A stretch of 61,802 nucleotides of DNA, the filler included. It is 3 parts of 3 records of this genome, joined end to end, with 100 filler letters (N's around TTAATTAATTAA, not from the genome) between each part and the next. Parts side by side here need not be neighbours in the genome. Positions count along the whole stretch, not along the records: positions 1 to 25,850 come from SRR20825006_1345; 2 more parts are not named here. One strand, 5' to 3'. The position numbers and the translations under genes were made by a program. Positions 1 to 61,802 of this stretch are shown one piece after another (the stretch's first letter is position 1; each line of letters begins with the position of its first letter). The notes beneath the pieces are model-generated. The model was not told the origin of the DNA. It saw only the letters and a program-made list of their open reading frames with translations, and made no database searches.

Positions 1-528
1 CATGAAGGTGTTTTCGAACTGGCCGTAGATGTCCTTCTCGACATCCTTGAAGTTATAGTCCTTGCTGCGTTTTTCGAACTCGCCGCCAAGAATTTCTTCC
101 CAGTTTGGCCCCCATTCCGGCTTTTCCAATTTTTGGCCGGTAATAACCGAATGTGCCCGCGCCGTCGGTGGCGTCTTCACCTCGGGGCTGTTTTGCAGGT
201 GTGCATAGTCGAAGGTGAAGGGCTCGTAATAATCGTCTATCTCTGGCAAATCCGGGTTGGCGAAAATTTTTGCCAGCAGGCGTATCTTACCGCCCATTTT
301 TGGCTGGATTTTACCACCTGACTTGCGTTCCCAGCCACCGTTCCACTGGTCTTGGTTTTCCCAATCGCGCGGGTAACCAACACCTGGCTTGGTCTCCACA
401 TTATTGAACCATGCATATTCCACACCCTCGCGGCTGGTCCAAACGTTCTTGCAGGTAACGGAGCATGTGTGACAACCGATACATTTATCGAGATTGAGCA
501 CCATGCCGATTTGCGCACGAATTTTCAT
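1..528 (-). CDS. narH: Respiratory nitrate reductase beta subunit, N-terminal part (runs off window start)
   Basis: ATG at 528 reads MKIRAQIGMVLNLDKCIGCHTCSVTCKNVWTSREGVEYAWFNNVETKPG; lies 11 bp after the narG stop; missing from the ORF track because it is truncated. Confidence 0.96.
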   Translation of the reverse strand, partial: MKIRAQIGMVLNLDKCIGCHTCSVTCKNVWTSREGVEYAWFNNVETKPGVGYPRDWENQDQWNGGWERKSGGKIQPKMGGKIRLLAKIFANPDLPEIDDYYEPFTFDYAHLQNSPEVKTPPTARAHSVITGQKLEKPEWGPNWEEILGGEFEKRSKDYNFKDVEKDIYGQFENTFM

Positions 529-539
529 ATCATCTACTC

Positions 540-3500
540 CTATTCGGCCGCTGTCGTGGTCGCGAGTTCCTCGCCCCACTCAACATTTTCGGCCTTGCGG
601 ACCACCACAAACTCATCCCGGTTCGATCCCACGGTTCCGTAGTAATTGAAGCCATAGGAAAGCTGAGCATACCCACCGATCATGTGCGTCGGCTTCACCA
701 CAGCCCGTGTGACGGAGTTGTGAATTCCACCGCGGCCTCCGGTCGTTTTTGATATCGGGGTGTTGATGATTTTTTCTTGCGCGTGATACATCATCGTCAT
801 GCCTTCCGGCACACGCTGGCTTACCACCGCCCGGGCCATGATGGCGCCGTTCGAGTTATAGAGCTCGATCCAATCATTATCCTTTACATCAATTTTGCGG
901 GCGTCGATCTCCGATATCCACACGACGGGACCACCCCGGTTGAGGGTCAGCATCAACAGGTTATCGGAGTAGGTCGAGTGGATGCCCCATTTCTGGTGTG
1001 GAGTAATCCAATTAAGCGCCACCTGTTTCTGACCATCACCAAATTTATCGATGACCGGAGCGATAGTTTTGGTGTTCACAGGTGCCTTGTAAACACAGAA
1101 GCCCTCCCCAAAGTCACGCATCCATTCGTGATCCTGATAGAACTGCTGGCGGCCAGTGAGTGTGCGCCATGGAATAAGCTCATGCACGTTGGTATAGCCA
1201 GCGTTATAGCTAACATGTTCATCCTCGAGGCCCGACCAAGTAGGCGAAGAAATAATCTTGCGCGGCTGAGCCTTAATGTCGTGGAAGCGGATTTTCTCCT
1301 CTGCCTTCGACTTAGCGAGATGGGTATGCTCTCTGCCGGTGATCTTGCCGAGCGCTGCCCAAGACTTGACCGCCACTTGGCCATTGGTTTCTGGCGCGAG
1401 CGAAAGCACAACCTCGGTCGCATTCACGTCCGTCACGATCATAGGCATGCCTTCATTGGCACCGGTCTCGTCATGTACACCGTTCAATCGGCCGAGAAGC
1501 TCCACTTCCTCTTCCGTGTTCCAGGCAATGCCCTTGCCGCCGTTGCCGACCTTGCTCATGAGCGGGCCGAGCGCGGTGAAACGCTTGTAGGTGTTGGGGT
1601 AGTCCCGCTCTACTTCAATGATGGAAGGCATGGTCTTACCTGGGATGGGCTCACATTCACCCTTCTTCCAGTCAGTGACACCAAGTGGCTGGGCCATTTC
1701 GCCCGGCGTATCGTGCAAGATTGGCAAGGTGACCACATCCTTCTCAACACCAAGGTGACCGACACAAACCTCCGAGAATTTCTCAGCCAGACCTCGGTAT
1801 ATGTCCCAGTCGCTGCGGCTTTCCCATGCTGGGTCTACTGCGCGAGTCAGCGGGTGGATGAAGGGATGCATGTCAGACGTGTTGAGGTCGTTCTTCTCAT
1901 ACCAAGTGGCAGAGGGCAGAACGATATCCGAATACACGCATGTGGTAGACATACGGAAGTCGAGCGTGACCACCAGATCGAGTTTGCCTTCGGGTGCTTC
2001 GTCATGCCACACGACCTCGCTCGGCCTTAAGCCGCCGGTTTCCCCCATATCCTTACCAAGAAGGCCATGCTGGGTGCCAAGCAGATGCTTGAGCATATAT
2101 TCATGCCCCTTACCTGACGAACCCAGGATATTCGAACGCCAGATAAACATATTGCGTGGGAAGTTTTTCGGATCATCCGGATCTTCACAGGCAAAGGCCA
2201 GCTCGCCTGACTTCAATTTGTCTACTACATAGTCGGCAGCTTTTACTCCTGCCTTTTCCGCAGCTCTGGCGACCCTTAACGGGTTGTCATTGAGTTGGGG
2301 TGCAGAAGGCAACCAGCCCATGCGTTCGGATTGAACATTGCAGTCCAGGAGTGTGGTATTCTTCCACTTCTCCTTATCCGCAAGCGGGGAGAGGATTTCA
2401 TCCACGTCAAGCTTTTCATACCGCCACTGGTTTGAGTGGTTGTAGAAGAAGCTCGTGGAGTTCATGTGCCGAGGCGGACGCGACCAATCCAGCCCGAAGG
2501 CTAATGGTTGCCAGCCCGTCTGCGGACGCAGCTTTTCCTGCCCCACATAGTGGGCCCAACCACCTCCCGACTTGCCCACACAGCCGCACATGATCAAGAG
2601 GTTCATGATACCCCGATAGATCATGTCCATGTGGTACCAGTGATTGACGGCGGCGCCGAGGATCACCATTGAGCGACCCCGCGTCTGGTCCGCATTGGTG
2701 GCAAACTCGCGAGCAACTTGAATGACCTTGCGACGGTCTACGCCAGTGATTTTTTCCTGCCATGCCGGAGTATAGGGTACATCGTCGTCATAGCTTGCGG
2801 CTACATTGTCACCACCCAGACCACGGTCCACACCATAGTTCGCAACCATCAGGTCAAAAACCGTCGCCACCTTCACTGGGCCGTCCTTAGTCTCAATCGT
2901 CTTGATCGGTACATTGCGCTCAAGCACGCTACCGTGGTCGGTATGTTTGAAGATAGGCTGGTCGTTGACGATATTACCGAAATACGGGAACGCCACAGCC
3001 TCGACTGTGTCGCTGCTCTCAACGAGGGTAACTTTCGGCCAGACATCACTGCCGTCCGCCACATTCTTTAACTCAAGGTTCCACTTGCGGCTTTCGTCCC
3101 AGCGTGAACCGATAGTGCCATTTGGCACACACACGTCGCCCGTATTGCCATCAAGGATGACAGCCTTCCATTCGGCGTTTTTGGCTTCGCCAAGAGCGTT
3201 TTTCATATCGGACGCACGCAGTAGGCGGCCCGGCACCAATTTGCCATCTTTCTCGTCAAGACGTATGAGGAACGGCATATCGGTATACATGCGGCAATAG
3301 TCGTCAAAATACTCCGACTTGCCAGCCGTGTGGAACTCCTTCAACACCACATGGCCCATGGCCATAGCCATGGCGCTATCCGTGCCTTGACGTGGGTTGA
3401 GCCAAATGTCTGTCAGCTTCGCTACTTCGGAATAGTCAGGCGTGACGGAAACGGTCTTGGTGCCCTTGTAACGTACCTCAGTGAAGAAGTGCGCATCCGG

Positions 3501-4286
3501 CGTACGTGTTTGTGGCACGTTCGAACCCCAGGCAATGATATAACCCGAATTGTACCAGTCCGCGCTTTCAGGCACATCCGTTTGCTCGCCCCATGTTTGT
3601 GGCGATGACGGCGGCAGATCGCAGTACCAGTCATAAAAGGACATGCACACTCCGCCAATGAGCGACAGGTAACGGCTGCCCGCAGCATAGGAAACCATGG
3701 ACATGGCTGGTATGGGTGAGAAACCCACAATCCGGTCCGGCCCGTGTTCCTTCGCTGTGTAGACATTGGAGGCGGCGATCAGCTCGTTCACTTCGTCCCA
3801 GCTTGCGCGCACAAAACCACCAAGGCCGCGCACCTTCTTGTACTCACGTGCCTTCTTCGGATCGGATACAATGCTACCCCAGGCATCAACCGGGTCGCCA
3901 AGTTCGGCCTTTGCCTTACGCCATAGCTCGATGAGACGGCCGCGTACCATCGGGTACTTCAGCCGTGCCGCGCTATAGAGATACCAGCTATAGCTCGCCC
4001 CCCGGGCACACCCACGGGGTTCGTGGTTCGGCAGGTCGGGCCGGGTTTTCGGGTAGTCCGTCTGCTGAGTTTCCCAAGTCACAAGGCCGTTCTTGACATA
4101 GATTTTCCAGCTGCAAGAGCCCGTGCAGTTCACACCGTGGGTGGACCGCACCACCTTGTCGTGGGACCAGCGGCCTCGATAGGCTTTTTCCCATGAGCGA
4201 TCCTCATCGGTGGTGATGCCATGGCCGTCAGAGAACGCCTCTGGCGACGTGGTAAAATAGGAGAGCCTGTCGATAAAGTTGCTCAT
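540..4286 (-). CDS. narG: Respiratory nitrate reductase alpha subunit (1248 aa)
   Basis: THGVNCTGSC FS0 motif, EPRGCARG, SFYDWYCDLPP, TPHQKWGIHS; start moved to MSNFIDRL, which follows a GGAG RBS. Confidence 0.98.
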   Translation of the reverse strand: MSNFIDRLSYFTTSPEAFSDGHGITTDEDRSWEKAYRGRWSHDKVVRSTHGVNCTGSCSWKIYVKNGLVTWETQQTDYPKTRPDLPNHEPRGCARGASYSWYLYSAARLKYPMVRGRLIELWRKAKAELGDPVDAWGSIVSDPKKAREYKKVRGLGGFVRASWDEVNELIAASNVYTAKEHGPDRIVGFSPIPAMSMVSYAAGSRYLSLIGGVCMSFYDWYCDLPPSSPQTWGEQTDVPESADWYNSGYIIAWGSNVPQTRTPDAHFFTEVRYKGTKTVSVTPDYSEVAKLTDIWLNPRQGTDSAMAMAMGHVVLKEFHTAGKSEYFDDYCRMYTDMPFLIRLDEKDGKLVPGRLLRASDMKNALGEAKNAEWKAVILDGNTGDVCVPNGTIGSRWDESRKWNLELKNVADGSDVWPKVTLVESSDTVEAVAFPYFGNIVNDQPIFKHTDHGSVLERNVPIKTIETKDGPVKVATVFDLMVANYGVDRGLGGDNVAASYDDDVPYTPAWQEKITGVDRRKVIQVAREFATNADQTRGRSMVILGAAVNHWYHMDMIYRGIMNLLIMCGCVGKSGGGWAHYVGQEKLRPQTGWQPLAFGLDWSRPPRHMNSTSFFYNHSNQWRYEKLDVDEILSPLADKEKWKNTTLLDCNVQSERMGWLPSAPQLNDNPLRVARAAEKAGVKAADYVVDKLKSGELAFACEDPDDPKNFPRNMFIWRSNILGSSGKGHEYMLKHLLGTQHGLLGKDMGETGGLRPSEVVWHDEAPEGKLDLVVTLDFRMSTTCVYSDIVLPSATWYEKNDLNTSDMHPFIHPLTRAVDPAWESRSDWDIYRGLAEKFSEVCVGHLGVEKDVVTLPILHDTPGEMAQPLGVTDWKKGECEPIPGKTMPSIIEVERDYPNTYKRFTALGPLMSKVGNGGKGIAWNTEEEVELLGRLNGVHDETGANEGMPMIVTDVNATEVVLSLAPETNGQVAVKSWAALGKITGREHTHLAKSKAEEKIRFHDIKAQPRKIISSPTWSGLEDEHVSYNAGYTNVHELIPWRTLTGRQQFYQDHEWMRDFGEGFCVYKAPVNTKTIAPVIDKFGDGQKQVALNWITPHQKWGIHSTYSDNLLMLTLNRGGPVVWISEIDARKIDVKDNDWIELYNSNGAIMARAVVSQRVPEGMTMMYHAQEKIINTPISKTTGGRGGIHNSVTRAVVKPTHMIGGYAQLSYGFNYYGTVGSNRDEFVVVRKAENVEWGEELATTTAAE

Positions 4287-4312
4287 GATGTTTCTCCAGA
4301 TGCTCTTTTCGA

Positions 4313-5956
4313 TTATGGATTCTGCACGTAGGCGTTTTTTCGCAGGTAGAACCACCAGTTGGTCAGGATGCAAACGCCATAGAAAATGGTGAAACCGTAC
4401 AGTGCGAATTCTGGGGTCGTGGCTTTGATTTGTTCACCAAACACTTGCGGAATGAAGAACGCTCCATAGGCAGCAACCGCCGACGTCCACCCCAAAACAG
4501 GGCCGGTCTGTTCCTTATCAAAAACCATGGCGATAGTTCGGAAGGTGGAGCCATTGCCAACACCTGTGGCGGCAAACAGCACGATGAACAGGACCAGGAA
4601 TGGCCAGAAATAATCTTCCGGTGTGGCCGAACCATAGGCCGCTTTCATATAGTAAGCGACACCCAGTGCGGCCCCAGCCATGATCACGCTAATGATTTGC
4701 GTTACACGTGCCCCGCCCCAACGATCAGCCAACATGCCGCCGACAGGCCGGATGAGTGCGCCGATAAAGGGCCCCATCCACGCATACATCAGTGCACTGG
4801 GCCCACTGGGGTTCGGCGTCGTGTGGGTCATTACCCCTTCTACCAGGAGATGCTGATATCCAAACACCACCTTAATCGCCAATGGCAGCGCGGCTGAAAA
4901 GCCAATAAAAGAACCAAAGGTCATCGTATAGATGAGCGACATCGACCAAGTATGCTTGTTACCAAAAATCTTGAACTGACGTGCCAGATTTGTCTGGATT
5001 CTGCCGGGAATTAGTTTCATGGCAAAGACTGTCAACGCAATCACCAGCGGCAACACGATGAATTTCGACACTTCCAAACCGGAGCCGCCAAAGCTAGCTG
5101 GCAGCATTAACCACAATCCAAAAGCCGCCGTGGCAAAGCCGATTAACAACAATCCGCAGATTTTGCTAAAAGCTGAAACCGCACTGTCAGTATCTGGCGA
5201 AACATGCTCGTCCCGGATAGTGTTCATGCCAAACCAGGTGGCGAAAGCCAGAGGGATCAAAAGCAGCAACCAAACCCAACCGGCGTTGAAGATATAGGTC
5301 TCCGTGCCGGCAGGTATTTTGCCAATCAACGTGCCGGACATGGCCTGCAACGTCATGCTATCGCCGCCAAATAGTGCAAAGGTCATCACCAGCGGCACCA
5401 ATATCTGCATCGTCGTGACACCGAAATTGCCGAGGCCTGCATTCATACCTAGCGCATACCCCTGTATCTTACGCGGATAGAAGAAACTAATATTTGACAT
5501 CGAAGACGCGAAGTTGCCGCCACCTAGGCCAGACAGCAATGCCACCAGTTGAAACTGCCACAATGGTGTATTCACATCTTGAAGAAGAAACCCTGCAGCT
5601 GCGGCCGGAACGATAAGCAAGGTGGTGGTTAAAAAGATGGTGTACCGCCCTCCCGCCAGACGGATAAAAAACGAACTCGGAATGCGCAGGGTGGCACCGG
5701 AAAGCCCGGCGATAGCTGTAAGAGAGAACAGTTCATCGCGCGAAAAATGAAACCCAAGGTTCAGCATCTGCACCGTAATGATGCCCCAATAAAGCCAGAC
5801 CGCGAAGCCGCACAAGAGCGACGGGATCGAGATCCACAGGTTTCGGCTGGCTATCTTCTGGCCCACTGACGCCCACTGAGCGTCGTCATCAGGGTTCCAG
5901 CCATAGAGATCGCGGCCTTTGACCTGCAATTCCATATTCTGTTTCTTTTCAAACAT
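4313..5956 (-). CDS. narK: NarK-family nitrate/nitrite MFS transporter (NarK2-like)
   Basis: RNLWISIPSL, GGGNFASSM, GNGSTF nitrate-signature motifs; directly upstream of narG. Confidence 0.92.
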   Translation of the reverse strand: MFEKKQNMELQVKGRDLYGWNPDDDAQWASVGQKIASRNLWISIPSLLCGFAVWLYWGIITVQMLNLGFHFSRDELFSLTAIAGLSGATLRIPSSFFIRLAGGRYTIFLTTTLLIVPAAAAGFLLQDVNTPLWQFQLVALLSGLGGGNFASSMSNISFFYPRKIQGYALGMNAGLGNFGVTTMQILVPLVMTFALFGGDSMTLQAMSGTLIGKIPAGTETYIFNAGWVWLLLLIPLAFATWFGMNTIRDEHVSPDTDSAVSAFSKICGLLLIGFATAAFGLWLMLPASFGGSGLEVSKFIVLPLVIALTVFAMKLIPGRIQTNLARQFKIFGNKHTWSMSLIYTMTFGSFIGFSAALPLAIKVVFGYQHLLVEGVMTHTTPNPSGPSALMYAWMGPFIGALIRPVGGMLADRWGGARVTQIISVIMAGAALGVAYYMKAAYGSATPEDYFWPFLVLFIVLFAATGVGNGSTFRTIAMVFDKEQTGPVLGWTSAVAAYGAFFIPQVFGEQIKATTPEFALYGFTIFYGVCILTNWWFYLRKNAYVQNP

Positions 5957-5995
5957 AGTTCTTCTCCTTGTCGGACCGAGAGGGAGACAAGGGCC

Positions 5996-7306
5996 TCAGC
6001 CCTTGAGCCCTTCAAGTTCCGGCAGATTGCGGGGGCCGCGAAGCTCGGGAATGCGTTTCTTATCAAGCCGACGGATGGCGAAGTGCATCCATGTCAGGGC
6101 AATGGCAACAAGGATAGTCAGCAGCATGAAGCAACTGGTCCATACACCAATAAAATCATTCATCATGCCAAAGGTGATCGGCAGGAAGAAGCCGCCAAGG
6201 CCACCTATCAGTCCCACCATGCCACCGACTGAACCCACATGATCCGGATAATAGACGGGGATGTGCTTGTAGACGGCGGCTTTACCGAGCGACATGAAGA
6301 AGCCAAGAATGATTGTCAGTCCCACAAACACTTCAAGCGGAATAGTAATGTTGAAGTTAAGGGGTCCTGTGATGCCAGCGACGGTATAATCTGTGGCCGG
6401 ATATGACATTATGAAGGTGCAAGCAACACTGGCAATGAACGTCCAGTACATGACCGCGCGGGCGCCGTACTTATCGGACAGCCAACCACCAAACGCCCGG
6501 AAGATTGAGCCAGGCAACGCGTACGCGGCAGCAAGCATGCCAGCGGTTGCCAACTCGAGTTCGTAAGCACCGACATAGTAGCGCGGGAGCCAAAGTGCGA
6601 GCGCGACATAGGCCCCGAACACAAAGAAGTAATATAGCGAGAAGCGCCAAACCTGCAGGTTCTTGAGTGGCTCGAGCTGCTCGACGAAAGAGGGGTGTTT
6701 AGCACCTGTCAGCTTGTTCGAAGCATGAACAGGATCATCTTTGGTAAAAATGAAGAACAGCACAGCAGTTACCGCGAGTGTGACTGCATAAACCTGTGCC
6801 ACACTTTGCCACGCACCCCCGAGCACGACTAAAAGGAGCGGCGCTGCGAAGTTGGTGACGGCAGCGCCGACGTTGCCCATACCGAAGATGCCGAGCGCAG
6901 TACCCTGTTGCTCTTTCGGATACCAGCGCGAGACGTAAGCCACCCCGACCGCGAAGCTGCCACCCGCCAGACCAACCCCGAGGGCCGCAACGAGGAACAT
7001 TTCGTATGTCGTCACCAGGGTCAGAAGATAGGCAGCAAGCGCTGTAGCCAGCATTTGCAGAACATAGACCATGCGGCCACCATATTGGTCGGTCCAGATG
7101 CCGAGGAAAAGCCGACTAAGCGATCCTGTTAGCACCGGCGTCGCCACAAGCACACCGAACTGGGTGTCGCTCAGGCCCAAGTCAGCCTTAATCTTGACAC
7201 CAATAATGGAAAAAATTGTCCAAACAGCGAAACAAACGGTAAAAGCCAGCGTGCTCGCGGTTAGTGCGCGACGCTTTTCCAGTGGTGTTGTCATAGTGCC
7301 GTTCAC
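5996..7306 (-). CDS. narK: NarK-family nitrate transporter (NarK1-like)
   Basis: AFTVCFAVW, GLAGGSFAVG, GKAAVYKHIP motifs; GTG start at 7306 chosen from the AGGAGG RBS (ATG at 7294 is the alternative). Confidence 0.9.
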   Translation of the reverse strand: MNGTMTTPLEKRRALTASTLAFTVCFAVWTIFSIIGVKIKADLGLSDTQFGVLVATPVLTGSLSRLFLGIWTDQYGGRMVYVLQMLATALAAYLLTLVTTYEMFLVAALGVGLAGGSFAVGVAYVSRWYPKEQQGTALGIFGMGNVGAAVTNFAAPLLLVVLGGAWQSVAQVYAVTLAVTAVLFFIFTKDDPVHASNKLTGAKHPSFVEQLEPLKNLQVWRFSLYYFFVFGAYVALALWLPRYYVGAYELELATAGMLAAAYALPGSIFRAFGGWLSDKYGARAVMYWTFIASVACTFIMSYPATDYTVAGITGPLNFNITIPLEVFVGLTIILGFFMSLGKAAVYKHIPVYYPDHVGSVGGMVGLIGGLGGFFLPITFGMMNDFIGVWTSCFMLLTILVAIALTWMHFAIRRLDKKRIPELRGPRNLPELEGLKG

Positions 7307-7372
7307 CTTGTCCTCCTGACATGGGGTTATCCGGTTATGGAGGACATTGTGACGGCTTACGGAAATTCGTGA

Positions 7373-7386
7373 TTGATCCATATCAA
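7373..7386. promoter_or_regulatory. FNR/Dnr-type binding site
   Basis: TTGATccatATCAA, a perfect TTGAT-N4-ATCAA, between the divergent narK and regulator genes. Confidence 0.88.
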
Positions 7387-7541
7387 GCACCACCGTTTTC
7401 TTCGGCATGGTGGTGTTTCACATATGGGAAGGACGTCGCCGATGGCATTGTGTAGACAAAATTGCGCACTACTTTTATGGTTGGAACACTTACGAATGGC
7501 ACGCTTGGCATTTGTGGAAATGCGCCCGGGACGCTTGAAGC

Positions 7542-9152
7542 TTGAGCATAGTGACAGAGAAAACTGACCTGGCAGGAAGCCTGCTGAACAAGCTGGGCGA
7601 GACTGTTCATCAGCTTCAGCGCGAGCGCGGCTGTGCTGGCCTTTTCCTCGACAGCCTTGGTAAAATCTTTGCGCGTCAATACGACACCCAAAATGGCCGG
7701 GTGAACGACGCTGTGGCTGAGCTGCGCACCTTCCTTGCACGCGACGAAGCAAAAAAGGGGTTGCCCAACGGTTTTTGGTCCGACCGTCTGATGCCCCTAA
7801 TCAACAAATTTGAGCAAATCGACCAAACGCGAGATAAAATACGCCTGCTGGCTTACCGCTACACTCAGGCGCTGAACACCTATACATTCTCCTTCACCGT
7901 GCCCACAATCGACATAATGATCGAACTGGCACAGCGACAGGAAGGCTACGATTCGAAACTTGTTTCAGCCTATTCCAACTTCCTGCAATGGAAAGAGCGC
8001 CTCGGCATGGAACGGGCACTAGGAGCGCGCGGCTTCCACACCTATTCATTCCGGAATCAGGAATTTTGCGACCGTTTCGTCGCTCTCATCGCCGAGCAGA
8101 AAGCCTATTTCGAGACATTTAAAGCGCTTGCCTCTGCTGACCAGATCCAGATTGTAGAGGAACATGTCGAAGCAGGCGATTTTGATGCCCTAGCCGAAGT
8201 GAACACCCTTCTGGAAGATGGCGCACCACTCGGTGAAATCGAAAAATATACAGGCGAAGCATGGTTTGAGCTCCTGTCCCGCATGATCGATGGACTGAGA
8301 GAGGCAGAGCAAAAGCTGGTAGAGGGCCTAGTGCAAACTGCCGCCAAACCAGCAAATTCGCCCGCGCCTGCGACGCGGCAAAAAGGAGCAGTAGCCCAGA
8401 TTACACAGTATCGGCCGTTTCTTAAGTCGCTACCCATGCTCGCTGCAATCGATGACCACGAGTTGGACGAACTTTTATCCTTCGCTCAGATCCGCGAATA
8501 TGAAAAAGACAAGCTATTGTTCTTACGAGACGAGCCTGCCACACGGCTCTATGTCGTTTTACAAGGCTGGGTGAAGGTCTACAACGGACTGGAGACCGGC
8601 GAGGAAGCAATCCTCCAGATGCTAGGGAGCGGAGAAACACTACTAGAGGCCGCTGTTTTCCTCGATGTACCTACTCCCGTAAGCGCTCAAGTTGTTGAAA
8701 ACGCATTGCTACTCTCCATCCCCGCACCCGTTATCCGCCAGCGCATACAATCCAGTCCACAACTCGCTGTCAGCATGCTTAATACCGTTTCATTGCGTTC
8801 ACAGCGCTTGGTGCAGCAGCTGGAGCTTTCTCGCCTCAAAACCGCCCAGGAGCGGGTTGGCTGGTTTCTGCTTAGGCTTGCACTCAACCAGCGCGCACCT
8901 GACGGCACCATCTATCTCCCTTATGAGAAATCGATCATAGCCTCCTATCTGGACATGCGACCTGAAACTTTTTCAAGGACTCTGCAAAAATTCAAACAGG
9001 ACGGCTTCGAAGTCTCGAGCGACCACGTGATAGCTCCGGATCCATTTTCTCTATGTGAATTTTGTGATGTGGAACTTGCCACCCAGTGCGTACGCGCCAG
9101 CACCGAAGAATGTCCTCGTCCCGAACTGAGCGATATATCATTTCGTAACTGA
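7542..9152 (+). CDS. NIT (nitrate/nitrite-sensing) domain fused to a Crp/Fnr-family regulator, with a C-terminal 4-Cys tail
   Basis: N-terminal VHQLQRERG and WKERLGMERALG NIT-like motifs; cNMP-type barrel (LYVVLQGWVKVY); HTH IASYLDMRPETFSRTL; tail CEFCD-x6-C-x7-C; TTG start uncertain. Confidence 0.82.
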   Translation: MSIVTEKTDLAGSLLNKLGETVHQLQRERGCAGLFLDSLGKIFARQYDTQNGRVNDAVAELRTFLARDEAKKGLPNGFWSDRLMPLINKFEQIDQTRDKIRLLAYRYTQALNTYTFSFTVPTIDIMIELAQRQEGYDSKLVSAYSNFLQWKERLGMERALGARGFHTYSFRNQEFCDRFVALIAEQKAYFETFKALASADQIQIVEEHVEAGDFDALAEVNTLLEDGAPLGEIEKYTGEAWFELLSRMIDGLREAEQKLVEGLVQTAAKPANSPAPATRQKGAVAQITQYRPFLKSLPMLAAIDDHELDELLSFAQIREYEKDKLLFLRDEPATRLYVVLQGWVKVYNGLETGEEAILQMLGSGETLLEAAVFLDVPTPVSAQVVENALLLSIPAPVIRQRIQSSPQLAVSMLNTVSLRSQRLVQQLELSRLKTAQERVGWFLLRLALNQRAPDGTIYLPYEKSIIASYLDMRPETFSRTLQKFKQDGFEVSSDHVIAPDPFSLCEFCDVELATQCVRASTEECPRPELSDISFRN

Positions 9153-9154
9153 AC

Positions 9155-9168
9155 TTGATCTGCATCAA
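9155..9168. promoter_or_regulatory. FNR/Dnr-type binding site upstream of the moa operon
   Basis: TTGATctgcATCAA, perfect consensus. Confidence 0.88.
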
Positions 9169-9212
9169 ACCTCCTCTTCCTCTATCGCGCTAACAAACAG
9201 GTCTCGAGTGCT

Positions 9213-9338
9213 CAACTCCGAAGCCTCGGTGCCTACGTTCGGGCTCCCCTTACTCAGAATATGGCACCGGGGCCGCGGCACAACGCCGCCGGGTTTGACC
9301 GGGAAACCGCCAGGCCTCTCGTGATTGGAAAGGAGATT
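9213..9338 (+). ncRNA. Moco RNA motif (molybdenum cofactor riboswitch candidate)
   Basis: ACTCCGAAGCC...GGTGCCTA...TATGGCACC..GGCCG...CCGGG...GGAAAC..GCCTCTCGTGATTGGAAAGGAG matches the Moco motif layout, ends at the RBS and sits directly 5' of moaA; boundaries approximate. Confidence 0.82.
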
Positions 9339-9342
9339 CAGC

Positions 9343-10320
9343 GTGCACCTGACAGACGGTTTCGACCGAACATTTCAGTATTTACGCCTTTCGGTGACGG
9401 ATGCCTGCAATTTCCGGTGCAGCTATTGCTTGCCAGATGGTTTCAAGAAATGCGGCGGCCCCTTACCACTGAACCGGGATGAGCTGCGTCGTGCAGCTAA
9501 AGCCTTTGTCTCGCTCGGCCTTAGAAAAATCAGGTTGACCGGAGGTGAGCCAACCGTGCGGCCCGACTTCGATGATATTCTCGCTGACATCCAAGCAGTA
9601 GAAGGCCTGGCTAAGCTTGCGCTCACCACCAACGGCTATAAACTGCATGAACGCGTGGAACGTTGGCATGGGCTTGGGCTCAACGCCATCAACGTGAGCC
9701 TCGACAGCCTGAATCGGGAGACATTCAGACGCATCACCGGTCACGACCGTTGCCATGAAGTGCTTCATGGAGTCCATCGAGCACTAGAGGCAGGATTCAG
9801 CGATGTAAAGATTAACGTGGTTTATATGAAAGGTATCAATGATCACGAAGTCGCGGATTTTATCACGCTCACAGAAATCCTTCCTGTCTCCATCCGCTTC
9901 ATCGAGTTGATGGAAACTGGCGATCATACGGCTTTTTTTCGTAACCACCATATTTCCACCGACGTAATCACCGACCAGTTGAAAGCACGCGGCTGGGTCC
10001 CAACCATCAAAGCGGCAGACAGCGGTCCCGCCAATGAATTCATGCACACCAACCACGCTGGGCGCATAGGCCTCATCGCGCCCTATTCGAAAGATTTCTG
10101 CAAAAGTTGTAATCGGTTGCGCTTCTCGAGCCAAGGCAATCTGCACCTGTGTTTATTTGGGAACTTTGGCATTCCTCTACGCGACTATCTGCAATCTGAC
10201 GAACAGTTTGAAGAACTACGAGAAAAGCTCATCACCGCTGTGCGACACAAGGACATCGGCCACCAACTCGCATATGGCAACTCCGGCATGACCCGCAACC
10301 TATCTGCCATCGGGGGCTAA
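9343..10320 (+). CDS. moaA: GTP 3',8-cyclase (radical SAM)
   Basis: YLRLSVTDACNFRCSYC, LTGGEP, FCKSCNRLR, C-terminal IGG; GTG start after AAGGAG. Confidence 0.96.
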   Translation: MHLTDGFDRTFQYLRLSVTDACNFRCSYCLPDGFKKCGGPLPLNRDELRRAAKAFVSLGLRKIRLTGGEPTVRPDFDDILADIQAVEGLAKLALTTNGYKLHERVERWHGLGLNAINVSLDSLNRETFRRITGHDRCHEVLHGVHRALEAGFSDVKINVVYMKGINDHEVADFITLTEILPVSIRFIELMETGDHTAFFRNHHISTDVITDQLKARGWVPTIKAADSGPANEFMHTNHAGRIGLIAPYSKDFCKSCNRLRFSSQGNLHLCLFGNFGIPLRDYLQSDEQFEELREKLITAVRHKDIGHQLAYGNSGMTRNLSAIGG

Positions 10321-10321
10321 C

Positions 10322-10879
10322 ATGGCGTCCACATTTCCACAACCTAGCTGCACCGGCGTCATTCTGGCGGGTGGTGCGTCACGCCGCATGGGTCGCGACA
10401 AAGCCACATTACCCTGGGGTGATAGCACGCTGCTCGATCATATGCGCGCCCGGCTCTTCAAGGCCGGTGTGGACCGCGTTGTCATACTCGGCAAACCGGA
10501 TGTTGAAGATGGCGTGGCCGATGAAACGCCTTTTACCGGGCCGGTCCCCGCCCTTCTGAGCTATCTGCGCGCTTCTGGCGCCGGACAGCGGCATGTTGTT
10601 GTACCTATCGATATGCCCTATCTGAGCCCAGCCCTACTCGCACCGCTTGCATCAGCTACTCGCTGGACAAGGTACGATGGTTACGTTTTCCCCTTCTCCG
10701 CCATCGGGGGTGAAATGGTTTCGGGCAGTGGTCCGCGCCTACGTGATCTGCTCCGCGCAAACAAAGCAACGCTTCTGACTGTACCGGCCTTCGCGGACAG
10801 TGCTTTCCGTAACCTCAATCATCCGGGTGATCTCCCGTCCAGCCATCCCTCTCACGCAAACGAAAGGCGCTGCCAATGA
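10322..10879 (+). CDS. mobA: Molybdenum cofactor guanylyltransferase (short, divergent)
   Basis: ILAGGASRRMGRDKA, PIDMP, FRNLNHP motifs; position in the moa operon. Confidence 0.8.
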   Translation: MASTFPQPSCTGVILAGGASRRMGRDKATLPWGDSTLLDHMRARLFKAGVDRVVILGKPDVEDGVADETPFTGPVPALLSYLRASGAGQRHVVVPIDMPYLSPALLAPLASATRWTRYDGYVFPFSAIGGEMVSGSGPRLRDLLRANKATLLTVPAFADSAFRNLNHPGDLPSSHPSHANERRCQ

Positions 10880-12153
10880 ATGCGCAAGCTCCCATCAGCT
10901 CCAAGACACTGGTTATGCAATCCTACACAGACAGCCTCACAGCTATCTGTGATACAGCGGAGGTTTTAGCACCGCACCCGGTGCCTCTCTCCGCAGCCTC
11001 AGGGAAAGTCTTGGCCTCTGACATCCGTGCATCAATCGCTGTGCCCAGTTTTGAAAATAGCGCCATGGACGGCTTCGCTTTTGCCTCCGCAGATGTAGCT
11101 GCGGCTTCGGAGAATGGGCCTGTGTCTCTTCTTGTCGTGGGCGCCAGTATTGCGGGGGATACGGCAGGCCTGTCCCATCTTGCCTCTGGACGAGCAGCAA
11201 AGATCATGACTGGCGCACCGATGCCTGACGGCGCGGACACCGTGATGCCGGTCGAAGCCGCAAGTTGGGACCACGAATACCTGACATTCACAAGCCCATA
11301 CCCGAAAGGCAGGCATGTCCGTCTTGTGGGGCAAGACATCGCGACAAACGATCTACTTCTCGGGGCTGGTACCCGAATCAAGGCTGCACATCTGCCCATG
11401 CTGTGCGCAAGTGGCGCTGCAACGGTGATGGTATTCGAAAGACCGAAGGCATGCTGGATAAGCACCGGGCAGGAAATCAGTGATGACTTCACCAAACCGC
11501 TTGCGCCCGGGCATATCTATAACGCCACTGCACTTTATGGGCAATCGGTGTGCGAGGATATGGGCGTCGAGTTTACCAGCGCCACTACGGTGCGTGACAC
11601 GCCGCAAGACTTTGCAACGGCACTTGAAACCGCACTTGAAGGGGATGCCAACATCATCTTGTCCACCGGCGGTGTATCGGCAGGGCAATATGATTTTGTA
11701 AAACCGGTGCTGGAAGATTTTGGCGCCCACATTCACGTGCACCGAGTGCGGATAAAGCCGGCGAAACCGATCCTTTTTGCAACACTGCCAGGAGGTAAAT
11801 ATTTCTTCGGTCTGCCTGGCAACCCGATCTCGACTGCGCTGGCACTCAGAGCTTTTGTGAGCCCTTTCGCTCACTTGCTTTCCGGTGTCGCGTATGAACG
11901 GCCGCTGAGGGCTCGGTTGACCAATGAGGCCCACGGCGCATCAGGCAAGACTACGTTCCTCATGGGCAAGCTCACCACAAATGAGACAGGACAACTACAC
12001 GTGACCGCCGACACAAGGCAGCAGTCTTTCCAAACCGCGCCATTTGGTCGCAGCGATGCCTGGATTGTTATCCCCGAGGGGGTGGATGCGTCAGCCAAAG
12101 GCGAGTTGGTGGACTGCATTCCCTTCACCTCAGGCATGTGTGACAGGAGTTAG
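10876..12153 (+). CDS. moeA: Molybdopterin molybdotransferase
   Basis: PSFENSAMDGFA, IMTGAPMPDGADTV, STGGVSAG.YD, GLPGNP. Confidence 0.95.
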   Translation: MNAQAPISSKTLVMQSYTDSLTAICDTAEVLAPHPVPLSAASGKVLASDIRASIAVPSFENSAMDGFAFASADVAAASENGPVSLLVVGASIAGDTAGLSHLASGRAAKIMTGAPMPDGADTVMPVEAASWDHEYLTFTSPYPKGRHVRLVGQDIATNDLLLGAGTRIKAAHLPMLCASGAATVMVFERPKACWISTGQEISDDFTKPLAPGHIYNATALYGQSVCEDMGVEFTSATTVRDTPQDFATALETALEGDANIILSTGGVSAGQYDFVKPVLEDFGAHIHVHRVRIKPAKPILFATLPGGKYFFGLPGNPISTALALRAFVSPFAHLLSGVAYERPLRARLTNEAHGASGKTTFLMGKLTTNETGQLHVTADTRQQSFQTAPFGRSDAWIVIPEGVDASAKGELVDCIPFTSGMCDRS

Positions 12154-12157
12154 GCTT

Positions 12158-13987
12158 ATGGAAACCAACACGCGTTCGAACGCATATCAGGCCTACTTCC
12201 TCGGCCCCAAGGCAGAAAACGAAGCTTGGGTCAGGGCAGAGTTCCAAGCCACTCTTGACCACTGGTTCCATTGGCGAAAACAGCTTTTCACCAATGACCC
12301 AAGTGTATCCAGCCCCGAAGATCGACGATCACCGGGTTACCTCAGAGCGAGGGAACGCATTAGTCAGGGCCTTGAGGAACTGAACGAAATGCTGAAGGCA
12401 GAGGTCCCTAAATTTCCACCGCGTTATATCGGCCATATGGTCTCGGAGCTAACGCTCCCGTCCCTACTTGGCCACTTTGCCATGCTGCTGCACAATCCCA
12501 ATAACACAAGTCGTGACGCCTCCAACATCGGCTCAAAGGTCGAGGTAGAAGTTATTGCTATGCTGGCAAAAATGCTGGGGTTCAACCCAGCCCGGGCCAC
12601 AGGCCACATAACCGGAGGCGGCACGGTTGCAAATTTCGAAGCTGTATGGCGCGCGCGCTTCCGCCAAGATCACTGGCTGAGCCTGGCACTTTATCTCGCG
12701 GAAAATCGTGGCTTAAAACTTGATCTGTTCGATGCCGCCCATATGGGCTGGAAACGCTTTGGCCAGTTGCTCTATGAACACAGTGTCCCCATCGACTCCC
12801 TAAAGGACTATAGCGCGGTGGCCAGCAACCCCTACCACTTTGGCGAACGCATGACCCGCGCTTTCGGTATGCCTTATCGTGGCCCAGTACTGCTGGTGCC
12901 GGAGAATAAGCATTTTTCCTGGACCAAGGCGGTAAATATTTTTGGTCTTGGTGAGGAGGCCTTCTGGCCTGTTCCCCTTGACGGCATGGGCAAGATGGAT
13001 GTCGCCGCTCTGCAACAGCTAATCGAAGTTGCCGAGCGCTCCAAACGCCCAATCATCATGGTCGTGAGCGTAGCCGGCACCACTGAGACCGGCGAAATTG
13101 ACCCGATAGACCAGGTGCAAGGCATCCTGAATGCCCAGAAGGAGCGCCGGGGCTGGGATATTTGGCATCATGTGGATGCGGCTTATGGTGGTTTCCTATG
13201 CACCCTCCTTCGGGGCGGTGCAAGTTCACAGGTGTTGAGCGTTTCCAACAGCGCCGCTCTCAACACGATTTCCGAGGTGCATTCGGTCACTATAGATCCG
13301 CACAAACTTGGCTATGTGCCCTATGCCTGCGGTGCCATCATCACTCGCGATCACGAAGCCTATTCCGTCTCGGGATTCGAGGCCCCATACCTCGAACGCC
13401 AACAGGAAATGCCAGACAAATGGTCTACTACTCTTGAAGGGTCACGCTCAGCAGCCGGTGCTGCTGCCACATGGCTGACTGGCAAAACGCTCGGCTTCAA
13501 CCCGAAAGGACTTGGCGCCGTGATCGAACAGACAATCCACGCCTGCCGGGCGGTGAAACAGAAGATCGAGAAAGCCATCCCTACAGCACATATCCTCACC
13601 CCGGTCGAAACAAATATCATGTGTTTCTCTCTAACCACCAAGGCTAAATCACTGCGTGAAGCTAACAGGCTCACCAGCACAGTGTTTCAGAAATTTGTCG
13701 ATTGCCCCGACTTTTCCATTTCGAAGACAACTCTTTCCATGAGCTCACATCACAAGGTTATCCAGCGTCATGTAGCCGGGTATAAAGGATCAATTGATGA
13801 TGACCATCTGGTGTTGTTGCGTTGCGTCTTCATGAACCCCTTCTGGGCAGAAGAGGAAATTAGGGAACGGCTGAGCAATGAGCTCATACATCATATCAAG
13901 GTCTGGTCCAACGACGCCGATTTACAGCAGGCAGAACAGGCTTCGCTGATGGCACGTGCCGAGAAAAACACGAAACTGGCATCATGA
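12158..13987 (+). CDS. Group II PLP-dependent decarboxylase (tyrosine decarboxylase-like, 609 aa)
   Basis: FLGPKAEN, PRYIGHM, NPNN, HVDAAYGG, SVTIDPHKLGY (PLP lysine); start moved to the ATG after AGGAG, 4 bp after the moeA stop. Confidence 0.85.
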   Translation: METNTRSNAYQAYFLGPKAENEAWVRAEFQATLDHWFHWRKQLFTNDPSVSSPEDRRSPGYLRARERISQGLEELNEMLKAEVPKFPPRYIGHMVSELTLPSLLGHFAMLLHNPNNTSRDASNIGSKVEVEVIAMLAKMLGFNPARATGHITGGGTVANFEAVWRARFRQDHWLSLALYLAENRGLKLDLFDAAHMGWKRFGQLLYEHSVPIDSLKDYSAVASNPYHFGERMTRAFGMPYRGPVLLVPENKHFSWTKAVNIFGLGEEAFWPVPLDGMGKMDVAALQQLIEVAERSKRPIIMVVSVAGTTETGEIDPIDQVQGILNAQKERRGWDIWHHVDAAYGGFLCTLLRGGASSQVLSVSNSAALNTISEVHSVTIDPHKLGYVPYACGAIITRDHEAYSVSGFEAPYLERQQEMPDKWSTTLEGSRSAAGAAATWLTGKTLGFNPKGLGAVIEQTIHACRAVKQKIEKAIPTAHILTPVETNIMCFSLTTKAKSLREANRLTSTVFQKFVDCPDFSISKTTLSMSSHHKVIQRHVAGYKGSIDDDHLVLLRCVFMNPFWAEEEIRERLSNELIHHIKVWSNDADLQQAEQASLMARAEKNTKLAS

Positions 13988-14023
13988 CACATGGTGCCAT
14001 CCATCCTCACGACAGATGGCCAG

Positions 14024-14371
14024 CTACCTGAACAACCAACCCCAATCTATCAAAGTAGGGTTGTCGATATATTTTTGTGGGTTGCTGACCACATCTTCAA
14101 GATAGCTCTTGTTCAAGCGCAGTACAGGCGCATCGCCAGCCTCAAGTCCTCGCTCTATATGGTCCATATAAACCGTCACTTCACATGTTGAAACCGGCAT
14201 GTCATCAACCAACACCAATTCAACGCCCCGGCCGGCCTGCGCTTCGCTGGCAGCCTGCCATATACGGTTATACGGAAACCGGTCGCAGCTGCGTGCCAAG
14301 GCTTCGTTACATATCTCTATATAGCGCTCGAGGTCATTCAGAGGTTTGCCGTTATCTGCTTGCTCTTCCAT
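14024..14371 (-). CDS. Hypothetical protein (115 aa)
   Basis: ATG with AAGGGAGA RBS; globular composition, ends YIDNPTLIDWGWL; FNR-like box upstream. Confidence 0.7.
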   Translation of the reverse strand: MEEQADNGKPLNDLERYIEICNEALARSCDRFPYNRIWQAASEAQAGRGVELVLVDDMPVSTCEVTVYMDHIERGLEAGDAPVLRLNKSYLEDVVSNPQKYIDNPTLIDWGWLFR

Positions 14372-14426
14372 CGGGTATTCTCCCTTCCATGCACAGCTAT
14401 CCAACCACAGCCAGCGAAAAAGGCGC

Positions 14427-14440
14427 TTGAGCAGGATCAA
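14427..14440. promoter_or_regulatory. FNR-type box (1 mismatch)
   Basis: TTGAGcaggATCAA, centred about 62 bp upstream of the 14371 start. Confidence 0.6.
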
Positions 14441-14494
14441 TTCTTGGAAACAATCTGCCCGGGGCATACAGGCACCCCGGGCAGGATAGGTTCC

Positions 14495-16873
14495 TCAATG
14501 AGAACCTCCACAAGAACCGCAGCAGATGCTGTCCGGCTGGGCCTCGTTCATAGCCAGTTGACTACCCGCTGCCACTCTCGCTGGTGTTTTATCATGAATG
14601 CCCGGCTGTATTGGCTGGCTCTCAAGCGGGCGCCGTTCACTACGGTCTAGGAGGCCCTTGATCACCTGCCATGCCACGGCGAGTGCCCCGATGATAAACA
14701 CCACATCCCCAATGGTGCGTACCCAACGCAAGGTTTCGAGCAGATTGCTCTGCATGAAGCTCTCGCTACGGGCGTACCAAAGGCCTTCCGATGCACTGGC
14801 GACAAACTGGATGATGCCAACGGGCAAGAGGCTGGTGAACAGCATGAGCACAAGCCCACCATTGAGGCCGTAGAACGCTGTTTTCATCAGTTTCTCGTCA
14901 AAAACCATTGCTGGCCGGATATAACGCAGCACCAGAATGGCAAAACCAAGCGCAAGGAAGCCGTACACACCAAAGAGAGCGGCATGTGCGTGCGTGGCCG
15001 TGGTATTGAGACCTTGGATGTAATACAGCGCAATCGGCGGATTGATCGAGAAACCAAGGACGCCAGCCCCGAGCATATTCCAGAAAGCCACAGCGACAAA
15101 GAACATAAGCGGCCACTTGAGCTGGTCCATCCAGGGCGCACGGTTCCGAAGTTTCCAATGTTCCCAGGCCTCGTGCCCGAGCACGATGAGCGGCACCACT
15201 TCAAGTGCACTGAAAGTGGCCCCCACTGCCATTACCGGTGTTGTGGTGCCGGAAAAATAGAGGTGGTGGAAAGTGCCCGGTACACCGCCCAAGAGAAAGA
15301 GCGATGCAGATGCCAACGCCGCAATCGTCGCCAGACGTTTGGAAACAAGCCCCATGCTGCTGAAGATGAAAGCGAGTGCTGCCGTGGCAAAGACCTCGAA
15401 AAAGCCTTCGACCCACAGATGAACAATCCACCAGCGCCAGTATTCCATCACTGAAATATGGGTACGCTCACCATAGAAAAAGCCAGCACCGTAAAAGAAA
15501 CCGATAGCAACGACCGACGCGGTAAAGAGCGCCAGCAGATGTTTGTCGCCCGGCTGCATAAGCGCAGGCACAATGGCCCGCATCATCAGCACAAGCCACA
15601 GCACAACGCCCGTGAACTTACCAATCTGCCACAGCCTGCCAAGGTCGACGTATTCATAGCCCTGATGGCCGAGCCAGAAGTTCCATTCCGGCGGCATCAC
15701 CTGCGCAATGGCAAGATAGTTGCCAATAAAGGACCCTGCGACCACTGCGATGAGAGCCCAGAAGAGGATATCCACGCCAAGTTTCTGGTATTTTGGGTCC
15801 TTGCCGCCATTGATAATGGGCGCCAGGAAGAGGCCCGCGGCAAGAAAACCGGTAGCGATCCAGAACAGAGCAGATTGGATGTGCCAGGTACGCACAAGGG
15901 TATAAGGGAACCATTTGGAGGTCTCAATGCCATAGAAACCCTGCCCTTCCACAGTATAGTGAGCTGTAAACCCTCCCAGGAAAACCTGAAAGACAAACAA
16001 CGCTACAACAACAAAGAGGTATTTGCCTAGCGCCCGCTGCGATGGTGTAAGCCGGAAACTGGTCAGCGGGTCTTTGGCAGGTGCGGCGGGCTCCTCTTCA
16101 TCTTGCCCACGCATGAAGGACCAGGCCCAGATGAGCCCACCAACACCAGCGATCAACAGCACCACGCTGACAATGGACCAAACGATATTCTCCGCCGTTG
16201 GCACATTACCTATCAAGGGCTCGTGCGGCCAGTTGTTGGTATAGGTTGCACCGTCCGGCGTACGCTCGGTTGACGCAGCCCATGCGGTCCAAAAGAAAAA
16301 CTCTGTCAGCCTTGCGCGGCGGTCTGCGTCCGGAAGCGTGAGCTCCTTCATAGCGTAACTTTCGCGGGTAGGCTGCAATTCGGGCGAACCACCAAACAGC
16401 CGGTCGTAATAGTCCGCGGTCCGTTCGATCGCCCGCTGGCGGCGCTGAGTGAGGACGAGCATGTCGCCTGCAGCATCATAAGTGTTGCTACGGTAGGCCT
16501 GTTTCAGCTCATACTGAAGGTTGTTCTGCTGCGCTCCCGACAGAGTTTCATAAGGCTTGCCATAGACATCCTGTGCAGCGAGCTCGAGCCAGGCCACCAG
16601 CTCACGGTGCAACCAATCAGCCGTCCAGTCCGGCGCCTGATACGCACCGTGCCCCCAAATGGAGCCAAGCTGCATGCCACCGACAGACTGCCACGCCGTT
16701 TGGCCATCAAGGATACTGTCCTTGCTCATAAGTGGTGTACCATCTTCGGTCACCACAAGGTCAGGAATAGGGGGCGCTTCCCGGTAAACCTCTCTACCGA
16801 AATATCCGAGAAAGCCGAATGTGACCACCAGTACGGAGATCAGTATCCACCATAATTTATAATATCTAGCCAT
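14495..16873 (-). CDS. norB: Quinol-dependent nitric oxide reductase (qNor)
   Basis: GSIWGHGAYQAPDW, WWIVHLWVEGFFE, GTFHHLY, HAHAALFG heme/FeB ligands; long N-terminal qNor domain; start MARYYKLWW overlaps the ytfE stop. Confidence 0.95.
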   Translation of the reverse strand: MARYYKLWWILISVLVVTFGFLGYFGREVYREAPPIPDLVVTEDGTPLMSKDSILDGQTAWQSVGGMQLGSIWGHGAYQAPDWTADWLHRELVAWLELAAQDVYGKPYETLSGAQQNNLQYELKQAYRSNTYDAAGDMLVLTQRRQRAIERTADYYDRLFGGSPELQPTRESYAMKELTLPDADRRARLTEFFFWTAWAASTERTPDGATYTNNWPHEPLIGNVPTAENIVWSIVSVVLLIAGVGGLIWAWSFMRGQDEEEPAAPAKDPLTSFRLTPSQRALGKYLFVVVALFVFQVFLGGFTAHYTVEGQGFYGIETSKWFPYTLVRTWHIQSALFWIATGFLAAGLFLAPIINGGKDPKYQKLGVDILFWALIAVVAGSFIGNYLAIAQVMPPEWNFWLGHQGYEYVDLGRLWQIGKFTGVVLWLVLMMRAIVPALMQPGDKHLLALFTASVVAIGFFYGAGFFYGERTHISVMEYWRWWIVHLWVEGFFEVFATAALAFIFSSMGLVSKRLATIAALASASLFLLGGVPGTFHHLYFSGTTTPVMAVGATFSALEVVPLIVLGHEAWEHWKLRNRAPWMDQLKWPLMFFVAVAFWNMLGAGVLGFSINPPIALYYIQGLNTTATHAHAALFGVYGFLALGFAILVLRYIRPAMVFDEKLMKTAFYGLNGGLVLMLFTSLLPVGIIQFVASASEGLWYARSESFMQSNLLETLRWVRTIGDVVFIIGALAVAWQVIKGLLDRSERRPLESQPIQPGIHDKTPARVAAGSQLAMNEAQPDSICCGSCGGSH

Positions 16874-17540
16874 GATAAGCCTCTTCCTGATAGCGCGCGA
16901 ACAGCACGTCGTTTTCAAGGTGAATATGTTCATCGAGATCGGCCTTGAAGGCTTCAAGGCCTGCGTAGAGCGCGCGCCACGTGTTGCATGCACCCCTTGG
17001 CGGGGTCAGGTTGTTCGTCAGTGTATCGATTTGCGCGACCTCGTCTCGGTGCCCCTCATGCTCCATCAGCATTACCTGGATCGGCCCCGCAGCCATCCTG
17101 CCCTGCCCACTAGCGAGCATGGGAAAGAGAATGCCCTCTTCTTTCTGCATATGCTGCTCCAGTTCCACATGCATACGGTGGAGGTGTTCAGTAAGTCCGA
17201 GAGGGCACCCAGCGCGGTCGCCGTGCACACTTTCAACGCGGTGCGCGAGGCGTTTCAGTTCTTCAAACTGCTTACGGTGAACCTTGTGGAACCGCTCAAG
17301 AACGTGCTCAATGATCTCGCTGTCTTCCGCCTGCCTCCAATCTCGTTGCTGTCCTGTCCTCAGCTTGAGCTGCTTTAGCTCTGCCTCGATCATGTGGACG
17401 TCAAGCGATGCCTTGGATGCTGCTTCCTGAAGTGTGTGTTTGCCACCACAGCAGAAACTAAGGTTATAATGGTTGAATATCGCTGTAGCGCCAGGGAGCT
17501 CCTGAGCCAACTGTGCCAGCGATGTATCCAGCAGTGTCAT
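16866..17540 (-). CDS. ytfE: Iron-sulfur cluster repair di-iron protein (RIC/YtfE/NorA)
   Basis: FCCGG N-terminal motif, HMQKEE..LFP, HIHLENDVLF hemerythrin-like ligands. Confidence 0.93.
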   Translation of the reverse strand: MTLLDTSLAQLAQELPGATAIFNHYNLSFCCGGKHTLQEAASKASLDVHMIEAELKQLKLRTGQQRDWRQAEDSEIIEHVLERFHKVHRKQFEELKRLAHRVESVHGDRAGCPLGLTEHLHRMHVELEQHMQKEEGILFPMLASGQGRMAAGPIQVMLMEHEGHRDEVAQIDTLTNNLTPPRGACNTWRALYAGLEAFKADLDEHIHLENDVLFARYQEEAYHG

Positions 17541-17610
17541 TTTCTTCTCCTTTACCCTTCATGTCCGAAGCCAAGGGCGCAGTAATTGGTGGATGTGTCT
17601 GGCCTTATAA

Positions 17611-17655
17611 AATGTATTTAACATACATCTTTAAAAGATGTAAAATATATGCATA
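17611..17655. promoter_or_regulatory. Tandem NsrR boxes in the divergent ytfE-norB / ybaN-nsrR promoter
   Basis: ATGTATttaacATACAT (17612-17628) and ATGTAAaatatATGCAT (17638-17654) match ATGYAT-N5-ATRCAT. Confidence 0.85.
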
Positions 17656-17675
17656 TTAAAAAGTCAAGAGGATAG

Positions 17676-18092
17676 ATGATGAAAAGTACGATTCGATACA
17701 TTTGGTCGCACCACCGCCGAGGCTTCTACCGCCTGCTGGCGTTTGGGAGTTTCGCTCTCGGCATCACGGGCGCTTTCCTGCCGCTTTTACCTACAACACC
17801 TTTCCTGCTACTCGGCTTCTGGGGAGCGACCCAAGCGGACTCGCGGTTCGCGCAATGGCTTGTCGCGCACCCCCGGCACGGGGCCACGATCCGGCGCTGG
17901 CAACGGGAGCACAGCCTACCCATCGCAGCCAAACGACTGGCTTGGGCTATGCTGACGGTCAATTGGGCTGTTCTCTGGTATCTGGCCACGCCATGGCCCC
18001 TGCTCACGCTGTTGGCTGCCTTGTTCTTTTCTGTTTCGGTTTATCTGTACAGATTACCAACAAGCAGCTCGTCAAAACCCGAAAGTGCCTGA
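17676..18092 (+). CDS. YbaN/DUF454 family membrane protein
   Basis: LGITGAFLPLLPTTPFLLL and WL..HP..G motifs. Confidence 0.85.
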   Translation: MMKSTIRYIWSHHRRGFYRLLAFGSFALGITGAFLPLLPTTPFLLLGFWGATQADSRFAQWLVAHPRHGATIRRWQREHSLPIAAKRLAWAMLTVNWAVLWYLATPWPLLTLLAALFFSVSVYLYRLPTSSSSKPESA

Positions 18093-18095
18093 ACT

Positions 18096-18536
18096 ATGCA
18101 TATCACCCGCTATACAGACTATTCCCTTCGTGTGCTGATGTATCTCGCAGCCAACGATGACAAACTGGCCACAATTCGGGACATTGCGGAAAGTTACGGC
18201 ATCTCCAAAAATCACCTGATGAAGATCGTTCAGCAACTGAGCGCAAAAGGGTATATTGAGGCCACACGGGGCAAGAACGGTGGTATCAGGCTGGCATCTG
18301 CACCGAAGGATATCAATATCGGCGAGCTAGTGCGGAATATAGAGCAAGGCTCACCACTTGTTGAATGCTTCGGGCAAGATAATGTTTGTATCATCACGCC
18401 GGCCTGCCAGCTAAAGAGGGTGCTTGCCGAAGCACTGGAGAGCTTTTTCGGGACGCTGGACCACTACAGCCTCGCCGACATGATCCCTCCTAAGCACAAG
18501 AGCCAATTGCAGGAGCTTCTCGGCGCCGCTTTTTGA
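18096..18536 (+). CDS. nsrR: Rrf2-family NO-responsive repressor
   Basis: MHITRYTDYSLRVLMYLA, RGKNGG, three Cys (ECF..C..PAC); adjacent to NsrR boxes and nor/ytfE. Confidence 0.9.
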   Translation: MHITRYTDYSLRVLMYLAANDDKLATIRDIAESYGISKNHLMKIVQQLSAKGYIEATRGKNGGIRLASAPKDINIGELVRNIEQGSPLVECFGQDNVCIITPACQLKRVLAEALESFFGTLDHYSLADMIPPKHKSQLQELLGAAF

Positions 18537-18726
18537 ACTCGTTGATTTTGCTCTCAGTTCTGTCTCATGGGTGCTGACGAGGAACAGGCCGTGTACAGTG
18601 TAATGGCATCTTCGACTCGACACTTTGGTCGCAGCGACAAACTCGCCAACCAACTTCCGTCCGTGCAAAAATTTTCCAGAACTTACTTAGTCGTCTGCCA
18701 CGATGGGCCGTGACATGGAGTAATAG

Positions 18727-19233
18727 ATGGCCCTTAAACGAAAAAAACACATACAGAGTCCTCAAAAGACGGTAACGATTGTAGCTAAAGACTTCCGCTT
18801 CACCCTTCACCCGATTGTTCAAAGTCACTTGAGCGCGCTGGTGGATAGTGACCCTCCGCCTAGCTGGCTTTTCAAGGATTTTGACCTTCTCCAGTCGGTA
18901 ATCATTGAAAAGCCAATTTGTGTCACACAGAGGCCCAAAATCAGTACAGATGGCCCCACTGTCGTACCGTACTTCAGTGGTTTTTCTATTGCCCGTCTTT
19001 TGGACTTTGTTCCGGTGGATTTTATGGATCGGTTGCAGATCTCACTAGCCATATATCCTAGCGCCAGTGATGATCGCATTCGATCTATCGCCACTGCTGA
19101 TGCTGTCGCACAGGCCATTTTCAATACGACTGCGACGACGCCAATCAAAGCCCTATTTCTGAGCAAAGATGCGCCTTCAAAGCCTCACCTAACTATTCCC
19201 AACGCGTTCGGCGACAACACTGAGGTTGATTAA
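18727..19233 (+). CDS. Hypothetical protein, translationally coupled to the giant recombinase
   Basis: GGAG RBS; TAATG stop/start overlap at 19231-19235. Confidence 0.6.
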   Translation: MALKRKKHIQSPQKTVTIVAKDFRFTLHPIVQSHLSALVDSDPPPSWLFKDFDLLQSVIIEKPICVTQRPKISTDGPTVVPYFSGFSIARLLDFVPVDFMDRLQISLAIYPSASDDRIRSIATADAVAQAIFNTTATTPIKALFLSKDAPSKPHLTIPNAFGDNTEVD

Positions 19234-22200
19234 TGCTAATCCATGATCTTGCTTTTGCCCTTCAGGAGGAAAACACCGGGCGCTTAATGGATTGTCTCAA
19301 ATGGATCGGCAACTCATATCCAGAATATCCCATCCTGTCACAGTTTTGCGTAGAACTCATAAACGCTCTCAATGCCTCCGAACTGGTTACACCGCCGGAC
19401 ACTTTCAAGGATCGAAATGAAGAAAAGTTTCAGGATTACGTAAAGGCCTGGATGCACCTCCTCACAACTGATACCCCTACAGGGATTGAGTCGATACCCC
19501 ACGTCGAGGACGTATACCTCGCAACCGCCGCGGCAAGTGTTCTCACGATTTACAAGTTTCAGACGCAGGAAAAGTCACGACGCAAACCCATCTCCCTGGC
19601 TAGCTTTGGCCGCGCGGAGATTGCCCTTAGAAAAATACTGCTCGCAGAGCATAAGTTACTCGATGAATTTCGCTCACGTACTTCCGATCTCTGGCAATAT
19701 TTATCTACCCTCCGCGCGTTGGAAAGCAACGGCACGTTCAGCAAAAAAATCACCGAAAACAGAATCAAACCTCTCAGACTTATATTCGAGTATGCCCTCG
19801 GCGAAAGAGAGGGCAAACACGAACACACAAAGAGCATATTGCCTGAAATTCTTAGCATCCTCGTTGAGGACGACAGTGATAACGTAGACGAACCAACACG
19901 GGTAATCCGCACCCGCACTGGTGAAGATGGCAACTTCAACCACATCCCCGCCAAAGAAAATACCTATGACGGGCCAGCGTCGAAAAGCTACGTCGAACCG
20001 CCTAGGGCTGAAAAGGCTAAACCTACAGCAGTTTCACCCCACCTCCAGCACCGCATTAATGATAAAATCAGTCAGCGCCTAGTCATGGCTCAGGTGTTGT
20101 CAGGCGCTAGCCATAAAGCACTGAGCGATAAAGACGTTGCACTTCTCAGGAAAGAATGCTTTGAACTCCTCAGCACGGAAGACCTTCAAAGCAGCCCTAC
20201 ATGGGAAAACGCGCTCTTTCTATTGCTGTCGCTGATAACGGGTCGTTCCATTCGATTCCTCCGCAATTTGCAGTTTAAATCCCAGACGGCTAAAGGCTTC
20301 CCCGGAGAACCTTGTTGGATATGGCACGATTTGCAGTGCTACCTCTATGACGTGCCTGATATCCCTCGAAGCAGATGCCCCGACATGGTCGGGGAACTTG
20401 ACGCACGCGACTTATTCTCGCAGGAAAAAACTGCGGGTTTCTTCGTTCAAATACCAGACGAGGTCGCTGAGAGGCTGGTCCGTCACAGGAACAGTTCTAT
20501 ACCCAAAAAGAACAGATTGTCTGAAACAGCAAGTCAGACTCTTTCAGCCTTCGGCTCACTTCGCGATCGCAACGTCTCACTAACGAAAGTTCAAGCTCAC
20601 CTGCGCCTGAACTTAAAACGCGCAGGCATCGACGACGTCGTTGCAGGCTACATTTGTGGCAAAACAGCTGATCAATTGCCCGCGATGTACTACACTCAAG
20701 TCTCTCAAGCAGACATCACGGCAGCGCACACAGACTACCTTGCGCACCTTGGCTTTGCCTCCTCACCCATTGCGCCTCACGACGGTAAAATCGGCAGCAT
20801 GCTGTCGCCCAAGCCTGGGTGGGTACGCGACCTTTTAGGTTATATTCGGGAACAGATAGCACTGGTTGATACTGGCAAGCGAGATGACCTATTCAACCAC
20901 CACAATTACCTAATGTTGTATACATATTTGATCCTTTGCCTCTCCACAGGGCATCGGCCGGTCAAAGCGCCCTTCCAGTATCTGCGCGATTTTGACCTCA
21001 TCTCGGGCTTTGTTTGGATCAGTGACAAAGTTGTAAGGACAAATCACGCGTCACGTATCGTTCCCTTGTGCGGCACAGCCGTCCAACAAATACAATATTA
21101 TGTGCGGCATCTGCACCAGCTCCGCGACAGACTTCGGCATAACGACTATGAAAGCTCGCACTACCTTGAGGGCATTCTCAAGAACAAGACCCCTCTCCTC
21201 TTTGTATTTGATGAGGAAGGGCACAGCTCTCTTACACCCAAAGTTCTTCAAACATGGCACGGGTTCATCAGCGCTCTGCCCGGCAACTGGCATCGCCACA
21301 CACTGAGAAGTCTTTTGACAGGCGACGTACCCCATGAGTGCCTCAACGCTTTTATGGGACATGCCCTGCTTGGTGTTGGGCCAATGAGCCGCACGAGTGG
21401 TTTTGAGTTTGCGTCACTATCTGCTCTGAAAGATCCACTGGAGCATACGATGCAGACTTATGGAGGCATCGCTCTTGAACAAACACCTCAACAATATACC
21501 ATTGAGCCATATCACGCAGTCGGCGACCATACTGCTCATATCGGCCGCACCGGCAGGGAGAAAAATCGTACGCACTTGCTAAAGAGGGCTGCTGAGAAGT
21601 GCGCTGAGATACAGGCAGAAATCGGTTTCTGTAGCATGCAAATCACCACTGCTGAGAAATACGAACATACTCTTTCCAAGGTCGAGAAACAGCTCCGTTC
21701 CCTGAATCTGTCTGCAGAGCAATACTGCCACGCAAAAAGACAACTGCAGAAAAGTGCAAAGAAGATCATTGACACGCATGGCCTTATCGTCAGCTTGCCA
21801 TCCGTCCCGTCTCAGGTTTCGTTTGAGCCATCCTTTCGCACCGAAAAATGGTTCACGTATTCGAGATATATCCATGTCTGGGACGAGGGCTTCTACGAGC
21901 GCTTGGAAAAGTTCAGCCGATCATCGCAGGAAGACGACCTAACTCTTATCGGGCTCATTTTATATTCCGCAGCAGCCAGAGGAGGGTTAGCTCACCCAAA
22001 GATGCTCGCAGACCTGGCCTTGAACCTTTCCAACCCTACGATAAAACCTCAATCCGTGGGATCATACGTCTGGTTCGACCTCGACATTCCCATCGACGGA
22101 AAAGAGGGAAGATATAGCATCAAGGTAGGAAACAAGTGCCACCAGCACCGGCACTGGTTTGTGGACGAAGTCAGCCTTGCGCTGATCATTCGTCTCTATA

Positions 22201-24560
22201 AAAAGCGTTCATCTCGCAGCAATATTTCCTTAGGTCAAACACGGCTCCTGAAGGCAAATGTTTTCGACCTAATCAAAAAAGCGATTTTTGGTGATGGCCC
22301 AAACCAAACATCGATTACGGATCTTGAAAAACTCACGACCGCGGCTTTATGGCGACATGACTGCTCGGGTGGGCCGGGAATCAGCGAGGCGTTACAATCC
22401 TTGGCAATGGGTAACTTCCAAACCTTCTCCATCGATCGTAAATCATGGACTGGCTTGTTCAGTCCCACACCTGTGGCCACAGAAATGTCCGTGCCTGTTT
22501 CGTACAAGGCCGATGATCGGAAAGCACCTTCTCGATATCGAGCTGAAGATCCACACGTTTGGGGTTCTTTCTACGAAAACCACTTGATCCCAGTAGTTCG
22601 CCCAGTTCTGCACAACTGCAAAAAAGTAAAAACGTCCGACGTGCTGGTGAAGCTGGAGGCGCTTAAAGAAACAAGAGGCCTGCCGACACATCTCCTCCTG
22701 GTATTGGACTGGCTAATCGATGTAGGGAAGCGCAGCGTGAAACCTTCCACCATTCAACGGTATTGCTCCACCTTTGTCTCAGTTTGGCTACTGGAGACGC
22801 ATGGTAGGATTCCTGACTTGCAGGATGCCGAGGAACTTGAAGAACTCTACGACAACCTCTTGACCTATCATGACAGCCCTGGCGAGGCCGCCTACATGCT
22901 TGGTCGAATGGCTGATTTTCACGCTTTTGGCATGAGGGATAACCGCTATCGACTACCTCAAATCGAGAAACAGCGATGGCACCAGTTCAAGCGCCACTCC
23001 CGTGTACGCACAAAAGTGCTGTCCTTCAGGCAGATCCAAGCCGCTATTGATTTGATGACAAGTGGTGAGCCTAGTGTGCGAGAAAGGCGAAAAATATCCC
23101 TTTTTGTAATGCTTGCTTATCGCACTGGTATGCGTCTCATTGAGCTCGTGAAATTGCAGTTGAAAGACGTGGAGGCTTCAGATGATTTTTTCATTTCAAT
23201 CCGGGACAACCAGTTCGGTAACAATAAATCGCGGGCTGGCCGTCGACAGATAAACCTAAGAGTTTTCCTCAATGATAGAGAACTAGGTGAGTTCAAATCG
23301 CTGATGGCCCAAAATGCCAGAAAGACAAACCGCAACTTGCCTGTCTTCTCCTACGGCAATACCGGATCGCCTTACCATGGAGGGCAAATCTCCAAAATGT
23401 TCTCGAAGGCAATTGCACAAATTACGGATGATGAGGATATCGTCTTTCATAGCCTGCGTCATAGCTGTCTGTCATGCCTGCACGCAACGCTTGAAGGTGA
23501 GGCAGAGATTGCGCACATGATTGTCGGTTTATCCGCAGAAAAATTAGAGGCCATCCGCGAACATCTGATGGGCCACATAGATAACCGAATGGGCCTTTAC
23601 TATACGCTCGCGGCCTTTGCCGGCCATGCTGGCCCTAAAGAGACAATGCTGAGCTACTTGCATCTCTCCGACCTAATCGTGTTCACCAAGCTTCAACGGC
23701 AGCCGCTAAAAATTGGCATCGACAAACTTGCGCAGATTGCAAGCGTGCAGGGCTCTAAAATCGAAAACCTTGAGCCTGCTGACCGCTATGAGTATTTAGT
23801 TCGCCAAAAGGTTCCGTTGATCGCCGTATCCTATCCTTTCACTTTGCCTGCCGAACAGGGTATTTCGCAGAGCAATTCAATTAGTCAGCCTAAAATACGA
23901 GCCGAATACGACCTGATGCTGGTTGATGAGATTTTACGAGCCTTGCAAGAAGGCTCTAAAGCTCGCGATCTTGCGTTCATATACGATGTAGACCGGGAGG
24001 TGATCGAAAGCTGGCATAAAAATGCCATTGAGCTTCAGTCCCTTCAAACACGCAGAGGAAACTCCCGACTGTACTCCAAAGGCAAAGAGACATCCCTTGT
24101 TCCCAACGCCCAGAAAGACAATCTTGTGAGAGTGGAGCTTGATAAGATATGCCGCTGCGTGCACCTAAAGTTGGAACACCGGTCAGCAGTGGATATCGAG
24201 CAGTTTGCGAAAGGCATTCTCGCGGCATCATCACCGGATGCAAGAACGTACAGAATTCATGATCCAGCATTTGCGGCAGAAATAGTTAATTTTTTAAGGC
24301 CGGAGGTTCAAACCGGAAGATGGGAAATGGAAGTCGATATTCCGGAGGGGCCTGATTTCGAAGCGTCAAAGAAAAAATGGAAGCACTACAACCCGTGGCT
24401 TTCGGAGGACGCCTTCAAATCACATGCGCAAAAGATTTCCGCACACCATAGGGCGGGTATTGGTATGTTGCATCTAAAACATCCCGCCAAGACAGCTAAA
24501 TCTGGCCTCCCTAGGCTGGTAGCTTATTTGATCGCCGTCGCATATGGTACGCCCAAGTAG
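19233..24560 (+). CDS. Giant (1775 aa) protein with several tyrosine-recombinase-like domains
   Basis: Complete C-proximal catalytic set R1301 (TGMR), K1332, H1406-x-x-R1409, H1465, Y1475; second set R575 (TGHR), K599, N685WHR688H, H710 with no obvious Tyr; degenerate box at R338 (ITGRS). Confidence 0.85.
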   Translation: MLIHDLAFALQEENTGRLMDCLKWIGNSYPEYPILSQFCVELINALNASELVTPPDTFKDRNEEKFQDYVKAWMHLLTTDTPTGIESIPHVEDVYLATAAASVLTIYKFQTQEKSRRKPISLASFGRAEIALRKILLAEHKLLDEFRSRTSDLWQYLSTLRALESNGTFSKKITENRIKPLRLIFEYALGEREGKHEHTKSILPEILSILVEDDSDNVDEPTRVIRTRTGEDGNFNHIPAKENTYDGPASKSYVEPPRAEKAKPTAVSPHLQHRINDKISQRLVMAQVLSGASHKALSDKDVALLRKECFELLSTEDLQSSPTWENALFLLLSLITGRSIRFLRNLQFKSQTAKGFPGEPCWIWHDLQCYLYDVPDIPRSRCPDMVGELDARDLFSQEKTAGFFVQIPDEVAERLVRHRNSSIPKKNRLSETASQTLSAFGSLRDRNVSLTKVQAHLRLNLKRAGIDDVVAGYICGKTADQLPAMYYTQVSQADITAAHTDYLAHLGFASSPIAPHDGKIGSMLSPKPGWVRDLLGYIREQIALVDTGKRDDLFNHHNYLMLYTYLILCLSTGHRPVKAPFQYLRDFDLISGFVWISDKVVRTNHASRIVPLCGTAVQQIQYYVRHLHQLRDRLRHNDYESSHYLEGILKNKTPLLFVFDEEGHSSLTPKVLQTWHGFISALPGNWHRHTLRSLLTGDVPHECLNAFMGHALLGVGPMSRTSGFEFASLSALKDPLEHTMQTYGGIALEQTPQQYTIEPYHAVGDHTAHIGRTGREKNRTHLLKRAAEKCAEIQAEIGFCSMQITTAEKYEHTLSKVEKQLRSLNLSAEQYCHAKRQLQKSAKKIIDTHGLIVSLPSVPSQVSFEPSFRTEKWFTYSRYIHVWDEGFYERLEKFSRSSQEDDLTLIGLILYSAAARGGLAHPKMLADLALNLSNPTIKPQSVGSYVWFDLDIPIDGKEGRYSIKVGNKCHQHRHWFVDEVSLALIIRLYKKRSSRSNISLGQTRLLKANVFDLIKKAIFGDGPNQTSITDLEKLTTAALWRHDCSGGPGISEALQSLAMGNFQTFSIDRKSWTGLFSPTPVATEMSVPVSYKADDRKAPSRYRAEDPHVWGSFYENHLIPVVRPVLHNCKKVKTSDVLVKLEALKETRGLPTHLLLVLDWLIDVGKRSVKPSTIQRYCSTFVSVWLLETHGRIPDLQDAEELEELYDNLLTYHDSPGEAAYMLGRMADFHAFGMRDNRYRLPQIEKQRWHQFKRHSRVRTKVLSFRQIQAAIDLMTSGEPSVRERRKISLFVMLAYRTGMRLIELVKLQLKDVEASDDFFISIRDNQFGNNKSRAGRRQINLRVFLNDRELGEFKSLMAQNARKTNRNLPVFSYGNTGSPYHGGQISKMFSKAIAQITDDEDIVFHSLRHSCLSCLHATLEGEAEIAHMIVGLSAEKLEAIREHLMGHIDNRMGLYYTLAAFAGHAGPKETMLSYLHLSDLIVFTKLQRQPLKIGIDKLAQIASVQGSKIENLEPADRYEYLVRQKVPLIAVSYPFTLPAEQGISQSNSISQPKIRAEYDLMLVDEILRALQEGSKARDLAFIYDVDREVIESWHKNAIELQSLQTRRGNSRLYSKGKETSLVPNAQKDNLVRVELDKICRCVHLKLEHRSAVDIEQFAKGILAASSPDARTYRIHDPAFAAEIVNFLRPEVQTGRWEMEVDIPEGPDFEASKKKWKHYNPWLSEDAFKSHAQKISAHHRAGIGMLHLKHPAKTAKSGLPRLVAYLIAVAYGTPK

Positions 24561-24768
24561 TTTTAAATACTCCTACCGTCGAGGAGTTGTAGATCGCTGC
24601 ACGTTTCTACTCGCAGTCACGGTCGACGTCGCAAAACAAAAATCAGTTCCAAATAATGTGCGTACAGTCCATCGCCAAAAAATAGTTGCTTGCAAGCCAA
24701 ACCGGACGCGTCTTTGCAATATTATGATAGCTGGCACCCCTCTCGGCCCTTAGATAAAATATAAGCAA

Positions 24769-24810
24769 ATATAACCATGTATAGTCATTTTACGATATAC
24801 TTGGTTATAT
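24769..24810. repeat. AT-rich inverted repeat (15-bp arms, 14/15 paired, 12-bp spacer); candidate recombination or end site
   Basis: ATATAACCATGTATA-gtcattttacga-TATACTTGGTTATAT, about 210 bp after the recombinase stop; the function is inference. Confidence 0.6.
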
Positions 24811-25030
24811 CCCGATATAAACTAAGCCAGTTAGTCGGAAGCTTAACCTGCCTTTGGATGTAGCAGTACTCTGTTGCTGTCACTATCGGAAAGCATCAGC
24901 TAGTGCCTTCGTGCACGCGTCCGCTCTCGACCCAAAGCGGACGTTCCTACGACAGAAATGTTGGCCTGCGAGTATGCCCCCAACTCGCCAGGAGCGGACT
25001 AAAGGTTCCGAGGAGCACATGAAGATATAG

Positions 25031-25680
25031 TTAGTCCCAGGGTGTGTGAAATAGTTCAGTCAAGTATATCTCAAATGCTATCGGATTTATGGGTTTGTGA
25101 AAGACCTTGAACGGTGATGCTGCTAAGGCCTGTAAATCCACTGTGCTGGTAGCATCGGTAATGATAATAGCGGGAATACTGCTATAACGTAGGTGCACGG
25201 ACGTAATTACATCAAGGCCTGTTGTGTCAGCGTCCAAGTGGTAGTCGACAACGACAAGGTCTGGCCTGCCTAGATCATCAAGTGTTTCAAGGGCGTCATG
25301 CACCGAGCTTACGCTGCGCGCGGCGCGCCCCCAACTGCGGAACAGCTCTGCAAGAGCTTCTCGTGCTTCCTTGCTGTCATCCACGATTAGAACAACGAGC
25401 CGTTTTGCAGGTATTTTGAGTCCCTTATCCAAATCAATGTCCTGGGGTTCCGCCGAAGCTGAGATGCGCGGAACTTTTGTGGAAAGTCGAAAAACAGTGG
25501 CTTCATTTTCCCAGGACTTCAGGTCAATTTTCATGTCCATTAAAGCGCAAAGCTCTTTAACAATTGCGAGCCCAAGGCCCAAGCCTGTTTGATGGGAGCC
25601 GCGTAGTGTACCTGCCTGAGCAAAGCGCTCAAAAACACGATCCATATCATCTGTGTGGATTCCGTATCCGTTATGCCTTC
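25031..25680 (-). pseudogene. 5'-truncated hybrid histidine kinase (HATPase C-terminal half plus receiver domain)
   Basis: HNGYGI..DMDRVFERF, GLGLGLAIV G-boxes, then REC motifs VDD, D, KP; in-frame TGA just upstream of the G1 box; no HisKA or N-box. Confidence 0.75.
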
Positions 25681-25850
25681 ATCGTCGTGATGAACATATC
25701 GGCGGCAATGTCTGACCTTTTACCAAATGGGTTCGTCGGGTTTTCTCTTAAACATTGAATATTGGGGTGGTTTTCTCTGGTTTTATGAAAATTTGTCCAG
25801 GTATCCGTGATAACTGGATACGAAAGCCGCAGAACTCCGAGATTGAAATT

Positions 25851-25950
25851 NNNNNNNNNNNNNNNNNNNNNNNNNNNNNNNNNNNNNNNNNNNNTTAATT
25901 AATTAANNNNNNNNNNNNNNNNNNNNNNNNNNNNNNNNNNNNNNNNNNNN
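25851..25950. other. Artificial contig linker
   Basis: 44 N + TTAATTAATTAA (stops in all six frames) + 44 N. Confidence 0.98.
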
Positions 25951-27288
25951 CCAGACCAGCGCATCCACCCGGTCAGGCGATCCGCGAAACCCTTCCGCGC
26001 CGAACTGGCACATCTGGTCTTCCAGCGTCGGCAACAGGCCGACATGCGCCACCCGCCCCTGCTCATACAGCGTCGCCACAGGCGCGGCCCGTGCGCGCTT
26101 GCCCAGCCGCGCATGCACCAGCCGCACCGGCACATCCGCCCCGGCGCTTTCCAGCACCTGCCGCACCATTTCGCCGCCCTGATTGGACTCGGCGATGATC
26201 TCCCGCGCGCCAACCTCGCGGCACACCGCAACCGCTCGCCTCGCCCAGTCGAGCGGCTTCAGGCCCGGCGCCGACGCATCGGCCAGCACAAAGGCGACCC
26301 CTTCGCGCACGCCCGCCGCAATAATCCCGCAGGCATCCGCCGCAGGCCCGCTCGTTGCGGGCGGGTCCACCGCCACGATCACATCCTCCAGCATGGGCGG
26401 TGCGCTCACCCGTGCCGCATCAATCATCTGCCTGCGGAACAGCGCGCCTTCGGCATCCTCCAGCAATTCGCCATGAATTTCCTGCCGGGCCAGCGCGCTG
26501 TTGCCATAGGCCGCCCGCATCGCCGCCACGAACCCATCTGACAGATTCTCCGCATTCTCGGCCATGCTGGCCTGACGCACCAATGTCCCCGGCCCGGTGA
26601 GCAGACCCTTGAAGAAATCCGTCGGTCGCGGCGTGGTCGTCGCCATCACGCGCGGGTCCGCGCCCAGCCTCAGCCCCATCTGCAACGTGTCCCACACGGC
26701 CTGCCCCCGCATCCATGCGGCGATCTCGTCACACCAGGCCACATCAAATTGCGGCCCGCGCAAACTGTCCGGATCTTCGGCAGAGAACACATGCGCTTCC
26801 GCCCCATTGTCAAATCTCAGGATACGCCGGCTGGGCGAGTAGTGTGGGCGGCGGCACTTCAGCGGCTCGATCCATTTCAGCCCGCTCGGCCCATCGATCA
26901 TCACTTCGCGCACATCGTGCAGGGCGGGTCCCACCAGCGCCGCCCGGTGACACCGCCCGTGAATCATCGACCAGCGGAGCCATTCGGCCCCCGCCCGCGT
27001 CTTCCCAGCGCCGCGTCCGCCCATGAACACGAAGCTCCGCCATCCGCCCGGCGGCGGCACCTGTATATCGCGGGCGTGCAGGATCCACGGATTCTGGCTG
27101 ACCAGGCTGCGCTCCCATTCCGCCAGCGTGCTCCAGTCGTTGCTCTGCGCCGCCTGACGCGCCCTTTGTTTGAAATCCGGCAGCAAGGGCGTCCAGCCGG
27201 CATTGCTCAGCGGCTGGAGAGAGTTCGTCTTCGGCGTCTTCGCCCGTTTCGTCTTCGTTGGCACGTCCGGCAATCCGCACATCCTCAT
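25951..27288 (-). CDS. Large terminase, gene-transfer-agent (RcGTA-like) type; 3' end cut by the contig edge
   Basis: GGRGAGKTRAGAEW Walker A, LRGPQFD.AWCDE Walker B, VAVDPPAT, SPDRVDALVW nuclease motifs; start uncertain. Confidence 0.85.
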
Positions 27289-27640
27289 CCCCTTCCCAAG
27301 TCGCCACCGCCATTTCCATCCGCCGGATTTCCGCCGCCAGCCGCATGATCAGGCCACTCACCGCGCGCAACTCCTCCGGTGTCACATCCGCCGCAATCAT
27401 ACGGTCCACTGCCATGTCGTGCGCTTCGCTCAGCGACAGGCGCTGGCGCTCCAGCGGTCTCTCCGGAGCGTCGAGCCCATTGTCCCGGATCACACGCCAG
27501 ACTGTGCTGGCACCCCGGCCAACCTGCGCCGCGATCTCCGCCATGCTCCGCCCCAACAGGCGCTGGAGCCGGACCTGCCGGATCAGGCGTTGACGATGGG
27601 GCTGTCGGATCATTCGGGCCTCCTGCAATGAGAGGGGCAA
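26810..27640 (-). CDS. HTH protein upstream of the terminase; putative small terminase
   Basis: SMAEIAAQVGRGASTVWRVI HTH and helical middle; position 5' of terL; the C-terminal part overlapping terL is doubtful. Confidence 0.5.
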   Translation of the reverse strand: MPLSLQEARMIRQPHRQRLIRQVRLQRLLGRSMAEIAAQVGRGASTVWRVIRDNGLDAPERPLERQRLSLSEAHDMAVDRMIAADVTPEELRAVSGLIMRLAAEIRRMEMAVATWEGDEDVRIAGRANEDETGEDAEDELSPAAEQCRLDALAAGFQTKGASGGAEQRLEHAGGMGAQPGQPESVDPARPRYTGAAAGRMAELRVHGRTRRWEDAGGGRMAPLVDDSRAVSPGGAGGTRPARCARSDDRWAERAEMDRAAEVPPPTLLAQPAYPEI

Positions 27641-27806
27641 TGTCGCATAGGGGCGGGCCCCGTCGAATTCAGGCTCCGAAAACCCTCAAGCTTTCGGGAT
27701 GATTCGCCTGCTCAACCTCAGAGCGACGCCAATAAGTGTTGCGGGAAAAGCACGAATTTTTCCCCGCATGGCAGGCACTTGCCCCATTTTCCTAAGAATT
27801 CCGGGG

Positions 27807-27846
27807 GCGTCATAAAAACATTACGCATCTGTCATCCAGCCGTAAC
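27807..27846 (+). promoter_or_regulatory. Pho box array (four PhoB half-sites at 11-bp spacing)
   Basis: GCGTCAT-aaaa-ACATTAC-gcat-CTGTCAT-ccag-CCGTAAC upstream of the TonB receptor. Confidence 0.75.
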
Positions 27847-27922
27847 TCTGGCGTGGGACGGGGCCGCAGTTTTCGAAGCGTAGACTTCTTAATACGGATT
27901 CCCAGAGCAAGGACGACCTCCC

Positions 27923-30718
27923 ATGACCTTTACTTCCCGCAAGCTCCTCCTGATCGGAGCTGCCACTGCTGTGATGGCGCAGGCTGCTGCCGCCGACATC
28001 CTGAAAGGGACCGTGACCGATGCGTCCGGCGAAGCTGCGCTGCAGGGCGCGATTGTCACGATCGAGGAACTGGGCCGTACCGCCTCGTCCGACCGGTTCG
28101 GCAAGTATCGCTTCACCAGCGTCCCGGCCGGCGACTACACGGTCAGCGTCTCCTATGTCGGCGCGGACATGGTCACCGACACGGTGTCGATCTCTGGCGA
28201 CACCGATTTCAGCATCCAGCTTGGCGGCGATGTGCGCTATCTCGACAACATTCTCGTTGTCGGCTCGGCCGCGGCCCAGGCCGGTGCGATCAACCAGCAG
28301 CGCGCCTCCGATGCCATCATCAGCGTCATCGACTCCGACGGCCTCGGCAACTTCCCCGACACGACCGTGGCGGACTCGCTCGCCCGCGTGGCTGGCCTGT
28401 CCATCGAGAATGACCAGGGCGAAGGCCGCTATGTCTCGATCCGCGGCATCAACTCTGACCTGATCTCAGCCACCATCAACGGCGTGCGCACGCCGTCTCC
28501 GGAAGATCGCCGCGGCGTCCTGCTGGATGGTGTGCCATCTGACCTTCTGGACGGTATCGAAGTCCAGAAATCCCTGACCCCGGATGTCGATGCCGACACA
28601 ATCGGCGGCGTCATCAACCTCAAGACCATCTCCGCCTTTGACCGCGACGGCCAGTTCATCCGCGCCAAGGTCGAAGGCTCCTACAATGAGCTGACCGAAG
28701 ACGTCTCCCCGAAAGCCACGCTGACCTATTCCAACGTGTTTGGCGACAAGCTCGGCATTGCGGCGTCCATCAACTATCAGAGCCTCGGCATTCAGGCCCA
28801 TAACAACGAAACCGGCGGCTGGGGCTTCGACGACGACCTGAACGCTTTCATTCCGAACGATGATTATGAAATGCGCTGGTACGACCTGACGCGCGAGCGC
28901 GTCGGCCTCGTCTTCAATGTCGACTACCGCATGACCGAGAACACTGAGCTCTACCTGCGCACATTGGTCAACGAATACACGGACGACGAAGTCCGCAACA
29001 AATTCGAGTTCCGCGACCTCGCCGAAGAAGGTGTCAGCGTTGACGGCAACCTCTACAACTTCAACTTCGCCGAAGCAGACGTCGAAGTCCGCCAGCGCGA
29101 AGAGACCCGCAAGATCCAGACCTATGCGCTGGGCGGCAAGACTTTCGCCGGCAACTGGACCGTCGATTACGAAGTGTCCTACGCCTATGCCGAAGAAGAC
29201 GATTCCAACAATCACGACGTAGCCTTCCGCTCCGACGACATGGAAGGCGATGGCATCGTCGTGTGGGACAACTCCGACCCGCAGAAACCGAAGCTCTCCG
29301 GCACGGGCATCGATTTCCTGTATGACCCGGCCAGTTATGAAATGGACGCCTACGAGCAGGAGTTCACGGTCAACGAAGACACTGAATGGGCCTACAAGCT
29401 CGACCTGACCAATGACACCGTCCTCGGCAATACGCCCGTGACCTGGAAAATGGGTGTGAAGGTCCGCGACCGCGAAAAGGTCCGTGACGAGAACCTCTTC
29501 ATCTGGGAACGCGACGATGTCGCCCTGACCGATTACATCAATGCCAACAGCCAGATTTCCGGCTGGCGCATGAACAACCCGATGTTCGAATGGCCGAGCG
29601 CCGGCCTGACCCGGGCCCTGCGCGGAACCTTCACCGCCGATGAGCTGGACGAAGACGGTACGAATTTCGACAGCCTCGCCGGCGACTACACAATCGACGA
29701 GATGATCATCGCCGGCTACGGCATGGGCACCTTCCAGATCAACGACCTGACCGTCGTTGCCGGGGCGCGTATCGAAGCCACTGACGTATCAACCACGGGC
29801 AATGTCTTCTATGAAGGTGGCGATCCAGACCAGGTCGGCACACGCCAGTTCGACGATGAATATGTCCACGTTCTGCCGAGCCTGAACCTGAAATATGCCT
29901 TCTCCGAAAATGTCGTCGGCCGCGCAGCCTATTACGCTTCGCTGGTCCGCCCGGCCTTCGGTGAGATGCGCCCGACAGCTGCCTTGAATGATGACCGCGA
30001 CGAAGTCGAAATGGGTAACCCCAATCTCGACCCGTACGAGGCCAACAATTTTGACCTGTCGATCGAATACTACCCGACCAAGCTGTCGGTCCTGTCGGCT
30101 GGCTTGTTCTACAAGGACATCCGCAACCCGATCTTCGGCGCCACCTATGACATTGACCAGCTGCCAGGCTCCATCGATCTGGGCTTCCTTGGCGATGCCG
30201 GTGCGGACATCGAAGAAGTCGCCACCTACATCAATGGCGAGACCGCCACGGTGCAGGGCCTCGAACTCAACTATGTCCAGCAGCTCGACTTCCTGGGCGG
30301 CTTCTGGGAAGGCTTCCTCGCCTCCGCCAATGTCACCATCGTTGAATCCGAAGCGTCCGTCCCGGACGAAGAGGATGTGGCCCAGACCCGCGACGTGCCG
30401 CTGCTCAAGCAGAACGACCTCATCTGGAACGCCTCCATCGGCTACGACAAGGGCCCGTGGGATCTGCGCATCTCGGCCAATTTCCGCGATGACTATCTCG
30501 ACGAGCTGTTCGGCGCCGATCTGGACCGCTACACCAGCGATCACCTCAGCGTCGAAGCGTCAGCCAAATACGACGTCAACGACAACCTCCAGATCTATGT
30601 CGAAGGCAAGAACCTCACCGACGAGCCGGAATACTATTATCACGGCGCAGAAAGCCGTTTGTCTCAGTATGACGAATATGGTGCCCGCTATGTCATCGGT
30701 GCCCGCCTGACCTACTAG
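27923..30718 (+). CDS. TonB-dependent receptor, probably linked to phytate/organophosphate uptake
   Basis: Signal peptide, carboxypeptidase-regulatory-like N-domain, plug (GEGRYVSIRG, IGGVINLKT), NLTDE motif, C-terminal aromatic residue; near the phytase and under a Pho box. Confidence 0.92.
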   Translation: MTFTSRKLLLIGAATAVMAQAAAADILKGTVTDASGEAALQGAIVTIEELGRTASSDRFGKYRFTSVPAGDYTVSVSYVGADMVTDTVSISGDTDFSIQLGGDVRYLDNILVVGSAAAQAGAINQQRASDAIISVIDSDGLGNFPDTTVADSLARVAGLSIENDQGEGRYVSIRGINSDLISATINGVRTPSPEDRRGVLLDGVPSDLLDGIEVQKSLTPDVDADTIGGVINLKTISAFDRDGQFIRAKVEGSYNELTEDVSPKATLTYSNVFGDKLGIAASINYQSLGIQAHNNETGGWGFDDDLNAFIPNDDYEMRWYDLTRERVGLVFNVDYRMTENTELYLRTLVNEYTDDEVRNKFEFRDLAEEGVSVDGNLYNFNFAEADVEVRQREETRKIQTYALGGKTFAGNWTVDYEVSYAYAEEDDSNNHDVAFRSDDMEGDGIVVWDNSDPQKPKLSGTGIDFLYDPASYEMDAYEQEFTVNEDTEWAYKLDLTNDTVLGNTPVTWKMGVKVRDREKVRDENLFIWERDDVALTDYINANSQISGWRMNNPMFEWPSAGLTRALRGTFTADELDEDGTNFDSLAGDYTIDEMIIAGYGMGTFQINDLTVVAGARIEATDVSTTGNVFYEGGDPDQVGTRQFDDEYVHVLPSLNLKYAFSENVVGRAAYYASLVRPAFGEMRPTAALNDDRDEVEMGNPNLDPYEANNFDLSIEYYPTKLSVLSAGLFYKDIRNPIFGATYDIDQLPGSIDLGFLGDAGADIEEVATYINGETATVQGLELNYVQQLDFLGGFWEGFLASANVTIVESEASVPDEEDVAQTRDVPLLKQNDLIWNASIGYDKGPWDLRISANFRDDYLDELFGADLDRYTSDHLSVEASAKYDVNDNLQIYVEGKNLTDEPEYYYHGAESRLSQYDEYGARYVIGARLTY

Positions 30719-30740
30719 GCTGGGTTGACGAGACTTACCG

Positions 30741-30778
30741 AAAGCCGGGCGGGGAGCGATCCTCGCCCGGTTTTGTTT
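30741..30778 (+). terminator. Rho-independent terminator
   Basis: AAGCCGGGCGGGGA-gcga-TCCTCGCCCGGTTTTGTTT. Confidence 0.8.
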
Positions 30779-30901
30779 GAACGCATGGCACTCAGCCAAA
30801 AACCTGTGCATCTGCAATCGTTTGGGTACATTTTCCTTGCGTTAGGGGGTGCACCCGGTGTTTTTCCTGCTAGAAGGATACAATTAGCGGGAGAATTTTT
30901 C

Positions 30902-31165
30902 ATGAAAGCACCAATTCTGGCTCTGGCCGCCCTGATCGCGGTATCCGGCTGCGCCCTCAAAAAGAAAGAGGGCTACTCGGTCGCCGATGCGTCCAATGAC
31001 GAGAACATGATCTGTGAGCGCGTAGCGATCCCGGGCAAAGTCTATCCTGGCAAGATCTGCATGACTGCAGAACAGTGGGCCCGTCATGAGGCTCAAGGTG
31101 AGAAAATGGCTGGTGAAGCCCAGCGCGGTGCATTGCGGACCCCGGCGCCAGGTCAAGGCACCTGA
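30902..31165 (+). CDS. Small lipoprotein (87 aa)
   Basis: MKAPILALAALIAVSG/C lipobox; GGGAG RBS; two further Cys. Confidence 0.7.
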   Translation: MKAPILALAALIAVSGCALKKKEGYSVADASNDENMICERVAIPGKVYPGKICMTAEQWARHEAQGEKMAGEAQRGALRTPAPGQGT

Positions 31166-31192
31166 GCCAAGTTCGACAAGATCACTATCCGG

Positions 31193-31222
31193 GAAAAGCA
31201 GGCCAATTGGCCTGCTTTTTTC
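31193..31222 (+). terminator. Rho-independent terminator
   Basis: GAAAAGCAGGCC-aatt-GGCCTGCTTTTTTC. Confidence 0.8.
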
Positions 31223-31342
31223 ATGTCCGACAGACGCGCATCATGGCACATTTGTGAAAACTCGCCCGCGCGTCTTGATCTTGCGCCGGACGCAGGGAAT
31301 ACCGACCCGAACCCTGTTTGTCCCAGCCCCTGAGGAGTGTTC

Positions 31343-32374
31343 ATGAAACGCTATATTCCCCTCGCCGCCCTGCTTCTGTCTGCCTGCGCCACAGAGCCTG
31401 CCCAGCAGATTTACGCCATCGACACTGCGCCCATCCCGGCATCTATCGAAACGGCGCCCATGACAGGCACAGGCGACAAGGCGGACGATCCGGCTGTCTG
31501 GGTGAATGTCGCAAACCCGGCTGACAGCCTGGTGCTCGGCACCAACAAGGATGAAGGCCTCCACGTCTACAATCTCGCAGGCGAAGAGCTTCAATTCCTT
31601 GATGTCGGCCGCGTCAACAATGTCGACCTGCGCGGCGATGTCGCTGTCGCCTCGAATGACGAAACCAATTCCATCAGCTGGTTTGCCATCGACCCGGTCA
31701 CCGCCACGGTCAGCCATGTTGGCGACACGCCAACACAGAAAGACGAACCCTATGGCATCTGTGCTGGTCAGGTCGGCACCACCTATTACGCAATGCCCAC
31801 TTATAAGGACGGCATGGCCCAGGTCTGGTCTGTCCAGACCGACAAGATGAGTGAAGGTCCGGAGCTGGTCGCTGAAATCCAGGTTGGCCAGTTCGGCCAG
31901 CTTCAACTGGAAGGCTGTGTATTTGACGAAGCCAATGGTCAGGTCTTTCTCGGTGAGGAAGAGCACGGCATCTGGAAACTCGACCTGAATGACTGGTCTG
32001 CCGCCCCGGTCAGCGTCGACACGATCGCCGCACAGAATGGCCTGGTCGCCGATGTTGAAGGCATGGACATCTGGGCCGGTGCAGATGGCGCGGGTTACCT
32101 TGTTGCGTCGTCCCAGGCCGCAGACCGGTTTGTCGTCTATGACCTGAAAGCCCCTCATGCGCCGCGCGGCGTCTTCACCGTAACGGCCAATGCCGACGGC
32201 TCCATCGACGCTGTAACGCATACGGATGGTCTGGATGTCAGCTCTGCGGCGCTGCCGGGCTTCCCGAAAGGCATTCTCGTCGTTCAGGATGATGGCAATC
32301 CGGCCTCCGGCGTCGACCAGAACTTCAAGCTGGTCGACTGGTCCCTGATCGAATCCGCCCTCGGCCTCGACTAA
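31343..32374 (+). CDS. Beta-propeller phytase (lipoprotein)
   Basis: ADDPAVW, GRVNNVDLR, EPYGIC, EGCVFD, ADVEG, SSQ, HTDGLD, QDD, QNFK motifs; LSAC lipobox; start moved to the ATG after GAGGAG. Confidence 0.93.
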   Translation: MKRYIPLAALLLSACATEPAQQIYAIDTAPIPASIETAPMTGTGDKADDPAVWVNVANPADSLVLGTNKDEGLHVYNLAGEELQFLDVGRVNNVDLRGDVAVASNDETNSISWFAIDPVTATVSHVGDTPTQKDEPYGICAGQVGTTYYAMPTYKDGMAQVWSVQTDKMSEGPELVAEIQVGQFGQLQLEGCVFDEANGQVFLGEEEHGIWKLDLNDWSAAPVSVDTIAAQNGLVADVEGMDIWAGADGAGYLVASSQAADRFVVYDLKAPHAPRGVFTVTANADGSIDAVTHTDGLDVSSAALPGFPKGILVVQDDGNPASGVDQNFKLVDWSLIESALGLD

Positions 32375-32397
32375 GTCTGAGCGTTACCCCAGAGTCA

Positions 32398-32439
32398 CGA
32401 AAGCCCGCCCTCCGGCGCATTGGAGAGCGGGCTTTTTCG
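32398..32439. terminator. Bidirectional terminator between convergent genes
   Basis: CGAAAGCCCGCCCTCC-loop-GGAGAGCGGGCTTTTTCG. Confidence 0.75.
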
Positions 32440-32459
32440 TTTGCGATGCACAGGGCCTG

Positions 32460-33080
32460 TCAGGCAGCCCTGGCAGCGAGGATGGCCTCTTCCACGTCGC
32501 GCAACCTGTCCTTGCCGAACCACATCCTCTCCTTCACGAAGAAGGTGGGTGAGCCGAAATTGCCGCGCTCGACGGAGGCCGTGGTGTTGTCCACCAATTC
32601 CTGCTTGATCCCGGAATCCTGCGCCTTGGCCATCAAGGCGTCTGCGGGCAAATCCGCTGCGGTCAGAACCCTTCCGATCGTTTCAGGATCATCCATCTTT
32701 TGCGCGCCCTGCCACATCGCAGCGTAGATCGCGTTCACATAGGGCTTGAACACGTCCAGATGCTGCGCCGCCACGGCGCCGCGCATGATCGCCAGCGTGT
32801 TGACCGGAAAATGCGGGTTCATCGCGAAGGCCTGGGTCAGGCCATGCCGCTCGATGAACCGCATCATTTCGAGCCGCTCATATTCCGGTTTGTTTCGAAT
32901 ACCCGCAAACGCCATCACCGGGGACTGATTGCCTGTCGCCTTGAACACACCGCCCAGCAGAACCGGCACATAGGTGAAGCTCACTCCGGTGCGCGCCTCC
33001 ACGTCCGGAATCACCTTGTGGCTGAGATAAGCATTCGGGCTGCCGAAATCGAAATGGAATTCAACGCTCACATCACGCAT
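32460..33080 (-). CDS. 2-hydroxychromene-2-carboxylate isomerase / DsbA-like (GST kappa) protein
   Basis: FDFGSPNAYL, GNFGSPTF, FGKDRL; TGATG coupling to the SDR gene. Confidence 0.88.
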   Translation of the reverse strand: MRDVSVEFHFDFGSPNAYLSHKVIPDVEARTGVSFTYVPVLLGGVFKATGNQSPVMAFAGIRNKPEYERLEMMRFIERHGLTQAFAMNPHFPVNTLAIMRGAVAAQHLDVFKPYVNAIYAAMWQGAQKMDDPETIGRVLTAADLPADALMAKAQDSGIKQELVDNTTASVERGNFGSPTFFVKERMWFGKDRLRDVEEAILAARAA

Positions 33081-33808
33081 CACCATGTCTCCCCATAGGG
33101 ACGGATTTCCTGTTCGAAGGTCCAGGCTGTTTCCGGTTGCTGGAACAATTGCCAATAGGCATCCGCGATGGCTTCGGGTGGCATCAGGCCCGGCGGGTTG
33201 TCTGGCCCACCTGCCTGCCTGATCCGTTCGCGCACCCATTCGGTATCGACGCCAGCGTCAATGATGAGATGGGCCACGTGGATATGCCGGGGCCAAAGTT
33301 CGCGCGCCATGGATTCGGCAACGGCGCGCAATCCGAACTTGGCCGCGGCAAAGGCGGCGTAGCCATTCCCCCCGCGTCGCCCTGCGGTTGCACCGGTAAA
33401 GAAGATCTTGCCCTCCCCATGCTCAAGCATCAGCCGCGCAGATTCGCGCCCCGTCACGAAGCCGGCGAAGCAGGCCATCTCCCAGACCTTGCGGAACACG
33501 CGATCCGTCGTCTCAAGTATGGGAAAATTCACATTGGCCCCCACATTGAAAATGGTAAGGGCGAGCGGTGCCAACGCGTCCGCTTCGGCAAGGAAAGCGG
33601 TGACATCTTCTGGTTCGCGCGCATCCAGAGATCGGGCTGAGATCCTGCCACCGGCCGCCTCTATCTCGGCGACCAGAGGCTCAAGCTTGTCGCCATTGCG
33701 CCGGCCTGCCACGATCAAATACCCCTCAGAAGCGAATTTTTTCGCAATGGCCGTGCCAATATAATCGCCCGCCCCCACAATCGCGACGCTTTTGTCCAAA
33801 TGCGCCAT
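33080..33808 (-). CDS. Short-chain dehydrogenase/reductase
   Basis: GAGDYIG Rossmann motif, FTGATA, FAAAKFGLR. Confidence 0.9.
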   Translation of the reverse strand: MAHLDKSVAIVGAGDYIGTAIAKKFASEGYLIVAGRRNGDKLEPLVAEIEAAGGRISARSLDAREPEDVTAFLAEADALAPLALTIFNVGANVNFPILETTDRVFRKVWEMACFAGFVTGRESARLMLEHGEGKIFFTGATAGRRGGNGYAAFAAAKFGLRAVAESMARELWPRHIHVAHLIIDAGVDTEWVRERIRQAGGPDNPPGLMPPEAIADAYWQLFQQPETAWTFEQEIRPYGETW

Positions 33809-33850
33809 GTCACACCTCCTTCTTGACCTCTGGTCTTCTCATTCAAGTTA

Positions 33851-33864
33851 TGTGTATATGCACA
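33851..33864. promoter_or_regulatory. Putative MarR operator
   Basis: Near-palindrome TGTGTATATGCACA in the divergent SDR/marR spacer. Confidence 0.5.
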
Positions 33865-33930
33865 CTTAATGGGGTCGCGGTAAATCCCCCAATCATCGAC
33901 GACCTAGAAAATCAGTGCAGGACACGCGTC

Positions 33931-34410
33931 ATGCTGACGGACAAGACAGACAAGATCCCGCTGTTGGAAGACCTCCGCCACAGCCCTCACGTGTGCATGG
34001 CCGAGGCGGCCCGCGCCGCAAATCGCGCGCTTGCCCGTCATTACGGTGCCTATCTGGACGGAGCCGGCATCGCTCCCGGACAGGCCTCTCTTTTGATGCA
34101 GCTCTACTATCTGCAAGATACCTCCGTCGCCGATTTCGCAGCGCGCATGCGCACCGAGCGCACAACCATGGTCAGAAACATCGCGGCGCTTGAACGTACA
34201 GGCCAGGTCGAAACCTTCACGCCAGAGGGCCTGCGCGCGCGCCATGTCCGCCTGACCGATCAGGGACGTGCCTTGCTGACCGACATCGTCACCCGATGGA
34301 ATGATGCCCAAACGGCGCTCAAGGCAAAGCTTGAGGCAGCGCAATGGGACGCTCTCATCAGCGCGCTGAACATGCTTGGAAACATAGATACTCACAATAC
34401 AAACGATTGA
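33931..34410 (+). CDS. MarR-family regulator
   Basis: C..AARAANR..ARHY, RTTMVRNIAALERTG, VRLTDQGR. Confidence 0.85.
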   Translation: MLTDKTDKIPLLEDLRHSPHVCMAEAARAANRALARHYGAYLDGAGIAPGQASLLMQLYYLQDTSVADFAARMRTERTTMVRNIAALERTGQVETFTPEGLRARHVRLTDQGRALLTDIVTRWNDAQTALKAKLEAAQWDALISALNMLGNIDTHNTND

Positions 34411-34479
34411 GGCAGAGTTCAGACAATGTACTAGACGTGCACTGGCCGCTCGATTTTGGTCCCATGAGGAAGGGACTGG

Positions 34480-34763
34480 AAAAATCGGTCGATTTCGCTG
34501 TGGACGCCAACACGCTCTACTCCATCTATCTTCTGTCACAGAATGGCGGAGAGCTGCGTCACGAGTTCACGCCCACGGGAATCGCCTATGACTTGCGCAT
34601 CGATGGCAAGCTGGTGGCGCCTGCGCCGAGCGCAGAGACCGCACTGGTCAAGAGTGCCGCCAGCTCGCAACACCGGCTGGGCATCCTGATCCGCCCCGAC
34701 ACCACTCACGCCCCCGCTGGCAAGTACACAGACCGCCTGACACAGGTGATCGTCGGGGATTAG
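34480..34763 (+). pseudogene. Probable C-terminal fragment of a spore-coat-U/Csu pilin-like protein
   Basis: Beta-rich reading frame ending APAGKYTDRLTQVI; no signal peptide and no convincing start. Confidence 0.4.
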
Positions 34764-34782
34764 GGCGGCTTCGGTGCCTACC

Positions 34783-35244
34783 CTACAGCCCCAACTCGCT
34801 GAGGCCGGGATAATCGTCAGGACGACGGCCCATCAGCCAGCGGAACTTTCTTTCACCTGCCGAGATGGGAAGGTTGTTGATGCTGGCATGCCGTCGTTGC
34901 ATCAAGCCAGACTCGCTGAACTCCCAATTCTCGTTGCCATATGCCCGGTACCATTGACCGGTGCGATCGTGAAATTCGTACGCATATCGCACAGCAATCC
35001 GGTTGTCAGAAAAGGCGAACAACTCCTTGATCAATCGATACTGGATCTCTCGCCGCCACTTGGCAGTCAGGAAACTGACGATTTCGGCGCGACCATTGAT
35101 GAAGAGGTCGCGGTTTCGCCAGATACTATCCTCGGTATAGGCCAGCGACACTTTCTCGGGATCCTGCCCGTTCCACGCATCTTCGGCGAGGCGGACTTTC
35201 TCGATAGCCGTTTGCACTGTGAAAGGAGGTAAAGGGGGGCGCAT
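34783..35244 (-). CDS. DUF1348 (NTF2/SnoaL-like) protein
   Basis: [41 protein letters not shown]. Confidence 0.9.
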
Positions 35245-35312
35245 ATGGGGCTCCTGAAATATCTGAAGGAAAGAATGCGGCCGGACGCACCGCCCGGCCG
35301 CCAATGAAAGGA

Positions 35313-35798
35313 TCAGAGATCACCAACAGCCTTGTGCTGGATCGACGGCCAGGTCTTTTCAGCGCGTTTGAGAATCTTCACCTTGTCTTTCTTGTATTTT
35401 TCAAAGACGTCTGCGTTCACGAACAGGTAGAGCTTGCCATCGACAATGTCTGCATAGTGAGGATCACCGTCGAACTTCTTGCCAAGGGCGACAGCATAAG
35501 CGCAGAAGCCACCATATTGCGGGGCAAAGCGCACCGGATCAGTCTTGAATTTGCGAGCCGATTCCGCAGACGCAAAATAGTAGGCGACGCCATCTTCAAC
35601 AACCGTATGCGCGGCGTCGCCTTCGGCGACTGCGTTATAGGTGGTCAGGGCGACTGCGTCGACGCCGTGCAGGCCCAGGGGAACGCCCGCTGTCGTTACG
35701 CCGTTCGACACATTGTATTCGTCTTCTGCGAAAGCGGGCATTGAGGCCGACATCGCAATCGCGATGGCCATGCCAGTGAGATAAAGTTTCTTGGTCAT
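35313..35798 (-). CDS. Secreted YHS-domain protein
   Basis: Signal peptide; [26 protein letters not shown]. Confidence 0.85.
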
Positions 35799-36016
35799 GT
35801 CAGATATCCTTGAGGGGTGAATGCCAGTCATCTGGCGGAACAGGCCGATGGTTCAGGGGCTGCGCGCAGGAGTACGCATTTTCGGGCGGCGGGAGGCCTG
35901 CAAATATCCGCCGACGAAACAAGAGGGCGCCCAGCTGATGGGTGTGGGTGGGTGAGTTCAACTGGGCGCCAAGGGAGCCATCCGGGGAGAGGGCGCAGGA
36001 AAGATGGCTCCGAAGC

Positions 36017-36838
36017 TTATTTCTTGTAGGCGGATCTGATCGCCTTCACCGTGTTGGCGGTGTTATCAACGGCACTGGCAATCATTCGAAAATTGGTGAG
36101 GGATGCGTCATAGCCGTTGTAGTGCTCTGTGATGGCTCCGGCCGTTGCATCAGTCACAACCATGACCTCGAAACCTGATTCGATCAGGCTGCGCATGTGG
36201 GACTCCGTACACAGATTTGATGACATTCCTGCAAGAATGACCTTGTTGATGCCGGCTTTACGCAGCTGGAGCGCAAGGTCATTGCTATCCGGGCCATAGA
36301 CTTTGTGCGGGCTGGTCACCACCGTCTCACCATTCTCGATATAGGGCTTGTACTGGTCCAGCCAGTCAGCACCAGACCCTTCGAATCCTTCGAGGTTCAA
36401 GGCGGATGGACGGTCGAACATGCCGATGGAGTGCATCAAGGTCTCGAGCGTGCCCTCGAAGAGCCACTCATGATCGTGCTCATAATAGTAATGCGGAGAG
36501 ACGAATACGGGCATGCCGGTTTGCTCGGCAACCGCGAACAGATCGCCGATATTTTCGACGGTGCCGTTCTCCGTGATGCTTTGCCCGACCACGCCCCAAG
36601 TGACGCCGTCAGGAGACAGGAAATCATTTTGCGGATCGGTGACAACGATGGCTGTACCATCCGTGGTCACCACAAATCCTGGCATGGGCAAGCCATCATT
36701 GACCGGCGGCATCTTGGCCGACGCCGGGCGGGCGCCTTGGCTCTCGGCTTCGGCTGCAACGCCGATCAGGGCAATGACAGCCGTGGCCGTCGCGATGAAC
36801 TTGAGAAGCGCTTGTGGCGTACTGGGTGAATTCAACAT
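36017..36838 (-). CDS. Isochorismatase-family cysteine hydrolase with signal peptide
   Basis: TDPQNDFLS, HKVY, GMSSNLCTESH. Confidence 0.88.
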   Translation of the reverse strand: MLNSPSTPQALLKFIATATAVIALIGVAAEAESQGARPASAKMPPVNDGLPMPGFVVTTDGTAIVVTDPQNDFLSPDGVTWGVVGQSITENGTVENIGDLFAVAEQTGMPVFVSPHYYYEHDHEWLFEGTLETLMHSIGMFDRPSALNLEGFEGSGADWLDQYKPYIENGETVVTSPHKVYGPDSNDLALQLRKAGINKVILAGMSSNLCTESHMRSLIESGFEVMVVTDATAGAITEHYNGYDASLTNFRMIASAVDNTANTVKAIRSAYKK

Positions 36839-37087
36839 GGGTCTTTTTCCTCGCGGCTGTTGGGTCTGGTGGTCCAGTTTGCCAGCCCGGCGGGGAGATA
36901 CTCCCGGTCTGGAGCGTCACCCTGAGCTGATCTGTACTCATCGTATGAGGGGCGACGATGAGCGTATTGACCGGTCGCGACATCCTGTTGACTGGACGCG
37001 ACAATCCCTTTGGCGCAATGTGAAAGCGTGAGGTGCGATGGGGATCGCGCCCTTGGCGGGAAGGCCAAAGCGGGGAGCGCGCGGGAG

Positions 37088-38101
37088 ATGGCAACAGTTT
37101 CAACCGTCTTCGTATTGAGGATCATTGAGCGGCTCAGCGACCGGATGGATCGGGACATGTTGTGCCGTGTGGCCGGACTCGACCCGTCGCCATCGGCCGG
37201 CCCGCCGCCCGCCATGATCCACGCCGCCAATTATTACAGCTTGCTGGAAACCATCGCCGAGACCGAGACACCGGATATCCGCTTCCTGCTCGGCGTCAGC
37301 ATGTCGGCCACCTGCTCCGATTTCGGCGCTGTGGGCCTGGCCTGGAAATCGGCACCGACGCTGCGCCAGTCCTTCCTGCGGATGGACCGCCATGCGCGCG
37401 CCTACAATACGGCCTCGACGTTCAAACTGTATGACAAGGGCGACACATTCTGGTGGACGCACCGGCGGCCGGACACGCCGCGCCTCGGCCTGGACCTGTC
37501 GAGCGAGGGCGCGCTGGCCACCTATGTCACGCTGTGCCGGGAGGCGACCGGCCCGAATTCGAAACCGGGCGCGGTACAGTTCTGCCACCCGGAACCGGCC
37601 GGCTCGCGGGAGCTACTGGAGGCACACTTTCGCTGTCCGATCACTTTCGGGGCGGACATTGACGCACTGATCATCCCGGCCGAGCGGCTCGACAAGCCGA
37701 ACCTGGTCGGCGACGAAAGCATCTGGAAATTCCTGAGCGCCCAGGCCGAGGGAATGCTGCCGGCCGAGTCCGGGGATCGCCAGCTGGACCGGCAGGTCGT
37801 GCTGCAGATTGCCGATGTGCTGACCGATGGCATTCCGTCGCTGGCGCAAGTTGCCTCGGATCTCGGCATGAGTGCCCGGACGCTGCAGCGCCGGCTGTCG
37901 GACCAGGGGCTGACCTTCCAGGCCCTGGTGGACCAGGCGCGGCGCGAGACGGCCGAGCGCTTTCTCGCCGACACGCGCTATTCCATTGCGGAAGTGGCTT
38001 TCCTGACAGGGTTTTCCGAACAGAGCGCCTTCACCCGCGCCTTCAAGCGCTGGGCGGGCCAGACCCCCGGGACCTATCGCGACCTGACCGCCGCCCCCTG
38101 A
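37088..38101 (+). CDS. AraC-family regulator
   Basis: MSARTLQRRL, SIAEVAFLTGFSEQSAFTRAFKRW; divergent from the hydrolase/YHS genes. Confidence 0.92.
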   Translation: MATVSTVFVLRIIERLSDRMDRDMLCRVAGLDPSPSAGPPPAMIHAANYYSLLETIAETETPDIRFLLGVSMSATCSDFGAVGLAWKSAPTLRQSFLRMDRHARAYNTASTFKLYDKGDTFWWTHRRPDTPRLGLDLSSEGALATYVTLCREATGPNSKPGAVQFCHPEPAGSRELLEAHFRCPITFGADIDALIIPAERLDKPNLVGDESIWKFLSAQAEGMLPAESGDRQLDRQVVLQIADVLTDGIPSLAQVASDLGMSARTLQRRLSDQGLTFQALVDQARRETAERFLADTRYSIAEVAFLTGFSEQSAFTRAFKRWAGQTPGTYRDLTAAP

Positions 38102-38144
38102 CCCCACAAAAAAGGCCGCCCCACAGGACGGCCAACCGAAACAT

Positions 38145-38160
38145 CTGGTGCCAGAAGAGG
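38145..38160. repeat. att direct repeat (tRNA-Leu 3'-end copy with a 1-bp deletion)
   Basis: CTGGTG-CCAGAAGAGG versus CTGGTGCCCAGAAGAGG at 47894-47910. Confidence 0.85.
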
Positions 38161-38220
38161 CATCAAAATCGATATACAACACCCTGTTTTCAAAAGATAA
38201 AAATACATTATTGATTTCTA

Positions 38221-38242
38221 TACCCCCAAATGTACCCCCAAT
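38221..38242. repeat. Putative integrase arm-binding repeats
   Basis: TACCCCCAA twice at 12-bp spacing; the same pair occurs at 47753/47765. Confidence 0.65.
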
Positions 38243-38352
38243 TGGGCTCGATTGATCGAACTTGAAGGGCAACTGTCGGTCAAAAGTTAACCATCGGTAT
38301 CAAAATACTAACGAATTGAAGCGACCTTCCTAAGAGTGAACAGGAGGGTCTC

Positions 38353-38976
38353 ATGGCGAAACTCAACGAAACTCAGGTCCGATTCTTGAAGGCGCATAAG
38401 ATTGATCCTTCTCTTCTTTACAATGCGAGCGGTCAATCATCCTCCGAGTGGAAGGACGTGATGAAGAAGATTGGAAAGAAGTTCGCATTCGGAACCTCAC
38501 CGTGTAGCGCGGAAGGGCACACTCTTCGTAGTCGTCACGGGCACTGCATACAATGTGATCCTTCCCGGATTGCCTACGCGCTTCGGTTCTCGAAACCTGG
38601 ACATGTCTACATACTCGGATCCCCAACTAATAAGCTTATCAAGATTGGTGTCACTACGGAACTTGCTTCTCGCCTCGCAAATGTAGTTTCGATGCAGTAT
38701 GGCAATGCGTCCGACTGGCAGCCGCTCGCCGTGACAGAAAAGATAAACGGCGCAGGAAAAATCGAGGCGGCCACTCACAGTCTAATGGAAGCGCATCGCG
38801 TCACCGGACAATCTCGCCGGGCAGGCGAGACGCACGTCACGTACGAGCTCTATTCATGCGACTATCGCTGCGCGAGGAGCGCATTGGACACGTCAGTGCC
38901 TAAAGGAACAAGAATTTTCACAAAGGCAGCGCCTCATGTGCTGCGCGCTTTCACCAACTTGGACGAGGCGGCCTAA
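38353..38976 (+). CDS. GIY-YIG / T5orf172-like nuclease-domain protein
   Basis: GHVYIL..LIKIGVT..L..RL, E..H, ELY motifs; N-terminal C..GH..HCIQC metal-binding-like cluster. Confidence 0.7.
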   Translation: MAKLNETQVRFLKAHKIDPSLLYNASGQSSSEWKDVMKKIGKKFAFGTSPCSAEGHTLRSRHGHCIQCDPSRIAYALRFSKPGHVYILGSPTNKLIKIGVTTELASRLANVVSMQYGNASDWQPLAVTEKINGAGKIEAATHSLMEAHRVTGQSRRAGETHVTYELYSCDYRCARSALDTSVPKGTRIFTKAAPHVLRAFTNLDEAA

Positions 38977-38987
38977 CAGCCGTCGGA

Positions 38988-41645
38988 CTATGTTGCCGAT
39001 ATCGCACGCCTGATCTCGTCAAAGTCGCCTGCCGTCGGCATTGCGAAAAGGCATTGCCCGGCGCTGGCTTCAGCCCAAAGGTTGCCTATCATGCGCTTTT
39101 CGTTGGTGGCCGGATCGCTAGCCAGGTGCGCGCCCTTGTATTCCACTGCAAGAATGCGCCCATCGATGAGCATGGCCATGAAGTCGGGATAAAATCGGCC
39201 TTTGGCCAGCTGTAACCAGAAGGCGTTCGGCTTCCGGTCAACATTGCGGATCCAATACCGCACGTCCTTGCATTCATCGAGATACACGGCGCATTTGAAC
39301 TCTTCGCCTTCCGGCTTCAGGTCGCCAATTATCGGCGTATAATGCTTGTTGAATTTGCGGGCACCCCGATAGGGCTCATTGTAGCAATAACTCGGCTCAT
39401 CGAAGACAATGCCGATGTCGCTATTCGTTTCAAAGACGTCGGCATCTGTAGCGAAGAGCGCCGCATATTGCCCATCCTGACGTTCCCGGCGCAGCGTATC
39501 GATCACTTCGGCAAGAAGTCTCTTGGCCTCATACTTGTGTCGAGCCAGCTCATCAAGGGTGACACTTTTTTTCTTTATCACACCCTCCAGCGCAGCCTGA
39601 ATGAAGAGACGCGCGGCGGGCTTGGTCACGTCCGGATGAGGTATCTGGCGGTCAATCCAGTTCACCAGACGCGGCAACGTCCAAGCCGGCTCGTGGATAG
39701 CCAGCGAAAGCTGCCGATGGAGTTGTTGAGAATACTTGATTGCGAGCTGTCCGGCGTCCGTCACATCGATTTCACCTGCCTTGCTGGGGTCGCGAATTGC
39801 AAAGCGCTCAATAAATGGCGTCGGATCGCACTCGGCAAGGTTCCAAGGCAGGTCAAGGAAATGATCGGGACTGAAGAGTTCTAGCTGCCCGTCTCGGCGA
39901 AGGCCAAGGCGCGGGACGATAAACGGCAAGCGCGCGCCCTCCGGCGCTTCGCTGGCCTGAATCCGGTTTGACTTGATAAACAGCTTGTCGATGGCCTGAA
40001 CTGCTCCGGGAATCCTGTCCATGGCCAGGTGCATCAGGTTACGCTGATCGCGGGATAGCTGACCTTTGACGACGAGCATGCGCTTCTCCGGATCGAACTT
40101 TACCCGCGTGCGGATGGAAGGAGGCAGGCTTTCAATCGCCTCACTCATCACTTCAGTCGTCGTCTGCGGCGCTTTCGGCAGCGCGTCGGATTCGTGCTCA
40201 TAGTCTGCCCTGTCTTCGTCAAACTGAAGCTGACCGTGCGGCTTAACCAGTTCCTGCGCTTCCAGCCTGTCGAAGCCCGATCCTTCAATTAGACCATCCT
40301 TCAGCGCATCGGCGGATTTCTGGAAGTCAGAGGAGGCAACGAAGGCATAGGCGCGGTTCAGCACATCGCGCGTCTTCCGGCGGGCACTCGGCATCCGCAT
40401 GACGCGGCCCAGCAATTGCTCAACAGCCGTGGAAGACGAGAGTTCAGCGACAGAACATAGCACATACGCAAAGGGACAATCCCAGCCTTCGCGAAGTTTC
40501 TGAACGGTGATCACACAGCGGATAGGACAATCCGGCGAGGAAATGTCATCCACCTTATCCAAGTCATTGTGTCCCGTGGCGTGTACAGCTATCTGCTCAG
40601 GGGGAATGCGCTTATCTTCTGTCAGAAACTCCGCCACCTTGTCTGGTGTCAGGCGGCTTGGGTCCTTCTTGGAGGCAGATTGCGCGCCAAAGAGGATGAT
40701 CGGCCGGATATATTCGCCCGTGTCCGTTTCTTCAGCCTTCGCCGCCACTTCTAGCGCCATCTGACAATCGAGCGCATGACCGATAACGCGCTGCCAGTCA
40801 TTATCCGTCTGCAGGCGGATCGGCAGCTTAATCATCTCCTCCGCTTTCAGCTCGGCGGCCGATACGTGGTAGAGAATGTTGGAAGGAGGATTTTGTCCGT
40901 CCTTGTCCGCCTCGGTCTTGGGCGTAGCAGTCAACTCCAAAATCAGTGACGGATCGAAGCGTTGCAGCGTATCGAAGGAAAGCGCCGTTCGCGCATTATG
41001 CGCTTCGTCAACGATCACCATGGGCCGGTGCAGGCGCAGCACGTTTGCGAGGGAGGCGACGGGGCGCGCCGTACCTTCCAGCGTCTCCAGCCGCGTCACC
41101 TGTTCCGGTGTCAGACCGCTGAAATGATCCATCAGTGCGCCCGCGTCTTCATAGACTTTGCGGTCGTCCTTATCATCGACACGAAAGGCCTGCAGGGTCG
41201 CCACAATGATACAGGCCCCTCCGGTCGCATCAGGCCTGGAAAGAGAAAGCGCCTCGCTAACGGTCAGCACCGAAAGATTGCGGCCAAAGTCTGCAGCCAA
41301 TGCTAGACGGTAGGGGTGGTTCAGATTCTTGAGCGCGGCCAGCGTTTGATCAAGGATCGCATTGGAGGGCACCAGCCACAACACCATCGGATTATCGGCC
41401 TGCAGGAACTCCCGCCCGGCAATCCCGATGGAATGCGCGGCCACAAGGGTCTTGCCACCCCCGGTGGGAATACGGATGCAGACATAGGGCGTTGCGGGGT
41501 CCATAAAGGGCGCGGCCGCATAGGGGCGCTTTGTGGCGTTGTAGAAGGCTGTGTCCGCGCCGAATGTCGGCACGTTGCGGAGATAGGCGGCAAGCTTATC
41601 CAACGCTTCCTTTTGATAGGCCCGAAGCTGGAAACCGATACTCAT
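38988..41645 (-). CDS. res: Type III restriction enzyme Res subunit (SF2 helicase plus PD-(D/E)xK nuclease)
   Basis: IPTGGGKT, IVDEAH, LREGWDCP, EQLLGRVMR, FYPDF..VEYKG; ATGA overlap with mod. Confidence 0.9.
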   Translation of the reverse strand: MSIGFQLRAYQKEALDKLAAYLRNVPTFGADTAFYNATKRPYAAAPFMDPATPYVCIRIPTGGGKTLVAAHSIGIAGREFLQADNPMVLWLVPSNAILDQTLAALKNLNHPYRLALAADFGRNLSVLTVSEALSLSRPDATGGACIIVATLQAFRVDDKDDRKVYEDAGALMDHFSGLTPEQVTRLETLEGTARPVASLANVLRLHRPMVIVDEAHNARTALSFDTLQRFDPSLILELTATPKTEADKDGQNPPSNILYHVSAAELKAEEMIKLPIRLQTDNDWQRVIGHALDCQMALEVAAKAEETDTGEYIRPIILFGAQSASKKDPSRLTPDKVAEFLTEDKRIPPEQIAVHATGHNDLDKVDDISSPDCPIRCVITVQKLREGWDCPFAYVLCSVAELSSSTAVEQLLGRVMRMPSARRKTRDVLNRAYAFVASSDFQKSADALKDGLIEGSGFDRLEAQELVKPHGQLQFDEDRADYEHESDALPKAPQTTTEVMSEAIESLPPSIRTRVKFDPEKRMLVVKGQLSRDQRNLMHLAMDRIPGAVQAIDKLFIKSNRIQASEAPEGARLPFIVPRLGLRRDGQLELFSPDHFLDLPWNLAECDPTPFIERFAIRDPSKAGEIDVTDAGQLAIKYSQQLHRQLSLAIHEPAWTLPRLVNWIDRQIPHPDVTKPAARLFIQAALEGVIKKKSVTLDELARHKYEAKRLLAEVIDTLRRERQDGQYAALFATDADVFETNSDIGIVFDEPSYCYNEPYRGARKFNKHYTPIIGDLKPEGEEFKCAVYLDECKDVRYWIRNVDRKPNAFWLQLAKGRFYPDFMAMLIDGRILAVEYKGAHLASDPATNEKRMIGNLWAEASAGQCLFAMPTAGDFDEIRRAISAT

Positions 41646-43420
41646 CGATTTGTCCCCTCCACTTGATAGGGGATCTGTTTGAATACGGCTCCCGCCGCCT
41701 TCAGCCGCGCTGACGAAACTGTGCAACCCTCGGCATAGATCACCCGCACGCCCTCGAAGCTTTCTGGCGGTTTCGGTAGCTTGGCGAGTCGTTCCGGTGT
41801 CAGCACGTTGCCCGCCGCTGCGCGCGGCGCGCCCGCGTTCGCTTCATCAAAAAGCAAGTAGATTGCCTTTCCCCCATGTGTTCCCAGGAGTTCAGATTTA
41901 GCCTTGGCGGGAATAGGTGCGCCTGTCTCAGAGAAAAAGATGTGCGCAGAAAGATCCGAGAATGTTACGTCGATGGAAATGTCGCCGAACTCATCGAAGA
42001 GCGGCACACCCAACCTGCAGAATCGATAGCCGCCTGTTAAGGAATCAACTTCTCGCACACGACCGTTTGACTCCGTGTACGTGTATCCACTGATTAGCCT
42101 ATTTAAACGATGTGCTGTCACTTCTTGCGCAATTCGCGGGTCCATCTCTGTCAAAATAAACCTTCTATTCCCTCCCTCTTCTTTATTGAGCGCAAGTACA
42201 GCTTCTGCGGTGGTCCCGGATCCGGCGAAGGAATCCAGAACTAAAGCATCGTCATCAGCAGCACCGATTTGAAGCAAGTATTTGATTAGATCAACTGGCT
42301 TGGGATAATCAAAATCAACTCCCATCTTGCGAAGATAGGTTCGTGTTTTCTCAGTTGTTCCCAAGTTCCTGAGAACTGACAGAATATTGCGAGCTTCGGC
42401 TCGTTCTTTCCTGTATCTGATGCATCCATTTCGATTCAGGTAGAATCGAATTTCACCTTCTCCGTCCTTTATCGGAACACAACCACCTGCGATAAACTCA
42501 TCAAGTTTTCTTCTATTCGCCCACCCCGAATAAAGTCGGCACTCTTTCGTCAAAGCTCCGTTGGAAATGGTCATTACATCGAGTCGGACTGGTATCTGAG
42601 ATATGTCGTACTTGCGTTGCACATCGCGCGTAATTTCTCTGTCGAAAGACGTCCGCTCAAAGAACTCTTCATCAACCTCTTCTCTCGCCAACTCAAGATC
42701 AGGCACTGACGCGGGGAATCCAATTGGCAATTTTACTATAGAGGGTGGGTTTCTGACCCCATTTTTGGTGATGTTGTTATCCGCAAATCCGGCGCGCAGA
42801 TTGCTGTCTTCTGGCGTATTTGGATCGATCACGTGCCCAACAGCATAGTCACGAAACCTGTAGTCGCTGTAGTAGGTTAGAATGTACTCGTGGTTTACTT
42901 TGATTTGTAATTGGTTGTCCGTATTTCCCTCGGTGTTCCAAATCAAAGTGGCCGCATAGTTTTTGGGGCCGAAGATCCCATCACAAATGCACTTCAGATT
43001 ATGCAGTTCGTTTTCATCGCACGAGATGAAGATAATTCCATCGTGCCGCATAAAGTCCTTTAGAGTCCTCAAACGCGGATACATCATGCAAAGCCATTTA
43101 TCGTGGCGTGACAGGTCTTCCGCTTCCTTGCCGACAACATTGCCCAGCCAAGCCTTGATCTCTGGTGAGTTTACATTGTCATTGTAAACCCAGCCTTCAT
43201 TGCCTGTGTTGTAGGGCGGGTCGATATAAATACATTTCACCTTGCCTGCATAGTAGGGCAAGAGAGCCCGCAGGGCCTCCAGATTGTCGCCTTGAACCAC
43301 AAGGTTCCCGGCTTCAACATCCCCGGCCGAAAGCTCGCTGTCGCAATGCACAAGTCGGTAAGGCACCTCGCGGTGATGATTCACTACCGCCTGTTTCCCG
43401 ATCCAGTCGAGTGTCGGCAT
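41642..43420 (-). CDS. mod: Type III R-M DNA methyltransferase (Mod)
   Basis: QGDNLEAL, IYIDPPYNTG, YPKP, LDSFAGSGTT (beta-class order); start MPTLDWIGK. Confidence 0.92.
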   Translation of the reverse strand: MPTLDWIGKQAVVNHHREVPYRLVHCDSELSAGDVEAGNLVVQGDNLEALRALLPYYAGKVKCIYIDPPYNTGNEGWVYNDNVNSPEIKAWLGNVVGKEAEDLSRHDKWLCMMYPRLRTLKDFMRHDGIIFISCDENELHNLKCICDGIFGPKNYAATLIWNTEGNTDNQLQIKVNHEYILTYYSDYRFRDYAVGHVIDPNTPEDSNLRAGFADNNITKNGVRNPPSIVKLPIGFPASVPDLELAREEVDEEFFERTSFDREITRDVQRKYDISQIPVRLDVMTISNGALTKECRLYSGWANRRKLDEFIAGGCVPIKDGEGEIRFYLNRNGCIRYRKERAEARNILSVLRNLGTTEKTRTYLRKMGVDFDYPKPVDLIKYLLQIGAADDDALVLDSFAGSGTTAEAVLALNKEEGGNRRFILTEMDPRIAQEVTAHRLNRLISGYTYTESNGRVREVDSLTGGYRFCRLGVPLFDEFGDISIDVTFSDLSAHIFFSETGAPIPAKAKSELLGTHGGKAIYLLFDEANAGAPRAAAGNVLTPERLAKLPKPPESFEGVRVIYAEGCTVSSARLKAAGAVFKQIPYQVEGTNR

Positions 43421-43507
43421 AACCGCCCCTTTTTGATTCGATGTTTCGCTTTTGTAGTGCCGCAAAGGGTAGCAGGTCGCAACGTCTCCTGATTCCAAAT
43501 TCACTGA

Positions 43508-44629
43508 CTAGGATTTGTAGCGACGCACCTGTTCCTCCATCCAGGCGACCATCTCAGGCGGCAAACTTCCGGTTTCTTCGTCAGGGACAAATCGTTCTTC
43601 GCTTCGTACGTTCGCCAATCGCTCCATGATCTCCGATGTTCGCCAGTCTGAGACCTTGCCGTAGCTGTTGAGGCTGGTGGCGAGGTCTTCATGGCCCAAA
43701 TTCTGGCTCCAGGCTTTCAGGGCTTCCGGGTCCAGTTGTTTGCGGAAGGCGAGTTGCATCAGCGTTTTGCGGACGCTGTGCGGGTTGGCATAGGGCAAGC
43801 CTGCTGCTTCGAAGCGCTCGCGGAAGATGCGCCGGATTCCGGCCGCATCGCTCCAATAGTCTCGCGTCAGCCCGATGGGCGCGAATACCCCCTCTTCATT
43901 CAGCCCGGTCCTGGTTTTCGGAAAGAGTGGGTCCGTGTCTGCGAACAACAGCTCAGCGCGAAGGAAACGCACCCATTCCGCGACTATCTCTTCCGCGTCG
44001 CCGCCGACCGGGAAGAAATAGGTGGTCATCGTTTTGGCGTTCTTGGTCTTCACTTCGCGCGCATCCTGAAAAACCTCACGGCGCTCGGGGCTCACCTTGC
44101 CCAATGGCAGGGACGCAATCGCCGCGTCGCGCATGCCGGTCAAGAAGGTGAAGGCAATCACAGCGCGGTCGCGTTTCTGAATCGCGGTTTCATGCGGCGC
44201 GGTAGCGATGACATGATGGATCTGATCCACGCTCGGCACATTCTGTTTACGCTCGGCGGTGGCAATCCTCCGGTCATTGGCGGTCACATTGAAATACTCG
44301 CAATCTGAGTGACTGATACGGCTCTTGTAGCCTTGCTGATCTGCCAGCCATTTGAAGAATGACTTCACCGCCATGAGCCGCGAACGGATTGTGGACTTGG
44401 CGAGTGGCTGACCGGTGCGGGCGTTGACCGCCGCCTTTAGGTCTCGCTGAAACTTCTGTGGCTGTTCAATGTGAAATGCGGCGAAGTCCTTGCCATTCGT
44501 CGATTTCTCGAAAGCGGAAATGGCGGCGGCAACTTGATCGGCTGTGGCGGGTGTCATGCCTTTGGCGGTCTCGAGCCATTGCAGGTATTTGCGCTTTATA
44601 CGGGCGTTCTTCGCTTGTGCCTTTTTCAT
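43508..44629 (-). CDS. Tyrosine recombinase (second recombinase of the island)
   Basis: TGMRD, KTK, HSVRK, LGH, SYG: full catalytic set. Confidence 0.88.
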   Translation of the reverse strand: MKKAQAKNARIKRKYLQWLETAKGMTPATADQVAAAISAFEKSTNGKDFAAFHIEQPQKFQRDLKAAVNARTGQPLAKSTIRSRLMAVKSFFKWLADQQGYKSRISHSDCEYFNVTANDRRIATAERKQNVPSVDQIHHVIATAPHETAIQKRDRAVIAFTFLTGMRDAAIASLPLGKVSPERREVFQDAREVKTKNAKTMTTYFFPVGGDAEEIVAEWVRFLRAELLFADTDPLFPKTRTGLNEEGVFAPIGLTRDYWSDAAGIRRIFRERFEAAGLPYANPHSVRKTLMQLAFRKQLDPEALKAWSQNLGHEDLATSLNSYGKVSDWRTSEIMERLANVRSEERFVPDEETGSLPPEMVAWMEEQVRRYKS

Positions 44630-44632
44630 CTT

Positions 44633-45109
44633 TCAAACCTCCGTCTTGCAGTGATCACTCACGCAGGGCTGAGTGGTCTCACTTAAGTGTTTGAAGCGGT
44701 GCGCCCCCGACAGGGTGACAAGGGCGGAAAGGCGCGAAACTTGTTGCCAGCTGACGCGCTTGTACATGACCGCCGTGCACGTCTCGCACAGCATGCGCAC
44801 CATCGCTGTTTTGCCTTTTGTCCTGATCAACTCAGCTTCGGAAAATGCGGCACATTTTGGCGCGCGACATTTCATGCAGTAGCACTCACCGAGACGGAGC
44901 TTCTGCTTCCGGGAGCGCCGGTTCCGAAGGTAGGCTGATAGCTCGTGACCGAGTACCAACATGGGCTTGCAGTTATCGATCACTGGCAGTTCGCCCGAGG
45001 CGATCCATCGCCGTACGGTCACCTTTGCCACACCCAACGCGCGCGCTGCCTCGTCTACCGAATAACTGCGATGAATACGGATTGCGCGCCAGTTCAGCCT
45101 ACGCGCCAT
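44633..45109 (-). CDS. Excisionase-like HTH protein with a C-terminal Cys cluster
   Basis: YSVDEAARALGV..TVRRWI..G HTH; CYCMKC..C and CETC. Confidence 0.78.
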   Translation of the reverse strand: MARRLNWRAIRIHRSYSVDEAARALGVAKVTVRRWIASGELPVIDNCKPMLVLGHELSAYLRNRRSRKQKLRLGECYCMKCRAPKCAAFSEAELIRTKGKTAMVRMLCETCTAVMYKRVSWQQVSRLSALVTLSGAHRFKHLSETTQPCVSDHCKTEV

Positions 45110-45302
45110 TTTCGATCAGCTCGCGTATGTCTTCCACACGCCAGACCGTGACACGCGCGCCCAGCTTGAGCGGTTTGGGAAACCGCCCATCTTTGACGCC
45201 TGCCCACCAGGTCGATTTGCTAACAGGTATTGGACCGGCTGGGGCCAGAATATCCTTCAGGCGTAAGAAGCCCGTCTTGGGTAGTTCAGTGAAGTCTCGC
45301 AT
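45099..45302 (-). CDS. alpA: AlpA-family regulator / recombination directionality factor
   Basis: FLRLKDIL..IPVSKSTWWAGVKDGRFPKPLKLGARVTVW. Confidence 0.88.
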   Translation of the reverse strand: MRDFTELPKTGFLRLKDILAPAGPIPVSKSTWWAGVKDGRFPKPLKLGARVTVWRVEDIRELIENGA

Positions 45303-45401
45303 CGAATCTCTCCGTTTGTTTCGATGCGAGGAAGCTTGCACAGGTCCGGTATATGCTGGGGGAACAGGCGCTAATACCTGCCTATAGCGTGGGAAATAAG
45401 C

Positions 45402-46418
45402 CTATTTCCCTAGCTCCTTCTCGGCTGTCTCCACTGAGTTTATAAGGTGTCCGCGCACAGTCTTTCTCGACATTTGCAATCCTGCCAGCTCAAGATCATT
45501 CAGGATCTTGGTGACGGCTGGCCATTCCTCCTGTGTCACGTCGAGATGGTATTTCTTCAGGGCTATCGCATAGACAATCTTGTGCAGGCTTTTCAGCACG
45601 CGTGGATCGGGACTGTCGCTTTCTTCACTCGAAGTTTCATCAAGACTGGATACCCTCAAAGCAAGTTCAGCCTGCCTGAGTTGATCCTGCAATTCCGCTA
45701 TCAGCCCGCCAGAAGCTGTTTGCAGACTCTCGTACGAAACTGCCCATTTTCGGTTCTCTTTATGCAGCGCGTCGATTTCTTCCCGCAACTGTTCCACTTG
45801 GCCTGTCAGAGTTTCGCTTTGCGCTTTCCAATCGATGATCTCATTTCCGAAAGCTTCAAGCGCCTGTATGAGTCCCGGCGGAAAGTCCAAATGTAATTGG
45901 TTGAGCCAAACCAGATACTCTGCGGGTATGGCTACTTCAGCCAGTTGGCCAATTGAAATCCAGTTCCAGGCAATTTCCAGGCGGCCTATGTATTCCTTTC
46001 CCAAATCCGAACGTAACGCTTCACTGCCTGCGGATTTCAAAGCCTCTAATGACAGCACATCCGGCGAACGCCCCATAGACAACGCGATACACTGCTCAAT
46101 TGTCCAGGTCAGGTTTCGAGCCCATCGCCCATAGTCTGCAAACGCGGCAGGCGCATTAAAGAACAGCCCTGCGTCAATCTCTTCTCGGTGCCGTTTCCGG
46201 TCAGCAATTCGAAACTCTATTCGCTCGGAAAATCGTTGTTCCAGTATGTCGTCCGTCAGCTGTTCCAGCTGATTACGAAACTCCAGAATGTGATCACCCT
46301 CACTTTCCCAATGTATCGAGAAAGCACCATTCAACAGATCTTCGGACGAATAGTAGGAAAACCGGTCCAGCGTCAGCCAGTTGATCTTGGCGTGACGGCT
46401 AAAATAGTAGTGCTGCAT
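45402..46418 (-). CDS. Hypothetical island protein (coiled coil, C-terminal HTH-like segment)
   Basis: Long ORF between int and alpA; WTIEQCIALSMGRSP motif; start uncertain. Confidence 0.65.
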   Translation of the reverse strand: MQHYYFSRHAKINWLTLDRFSYYSSEDLLNGAFSIHWESEGDHILEFRNQLEQLTDDILEQRFSERIEFRIADRKRHREEIDAGLFFNAPAAFADYGRWARNLTWTIEQCIALSMGRSPDVLSLEALKSAGSEALRSDLGKEYIGRLEIAWNWISIGQLAEVAIPAEYLVWLNQLHLDFPPGLIQALEAFGNEIIDWKAQSETLTGQVEQLREEIDALHKENRKWAVSYESLQTASGGLIAELQDQLRQAELALRVSSLDETSSEESDSPDPRVLKSLHKIVYAIALKKYHLDVTQEEWPAVTKILNDLELAGLQMSRKTVRGHLINSVETAEKELGK

Positions 46419-46504
46419 ATGTGTCTCGTAACGCTCCCGCCGCCATTCCAGCCCAACCGTACGATACGAGTTTTTGTAATGCGAGAGGGTACGAAGAAAA
46501 CCTG

Positions 46505-47701
46505 TTAGTGGGCTCCAGCCACCATTCCAGCGATCTCGTCCGCCCACCAGTTCGCCATCTTCACCCGTTCGTCCCAATAGAGCGCGCGATGATAGGCACG
46601 CCTGACCTGATCGGCTCCAACATGCGCCAACTCGGCTTCGATGGCATCCTTGTCCCAAAGTCCGCATTCATTCAGCAGAGTAGACGCGCTGGCGCGGAAG
46701 CCGTGAGACGTATGTTGATCCTTCTCAAATCCCATTCTCCGCAAAGCCTGATTGAGGGTGTTTTCACTGATTGGCTTGTCGCGGGCGATGGAAGACGGAA
46801 AGACGCGATAGTTACTTCCGGTTTCGCGCCGAAGATCCTGCAATATCTGGATAGCCATTGGCGCGAGGGGTTTGACGTGTTCACGGCGCATCTTCGTGCG
46901 GCTGGCTGGAATGGTCCAAATTGCCGCTTCTAGATCGAACTCTTCCCAAAGCGCCAGACGCAATTCACCGGGCCGGGTATACAGCAAGGCCATCAGCTTC
47001 AGCGCCGCGCGGGTAGAGGGTGCCCCGCCCTCATATTCCCAGACCGCCTGCACCACTTCTGCAAACTCGTCTCGGGTTGTCGCCGCCGCCATGTGTGTAA
47101 CCTTCGGCGCGATCAGCGCGCCACGTAGCGCGTAAGTTGGATCATTCTCAGCACGGGCGGTGGAAACCGCGTATCGGCAAACCTGGCCAATGGTGGAGCG
47201 CAACCTTTTAGCGCTCTCGTAATTGCCCAGCGCCTCTACCTTGCGAAGTGTCGCAAGCACGGTCGCAGGTGTTAGCTGTGTGACTGGAAGGTCGCCAAAA
47301 TCAGCAATCGCCTTGTCCAGGAGCCACTGCTTCTTCTTGAGGGTGGTATCGGCCTTCCCTTCCTTTCGCAGCTTTTCCATCAATTCGGCGGCAATGTTTG
47401 CGAAAGTGTGTTCGTTCAGCGCAGCGGCTTCTTCTTTCCTAGCCTTGGCGGTCTCGGCTGGGTCCAGCCCGTCAGCCAGCAACGTCTTTGCATCGTTTCG
47501 CCGTTCTCGGGCCCGCGCCAGACTCGTATCTGGATAGGCCCCGAACGCCAGCACCTTTTCCTTGCCATCGTACCGATATTTGAGCCGCCAAAGCCTGGAT
47601 CCATTCGGCGTCACAAGCACATACAGGCCGCCACTATCCGATACCTTGTATTGTTTGGCTCTCGGTTTGAGTTGGCGAAGCTGTATATCTGTCAGGGGCA
47701 T
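46505..47701 (-). CDS. P4-like integrase with N-terminal arm-binding domain
   Basis: DSGGLYVLVTPNGSRLWRLKYR..GAYP, TRPGELR, KMRREH, HGFRASAST, LAH, RAYHR. Confidence 0.95.
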   Translation of the reverse strand: MPLTDIQLRQLKPRAKQYKVSDSGGLYVLVTPNGSRLWRLKYRYDGKEKVLAFGAYPDTSLARARERRNDAKTLLADGLDPAETAKARKEEAAALNEHTFANIAAELMEKLRKEGKADTTLKKKQWLLDKAIADFGDLPVTQLTPATVLATLRKVEALGNYESAKRLRSTIGQVCRYAVSTARAENDPTYALRGALIAPKVTHMAAATTRDEFAEVVQAVWEYEGGAPSTRAALKLMALLYTRPGELRLALWEEFDLEAAIWTIPASRTKMRREHVKPLAPMAIQILQDLRRETGSNYRVFPSSIARDKPISENTLNQALRRMGFEKDQHTSHGFRASASTLLNECGLWDKDAIEAELAHVGADQVRRAYHRALYWDERVKMANWWADEIAGMVAGAH

Positions 47702-47894
47702 GGCAATTTTGGGGGTATCGATCAGGCAGGATTTGGGGTTGAAACGCCACCATACCCCCTAATCTACCCCCAATAAAGCCGGATGCGAACGCATACCCCC
47801 GCACCGCATCGGACAATAAAATCGCCAATTACGGTAAAATATCTATATTTTTCAAGGATTTTTGGAGTTTTTCGGATTGTCTCGGAGAAGCCAC

Positions 47895-47981
47895 TGGTGC
47901 CCAGAAGAGGACTCGAACCTCCACTCCCTTGCGAGAACTACGACCTGAACGTAGCGCGTCTACCAATTCCGCCATCTGGGC
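47895..47981 (-). tRNA. tRNA-Leu(CAG)
   Basis: Reverse complement GCCCAGATGGCGGAATTGGTAGACGCGCTACGTTCAGGTCGTAGTTCTCGCAAGGGAGTGGAGGTTCGAGTCCTCTTCTGGGCACCA: long variable arm, CAG anticodon, encoded CCA. Confidence 0.97.
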
Positions 47982-47984
47982 ACG

Positions 47985-48084
47985 NNNNNNNNNNNNNNNN
48001 NNNNNNNNNNNNNNNNNNNNNNNNNNNNTTAATTAATTAANNNNNNNNNNNNNNNNNNNNNNNNNNNNNNNNNNNNNNNNNNNN
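47985..48084. other. Artificial contig linker
   Basis: 44 N + TTAATTAATTAA + 44 N. Confidence 0.98.
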
Positions 48085-48813
48085 ATTGAATTCCTGCTGT
48101 GGGGCCAGGACCTGAACGGCACTGACACCGGTGCCGGCCAGCGTCCGGCAACGGATTTCGCCACCGGCGCGGATGCAACGGGCGGTCACAACGAGCGTCG
48201 CCGCGAATACCTGTCGGTGGTCACCGATCTGTTGATCGACGATCTGGAAGTGATGGTGGATGAATGGCGACCGGGTGAAGAAAACTACCGGGCCGAGCTG
48301 GAAGCGGACAGCGTGGAAAACGGCCTGCGCAAGATGCTGTTCGGTATGGGCAGCCTGTCTTTGGGCGAGCTGGCCGGCGAGCGTATGAAGGTTGCGCTGG
48401 CGGCGCATTCCCCGGAAGACGAGCACGACTGCTTCAGCGATAACACCCATGCGTCGCACTTCTATAATGGCAAGGGCATTCGCAATGTGTACCTGGGCGA
48501 GTATCAGCGCAGCAACGGGGAAACCCTGACTGGCCCCTCGCTGAGCGACCTGGTGGCGGCGAACCAGCCAGCGGCGGACCGCCAGCTGAAAACCGACCTG
48601 AACGCCAGCGAAGCGGCGCTGCAGGTGCTGGTAGACAGCGCCAATCAGGGCACTCATTTCGACCAGTTGATTGCCCCGGGTAATACGCAGGGTGCCGACA
48701 CGGTGAATGCCGCCATTGACGCCCTGGTCGTGCAAACCACCAGCATTGAAAAAGCGGCGCGGGTGCTGAACATTCAGGCCCTGAACCCGGATACGGCGAA
48801 CCACAGCTTCTGA
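48085..48813 (+). CDS. Imelysin-family iron-regulated protein (IcmP/IrpA-like), 5' end cut by the contig edge
   Basis: IEFLLWGQDL, ELAGERM, EDEHDCFSDNT. Confidence 0.9.
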   Translation: MEFLLWGQDLNGTDTGAGQRPATDFATGADATGGHNERRREYLSVVTDLLIDDLEVMVDEWRPGEENYRAELEADSVENGLRKMLFGMGSLSLGELAGERMKVALAAHSPEDEHDCFSDNTHASHFYNGKGIRNVYLGEYQRSNGETLTGPSLSDLVAANQPAADRQLKTDLNASEAALQVLVDSANQGTHFDQLIAPGNTQGADTVNAAIDALVVQTTSIEKAARVLNIQALNPDTANHSF

Positions 48814-48926
48814 CGTTAGAACCTGAAAGGCGCGCATGCACGCAAGGGGGCAGAAGCCTCTCTGGGGTGCAGGCGCGCTTGTAGCCAGCTGCTCGCCAGC
48901 CATCAAGAAAGAAGGAAGCCCTGCTC

Positions 48927-50321
48927 TTGCGATATCTCCCGCTGACTCTTGCCGCCCTGCTGGCGGCCTGTGATGCCGGCCCCACGTTCACCGAAGCCGA
49001 GCCCGGCGAGCAGCTGTCTGCGGGCGAGGCCACGGTCACCAAGACGGACCAGAATGCGTTCTCGTTGCCGCTAGCCAATCTGTCGCCGTCCCGGCGGCTG
49101 GACTTCAGTGTGGGCAACAGCTTTTTTCGTAACCCCTGGGTGATTGCGCCAGCATCCACCGATGCCCGTGACGGGCTGGGGCCGTTGTTCAATACCAATG
49201 CCTGCCAGAACTGTCATATCAAGGATGGCCGCGGGCACCCGCCCGGGCCTGACGCCAAGCAGGCGGTTTCCATGCTGGTGCGGTTGTCCGTGCCGGCGGC
49301 GGCCGAGGATGACCTGACCCAGGGCGGATTGATGCCTGAGCCGATCTACGGCGGGCAGTTTCAGGACGCAGCCATTCCGGGTATTGAACCGGAAGGGCGG
49401 GTACGGGTGGATTACCGCCCCCGCACAATCACCTTTGCGGATGGCCATCAGGTGGAGTTGCGCGAGCCTCGCCTGAGTTTCAGTAATCTGGCCTATGGGG
49501 AGATGCACCCGGCGACCCTGTTTTCCGCCCGCATTGCCCCGCCAGTGATCGGGCTGGGCCTGCTCGAAGCCATCCCTGAAGCGGACCTGCTGGCCCACGC
49601 CGACCCGGACGATGAGGACGGTGATGGAATCAGCGGCCGGGCCAACCGGGTCTGGGATCGCAGCAACAACACCACGGCCATGGGGCGGTTCGGCTGGAAA
49701 GCGGGCCAGCCCAGTCTGCGCCAGCAGAATGCGGAAGCCTTCGCCAACGACATGGGGCTGACCAGCCATCTGGTGCCCACGGATTCCTGCTCCGCCGCGC
49801 AGCCAGACTGCCTTGCCATGCCCAATGGCGGCGAGGTGGAAGTGAGCGACTCGATTCTCGATAACGTCACTTTCTATACCCGTAATCTGGCGGTTCCCGC
49901 TCGCCGGAATGTGAATGATGCGCAGGTGCTGGCGGGCAAAAGTCTGTTCTTCCAGGCCAATTGCCAGGGCTGTCATGTGCCCGTGTTCACCACCGGTGCC
50001 GACGCCGCCGAACCGGAATTGGCCAACCAGATCATACGGCCTTACACCGACATGTTGCTGCATGACATGGGACCGGGGCTGGCGGATGGTCGCCCGGAGT
50101 TTCTGGCCAATGGTCAGGAATGGCGTACGCCGCCGCTCTGGGGTATCGGCCTCACCGAGGCGGTGAATGGCCACACCCAGTTCCTGCATGATGGTCGTGC
50201 CCGCAACCTGATGGAGGCCATTCTCTGGCATGGTGGCGAAGCGGCCGGGTCACGGGACGCGGTACTGGCGTTTGACGCCGAGCAACGTGCTGCGCTGTTG
50301 GCGTTTCTGAACTCTTTGTGA
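48927..50321 (+). CDS. Di-heme oxidoreductase family lipoprotein
   Basis: Two CxxCH motifs (CQNCH, CQGCH), GLGPLFN, GRFGWKA, WRTPPLWGIG, LHDGRAR; LAAC lipobox. Confidence 0.92.
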   Translation: MRYLPLTLAALLAACDAGPTFTEAEPGEQLSAGEATVTKTDQNAFSLPLANLSPSRRLDFSVGNSFFRNPWVIAPASTDARDGLGPLFNTNACQNCHIKDGRGHPPGPDAKQAVSMLVRLSVPAAAEDDLTQGGLMPEPIYGGQFQDAAIPGIEPEGRVRVDYRPRTITFADGHQVELREPRLSFSNLAYGEMHPATLFSARIAPPVIGLGLLEAIPEADLLAHADPDDEDGDGISGRANRVWDRSNNTTAMGRFGWKAGQPSLRQQNAEAFANDMGLTSHLVPTDSCSAAQPDCLAMPNGGEVEVSDSILDNVTFYTRNLAVPARRNVNDAQVLAGKSLFFQANCQGCHVPVFTTGADAAEPELANQIIRPYTDMLLHDMGPGLADGRPEFLANGQEWRTPPLWGIGLTEAVNGHTQFLHDGRARNLMEAILWHGGEAAGSRDAVLAFDAEQRAALLAFLNSL

Positions 50322-50358
50322 TTTTTTTCTGTAACGGTTTTAAGGTTGAGGATGGATC

Positions 50359-51393
50359 ATGCGTGCTCTGAGTGTACTGGTGTCGGTGTCATTGTCTGTG
50401 TTGCTGGTGGCGTGCAGTAACCCGCGCCAGGAAGTCACCGTTCAGCTGGCCAACGATGTGCTGCTGCCGGCCCATCAGCAGTGGCGCGACAGCAATGCTG
50501 CCCTGGTGGACGCCGTGGAGACGTACTGCGCGGCTCCACAGGCATCCGTGGATGATCTGGAAACCGCGTTTTATCAGGCCCAGTCCCGGTGGTCGCATCT
50601 GCAACCGTTAATGGTCGGCCCGTTATCCGAAGGCAACCGCAGCTGGCAGGTTCAGTTCTGGCCGGACAAGCGCAACATGGTGGTTCGCCAGACGGAATCG
50701 TTGCTGGACGAGACGGATTCGTTGACCCGTGAGCAGCTGGAGAAGGCCAGCGTGGTGGTGCAGGGGCTGACGGCATTTGAGTATGTGCTGTTTGATCAAT
50801 CGGTCGCCTTGGCGCAGAGCCATGACCGCTACTGCCCGCTGCTCACCGGCATTGCCCGCCACCAGCTGGCGCTGTCCGAGTCGGTGCTGGCGCTGTGGAA
50901 TGAGTCGGGCGGCATGCTGGCGCAGTTGCGCGATTTCCCTAATGAGCGTTACGCCACGGCGGAGGAAGGCCTGGCGGCGATTCTGCGTACGCAGATCACC
51001 GGCGTGGATGTGCTGAAGAAAAAGCTGGGCACCCCCATGGGGCGCCTGAATCAGGGCGTGGTGCAGCCTTACCAGGCGGAAGCGTGGCGTAGCCGGCAGT
51101 CCATTGAAAACCTGCAGGCGTCGCTGCAAGGCGCGCAGGCGGTGTGGGAGCGGGTGCGTTCGCTGGTGAGTGATGCGGCCCTGGTGAAAGACATCGACCA
51201 GGCCTATGCGGATGTGGCCAACCAGCTTGCGGCCTTGCCTGCGCCGTTGATGGAGCTGGTGCAGGCGCCGGCAAACAGCGAGACGCTGACGACGCTCTAT
51301 GCCGCGCTGGATAATCTGGAAAACCGTCAACAGACGGAGTTGGCCCGCAATCTGAATATCCAGATAGGTTTTAACGCCAACGACGGTGATTAG
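50359..51393 (+). CDS. Imelysin-family lipoprotein
   Basis: LVAC lipobox, FWPDKRN, QGLTAFEYVLF, C-terminal GFNANDGD. Confidence 0.9.
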   Translation: MRALSVLVSVSLSVLLVACSNPRQEVTVQLANDVLLPAHQQWRDSNAALVDAVETYCAAPQASVDDLETAFYQAQSRWSHLQPLMVGPLSEGNRSWQVQFWPDKRNMVVRQTESLLDETDSLTREQLEKASVVVQGLTAFEYVLFDQSVALAQSHDRYCPLLTGIARHQLALSESVLALWNESGGMLAQLRDFPNERYATAEEGLAAILRTQITGVDVLKKKLGTPMGRLNQGVVQPYQAEAWRSRQSIENLQASLQGAQAVWERVRSLVSDAALVKDIDQAYADVANQLAALPAPLMELVQAPANSETLTTLYAALDNLENRQQTELARNLNIQIGFNANDGD

Positions 51394-51462
51394 AGTCAGT
51401 TGCGAGTTAAAAGTTAAAAAGCCAGGCACGGCGTTGGCAGTGCGGGCTTGCAGGAGAGCGTT

Positions 51463-52587
51463 ATGTCACTGACACGGCGGAAGCTGCTGGGCGCGGGCGC
51501 GGGCGCGGGTGCGGCGATGGCCGGTGTGGCCGTGCTGGGTGGCTGGTCACTGTGGACCGGCACGGCGGGTGAATCGCCTCTGCTGCTTTCCGCGCGCAAC
51601 GATGACGACGGTCAGCACTATGCCGTGGGTTACTACTTGAACGGCAAACGGGCGTTTGCCACACCGGTTCCCGAGCGCTGCCACGCGGTGGCTCGCCATC
51701 CGTTTTTGCCGGTAGCGTTGTATGTGGGGCGCCGCCCGGCCCGGGAAAGTTACTTGATTGACCTGCGCGATGGGCGACTGCTGCAAACCCTGCAAAGTCA
51801 GCCGGATCGGCATTTCTATGGCCATGCCGTATTCCATGCCCGCGGCGAGTGGCTATACACCACCGAGAACGATACCCGCGAACCGGGCCGGGGAGTGCTG
51901 GGGCGTTACCGCCTTGACCAGGCTGCCTTGCGGTTGATCCATGACGGCGAGGCGACTACCCACGGTGTCGGCCCCCACGAGCTGGCCTGGATGCCGGACG
52001 GCGAATCACTGGTCATCGGCAATGGTGGCATTCGCACGGAAGGGGGCAGCCGTGAGGAAATGAATCTGGACGCCATGGCGCCCAGCCTGGTGATCATGAG
52101 CCGCCATGGCGAGTTGATCAGCAAGGAAACCCTGGCCGATGCACAAAGCAGCATCCGCCATTTGGATGTGGCTGCCGATGGCACCGTGATCACTGGGCAG
52201 CAGTACCATGGCCCGGCCTACAACAGTGTGCCGTTACTGGCGATCAAGCGGCCCGGGGAAGCCTATCAACCGTTCCCGGTCAGCCGTGCGCAACTGGCGA
52301 TGATGGATCAGTACACGGCCAGCATTGCCATTCACAGTGAGCAGCGACAAGTGGCCATGACCGCGCCACGGGGAAACCGTTTCTTTATCTGGGATCTGGA
52401 TAGCGGTGACACACTGCTGGATGCGCCCATGTCCGACTGTGCCGGGGTTGGCGCGGTGCCGGGCGGTTTTGCGGTGACCTCGGGGCAGGGCAAATGCCGC
52501 TATTACGATAGCCGCACTGCGGATGTGCAGAGCCAGTGGCTGGAGCTGCCGGGTGGCTGGTGGGATAACCACCTGTGGCTGAGCTAA
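51463..52587 (+). CDS. DUF1513 beta-propeller protein with Tat signal
   Basis: SLTRRKLL twin-Arg signal; RHFYGH, TTEND, GVGPHE, NGGI, SIRHL, WDNHL. Confidence 0.9.
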   Translation: MSLTRRKLLGAGAGAGAAMAGVAVLGGWSLWTGTAGESPLLLSARNDDDGQHYAVGYYLNGKRAFATPVPERCHAVARHPFLPVALYVGRRPARESYLIDLRDGRLLQTLQSQPDRHFYGHAVFHARGEWLYTTENDTREPGRGVLGRYRLDQAALRLIHDGEATTHGVGPHELAWMPDGESLVIGNGGIRTEGGSREEMNLDAMAPSLVIMSRHGELISKETLADAQSSIRHLDVAADGTVITGQQYHGPAYNSVPLLAIKRPGEAYQPFPVSRAQLAMMDQYTASIAIHSEQRQVAMTAPRGNRFFIWDLDSGDTLLDAPMSDCAGVGAVPGGFAVTSGQGKCRYYDSRTADVQSQWLELPGGWWDNHLWLS

Positions 52588-52658
52588 GGCGTGCATTCTC
52601 CCGCTTAACCAGCGGTGGGACCACCGTCCTCACAGGTCAGGGGGGCGTCGGCTTTTCG

Positions 52659-52683
52659 GTAGGAGTGCCTCTTGAGGCGCGAA
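52659..52683 (+). repeat. GTAG-family REP
   Basis: GTAGGAGTGCCTCTTGAGGCGCGAA; same GTAGGAG...GGCGCGAA frame as the REP at 61649. Confidence 0.65.
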
Positions 52684-52707
52684 CCTCGGAGTGGGAAACC
52701 GGCAATG

Positions 52708-52737
52708 CGTTTAAGCCCGGAAAGCCGGGCTTAAACG
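52708..52737. terminator. Perfect 13-bp hairpin between convergent genes
   Basis: CGTTTAAGCCCGG-aaag-CCGGGCTTAAACG. Confidence 0.6.
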
Positions 52738-52764
52738 TGACAACTTTTGGCGATATGCAGTGCG

Positions 52765-53157
52765 TCAGTCGTGCCAGTTAGACACCTTGCCGGTGCAGAC
52801 CCAATCCTTGGAGCCTTTTACCACACCAATGGAGTTGTAGCTGTAGCGGCCATTGGCATTGTGGGTGGACCAGCTTTTGGTATTGCCCGCACCGATGCCG
52901 GAGGCGCCGCAATCCTCGGAACCGTTCTTGCGCTCGTTGCAGAAGCGGGCATAGATGCGGTGACTGCAGGTGTTGCGGTAGGTAATGATGAAGTTGTCCT
53001 TGCTGTACTCACTCCATTTGGTTTTGTGCACCACCATGCAGGGGCCGCCGCTACTGTTGCGGGCATCCCAGCAGGTGTCGTCGTCGACGCTGGAATAATA
53101 ATCAGCGGCAGCAAACTGTGAGGCGAAGAGTGCGGCAATGCCAATGGTCCATTTCAT
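52765..53157 (-). CDS. Secreted hypothetical protein with six Cys
   Basis: Signal peptide ending AAA/D; GAAGGGG RBS. Confidence 0.75.
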   Translation of the reverse strand: MKWTIGIAALFASQFAAADYYSSVDDDTCWDARNSSGGPCMVVHKTKWSEYSKDNFIITYRNTCSHRIYARFCNERKNGSEDCGASGIGAGNTKSWSTHNANGRYSYNSIGVVKGSKDWVCTGKVSNWHD

Positions 53158-53342
53158 GATTTTTCCCCTTCCTTCGTTATCGATATCAACGACTCGATCA
53201 ACGAGCCAGACACAATAATTTTAGAAAGATGGGGAAAATCCGCCTCCCCCATATGGGGTATATCGGTATGGAACCTGTTGTAAAAGTGTCAGCTTCAATC
53301 CGGTCAGAGCGCTGAGCACGTGAGACGTTTTTCAGAGGCTCT

Positions 53343-53759
53343 CTAGCCGCTGTGGTCGGTCAGGCATTGTCCGTGGTCGCTCAACACTTCAATTACCCGG
53401 CATTCGCCCGGTTGTCCTTGCTCGCATTCACTAATCATCCGGTCCAGTTCATTGCGAAGGGCGGTCAGTGCGCTGATGCGGTTTTGTACGGCGTCCCGAT
53501 GACGGCGGGCGATATCATCAGCACAGCCATGCTGTTCGCTCATGGTTAACAGTTCACGAATGTCTTCCAGCGTGAAACCCAGCTCCCGGCTGTGGCGAAT
53601 AAACTGCAGCCGTTCCTGATGGTTGCGGTGATAGCGCCGTTGGCCACCTTCACTGCGGGCCGGTTCGGGCATCAGGCCAATTTTTTCGTAGTAACGGATG
53701 GTCTCCACCTTGCAGCCGGTGGCGTCGCTGAGGGTGCCGATGGAAAAGAGGGTAGACAT
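53343..53759 (-). CDS. MerR-family metal-responsive regulator (CadR/PbrR-like)
   Basis: ETIRYYEKIGL, RELGFTLEDIRELL, three Cys at the positions expected for metal ligands. Confidence 0.9.
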   Translation of the reverse strand: MSTLFSIGTLSDATGCKVETIRYYEKIGLMPEPARSEGGQRRYHRNHQERLQFIRHSRELGFTLEDIRELLTMSEQHGCADDIARRHRDAVQNRISALTALRNELDRMISECEQGQPGECRVIEVLSDHGQCLTDHSG

Positions 53760-53789
53760 GATTACCTCATCACAAAGGGAAAATCGGAC

Positions 53790-53820
53790 TTGAACCTGTA
53801 GTCACTATAGCTTTTTAAAT
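53790..53820 (+). promoter_or_regulatory. MerR-type promoter with 19-bp spacer and dyad operator
   Basis: -35 TTGAAC, CTGTAGtcaCTATAG dyad, -10 TTAAAT. Confidence 0.85.
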
Positions 53821-53855
53821 GGGGCCAAGGTGAAACGGAGTCAAGGAGCACGGCG

Positions 53856-54197
53856 ATGCAGGAGAGACAGCGACGGGCGTTTGGTGCCGCCATGGCGGCG
53901 GCACGGCGGGCTTACGCCAGGCAGAACTGGAGCGGAGCGTTCGCGCAACTGGAGCGGGCGCATATTCTGGGTCAGCGGCGGGTTGGCGCCCATACCCTGA
54001 CTCACTGGTGGATGCTGAAAGTGGGATGGCAACGCCGTGAGGTGCGGGAAATCCGTGGGCAGGTGCTGCGACTGTTGGCGGCGCTGGTGATGTCGCGGGT
54101 GTGGGTGCCCACCGGCAATACCGGTGGGGCCAATGTGAACCCGCTGCAGCCCATGCCGATTCCCGATGCGCTGCGCGACGTGATGGATGGGCGCTGA
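53856..54197 (+). CDS. DUF3703 protein
   Basis: LERAHILGQ, H..ML, GQVLRL, PTGNTGGANV..PMPIP. Confidence 0.85.
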   Translation: MQERQRRAFGAAMAAARRAYARQNWSGAFAQLERAHILGQRRVGAHTLTHWWMLKVGWQRREVREIRGQVLRLLAALVMSRVWVPTGNTGGANVNPLQPMPIPDALRDVMDGR

Positions 54198-54266
54198 TGC
54201 TGAGCGCTCCCCACATTATCCCCGGACCCGGCGCCGCGTTGGACACAAAGAGACAGGAGAGAAAAC

Positions 54267-54887
54267 ATGGGTTGCTGTGATCACGAGATAGTGGAAAACC
54301 CGGCACCGGCTTACCAGCGGGTGTTATGGGTCGTATTGGCCATCAATGCCGTGATGTTTATGGTGGAAGCGACCTCCGGGGTGCTGGCGGATTCACGGGC
54401 ATTGCAGGCCGATGCGCTGGATTTCCTGGGCGATACCGCCACCTATGGGTTAACACTGTGGGCACTGGGACAGTCGATGGCCTGGCGGGTACGTGCCGCG
54501 CGCATTAAAGGTGTGTCGTTATTGGTAATGGGCGTGCTGGTACTGGCGAACAGCGTTTGGGCGCTGTTACAGGGCAGTGCGCCACAGGCTGAGCTGATGA
54601 TGGGGGTGGCCAGTGTGGCGCTGGCCGCTAATGTGGTGAGTGCGCTGTTATTGCTGCGCCATCGTCAGGGCGACGCCAATATCCGCTCCGCCTGGTTGTG
54701 TTCGCGCAATGATGCGCTGGCCAACCTGGCGGTGCTGATGTCTGGCAGCCTGGTGTTCTGGCTGGATAGCCGTTGGCCGGACCTGCTGGTGGCCGTGGCC
54801 ATTGCCGGGCTGTTTACGCATAGCGCCATTTCGATTCTGCGCCAGGCCAGCAGCGAATCAGCGATGGGTGACCGGTGCGACGATTGA
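54267..54887 (+). CDS. Cation diffusion facilitator (short form, no C-terminal domain)
   Basis: N-terminal MGCC, ADALDFLGD, WLCSRND, WPDL. Confidence 0.88.
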   Translation: MGCCDHEIVENPAPAYQRVLWVVLAINAVMFMVEATSGVLADSRALQADALDFLGDTATYGLTLWALGQSMAWRVRAARIKGVSLLVMGVLVLANSVWALLQGSAPQAELMMGVASVALAANVVSALLLLRHRQGDANIRSAWLCSRNDALANLAVLMSGSLVFWLDSRWPDLLVAVAIAGLFTHSAISILRQASSESAMGDRCDD

Positions 54888-54996
54888 GAAAAGCGATGGG
54901 GCTTGGCGGTGAGTGAGCAGGGCGGTACGCTGCATGGCCGTATTGGCGGCGCCGCTGCCAATACGGCTTTTTCCTCTGCCATCACGATTGAGACCT

Positions 54997-55212
54997 ATGG
55001 ATTTCAAACAGGAAGACCTGACTGCTCTGGTCGAACGCACCATGCCGTTTGGTAAATATGCCGGGCGAGTGCTGATTGATCTCCCTGAGCCTTATCTGCT
55101 GTGGTTCACCAAAAAAGGCTTTCCGAAGGGTGAGTTGGGGCGGCTGATGGCGCTGGCCTTGATGCTGAAAATGGACGGCACGGAAAACCTGCTGGAGCCG
55201 TTGCGTAAATAG
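54997..55212 (+). CDS. DUF3820 small protein
   Basis: MPFGKYAGRVLIDLPEPYLLWF..KGFP.GELG. Confidence 0.85.
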   Translation: MDFKQEDLTALVERTMPFGKYAGRVLIDLPEPYLLWFTKKGFPKGELGRLMALALMLKMDGTENLLEPLRK

Positions 55213-55271
55213 GCTGTATCCGCTGAATCAAGCAGGTATCCTGAGAGTATTGCCATATTCAGGAGCCAGCT

Positions 55272-55952
55272 GTGCCGTTACTCGATGTTGTTGCCAATAA
55301 TGTGTGGGCGTATTCGGTTCCCCATAGTTTTATGGGGCTACACGTGGGCGCCCGCATGACGGTGGTCAAATTGTCTGCTGGCGGCTTGCTGCTGCATTCC
55401 CCGGTGCCGGTGGATGAGTCTCTGGCCCAGGAGCTGGCGGCGTTGGGCGAGGTCACCCACATTGTTTGTCCCAACCTGTTTCACCATGTTTTTGCCGCAG
55501 AAGTGAAGCAGCGCTATCCGCAGGCGGTGCTGCACGGGCCGGCGAAACTGGCTAGCAAGCGCAAGGACCTGTCGCTGGATGCGGTACTGTCGGAAACTCC
55601 CCATCCGGATTGGGGCGATGACTTTGAGCTGGTCTTTATTGAAGGCTCCATGTTGCACGAGACGGTGTTCTACCATCAGCCGAGTAAAACCCTGATTGCG
55701 GCGGACCTGATTGAAAACTTCCATCAATGTGAGCACGGTTTTACCCGCTGGTATTTGAAGCTGGGCGGTTTGTGGAAGGTCCCGGGCTGGCATCCAGTGC
55801 TGCGTCTGGTGTATCTGAACCGTCGCAAGGCTCGGGCCAGCGTCACCCGCATTCTGGAGTGGCCCTTCGAAAAACTCAGCCTGGCCCACGGTGAGGTGAT
55901 CACTGAAAACGCCCGTAACCAGGTTCGCCATGGGATGGAATGGTTGTTCTAG
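55272..55952 (+). CDS. DUF4336 (metallo-beta-lactamase-like) protein
   Basis: RMTVVKL, HSPV, PNLFHH, E.VFYH..SKTLI.ADL, AHG. Confidence 0.85.
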   Translation: MPLLDVVANNVWAYSVPHSFMGLHVGARMTVVKLSAGGLLLHSPVPVDESLAQELAALGEVTHIVCPNLFHHVFAAEVKQRYPQAVLHGPAKLASKRKDLSLDAVLSETPHPDWGDDFELVFIEGSMLHETVFYHQPSKTLIAADLIENFHQCEHGFTRWYLKLGGLWKVPGWHPVLRLVYLNRRKARASVTRILEWPFEKLSLAHGEVITENARNQVRHGMEWLF

Positions 55953-56172
55953 CTACAAGCTTGGATGGGGGTGCGGGAAAAGCTCCCCCGGTTTTTCTTT
56001 TCAACTTTTCACTTTGAACGTTCAACTGATCTTTCGCGGGCAGAGTGGTCAACGTGTGGCCGCGCCTCCCAACCCGCGTTGCCGCATGTAGCTTGTTCCC
56101 CTCCCCTCCACATTTCTTGCAACTTTTCCCGCTATATTCCCCAACCATCATTACTGGTTTGTGGAATCGCCC

Positions 56173-57339
56173 ATGTCCCGCTGGATTCGCCGTTATCCGA
56201 AAATGGCTCTTTCGTTTGTCATTCTGATCGTGTGCCTGCTGCTTGCGGGCTGGCGCTGGGGGTTCGCGTCGGCGCCAGCGATTCAGTGGAAAACGGCCAC
56301 GGTGGAGCGTGGCGATGTGGAGGAACTGGTCACTGCGCTGGGTACGCTGGAGCCGGGGGATTATGTTGACGTGGGCGCTCAGGTCTCCGGCCAGCTGACG
56401 CAGCTGCACGTGGATGTGGGTGACAGCGTTGAGCAGGGCCAGTTGCTGGCGGAAATTGATGCGTCGGTACAGCAGACACAAGTGGATGCGGGCCTGGCAG
56501 AGCTGGAAGCACTGCGTGCGCAACAGGAACAACGGCAGGCGGAGCTGGAGCTGGCGGAGTTGCAGTATCAGCGTCAGCAGCGGTTGCGTGATGCCAACGC
56601 CACCAGTGACGATGCTTTCCAGAGTGCCCGTTCCACGCTGGCCATTACCCGTGCCCAGATCAAGGTACTCAAGGCCCAGATTCGCCAGAAGCAGGCCAGT
56701 GTAGAAGGGGATCAGGCTAGCCTGGGCTACGCAAAAATCTATGCGCCGCGCAGCGGTACCGTGGTGAGCCTGGACGCCCGTGAAGGGCAGACCCTGAACG
56801 CCAACCAGACCACCCCCACGCTGATGCGTATCGCTGACCTGACCACCATGACCATTTCCACTCAGGTGTCCGAGGCCGATGTGGATAGTCTCTCTGCGGG
56901 GATGCCGGTGTACTTCAATACCCTGGGCAATGGTGATGTGCGTTATGACAGTACCCTGCGCCAGGTGCTGCCCACCCCGGAAGTGGTCAACAATGTGGTG
57001 CTGTACACCGCTGAATTCGACATCGACAACCCGCAAGGCCAGCTGATGTCTGGCATGACTGCCCAGGTGTTTTTCGTGGTGCACTCGGCCAAGGATGTTC
57101 TGCATGTCCCGGTGGCCGCAGTGAAGCGTGCCGGGCGCGGCCAATGGCAGGTGCAGGTGTTAAACGGTGAGGGTCACTCACTCAGCCAGCCGGTGAAAGT
57201 GGGCATCAGCAATCGGGTGCGCAGGGTGATCCGTGATGGTTTGCAGGAAGGTGACACCGTTGTGCTGGGGCAGGCACAGGCCAGCCCGCTGCGAGGTGAG
57301 ATCGAAAAAGGTGGGCGACGTCGCGGTGGGCTGTTCTGA
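56173..57339 (+). CDS. macA: MacA-like periplasmic adaptor
   Basis: [44 protein letters not shown]. Confidence 0.88.
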
Positions 57340-59273
57340 TGGCGCTGATTGAACTGGCTGGCATTCGTAAGCGCTATCCTGCCGGTGAGCAAGAGGTGGA
57401 AGTGCTGCACGGCATCGACCTGTCCATCGACGCGGGGGAATTCGTGGCGATCATGGGCAGCTCCGGCTCCGGTAAATCCACCCTGATGCACATTCTGGGT
57501 TGCCTGGATCAACCCAGCGACGGCGCTTACCGCTTTGCCGGGCGGGCGGTGACGGACATGGACCACGAGCAACTGGCCTGGCTGCGTCGGGAGATGTTCG
57601 GTTTCGTGTTCCAGAGCTATCACCTGATAGGCACTGCCAGCGCCTGGGAAAATGTGGCCTTGCCGGCCATTTATGCGGGGCTGTCCCGGGATGATCGCAA
57701 GCAACGGGCGCAGGCCCTGCTCAGTGATCTGGGGTTGCACGACAAACTGGAAAACCGGCCCAACCAATTATCCGGTGGCCAGCAGCAGCGGGTGTCCATT
57801 GCCCGTGCATTGATGAATGGCGGCAAGGTGATTCTCGCCGATGAGCCCACTGGTGCGCTGGACAGTGTTAGTGGCGAGGCGGTGATGGGCCAGCTCAAGG
57901 CGCTGGCGGAACAGGGCCACACGGTGATCGTGATTACCCATGACGCGGCAGTGGCCGAACATGCAGACCGGATAGTGGAAATCCGCGACGGTAACGTGAT
58001 TGATGATCGTCGTCGCCGCCCGCACCGGGTAGAAGCGGCCCATGCGGTGCCGGAACCGCCGCAGGAAAGCCGCTTTCCCGACCTGGGTGAAGTGCTGGAA
58101 TCGGTAGTAATGGCGTTGCGCTCATTACACGCCAACTGGCTGCGCACTTTACTTACCTTGCTTGGCATCGTGATCGGCGTGGGGTCGGTCGTCGTGATGC
58201 TGGCTATTGGTCAGGGCGCCAAGGAAGACGTGGTGGCGCGCATTGGCGAGCGTGGCGTGAACCTGCTGGTGATCCGGCCGGACCGGGGGCAGCAGCGTGT
58301 TGCCGACGGGGTGATCGCCACCCTGGTGCCGGAGGATGCCGACGCCCTGAAAGCCCTGCCCAATATTCGCGTTGCCGTGCCGGAAATTTCCGGCAGCGTG
58401 ACAGCCCGGGCCAACGGCAAGGACATTTCTACCAGTGTGCAGGCGGTGAGTGCGGAGTACCCCAGCTTGCGCGACTGGCAGCCGGTGCAAGGGGTGTATT
58501 TCAACAGCAGTGATGAAGCCAGCTACGCGCCGGTGGCAGTGATTGGGCAGACGGTGAAAGACAACCTGTTCCCGGACAGTGATCCTTTGGGCCAGTTTCT
58601 GTTGCTCGACAGCATCCCGTTTCAGGTTATTGGAGTAATGGGTAGTCAGGGGGCCACCGACTGGGGAGACGATCAGGACGATGTGGTGTTCGTGCCCTTG
58701 TCGACCGGCACCCTGCGGCTGTTCGGCCAGAATTATCTGCGTTCCATCACCCTGGCAGTGGATGACGTTACCGCCATCGATGAGACCGAAACCGCAGCGG
58801 TTAACCTGTTGACCCAGCGTCACGGTAAGGAGGATGTGCGTGTTTTCAATATGGCGTCCTTGCTGGATATGGTCTCGGAAACCCAGAACACCCTGACGTT
58901 GCTGTTGGGCTCCATCGCGGCGATTTCATTATTGGTGGGGGGGATCGGAGTGATGAACATCATGCTGGTGAGTGTCACAGAGCGCATTCACGAAATTGGT
59001 ATCCGCATGGCCACCGGCGCTCGTCAGCGCAATATCCTGCAGCAGTTTCTTACCGAAGCGGTGGTGGTGTCTGCGCTGGGCGGAGTGATCGGTGTGGTGA
59101 TTGGGGTTTTGGTGGGCTGGCTGCTGGACGCTTTCGGCATGGCCATTGTGTTCTCGGTATCGGTGATGGTGGCTGCTTTTGTTTGCGCCGCTGGCATCGG
59201 CCTGTTGTTTGGCTTTGCCCCCGCGTTGAAGGCCGCACGTCTGAATCCTGTGGAGGCACTCAGTAATGACTAA
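57339..59273 (+). CDS. macB: MacB-like ABC ATPase/permease fusion
   Basis: [45 protein letters not shown]. Confidence 0.92.
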
Positions 59274-60669
59274 GGCAATGAACAAGGTGGCATGGGTGAC
59301 GGTTTTTGTTCTGTTATCCGGCTGCGCCATGCGGTCCGGACTGGAGGCGCCCGAACAAAGCATGCCGGCACAGTGGCTTAACCAGCAGCAGGCCAGCGAA
59401 GCCATGGTGCATCACCCGCAATGGTGGCAGCAGTTCAACAGTGCGGAACTGGATCGGTTGGTGGACCAGGCGTTGGCGGCCAACACGGATTTACTGGCGG
59501 CGACGGCGCGGGTCGAGCAGGCGGATGCGCAACTCAGTCAGGCCGGTTCGGCCCTGTTCCCGACCCTGGGATTGGGCGCCGGGGGCAGCCGCAGTGGTGT
59601 ATTCGGCGAAAGCGGTAGCAGTGAAAGTTACAACGCCTCCGTGAGTGCCAGCTACGAGCTGGACCTGTGGGGGCAGCTTCGCAATAGCCGTGATGTGGCG
59701 CGGGCCTCCCTGCTGGCCAGCCAGTTCAGTCGCGATACCGTGCAGCTCACCGTGATTGCCAGTGTGGTGAATACCTATCTGCAGGTACTGTATCTGCAGG
59801 ACAACCTGGCGCTGTCGGAAGAAAACCTGGCGTTGGCCCAGCAAGTGCTGGAGGTGGTGCAGGCCAAGGTGGAGAACGGTGCTGTCTCCCCCCAGGATCT
59901 GGCCCAGCAGAAAACCGTGGTCGCCAATGTGAAAGCGCAGTTACCGTCCTTGCGTCACCAGTTGCGGCAAAGTCGCTATGCGCTGGCGGTATTGGTGGGA
60001 GAAATGCCACAGGCATTCCAGGTGGGCGGCGGTACCCTGAGCAACCTGCAGCTGCCGGAGATCCAGGCCGGTTTGCCGGATCAGGTGCTGGCCCAGCGCC
60101 CGGATATTGCCCAGGCCCAGGCCAGCCTGATGGCAGCGGACTATTCCGTGGCCGCCGCCCGGGCGGACTACTGGCCCTCCATCACGCTCACTGGCAGTGG
60201 CGGTTATGCCAGCAGCGCCCTGTCGTCGTTGTTCAATGGCGATGCGGTGTACAGCCTGGGCGTGTCGTTGGCGCAAACCCTGTTTGATGGCGGCGCCCGC
60301 AATGCGCGGATCGATCAGAGCAAGGCTGCCTGGCAAGAGCAAGTGGCCAGTTATACCGGCACCTTGCTGGTGGCCCTGCAGGAAGTGGAACAATCGCTGA
60401 GTAATGTGCAGGGGTTGGCCGAGCAACAACAGTATCGTGAAGAGGCATACCGGCAAGCCGAGGAAGCCTATCGGGTGGCGCAGGTGCGCTATCAGGAAGG
60501 AGAAACCGAACTCACCGATGTGCTCAGCGCGCAAAGCAGCTTTAACAGTGCCCGCCAGAACAGCCTGGATCTGATCTATAACCAGTATCAGTCGCGCATC
60601 ACCCTGTACCGGGTATTGGGTGAAGGGGGTGAGGGGGATGAAGGGAGCAAGGCGCCAGTGGAATCCTGA
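59266..60669 (+). CDS. Outer membrane efflux lipoprotein (NodT/OprM family)
   Basis: LSGC lipobox, [20 protein letters not shown]. Confidence 0.9.
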
Positions 60670-60743
60670 TGTGGCCCTTGGTTTGCCGCGTCATCCACTA
60701 ATCGACACAATACGGTGATCGACTCCAGCCTGTCAGGTCGCCC

Positions 60744-61652
60744 GTGCTGCCGCTTGTTTATCATCCCGAATACAGCTTTCCCTTTCCCGGCAAACACCGT
60801 TTCCCCATGGAGAAATTTGCTCGGCTGCATGGCCATCTGCGCAGCCGGGGCATTGCCCATGGTGATAACGAGTTCCGCCCCGGCCGGGCCAAGGCGACGC
60901 TGTTAAGTCAGGCTCACTGCCCGCAATACGTCTCGGCCATGGTGGACGGGACGCTGGATGCCAGGGCGCTACGTCGCATGGGGTTGCCGTGGAGCGAAGC
61001 CTTGATGAAACGCTCCTGCATTGCGCCCATGGGCACCTTGATGACCGCGCAGCTGGCACTGCAGCAGGGTATCGCCTGTCATCTGGCCGGCGGCACCCAT
61101 CACGCCCACTACGATTTCGGTTCCGGCTTCTGCATCTTCAATGATCAGGCATTTGCGGTGCGTCAGTTACTGGACCGGGGCGTGGTGAAAAAAGCACTGA
61201 TGTTTGATTGCGATGTGCATCAGGGCGATGGCACCGCAGCCATGCTGGCTGATGAGCCTCGGGCGTTTACCTGCTCCATTCATTGCGAGAAAAACTTTCC
61301 GGTACGCAAGATGAAAAGCGACCTGGATGTGGGGTTACCGCTGGGCATGACGGACCAGGATTATCTGGATACGGTGTTTGAGACGCTGGAGCAATTGCTG
61401 GATTGGGTGCAGCCGGATCTGGTTTTTTATGACGCCGGCGTGGATATCTTTCAGCACGATCCGTTGGGGCGCCTGCATATTTCCGAGCAGGGTATCGCCG
61501 ATCGCGACCGGGGTGTCCTTGCCCGTTGCCGTCAGCGGAATGTTCCTGTGGCCACGGTGATCGGGGGCGGCTACGATGATGATCGTGACGCCCTGGCGCA
61601 GCGCCATGCCATCGTTGTTGAAGCTGCGTCTGAAGTACATTCCTTAGTGTAG
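60744..61652 (+). CDS. Histone-deacetylase-family amidohydrolase
   Basis: HRFPMEKF, GGTHHA, GFCIFND, DCDVHQGDGT, GGGY. Confidence 0.92.
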   Translation: MLPLVYHPEYSFPFPGKHRFPMEKFARLHGHLRSRGIAHGDNEFRPGRAKATLLSQAHCPQYVSAMVDGTLDARALRRMGLPWSEALMKRSCIAPMGTLMTAQLALQQGIACHLAGGTHHAHYDFGSGFCIFNDQAFAVRQLLDRGVVKKALMFDCDVHQGDGTAAMLADEPRAFTCSIHCEKNFPVRKMKSDLDVGLPLGMTDQDYLDTVFETLEQLLDWVQPDLVFYDAGVDIFQHDPLGRLHISEQGIADRDRGVLARCRQRNVPVATVIGGGYDDDRDALAQRHAIVVEAASEVHSLV

Positions 61653-61801
61653 GAGCGTCGCTGTCGGCGCGAACAGCAGCCGCGAGTTTCGAGGAGCGAG
61701 TCTCGAAAAGCAAAACCTCAGAAAGCGAAATTTTCAGATTTTCGCAACTCGAAACTCGTGTCTCGAATCTGGGTTATCGCGCCGCCAGCGACGCTCCTGC
61801 A
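61648..61801. repeat. REPIN-like element (inverted GTAG-REP pair with inner inverted repeats)
   Basis: TGTAGGAGCGTCGCTGTCGGCGCGA (61648-61672) pairs 23/25 with 61777-61801; inner CGAGTTTCGAG/CTCGAAACTCG. Confidence 0.8.
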
Positions 61802-61802
61802 T

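Follow-up and report, generated by a model that had tools for sequence, protein, structure and literature searches.

The gene at positions 7542 to 9152 of the window (the whole stretch of DNA analysed, 61,802 nucleotides, filler included) encodes a NIT-Crp/Fnr fusion protein, which probably activates the nar and moa genes on either side of it in response to nitrate, as a one-component system, and is possibly also gated by oxygen through an Fe-S cluster in its C-terminal tail. To judge from its sequence, it belongs to an uncharacterised family of soluble one-component transcription factors of the Crp/Fnr superfamily, and no characterised NIT-Crp protein was found in the open-access literature. 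For the detection of nitrate in Alphaproteobacteria devoid of NarX-NarL, the family suggests a mechanism open to direct test: a recognisable nitrate-binding domain is wired to an output of the FNR type, and both the ligand residues and the DNA sites can be predicted. Its cultured hosts include Kordiimonas lacus, K. lipolytica and K. marina, whose orthologues are 67-70% identical.

A three-domain regulator gene and its relatives

The features of the locus are as follows (positions in the window).

540..7306, minus strand: narK2 (likely start GTG 7306), narK1 and narG, assigned by Pfam; divergent probable target operon
7373..7386, no strand assigned: perfect FNR box TTGATCCATATCAA, in the narK promoter region, found by pattern search
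7542..9152, plus strand: NIT-Crp/Fnr regulator gene, an ORF of 536 aa with a TTG start and three Pfam domains
7602..8330 (aa 21-263), plus strand: NIT domain by Pfam, all-helical double four-helix bundle, with R29 and R158 as predicted nitrate-pocket arginines
8331..8411 (aa about 264-290), plus strand: Ala/Pro-rich flexible linker, from alignment and model
8493..8753 (aa 318-404), plus strand: cNMP-binding-type beta-barrel, Pfam E 3.2e-16
8850..9056 (aa 437-505), plus strand: Crp-type helix-turn-helix, Pfam HTH_Crp_2 E 1.1e-9
8964..8978 (aa 475-479), plus strand: ETFSR recognition helix, from alignment
9054..9116, plus strand: predicted C-terminal metal-site motif, C505-x2-C508-D509-x6-C516-x7-C524-P525, from alignment
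9155..9168, no strand assigned: perfect FNR box TTGATCTGCATCAA, 3 nt past the regulator stop codon, in the moaA promoter region, found by pattern search
9204..9351, plus strand: Moco (molybdenum cofactor) riboswitch leading moaA-mobA-moeA, Rfam RF01055
9325..12153, plus strand: moaA (likely start GTG 9343), mobA and moeA, assigned by Pfam; molybdenum cofactor synthesis, probable target operon

A preliminary description made from the letters alone had read the gene as a NIT-like domain, an Ala/Pro linker, a cNMP-type barrel, a helix-turn-helix and a cysteine-bearing tail in one chain, with no evident transmembrane segment. All the sequence elements that it named were recovered in place. The start codon may differ, an alternative GTG start at 7551 being suggested by a 533-aa database protein that is 99% identical. 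The NIT, cNMP_binding and HTH_Crp_2 architecture, confirmed by a Pfam search, was present in 119 of the 120 best relatives listed, the exception being a partial protein, and on the sequences it is far beyond chance. No membrane segment was found, in agreement with the preliminary description, the highest 19-residue Kyte-Doolittle mean being 1.44.

The family of the fusion extends over 142 species genomes, mostly of marine Alphaproteobacteria. The fused form was not found on plasmids (122 plasmid records matched the protein, none covering at least 80% of it). Residue conservation below was counted over 110 aligned relatives, and genome-wide counts were made in the genome of the closest relative (locus L001, on a contig 99% identical to the window). 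Among named families, the best score was obtained with FtrB (NCBIfam NF006901), at 112.4 bits below its cut-off of 211, and the NCBIfam Fnr model gave 35 bits for a cut-off of 228. The nearest neighbours in the ESM Atlas were two clusters of 68 and 635 members (scores 0.85 and 0.80) with a PilJ + cNMP_binding + HTH_Crp_2 composition. These uncharacterised PilJ-Crp fusions, a possible likeness taken from the ESM Atlas listing, carry a sensor domain of another family than NIT, PilJ being the NarX/McpN type of nitrate-binding domain according to the available part of PMC6381276.

The Crp module and its cysteine tail

The linker expected between the two halves of the protein differs in length and sequence between relatives, and residues 269-280 are the only ones with a pLDDT below 50 in the whole predicted model. 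Beyond it, the model folds into a beta-barrel (316-394), a long helix (406-430) and the helix-turn-helix. Foldseek with the whole model gave target-normalised TM-scores (TMt) of 0.78-0.84 to CRP, GlxR and holo-FNR; only Crp-family chains were among the rows shown, and NasR was not one of them. Barrel, dimerisation helix and C-terminal helix-turn-helix, as seen by Pfam, in the model and by Foldseek, place the protein in the Crp/Fnr superfamily, and the claim of a cNMP-type barrel holds with the Pfam match given above. When aligned with E. coli CRP and FNR, the Arg that binds the cAMP phosphate in CRP is replaced by Val380; relatives have Val at this position in 96 cases out of 110 and Arg in none. 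The ETFSR helix, also announced in the preliminary description, is there, with E475, S478 and R479 invariant (110/110). An E-x-x-S-R recognition helix reads TTGAT half-sites, and perfect TTGAT-N4-ATCAA boxes flank the gene, as expected for the FNR-type DNA specificity group.

In FNR proper, three N-terminal cysteines and a central one ligate a [4Fe-4S] cluster. The N-terminus of the regulator is its NIT domain, and equivalent cysteines are absent from an alignment with E. coli FNR and an N-terminal-Cys FNR of Kordiimonas. Its cysteines are found at the other end. The C-x2-C-x7-C-x7-C tail pointed out at the outset proved to be conserved, with exact spacing in 108 of the 110 relatives (one has an extra Cys, and one is ended by a contig end). 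C505, C508 and C516 are present in all of them, C524 in 109, the miss being an incomplete protein, D509 in 109 and P525 in 103. The tail is modelled with pLDDT block means of 91-87 over residues 501-530. A search of the PDB with the tail profile retrieved no solved relative (best match E 0.11), and no solved Fe-S or Zn protein having a four-Cys site with this spacing; the chance-level matches were mostly zinc fingers and zinc-binding modules. Of the top 150 cluster representatives, 89 carry the motif in exactly this form, 49 of them short, stand-alone proteins and 40 long ones. In the tree, stand-alone Crp proteins with the tail branch immediately outside the fusion clade, so the tail predates the fusion. 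Either narK or narG adjoins 4 of 9 stand-alone loci.

The tail would likely bind a metal centre, an O2- or NO-labile [4Fe-4S] cluster being, in our view, the more likely one. The comparison with Bacillus Fnr made in the preliminary description stood for one part: B. subtilis and B. cereus Fnr are Crp/Fnr proteins whose C-terminal extension holds a cysteine cluster and likewise starts with C-x2-C (PMC3520743, available part). It did not hold for the spacing or the number of cysteines. The Bacillus [4Fe-4S] cluster is bound by three C-terminal cysteines (C-x2-C-x4-C) and an Asp, Asp141, as described in the same part of PMC3520743, whereas the regulator has four cysteines spaced by 2, 7 and 7 residues; the two motifs are compared here by description. 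Bacillus Fnr also belongs to another lineage, and the NIT domain is an extra of the regulator.

The genome of the closest relative encodes a paralog with a three-Cys tail (C-x2-C-x5-C), which also carries ETFSR and is 34% identical to the Crp module of the regulator. It adjoins a radical-SAM gene (probably hemN-like), ompW, fixGHI and ccoNOP, with FNR-like boxes before them, and would probably read the same boxes as a general anaerobic regulator. Among 11 fusion genomes, 4 have an N-terminal-Cys FNR, 5 the three-Cys-tail paralog, 2 neither and none both, a phylogenetically non-independent tally in which 4 of the 5 paralog genomes are of one genus. Two genomes of Robiginitomaculum lack any further Cys-bearing E-x-x-S-R regulator.

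Should the tail hold a [4Fe-4S] cluster, the protein would be an AND gate for nitrate and anoxia. Tentatively, we carry this further: NIT-bound nitrate and a labile [4Fe-4S] cluster would both be required, in a single chain, for nar and moa activation; the tail would stand for a class of FNR-like Fe-S sensors, not recognised so far in Proteobacteria, whose ligands are C-terminal and of which the NIT fusion would be one specialised offshoot, and the three-Cys paralog would be a general anaerobic regulator replacing classical FNR. This broad proposal is possible, though with less than an even chance in our estimate. An Fe-S-binding Cys4 tail would constitute a second, independent proteobacterial route to an O2-sensing FNR, and the whole protein would be a compact switch for nitrate and anoxia, which might serve as a biosensor.

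Rather doubtful, but the best of the competing explanations, is a sensor of nitrate only, in which the four cysteines hold a structural zinc stabilising the C-terminus or the dimer, and O2 control of the nar and moa genes comes wholly from a separate FNR-type regulator (the three-Cys paralog, elsewhere a classical FNR) that uses these boxes too. Zinc sites typically have four cysteines and a C-x2-C element, most of the chance-level PDB matches were zinc-binding modules, and a tail predicted to be so compact and confident would suit a structural site. Since 4 of the 11 genomes have a classical FNR beside the fusion, there is no obvious need for a further O2 sensor in them. Against zinc, the paralog, which has three tail cysteines as Bacillus Fnr does, is located in an fnrL-like neighbourhood (hemN-like and cbb3-oxidase genes) in genomes without classical FNR, so that such tails point to redox sensing. 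Moreover, no separate regulator of the kind was found in the two Robiginitomaculum genomes, and the Cys-Pro ending shared by most relatives resembles ferredoxin-type cluster motifs. The preliminary interpretation, direct nitrate binding and an O2-labile cluster combined in one chain, appears partly supported by the sequences. Three checks at sequence level that could have refuted it did not do so: the N-domain is recognised as NIT, the tail cysteines are conserved, and the gene goes together with nar genes in nearly all assessable loci.

The NIT domain and its predicted ligand

The N-terminal domain, called NIT-like at first, is recognised as NIT by Pfam (PF08376, residues 21-263, E 1.2e-35, 124.5 bits for a cut-off of 24.9), and this region of the predicted model is helical, with a pLDDT mostly above 90. 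The NasR structure 4akk was matched at E 2e-12, and E28-R29 and E157-R158 align with the two 'ER' motifs of NasR. R29 is found in all 107 non-gap rows of the alignment and R158 in all 110 relatives; their NasR counterparts are R50 and R176. Mutating either of these abolishes the nitrate response of NasR (PMC9581486, available part), and E175 and R176 form its predicted pocket (PMC7496416). By analogy, the NIT domain of the regulator would bind cytoplasmic nitrate, and perhaps nitrite too, in a pocket around R29 and R158.

NasR of Klebsiella oxytoca (NIT-ANTAR, PDB 4AKK) is thus close to the regulator in its sensing half: each is a one-component protein, soluble and cytoplasmic, that starts with a NIT domain, and the two critical arginines are shared. 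They differ in their output, an ANTAR RNA-binding domain in NasR and a Crp-type DNA-binding module in the regulator, where a Pfam scan with E up to 1 gave no ANTAR match. NasR has no cysteine tail, and the regulator adjoins respiratory (nar) rather than assimilatory (nas) genes. In the nearest genome the fusion is the sole NIT protein, and 4 of 5 Kordiimonas genomes have no sensor of the NarX/PilJ type.

A NIT domain does not guarantee nitrate binding, since no binding of nitrate or of nitrite was seen with that of Pseudomonas aeruginosa PA4520, in a work that suggested NIT to be a superfamily with varied ligands (PMC6381276, available part). NasR itself responds to nitrite as well as to nitrate, as reported in the available part of PMC9581486. 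The regulator could accordingly bind something else than nitrate (nitrite only, another small anion or a partner protein) and convey a different signal related to nitrate respiration. We consider this unlikely: the family never varies at the two arginines that NasR needs to respond to nitrate, and genes for nitrate/nitrite transporters and nitrate reductase adjoin the regulator almost universally.

With nitrate as the ligand, the signal would pass through the flexible linker to the beta-barrel and the dimerisation helix, and would release or reorient the helix-turn-helix. The E-x-x-S-R helix would then read the TTGAT-N4-ATCAA boxes; here the motif and the boxes are observed, and binding is predicted.

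FNR boxes and target operons

In the divergent operon, narK2 and narK1 (MFS_1 twice in Pfam) are nitrate/nitrite transporters, and narG (Nitr_red_alph_N, Molybdopterin and Molydop_binding) encodes the alpha subunit of nitrate reductase. Upstream of the regulator, 67 of the 69 loci where this could be assessed have a divergent narK, and narG is present in 65 of 80 loci, with relatives spanning down to 35% identity; in two loci, L025 and L067, nar genes are absent nearby.

The two perfect FNR boxes flanking the regulator gene are the only ones of the window. When up to 2 mismatches are allowed, 25 boxes are found in the whole window for 23 expected; such matches being at chance level, only perfect boxes are informative there. 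Among relatives, a box with at most 1 mismatch is located upstream in 49 of 74 loci (the other 25 have none), and after the stop codon in 32 of 76, 25 of these 32 being perfect; the background, under the same mismatch limit, is 196 sites in 1.33 Mb. Across 11 intergenic regions that were aligned, the narK box, the narK ribosome-binding site and the start-codon region are the only strongly conserved blocks, with the narK box at a near-fixed spacing from the ribosome-binding site; the start of narK2 is marked by a conserved AGGAGG and GTG. A scan of 7250-9400 for sigma-70-like sites gave one candidate (7453-7481, plus strand) for 1.1 expected, to which no weight is given. Among 23 runs listed for positions 5900-10400, none was of RNA. 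In the nearest genome, 11 perfect boxes were counted, compared to 1 for a control pattern. Several of them are inside ORFs, and no clear regulon emerged from the remaining ones, whose neighbours are Usp, epimerase and fliM genes.

At promoters activated by FNR, the class II activator site has its centre about 41.5 nt before the transcription start. On the narK strand, a -10-like hexamer is found ~31 nt from the narK box, and the centre of the second box is 42.5 nt upstream of the riboswitch 5' end. This last distance is 39.5-43.5 nt over the window and 8 Kordiimonas-clade loci, and takes values of 29.5-30.5, 53.5-56.5 or 65.5-66.5 nt in other clades; the cases at ~30 nt clash with a start site 41.5 nt from the box. 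By these distances, both boxes sit where a class II activator site would be. With boxes in such positions at both operons, a joint switching-on is expected, and the regulator would activate nitrate import, nitrate reduction and cofactor supply together. The paralog, which has ETFSR as well, could however be the only protein to use the boxes. We conclude that the nar and moa genes are probably the targets that it switches on.

The opposite sign of control, in which the protein occupies the FNR boxes without nitrate, blocks a general FNR-type activator and is released by nitrate, is very unlikely. It would draw on the recognition helix common to the regulator and the paralog and on the like boxes that precede the radical-SAM gene (probably hemN-like), ompW and the cbb3 oxidase genes: with a shared helix and a shared box type, competition at common sites is possible. 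But the box positions fit class II activation, and G353 and E355 are invariant in the beta4-beta5 loop, which contacts RNA polymerase in FNR and CRP. The positional analogue of the regulator, NarR, is itself an activator, which is described as taking the place of NarXL and working together with FnrP, the O2 sensor (PMC8139620, available part).

NarR of Paracoccus pantotrophus and P. denitrificans, which activates narK-narGHJI in response to nitrate or nitrite, is, like the regulator, a Crp/Fnr-family protein with an E-x-x-S-R-type recognition helix, divergent from narK-narG in Alphaproteobacteria without NarXL. The NarR-position gene on a plasmid of P. alcaliphilus, taken as a stand-in for the published NarR sequence, has the same layout as the window. 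Its product, which has no Cys tail, is only 24% identical to the Crp module of the regulator; the latter is closer to NnrR-like proteins (32% identity) and to the paralog, so that NarR is probably a positional and functional analogue rather than an orthologue. The placement of NarR in the tree is unreliable, due to a very long branch. The available part of the review PMC8139620 presents NarR as responding to nitrate, without a sensing mechanism, a recognisable nitrate-binding domain or Fe-S cysteines. The regulator, unlike NarR, has an explicit sensor domain and a Cys4 tail.

The control logic would be that of E. coli, where FNR and NarX-NarL induce narK and narG upon anoxia and nitrate. FNR has the same TTGAT-N4-ATCAA box, and the fold of the regulator has a TMt of about 0.8 to Aliivibrio fischeri holo-FNR. 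The N-terminal Cys cluster of E. coli FNR is absent from the regulator, and what takes three proteins in E. coli may be replaced by a single chain.

On the other side of the gene, the moa operon shows the Pfam domains Radical_SAM and Mob_synth_C, NTP_transf_3, and MoeA_N/MoCF_biosynth/MoeA_C. In relatives, moaA comes after the regulator in 35 of 71 assessable loci. One box type is predicted to couple the nar genes to this riboswitch-controlled operon, so that the enzyme and the supply of its cofactor would be co-regulated. The riboswitch match itself is strong (72.8 bits for a gathering score of 36, E 1.1e-15), and a Moco riboswitch was found at the same place in 18 of the 19 relatives' loci examined.

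Architecture and conserved residues of the NIT-Crp fusion

The preliminary description had proposed an NIT-like N-terminal domain, an Ala/Pro linker, a cNMP-type barrel with an HTH, an ETFSR recognition helix and a C-x2-C-x7-C-x7-C tail, with no transmembrane segment. Every element is correct, as located here.

Fusion gene and its domains
7542-9152 (+), NIT-Crp/Fnr fusion gene, ORF of 536 aa with a TTG start
residues 21-263, NIT domain (Pfam, E 1.2e-35)
about residues 264-290, Ala/Pro-rich linker from NIT to barrel, variable in length among relatives
residues 318-404, cNMP_binding domain (Pfam, E 3.2e-16)
residues 437-505, HTH_Crp_2 domain (Pfam, E 1.1e-9)
residues 475-479, recognition helix ETFSR
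C505-x2-C508-x7-C516-x7-C524, Cys tail (Cys4)

No membrane segment was found in the protein, the Kyte-Doolittle mean reaching at most 1.44 over 19-residue windows. A database protein with 99% identity and a length of 533 aa implies a GTG start at 7551 as a possible alternative. The AlphaFold model has a mean pLDDT of 87.7 and a pTM of 0.64, and residues 269-280 form its sole segment with pLDDT below 50.

A word-indexed search returned 189 matches, and all three domains were present in 119 of the 120 relatives listed, the exception being a partial protein. Their source names are generic ('nitrate- and nitrite sensing domain-containing protein', 'CRP-like cAMP-binding protein'). A relative is encoded by 142 GTDB species, each represented by a single genome. 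The best 80 loci are mostly from Alphaproteobacteria (Kordiimonas, Robiginitomaculum, Emcibacter and Rickettsiales-labelled MAGs), with one gammaproteobacterium, Exilibacterium; the fusion of the window is 99% identical to that of a Kordiimonas sp. MAG (locus L001), which places the window in Kordiimonas or close by it. Searched exhaustively on its own, the Crp module matched 137 cluster representatives with E-values of 1e-30 or below, and among the best 150 representatives a Pfam NIT domain was detected in 44 of the 58 that have at least 300 aa. The fused form was absent from all 122 matching plasmid records. No published NIT-Crp regulator was found in the open-access literature, and databases merely give the domains. 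In one Emcibacteraceae MAG locus (L058), two full-length NIT-Crp genes, both with a Cys4 tail, lie about 1.5 kb apart, at 10001-11569 and 13083-14651.

Residue conservation was scored in an alignment of 110 relatives (38-88% identity).

Conserved residues of the fusion
E475, S478, R479: kept in 110/110 relatives
C505, C508, C516: 110/110
C524: 109/110, the remaining one being truncated
D509: 109/110
P525: 103/110
R158: 110/110
R29: 107/107 non-gap rows

By HMMER alignment, E28-R29 and E157-R158 pair with PDB chain positions 76-77 and 202-203 of NasR (4akk), that is, with NasR E49-R50 and E175-R176 given an inferred 27-residue tag offset. NasR E175 and R176 are named as the predicted nitrate pocket in PMC7496416, and R50A and R176A abolished the nitrate response of a NasR-based sensor according to PMC9581486. 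A caution comes from P. aeruginosa PA4520 (PMC6381276), whose NIT domain bound neither nitrate nor nitrite: the presence of this domain does not ensure nitrate binding. A cyclic nucleotide ligand is unlikely for the fusion, because the counterpart of the cAMP-binding Arg82 of CRP is Val380, a position occupied by Val in 96 of the 110 relatives. A NarX/PilJ-type sensor was absent from 4 of 5 Kordiimonas genomes.

FNR-type boxes at the narK and moaA promoters

Upstream of the fusion and divergent from it, the window encodes two NarK-type MFS transporters and NarG; downstream, on the same strand, lie moaA, mobA and moeA. Divergent NarK was found upstream in 67 of the 69 loci having more than 2.5 kb of upstream sequence (exceptions L025 and L067), NarG was within reach in 65/80 loci, and moaA followed within 2 kb in 35/71. 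In L025, a Robiginitomaculum MAG chromosome, the NIT-Crp gene (9962-11533) has no nar genes within 10 kb; it adjoins a divergent mobA-like gene, two old-yellow-enzyme-type (flavin) oxidoreductases and a MarR regulator.

The fusion gene is flanked by the only two perfect TTGAT-N4-ATCAA palindromes of the window (7373-7386 and 9155-9168); by our own arithmetic, about 0.06 would be expected by chance in 62 kb. Boxes with up to 2 mismatches are at chance level (25 vs 23 expected). Across loci, a box with no more than 1 mismatch was detected within -450 to +30 of the regulator start in 49/74 loci (17 perfect) and within -30 to +350 of its end in 32/76 (25 perfect); the background in 1.33 Mb was 64 perfect sites and 132 with one mismatch.

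Aligning 11 intergenic regions of the Kordiimonas clade revealed two strongly conserved features, the narK ribosome-binding site with its start-codon region, which places the narK2 start at GTG 7306 and not at ATG 7408, and the box, at near-constant spacing from that ribosome-binding site. Because the segment from the box to the regulator start varies in length and sequence, box 7373-7386 is judged to belong to the narK promoter. For a transcription start 41.5 nt from the box centre, the computed position is near 7338 (-), and a -10-like CACAAT lies about 31 nt from that centre.

The second box precedes an RNA element that leads moaA:
9204-9351 (+), Moco (molybdenum cofactor) riboswitch (Rfam RF01055, 72.8 bits)

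Of 19 relatives' loci examined, 18 have the riboswitch. GTG 9343 is the likely start codon of moaA (AGGAG at 9331) and lies within the 3' end of the riboswitch; an FNR-type box and feedback by the cofactor would thus both control the moa operon. In the window, the box centre is 42.5 nt before the riboswitch 5' end. Such distances, calculated by hand from box and riboswitch coordinates, fall into four ranges: 39.5-43.5 nt (the window and eight loci of the Kordiimonas clade), 29.5-30.5 nt (four loci), 53.5-56.5 nt (three) and 65.5-66.5 nt (three). Since the distances differ in the other loci, class II geometry at the moaA box is limited to the Kordiimonas clade, and the 30-nt cases misfit.

Beyond moeA lies an NO-detoxification cluster (14495-18536), in whose promoter region no FNR box with 2 or fewer mismatches was found:
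14495-16993 (-), NorB-type quinol NO reductase with a cytochrome-c-like domain
16866-17540 (-), ScdA/YtfE di-iron repair protein
18096-18536 (+), divergent Rrf2 (NsrR-like) regulator

The Cys4 tail and other FNR-type regulators

The Cys tail is not peculiar to the NIT fusion. Among the best 150 cluster representatives for the Crp module, the exact C-x2-C-x7-C-x7-C motif is present in 89 (40 of at least 440 aa, 49 shorter), a three-Cys motif in 23 and no motif in 38. In a maximum-likelihood tree of 47 Crp modules, which has a midpoint root only and flagged long branches, the NIT fusions group in a single clade (98/94 in ultrafast bootstrap / SH-aLRT). Immediately outside this clade lie three stand-alone Cys4 proteins; another is nested within it, which may reflect NIT loss. 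The next sister group consists of three-Cys paralogs (83/78). Stand-alone Cys4-tail genes were also detected in 9 of the 33 metagenome loci (of 80) whose match reaches the tail, and narK or narG adjoins 4 of these 9. The Cys4 tail marks a larger subfamily of stand-alone proteins, in part linked to nar.

In the nearest genome (G001, 4.0 Mb, the source of L001), no NIT protein other than the fusion and no N-terminal-Cys FNR was found, and a single further Crp-type regulator has a cNMP barrel:
L249 (contig C1 of G001), 7120-7866, three-Cys-tail paralog

This paralog (248 aa, ETFSR, C-terminal C-x2-C-x5-C) is 34% identical to the fusion's Crp module. Its neighbours are a radical-SAM gene, probably hemN-like, ompW, fixG, fixH, a fixI-type ATPase gene and ccoNOP, with one-mismatch boxes ahead of the radical-SAM, ompW and oxidase genes. 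FnrL/FixK-type genes adjoin hemN and cbb3 oxidase genes in other Alphaproteobacteria. The paralog is a candidate for a C-terminal-cluster FNR of this class. In Bacillus Fnr, a [4Fe-4S] cluster is bound by three C-terminal Cys and an Asp (PMC3520743). Among 11 fusion-bearing genomes, the other FNR-type regulator was an N-terminal-Cys FNR in four, a three-Cys-tail paralog in five, neither in two and both in none, a tally whose independent sample is small because Kordiimonas accounts for 4 of the 5 genomes with the paralog.

Proposed working and comparison with known systems

Sequence analysis establishes the architecture, the ligand-type arginines, the FNR-type helix, the conserved narK and moaA boxes, the invariant Cys4 and the near-universal nar linkage. 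We propose that nitrate or nitrite bound at the NIT domain would activate the Crp module, and that the fusion would bind both boxes and activate the narK and moaA operons from a class II position. The Cys4 tail would bind a metal; we favour an Fe-S cluster labile to O2 or NO over zinc. The two boxes might be shared by the fusion and the paralog (in other genomes, a classical FNR), in the way that Paracoccus nar expression is under joint control of FnrP and NarR (PMC8139620).

The closest functional analogue is NarR. On a plasmid of Paracoccus alcaliphilus, the gene in the NarR position shows the same divergent arrangement, but its protein is only 24% identical to the fusion's Crp module and lacks the Cys tail. 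Nearer to this module than NarR are an NnrR-like protein in a nor/nir cluster of a Roseibium plasmid (32%) and the Ruegeria structural-genomics protein 3fx3/3h3z (E 4e-33). No NCBIfam model reached its cut-off on the fusion (FtrB 112 vs 211, Fnr 35 vs 228). NasR has the NIT domain in common with the fusion, whereas its output is ANTAR. New for the NIT-Crp fusion are the promoter geometry anchored on the Moco riboswitch, the pocket arginines mapped to experimental NasR data, the Cys4 tail traced to a larger stand-alone subfamily that is in part nar-linked, and the three-Cys-tail paralog with its hemN-like and cbb3-oxidase neighbours.

The nearest other ESM Atlas clusters (68 and 635 members) are PilJ + cNMP_binding + HTH_Crp_2 fusions; as a lead only, these cluster domain labels suggest that NarX-type nitrate-sensor domains are also fused to Crp regulators.

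Elsewhere in the window, a low-GC stretch at 18000-27300 (0.46-0.51 vs about 0.54-0.60 around) is a possible inserted island. Within it lie a 1775-aa ORF (19233-24560, +), in which Pfam detects only a phage-integrase domain (residues 1263-1416), and a truncated histidine-kinase/receiver fragment (25031-25645, -). Just beyond the high-coordinate edge of the stretch, where GC climbs to 0.65, is a lone large-terminase gene (25903-27288, -). Positions 38988-47981 look like a restriction-modification island integrated at a tRNA:
38988-41726, ResIII helicase
41642-43504, DNA methylase
43508-44629, tyrosine integrase
47898-47981 (-), tRNA gene, near the three preceding genes

Follow-up and report, generated by a model that had tools for sequence, protein, structure and literature searches.

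Two questions are raised by a locus in the window, a stretch of 61,802 nucleotides of joined contigs: how does one protein of 1775 aa come to hold several recombinase folds, and does it belong to a mobile element? The first-pass annotation had claimed an uninterrupted 1775-aa ORF coupled by TAATG to a 168-aa ORF. We found both, S at 18727..19233 (+) and AB at 19233..24560 (+). AB has no internal stops, and the S stop overlaps the AB start (gatTAATGcta). The motifs that had been read from the letters were also in place: R1301, K1332, H1406/R1409, H1465, and Y1475; R575, K599, NWHRH at 685 to 689, H710, and GVGPMSRTSGF at 714 to 724; and ITGRS at 335 to 339 and YSAAARGGL at 911 to 919. The window concatenates contigs, with N linkers at 25851-25950 and 47985-48084, and the first contig ends at 25850. 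Thus, the terminase and all else to the right of 25950 are not neighbors of AB. The features of the locus are as follows.

18516..18600 (-), IS3-type remnant of about 85 bp (5' end of orfA plus terminal repeat), from its match to K. lipolytica contig 3
18620..18726 (+), module leader and likely promoter region; homology to the copy in genome G337 begins here
18727..19233 (+), S, small partner gene (168 aa); homologues lie directly upstream of AB elsewhere
19233..24560 (+), AB, a fusion of the A and B genes (1775 aa), from end-to-end and split relatives
20106..20759 (+), D1, aa ~292-509, predicted first recombinase-type catalytic fold, from the structure model
20796..21467 (+), D2, aa ~522-745, predicted second catalytic fold, from the structure model and residue conservation
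21483..21557 (+), A/B joint, aa ~750-775; stop and start overlap here in split relatives L029-L034
21810..22502 (+), D3, aa ~860-1090, possible strongly degenerate fourth fold, from the order of secondary structure in the model
22677..22994 (+), predicted core-binding (SAM-like) domain of B, aa 1149-1254, from the structure model
23001..23717 (+), D4, aa 1257-1495, complete catalytic domain, from the structure model, residue conservation, and PF00589
23718..24557 (+), C-terminal ~280 aa of B, modeled as three short helices and then an alpha/beta domain
24769..24810 (no strand), 42-bp palindrome, TATAACCATGTATAGTC-ATTTTA-CGATATACTTGGTTATA, with arms conserved in other genomes
24984..25064 (no strand), 81-bp stretch shared with K. 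lipolytica at 86% identity

An assembly error had been named as one way in which the long frame might be false. We found fused forms of 1719 to 1783 aa in independent assemblies, among them K. lipolytica contig 1 and metagenome loci L044-L047, and a contig from another run spans 21174-22695, across the A/B junction, and differs by 85 substitutions but no gaps. The frame is therefore not an assembly artifact. In run X4, region 21512-21669 has no listed contig. GC content over the S and AB genes is 0.48 to 0.51, and to the left it is 0.52 to 0.57.

The length of AB is explained by its relatives. AB is a fusion of two neighboring genes, A (~745 to 795 aa) and B (~995 to 1040 aa). In many Proteobacteria, A lies beside B behind the small gene S, and the three are translationally coupled as an S-A-B operon; in all four split genome loci that we fetched (L029-L032) and in two annotated plasmids, of V. 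cyclitrophicus and A. baumannii, the three ORFs lie next to each other and overlap. Both forms thus exist, which answers the earlier question of whether homologues are fused or split. Most S-A-B members also conform to the earlier statement that multi-recombinase elements encode separate proteins. The single chain itself is no new principle: two genes that lie side by side in a large family have been joined. Six full-length relatives, at 38 to 75% identity, are conserved along the entire length. A phmmer search with residues 1-1180 gave 1460 cluster representatives (E ≤ 1e-3); among the 150 listed of these, most are stand-alone A proteins of ~710 to 790 aa that match only aa ~300 to 750, and about 20 are 1700 to 1970 aa long. 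In a tree built from 161 D2 segments, of which 113 were labeled split and 24 fused and 24 were unclassed, the fused/split label takes 9 changes, at least 2 of them forced by starred branches. The hosts are marine Alpha- and Gammaproteobacteria and plasmids, including Acinetobacter plasmids. A degenerate DNA pattern for the TGHRPV..PF....D.D motif, used to seek distant relatives, gave two matches each in Falsigemmobacter and Poseidonocella; K. lipolytica likewise has two copies, whose AB proteins are only 42% identical. Family proteins are mostly annotated as "hypothetical protein."

We modeled the A part (pLDDT 78, pTM 0.72) and the B part (pLDDT 82, pTM 0.63) with AlphaFold2 and matched the folds by VIA-align and Foldseek. 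These models support three tyrosine-recombinase catalytic folds in the AB chain, D1, D2, and D4, in agreement with the claim of several folds in one chain. D4 has the ordered R-K-H-R-H-Y set and the two-domain fold, core binding plus catalytic, of a tyrosine recombinase. Across 26 sequences, R1301, K1332, R1409, H1465, and Y1475 never vary, and H1406 hardly does. D4 matches PF00589 at an E value of 4e-13 (49.9 bits; cutoff, 27.1), and it is the only domain with PHROG matches, to integrase families and phrog_33072 (unknown function).

D1 and D2 each have the catalytic-domain fold, and neither has a complete catalytic set of its own. In D2, R575, K599, N685, R688, and H710 are retained in 161 to 163 of 165 relatives. 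The annotation had described this set as lacking an evident nucleophile, and the alignment agrees: position 721 is Y in 52 of the 165, F in 35, and T in 8, the 1775-aa protein having T. S722, beside the missing tyrosine, is conserved in 144 of 165. The best structural match of D1 is the catalytic domain of SSV1 integrase. ITGR338S had been read as a degenerate box-I-like helix, and the D1 pocket is indeed decayed (R338 in 37 of 53 relatives, R/K452 in 47 of 53, and no conserved Lys or His), but that reading overlooked Tyr487, which is invariant in 53/53 and 97/97 aligned relatives and lies 35 residues past R/K452 and 22 ahead of the end of the fold. The suggestion that perhaps only one fold is active is right in that only D4 has the full invariant set; it is not established, because D1 bears the invariant Y487.

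This distribution of residues raises the possibility that A is a second true catalytic subunit, in which D1 Tyr487 would enter the R575-K599-N685-R688-H710 pocket of D2, so that AB would approximate a linked XerC/XerD-like pair. An invariant tyrosine in an otherwise poorly kept pocket, at the spacing given above, next to a well-kept pocket whose own tyrosine position is mostly not Y, is what such a composite site would leave. On the other hand, the tyrosine may be structural, the conservation of S722 goes unexplained, and D2 might be a pseudo-enzyme that does no more than bind DNA, a role that has been proposed for Tfp and GinC. We hold the composite site as a tentative possibility. If true, it would amount to trans cleavage within one molecule, in which, as in Flp, the tyrosine is donated to a neighboring pocket. 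Judging by titles cited in PMC8371274, trans cleavage has been proposed for SSV1 Int as well. XerC/XerD resemble the proposed AB in bringing two nonequivalent recombinase active sites into one synapse. However, XerC/XerD, Flp, and SSV1 integrase are separate proteins of ~300 to 420 aa, whereas the putative donor and acceptor folds of AB are consecutive in one chain.

The model also hints at a fourth recombinase-like fold, D3, where the YSAAARGGL helix is followed by a beta sheet. Whole-model fold searches gave no matches for D3 or for the C-terminal ~280 aa of B. All of the named ESM Atlas clusters nearest to D3, at 0.86 to 0.87, represent catalytic families of recombinases or telomere resolvases, a lead only. 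Comparing the four putative folds by hhalign gave nothing significant; the top pair, D2-D4, aligned from box I to the Lys with an E value of 0.036.

The telomere-resolvase catalytic domains among the D3 neighbors (0.87, again only a lead) bring up a different role in DNA processing for the module, for example in resolving hairpin telomeres, in nicking DNA for transfer as a relaxase does, or in defense against phages. A relaxase role has been raised for the large IntB of strand-biased circularizing integrative elements (SE) by the SE authors (PMC9345347). Yet the structures that D4 matches best are recombinases of the Xer, Cre, and integron types, which have a standard core-binding domain, the complete records of the hosts show ordinary circular replicons, and the best PADLOC hit is a JetC-like coiled-coil match at an E value of 0.03. 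We consider such a role highly improbable.

The claim that the 168-aa ORF is a coupled partner is borne out by its conservation. S lies immediately upstream of AB in all six fused loci that have upstream sequence (L027, L044-L047, and L051), and a small ORF is at the equivalent place in six of six split loci examined. S itself had no matches in Pfam, NCBIfam, PADLOC, or PHROG, and its profile found nothing in the PDB at an E value of ≤10. A Pfam scan of the S family gave a match to Tn916-Xis in one of eight members (E = 0.003). In the Atlas, S is near unnamed clusters at 0.95 and one cluster at 0.93 with ParB_N on 14% of its members, which is only a lead. The predicted complex of S with A (residues 1-760) scored 0.00 in a run without controls.

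Comparative data (a shared block, patchiness, and plasmid copies) point to a mobile unit, as had been proposed, and the sequences suggest that the S-A-B module is passed between marine bacteria. A common block of 6.0 to 6.4 kb, at 84 to 94% identity, occurs in L044, L047, and K. lipolytica contig 1; it consists of S and AB plus 110 to 218 bp upstream and 16 to 417 bp downstream. Upstream of the block, BLAST found no matches among the three. Because L044 and L047 also have common DNA further downstream, they are not fully independent contexts. Genome G337 has S and the start of AB at 91% identity next to a different left neighbor. Its homology starts at 18636 by BLAST, but the alignment suggests ~18620, where the mobile block probably has its left limit. 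Of 41 genomes of the family, 3 had S-AB DNA, and of 301 genomes of the class, 4 gave A profile matches; plasmid-borne copies occur in Vibrio, Aeromonas, Ketogulonicigenium, and Acinetobacter. Some copies decay, since G324 has only a truncated copy and one run X6 contig has a 1-nt deletion at 20596.

The annotation had suggested that the element might also mobilize the adjacent nar/nor cluster. This did not hold up: genome G327 is 93% identical over window positions 10461-18574 and keeps the nor/nsrR genes, yet it is without S-AB (no match at E ≤ 1e-8), and the nor cluster is therefore not cargo. The left junction of the low-GC stretch is the IS3 remnant (18516..18600, -), which replaces the last nsrR codons. 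In K. lipolytica contig 3, the same sequence is the start of an IS3-like gene pair (126 and 326 aa), and ends of other contigs match 18516-18555. The copy in K. lipolytica contig 15 has 75% DNA identity and its neighboring nor genes 74%, values that fit long vertical residence as well as transfer.

A 42-bp palindrome with 15- to 17-bp arms and a 6-bp center starts 208 bp downstream of AB; the annotation had ended its region at 24810, the last position of this palindrome. One arm had 3 matches at ≤3 mismatches versus 0.09 expected. The arms are conserved and the 6-bp center differs among the window, K. lipolytica contig 15, G324, and G333, and the surrounding DNA is otherwise unrelated. In three of these four genomes, a close AB homologue lies upstream of the palindrome, at distances of 0.2, 3.3, and 4.7 kb; the G333 palindrome has no AB gene within 9 kb. 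Between AB and the palindrome, K. lipolytica contig 15 carries variable genes (epimerase, exonuclease, phosphoesterase, HipA, and HTH). From this pattern, the palindrome is a candidate recombination core site and right-end marker. It could instead bind some other dimeric protein.

A second core site, terminal inverted repeats, and a target duplication were sought between the flanks of six loci, where only chance-level words appeared, and the palindromes near split-type modules were not comparable between loci. Within the window, neither element end can be mapped because of the IS3 remnant on the left and the contig end, 1.3 kb from AB, on the right. The contigs of four runs, which would lose rare forms, contained no circular form or joint. 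Rfam gave no matches over 18400-25850 (E ≤ 1), and the result of a promoter/terminator scan was not above that of shuffles.

These observations bear on whether S-A-B is instead a domesticated or plasmid-type site-specific system, a passenger of plasmids and islands that resolves multimers or inverts or deletes a segment at the nearby palindrome. Such a system would account for the finding of only one full palindromic site per locus, close to the gene, for the failure to find element ends in six loci, and for the A. baumannii plasmid, where the module adjoins rep and parAB. In K. lipolytica, a paralogous module sits beside the same nor/nsrR cluster but points the other way, and the 81-bp stretch is turned around too, as an invertible segment might be. 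That stretch (24984..25064) shares sequence with the 3' end of an overlapping, truncated sensor-kinase/receiver gene, resembles one downstream of the other, 42%-identical K. lipolytica AB gene, and has the same orientation relative to the AB gene in both places. Simple inversion of one segment is, however, excluded by the low identity of the two K. lipolytica proteins. Moreover, a 6-kb three-protein machine far exceeds known resolution systems in size, the 6.0- to 6.4-kb block alone is common to loci with unrelated left flanks, and the module is rare and patchy in chromosomes (4/301). We therefore regard a plasmid-type system as unlikely.

We think it probable that the locus serves a small, self-contained integrative element as its recombination module; we did not find the family of this element in the literature searched. 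According to this model, B would be the working tyrosine recombinase, with its core-binding and catalytic domains and large N- and C-terminal extensions. A is a double recombinase-fold protein, with an invariant tyrosine in the decayed pocket of D1 and, in D2, an R-K-N-R-H phosphate-activating pocket without Tyr, and may act as a second, nonequivalent partner of B in the synapse. S would be a small accessory factor, possibly a directionality or DNA-bending partner. AB and S would assemble on the palindromic core site type (15- to 17-bp arms, 6-bp crossover region), the presumed substrate, and recombine the element ends with a target, presumably still today. The A-B pairing would resemble the XerC/XerD, IntA/Tfp/IntB, or TnpA/TnpB arrangement, and the fusion may do nothing beyond fixing a 1:1 stoichiometry. 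A bolder proposal, which we find doubtful, is that S-A-B/S-AB is a new class of minimal integrative element (~6.1 to 6.6 kb without cargo) with two different active sites per chain, the classical D4 and the composite D1-Tyr487/D2 pocket. If so, an AB dimer would form a complete, inherently asymmetric four-site synapse able to order or restrict strand exchange.

In multi-recombinase elements (SE, GInt, Tn554, and RIT), the need for several recombinase-like proteins and the role of their "dead" members are poorly understood. S-A-B offers natural fused and split versions of one machine and a clean split of catalytic residues between two tandem folds, so nonequivalent subunit roles are directly testable with a few point mutants and the 42-bp candidate site. 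For annotators, S-A-B would mark a class of genomic island missed by current tools.

We found no S-A-B module and no tandem recombinase folds in a single chain in the literature searched, and the SE and GInt supplements might hold relatives. SE, GInt, and Tn554 are analogues. As described in PMC9345347 and PMC10214605, SE carry translationally coupled recombinase-fold genes and a small protein gene at one end, the smallest being 6.35 kb and cargo-free. Their Tfp has a recombinase fold with the catalytic motif absent (the RHRY residues are said to be lacking), IntB has an unusually long N-terminal region, the imperfect inverted repeats at the termini join with a 6-bp spacer, and the copy-out intermediate is a nicked circle; Tfp and Srap were not found in Alphaproteobacteria by the SE authors. 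SE so described are like S-A-B in having a coupled multi-recombinase-fold operon plus a small protein, a recombinase fold that lacks a complete catalytic set, and one recombinase with a long N-terminal region; their 6-bp spacer may have a counterpart in the 6-bp center of the palindrome. In contrast to the SE core order intA-tfp-intB-srap, we found S-A-B or S-AB, without a separate IntA-type gene. The four proteins of the pAQU1 SE are, in gene order, 545, 614, 671, and 161 aa long, so that the small one comes last, whereas S-A-B encodes 168 aa first and then ~775 and ~1015. A has two folds and keeps R-K-N-R-H, unlike Tfp as described. As to repeats, one palindrome with a 6-bp variable center lies downstream of AB, none was found on the left side, and the contigs showed no joints. 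Searching the four proteins of this one SE with A and B profiles (hmmsearch) and with S and AB (phmmer) gave at best 0.4 bits.

GInt, the ginABCD genomic island of Pseudomonas and others, is described in PMC5385486 as having a tripartite layout, in which a 5' recombinase operon is followed directly by cargo and then by a short, AT-rich 3' end; GinC is a partly degenerate recombinase-like protein, there is a small fourth protein, and excision needs all genes. Compared by this description only, the K. lipolytica contig-15 locus is similar (operon, cargo, AT-rich end). The SE paper reports no ginC-ginD blocks in Alphaproteobacteria (PMC10214605). GInt is set apart by three separate recombinase-like genes with ginD downstream.

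Tn554 (tnpA, tnpB, and tnpC) and RIT (recombinase in trio) also need more than one tyrosine recombinase from a single operon in order to move, in Tn554 with a small accessory protein. No Tn554-type or RIT recombinase is known to have tandem recombinase folds in one chain. The Tn554 proteins TnpA and TnpB are described, in a figure legend of PMC10214605, as carrying the RHRY motif. RIT are three adjacent, separately encoded recombinases (PMC10214605). S-A-B is not so arranged: it has two recombinase-fold genes, or one fused gene, and a small nonrecombinase gene.

Because the window is three joined contigs with linkers between them (44 N, TTAATTAATTAA, and 44 N, at 25851-25950 and 47985-48084), genes across a linker are not neighbours. 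Window positions 1-25850 are the whole of a publicly available contig, whose length is exactly 25850 bases. A terminase and a TonB receptor lie on another contig and are not neighbours of the 1775-aa ORF (AB).

Features of the module and its true neighbours (window coordinates)
14495-16993, quinol-type NorB, left neighbour
left of the module, ScdA/YtfE and DUF454, left neighbours
18096-18536, Rrf2/NsrR regulator, left neighbour
18727-19233, S, a 168-aa ORF whose stop overlaps the AB start as TAATG
19233-24560, AB, a 1775-aa ORF
25031-25645, minus strand, 3' part of a sensor-kinase/receiver gene, right neighbour within the final 1.3 kb

We found that the sole domain seen in AB with Pfam and NCBIfam was Phage_integrase at aa 1263 to 1416 (E = 4e-13) and that S had no domain match in either collection. 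The catalytic residues and motifs quoted in the first-pass annotation were all present at their positions. A word-indexed search found six full-length AB relatives of 1503 to 1777 aa (38 to 75% identity), conserved over the whole length; one, from Kordiimonas lipolytica, is annotated as a "tyrosine-type recombinase/integrase." An exhaustive phmmer search with AB residues 1 to 1180 matched 1460 cluster representatives with E ≤ 1e-3, of which 534 remained at a cut-off of 1e-10 and 48 at one of 1e-30. Of the 150 matches listed, the majority were 710 to 790 aa and aligned to AB aa ~300 to 750 only, ~20 were 1700 to 1970 aa, and one 1031-aa protein corresponded, from its own residue 13 onward, to AB aa 775 to 1168.

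We also searched species genomes at the DNA level, using a degenerate pattern that represents the motif TGHRPV..PF....D.D. It found 16 loci, mostly in Rhodobacterales, Kordiimonas, Hyphomonadaceae, and Caulobacteraceae, plus one in Methylophaga, and at several of them an A-size ORF was followed directly by a B-size ORF, A and B being separate genes in split relatives. All four extended split loci had a small ORF (178 to 188 aa), then A (773 to 794 aa), and then B (1020 to 1037 aa), with successive ORFs overlapping or abutting. This trio is annotated on plasmids of Vibrio cyclitrophicus (197, 743, and 995 aa, as "hypothetical," "integrase," and "tyrosine-type recombinase/integrase") and A. baumannii (145, 755, and 1062 aa). 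Every one of the six fused loci for which upstream sequence exists (the window, K. lipolytica contig 1, and four metagenome loci) has an S homologue immediately before AB, as does a partial copy in the sampled genome G337. The profile of fused-type S detected the S proteins at two split loci (E = 5e-10 and 2e-8) and gave no match to S of the other four.

We then placed the fused and split labels on a FastTree tree of 161 segments of D2, the recombinase-type fold at aa ~522 to 745 (113 split, 24 fused, and 24 unclassified by a length rule). Nine changes of label were needed, at least two of them forced by well-supported branches, and the window AB fell in a six-member, all-fused clade with a support of 99. 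The fusion is not an assembly error: a run X6 contig, which comes from another strain and differs by 85 substitutions across 21174-22695, bridges the A/B joint without a gap. With several changes on the D2 tree, the fusion of A and B is therefore real, recurrent, and old. The single chain of the first-pass annotation is a fusion specific to this lineage, in a large family with split genes.

Structures were predicted for aa 1 to 760 with 53 relatives (pLDDT, 78; pTM, 0.72) and for aa 760 to 1775 with 26 relatives (pLDDT, 82; pTM, 0.63). The top Foldseek rows for the A-part model were all tyrosine recombinases, weakly matched (best E, 0.05), and VIA-align told two catalytic-type folds apart. In the models, the first ~260 aa are helical, aa 761 to 860 form long helices, and D3 (aa ~860 to 1090, with YSAAARGGL) runs helix, helix, beta-sheet, helices, a catalytic-domain-like order. 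The two helical stretches and the last ~280 aa lie outside the assigned folds. The nearest named Atlas clusters of D3 all belong to the recombinase clan, with scores that are leads only (ResT/TelK_cat, 0.87; Phage_integrase, 0.87; Integrase_1, 0.86; MrpR_C_cat, 0.86). D3 was absent from the whole-model fold searches, and hhalign gave no signal for it. The proposal of several recombinase folds in one chain held up: structure prediction shows three in AB, with D3 a candidate fourth.

In D4 (aa ~1257 to 1495), R1301, K1332, R1409, H1465, and Y1475 were invariant, and H1406 nearly so, across 26 sequences that included split B proteins. Among 165 relatives, D2 retained R575 and R688 in 163 each and K599, N685, H689, and H710 in 161 each; its NWxRH aligned to the canonical HxLRH, which places an Asn at the first His position. 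Position 721, where the tyrosine is expected (eleven past H710), was Y in 52, F in 35, W in 17, H in 11, and T in 8 of these relatives, and it is T in the window AB. S722 was retained in 144/165, and position 724, the F of the first-pass annotation, was mostly L. For D1 (aa ~292 to 509), counts among 53 A proteins were 50 for residue G337, 37 for R338, 47 for R/K452, 52 for D467, 51 for G476, and 53 for Y487, and Y487 was present in 97/97 rows of a second alignment. Y487 lies 35 residues past R/K452 and 22 ahead of the D1 fold end, much as Y314, described in part of PMC8371274 as the nucleophile of the SSV1 integrase, lies 21 residues before the aligned chain end. By these counts in relatives, D2 keeps the pocket without the tyrosine, and the adjacent D1 keeps a tyrosine without the pocket. 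This pattern suggests a possible composite active site formed by the D1 tyrosine and the D2 pocket. The testable new feature is the way in which D1 and D2 divide the catalytic residues.

By analogy, the nearest counterparts in design are the integrative elements with strand-biased circularization (SEs; intA-tfp-intB-srap) and the GInt genomic islands (ginABCD). The likenesses, as described in parts of PMC9345347, PMC10214605, and PMC5385486, are coupled operons encoding recombinase-fold proteins, one member without a catalytic motif, an additional small protein, a large IntB, 6-bp spacers, and cargo-less members of ~6.3 kb. We located the SE of plasmid pAQU1 (proteins of 545, 614, 671, and 161 aa), which differs from S-A-B in gene order, sizes, and domain make-up. 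The A and B profiles and the S and AB queries had no match to its proteins (best, 0.4 bits). Excerpts of PMC10214605 state that, in Alphaproteobacteria, the SE authors saw no Tfp/Srap and no GinC/GinD. We found no description of an S-A-B module or of tandem recombinase folds in one chain in the literature, supplements aside. We rated the module as of the "multi-recombinase integrative element" type, with sequence comparison limited to the pAQU1 SE.

Palindromes with recurring arms
window 24769-24810, TATAACCATGTATAGTC-ATTTTA-CGATATACTTGGTTATA, 208 bp past the AB stop
K. lipolytica contig 15, centre CGCTTG, located 4.7 kb downstream of the copy with 75% identity
genome G324, centre CGCTTG, located 3.3 kb downstream of an AB copy that is truncated
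genome G333, centre CGTTTG, AB absent within 9 kb

One palindrome arm had three matches in the window at ≤3 mismatches versus 0.09 expected, two of them being the palindrome's own arms. The arms recur in three other genomes, in surrounding DNA otherwise unalignable to the window; in G333, the only AB relative is 22 to 24% identical and lies elsewhere in the genome. Conserved arms around a free 6-bp centre look like a recombinase core site, as judged from sequence, and an operator is unlikely because the palindrome lies between convergent gene ends. We infer that AB may act on this 42-bp palindrome. On K. lipolytica contig 15, the stretch from AB to the palindrome holds genes for an epimerase, an RNase T-like exonuclease, a metallophosphoesterase, and a HipA kinase with its HTH partner (L028 10592-14968), which look like typical island cargo. 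A palindrome placed beyond variable genes, at the end opposite the operon, matches the GInt layout described in part of PMC5385486.

In favour of mobility, loci L044 and L047 and K. lipolytica contig 1 have in common a 6.0- to 6.4-kb block (84 to 94% identity) reaching from 110 to 218 bp upstream of S to 16 to 417 bp beyond the AB stop. Upstream of the block, these three gave no BLAST match; L044 and L047 also share further downstream DNA, so their contexts are not wholly independent. The G337 copy (S and the first 181 AB codons; 91% identity) starts at window ~18620-18636 and adjoins a 2306-aa Calx-beta/RHS-type gene in place of nsrR; the contig that carries this copy stops within the AB gene. 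Genome G327 is 93% identical across window 10461-18574, diverges after that, and had no AB match at E ≤ 1e-8. In the window, the GC content is 0.48 to 0.51 across the module genes versus 0.52 to 0.57 leftward, which also favours mobility. The right contig end, 1.3 kb past AB, is a repeat at 2x depth. Several results count against mobility or are neutral: an IS3 remnant (18516-18600), by which nsrR is truncated as well, forms the left junction; comparison of left and right flanks at six loci gave no terminal repeats and no second site; and no joints were seen in contigs of the sequencing runs.

Distribution adds to the case for mobility: S-AB DNA was present in 3/41 sampled family genomes, the A profile was found in 4/301 genomes of the class, plasmid-borne copies of the module family exist, and K. 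lipolytica has two diverged AB copies (75% and 42% identity). Decay is on the other side, with a copy in G324 that retains only the last 501 AB codons. Near-identical DNA, again in favour, occurs in runs with several organism labels and in one seawater metagenome; in the runs examined, these copies have the same context as the window. The earlier picture of a mobile, asymmetric, multi-fold machine survives in spirit. Its suggestion that the nor cluster travels as cargo was not borne out, as the cluster is not mobilised with the module, and the single chain is not general.

The last ~20 codons of nsrR are replaced by an ~85-bp IS3-type remnant (window 18483-18600); an intact-looking relative of this IS lies on K. 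lipolytica contig 3 (L043 6823-7290), and G327, a close relative, has an even shorter IS3-type remnant at the same nsrR position. The hybrid sensor-kinase gene at 25031-25645 encodes the end of HATPase_c and a receiver domain, lacks its N-terminal half, and sits where the GC content of the window is lowest (0.44). A hairpin, short and GC-rich (GTCCGCTCTCGACCCAAAGCGGAC), occurs at window 24905-24947, at L048 9532-9558, and on G337 contig 41; it is found in several family genomes at 91 to 96% identity and resembles a REP-type repeat. In run X2, the 30 bases that end at the first linker are covered at ~2x the contig depth. One contig of run X6 (depth, ~320), whose strain is ~5% diverged, carries a 1-nt deletion at window 20596, in the A part. 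The deletion would break the frame and reflects either a true pseudogene or an error in the contig.

On K. lipolytica contig 1 (L027 1761-16027, compared with window 14652-25064), the second S-AB, 42% identical, is likewise next to the norB-scdA-nsrR cluster, though oppositely oriented, and is accompanied by an 81-bp stretch that is inverted too and has 86% identity to window 24984-25064. Either repeated use of the locus or a segment able to invert would be consistent with this arrangement. Of 245 plasmid records with a match, 241 were from Acinetobacter. Among the 30 plasmid matches listed, ten, all from Acinetobacter, extend across A as well as B; the remaining Acinetobacter matches are confined to the catalytic domain (aa ~1141 to 1556) of a "site-specific integrase." Acinetobacter plasmids may commonly carry the module family, in some cases next to resistance genes; CP038501 has aac(3)-IId and IS26 close to the module.
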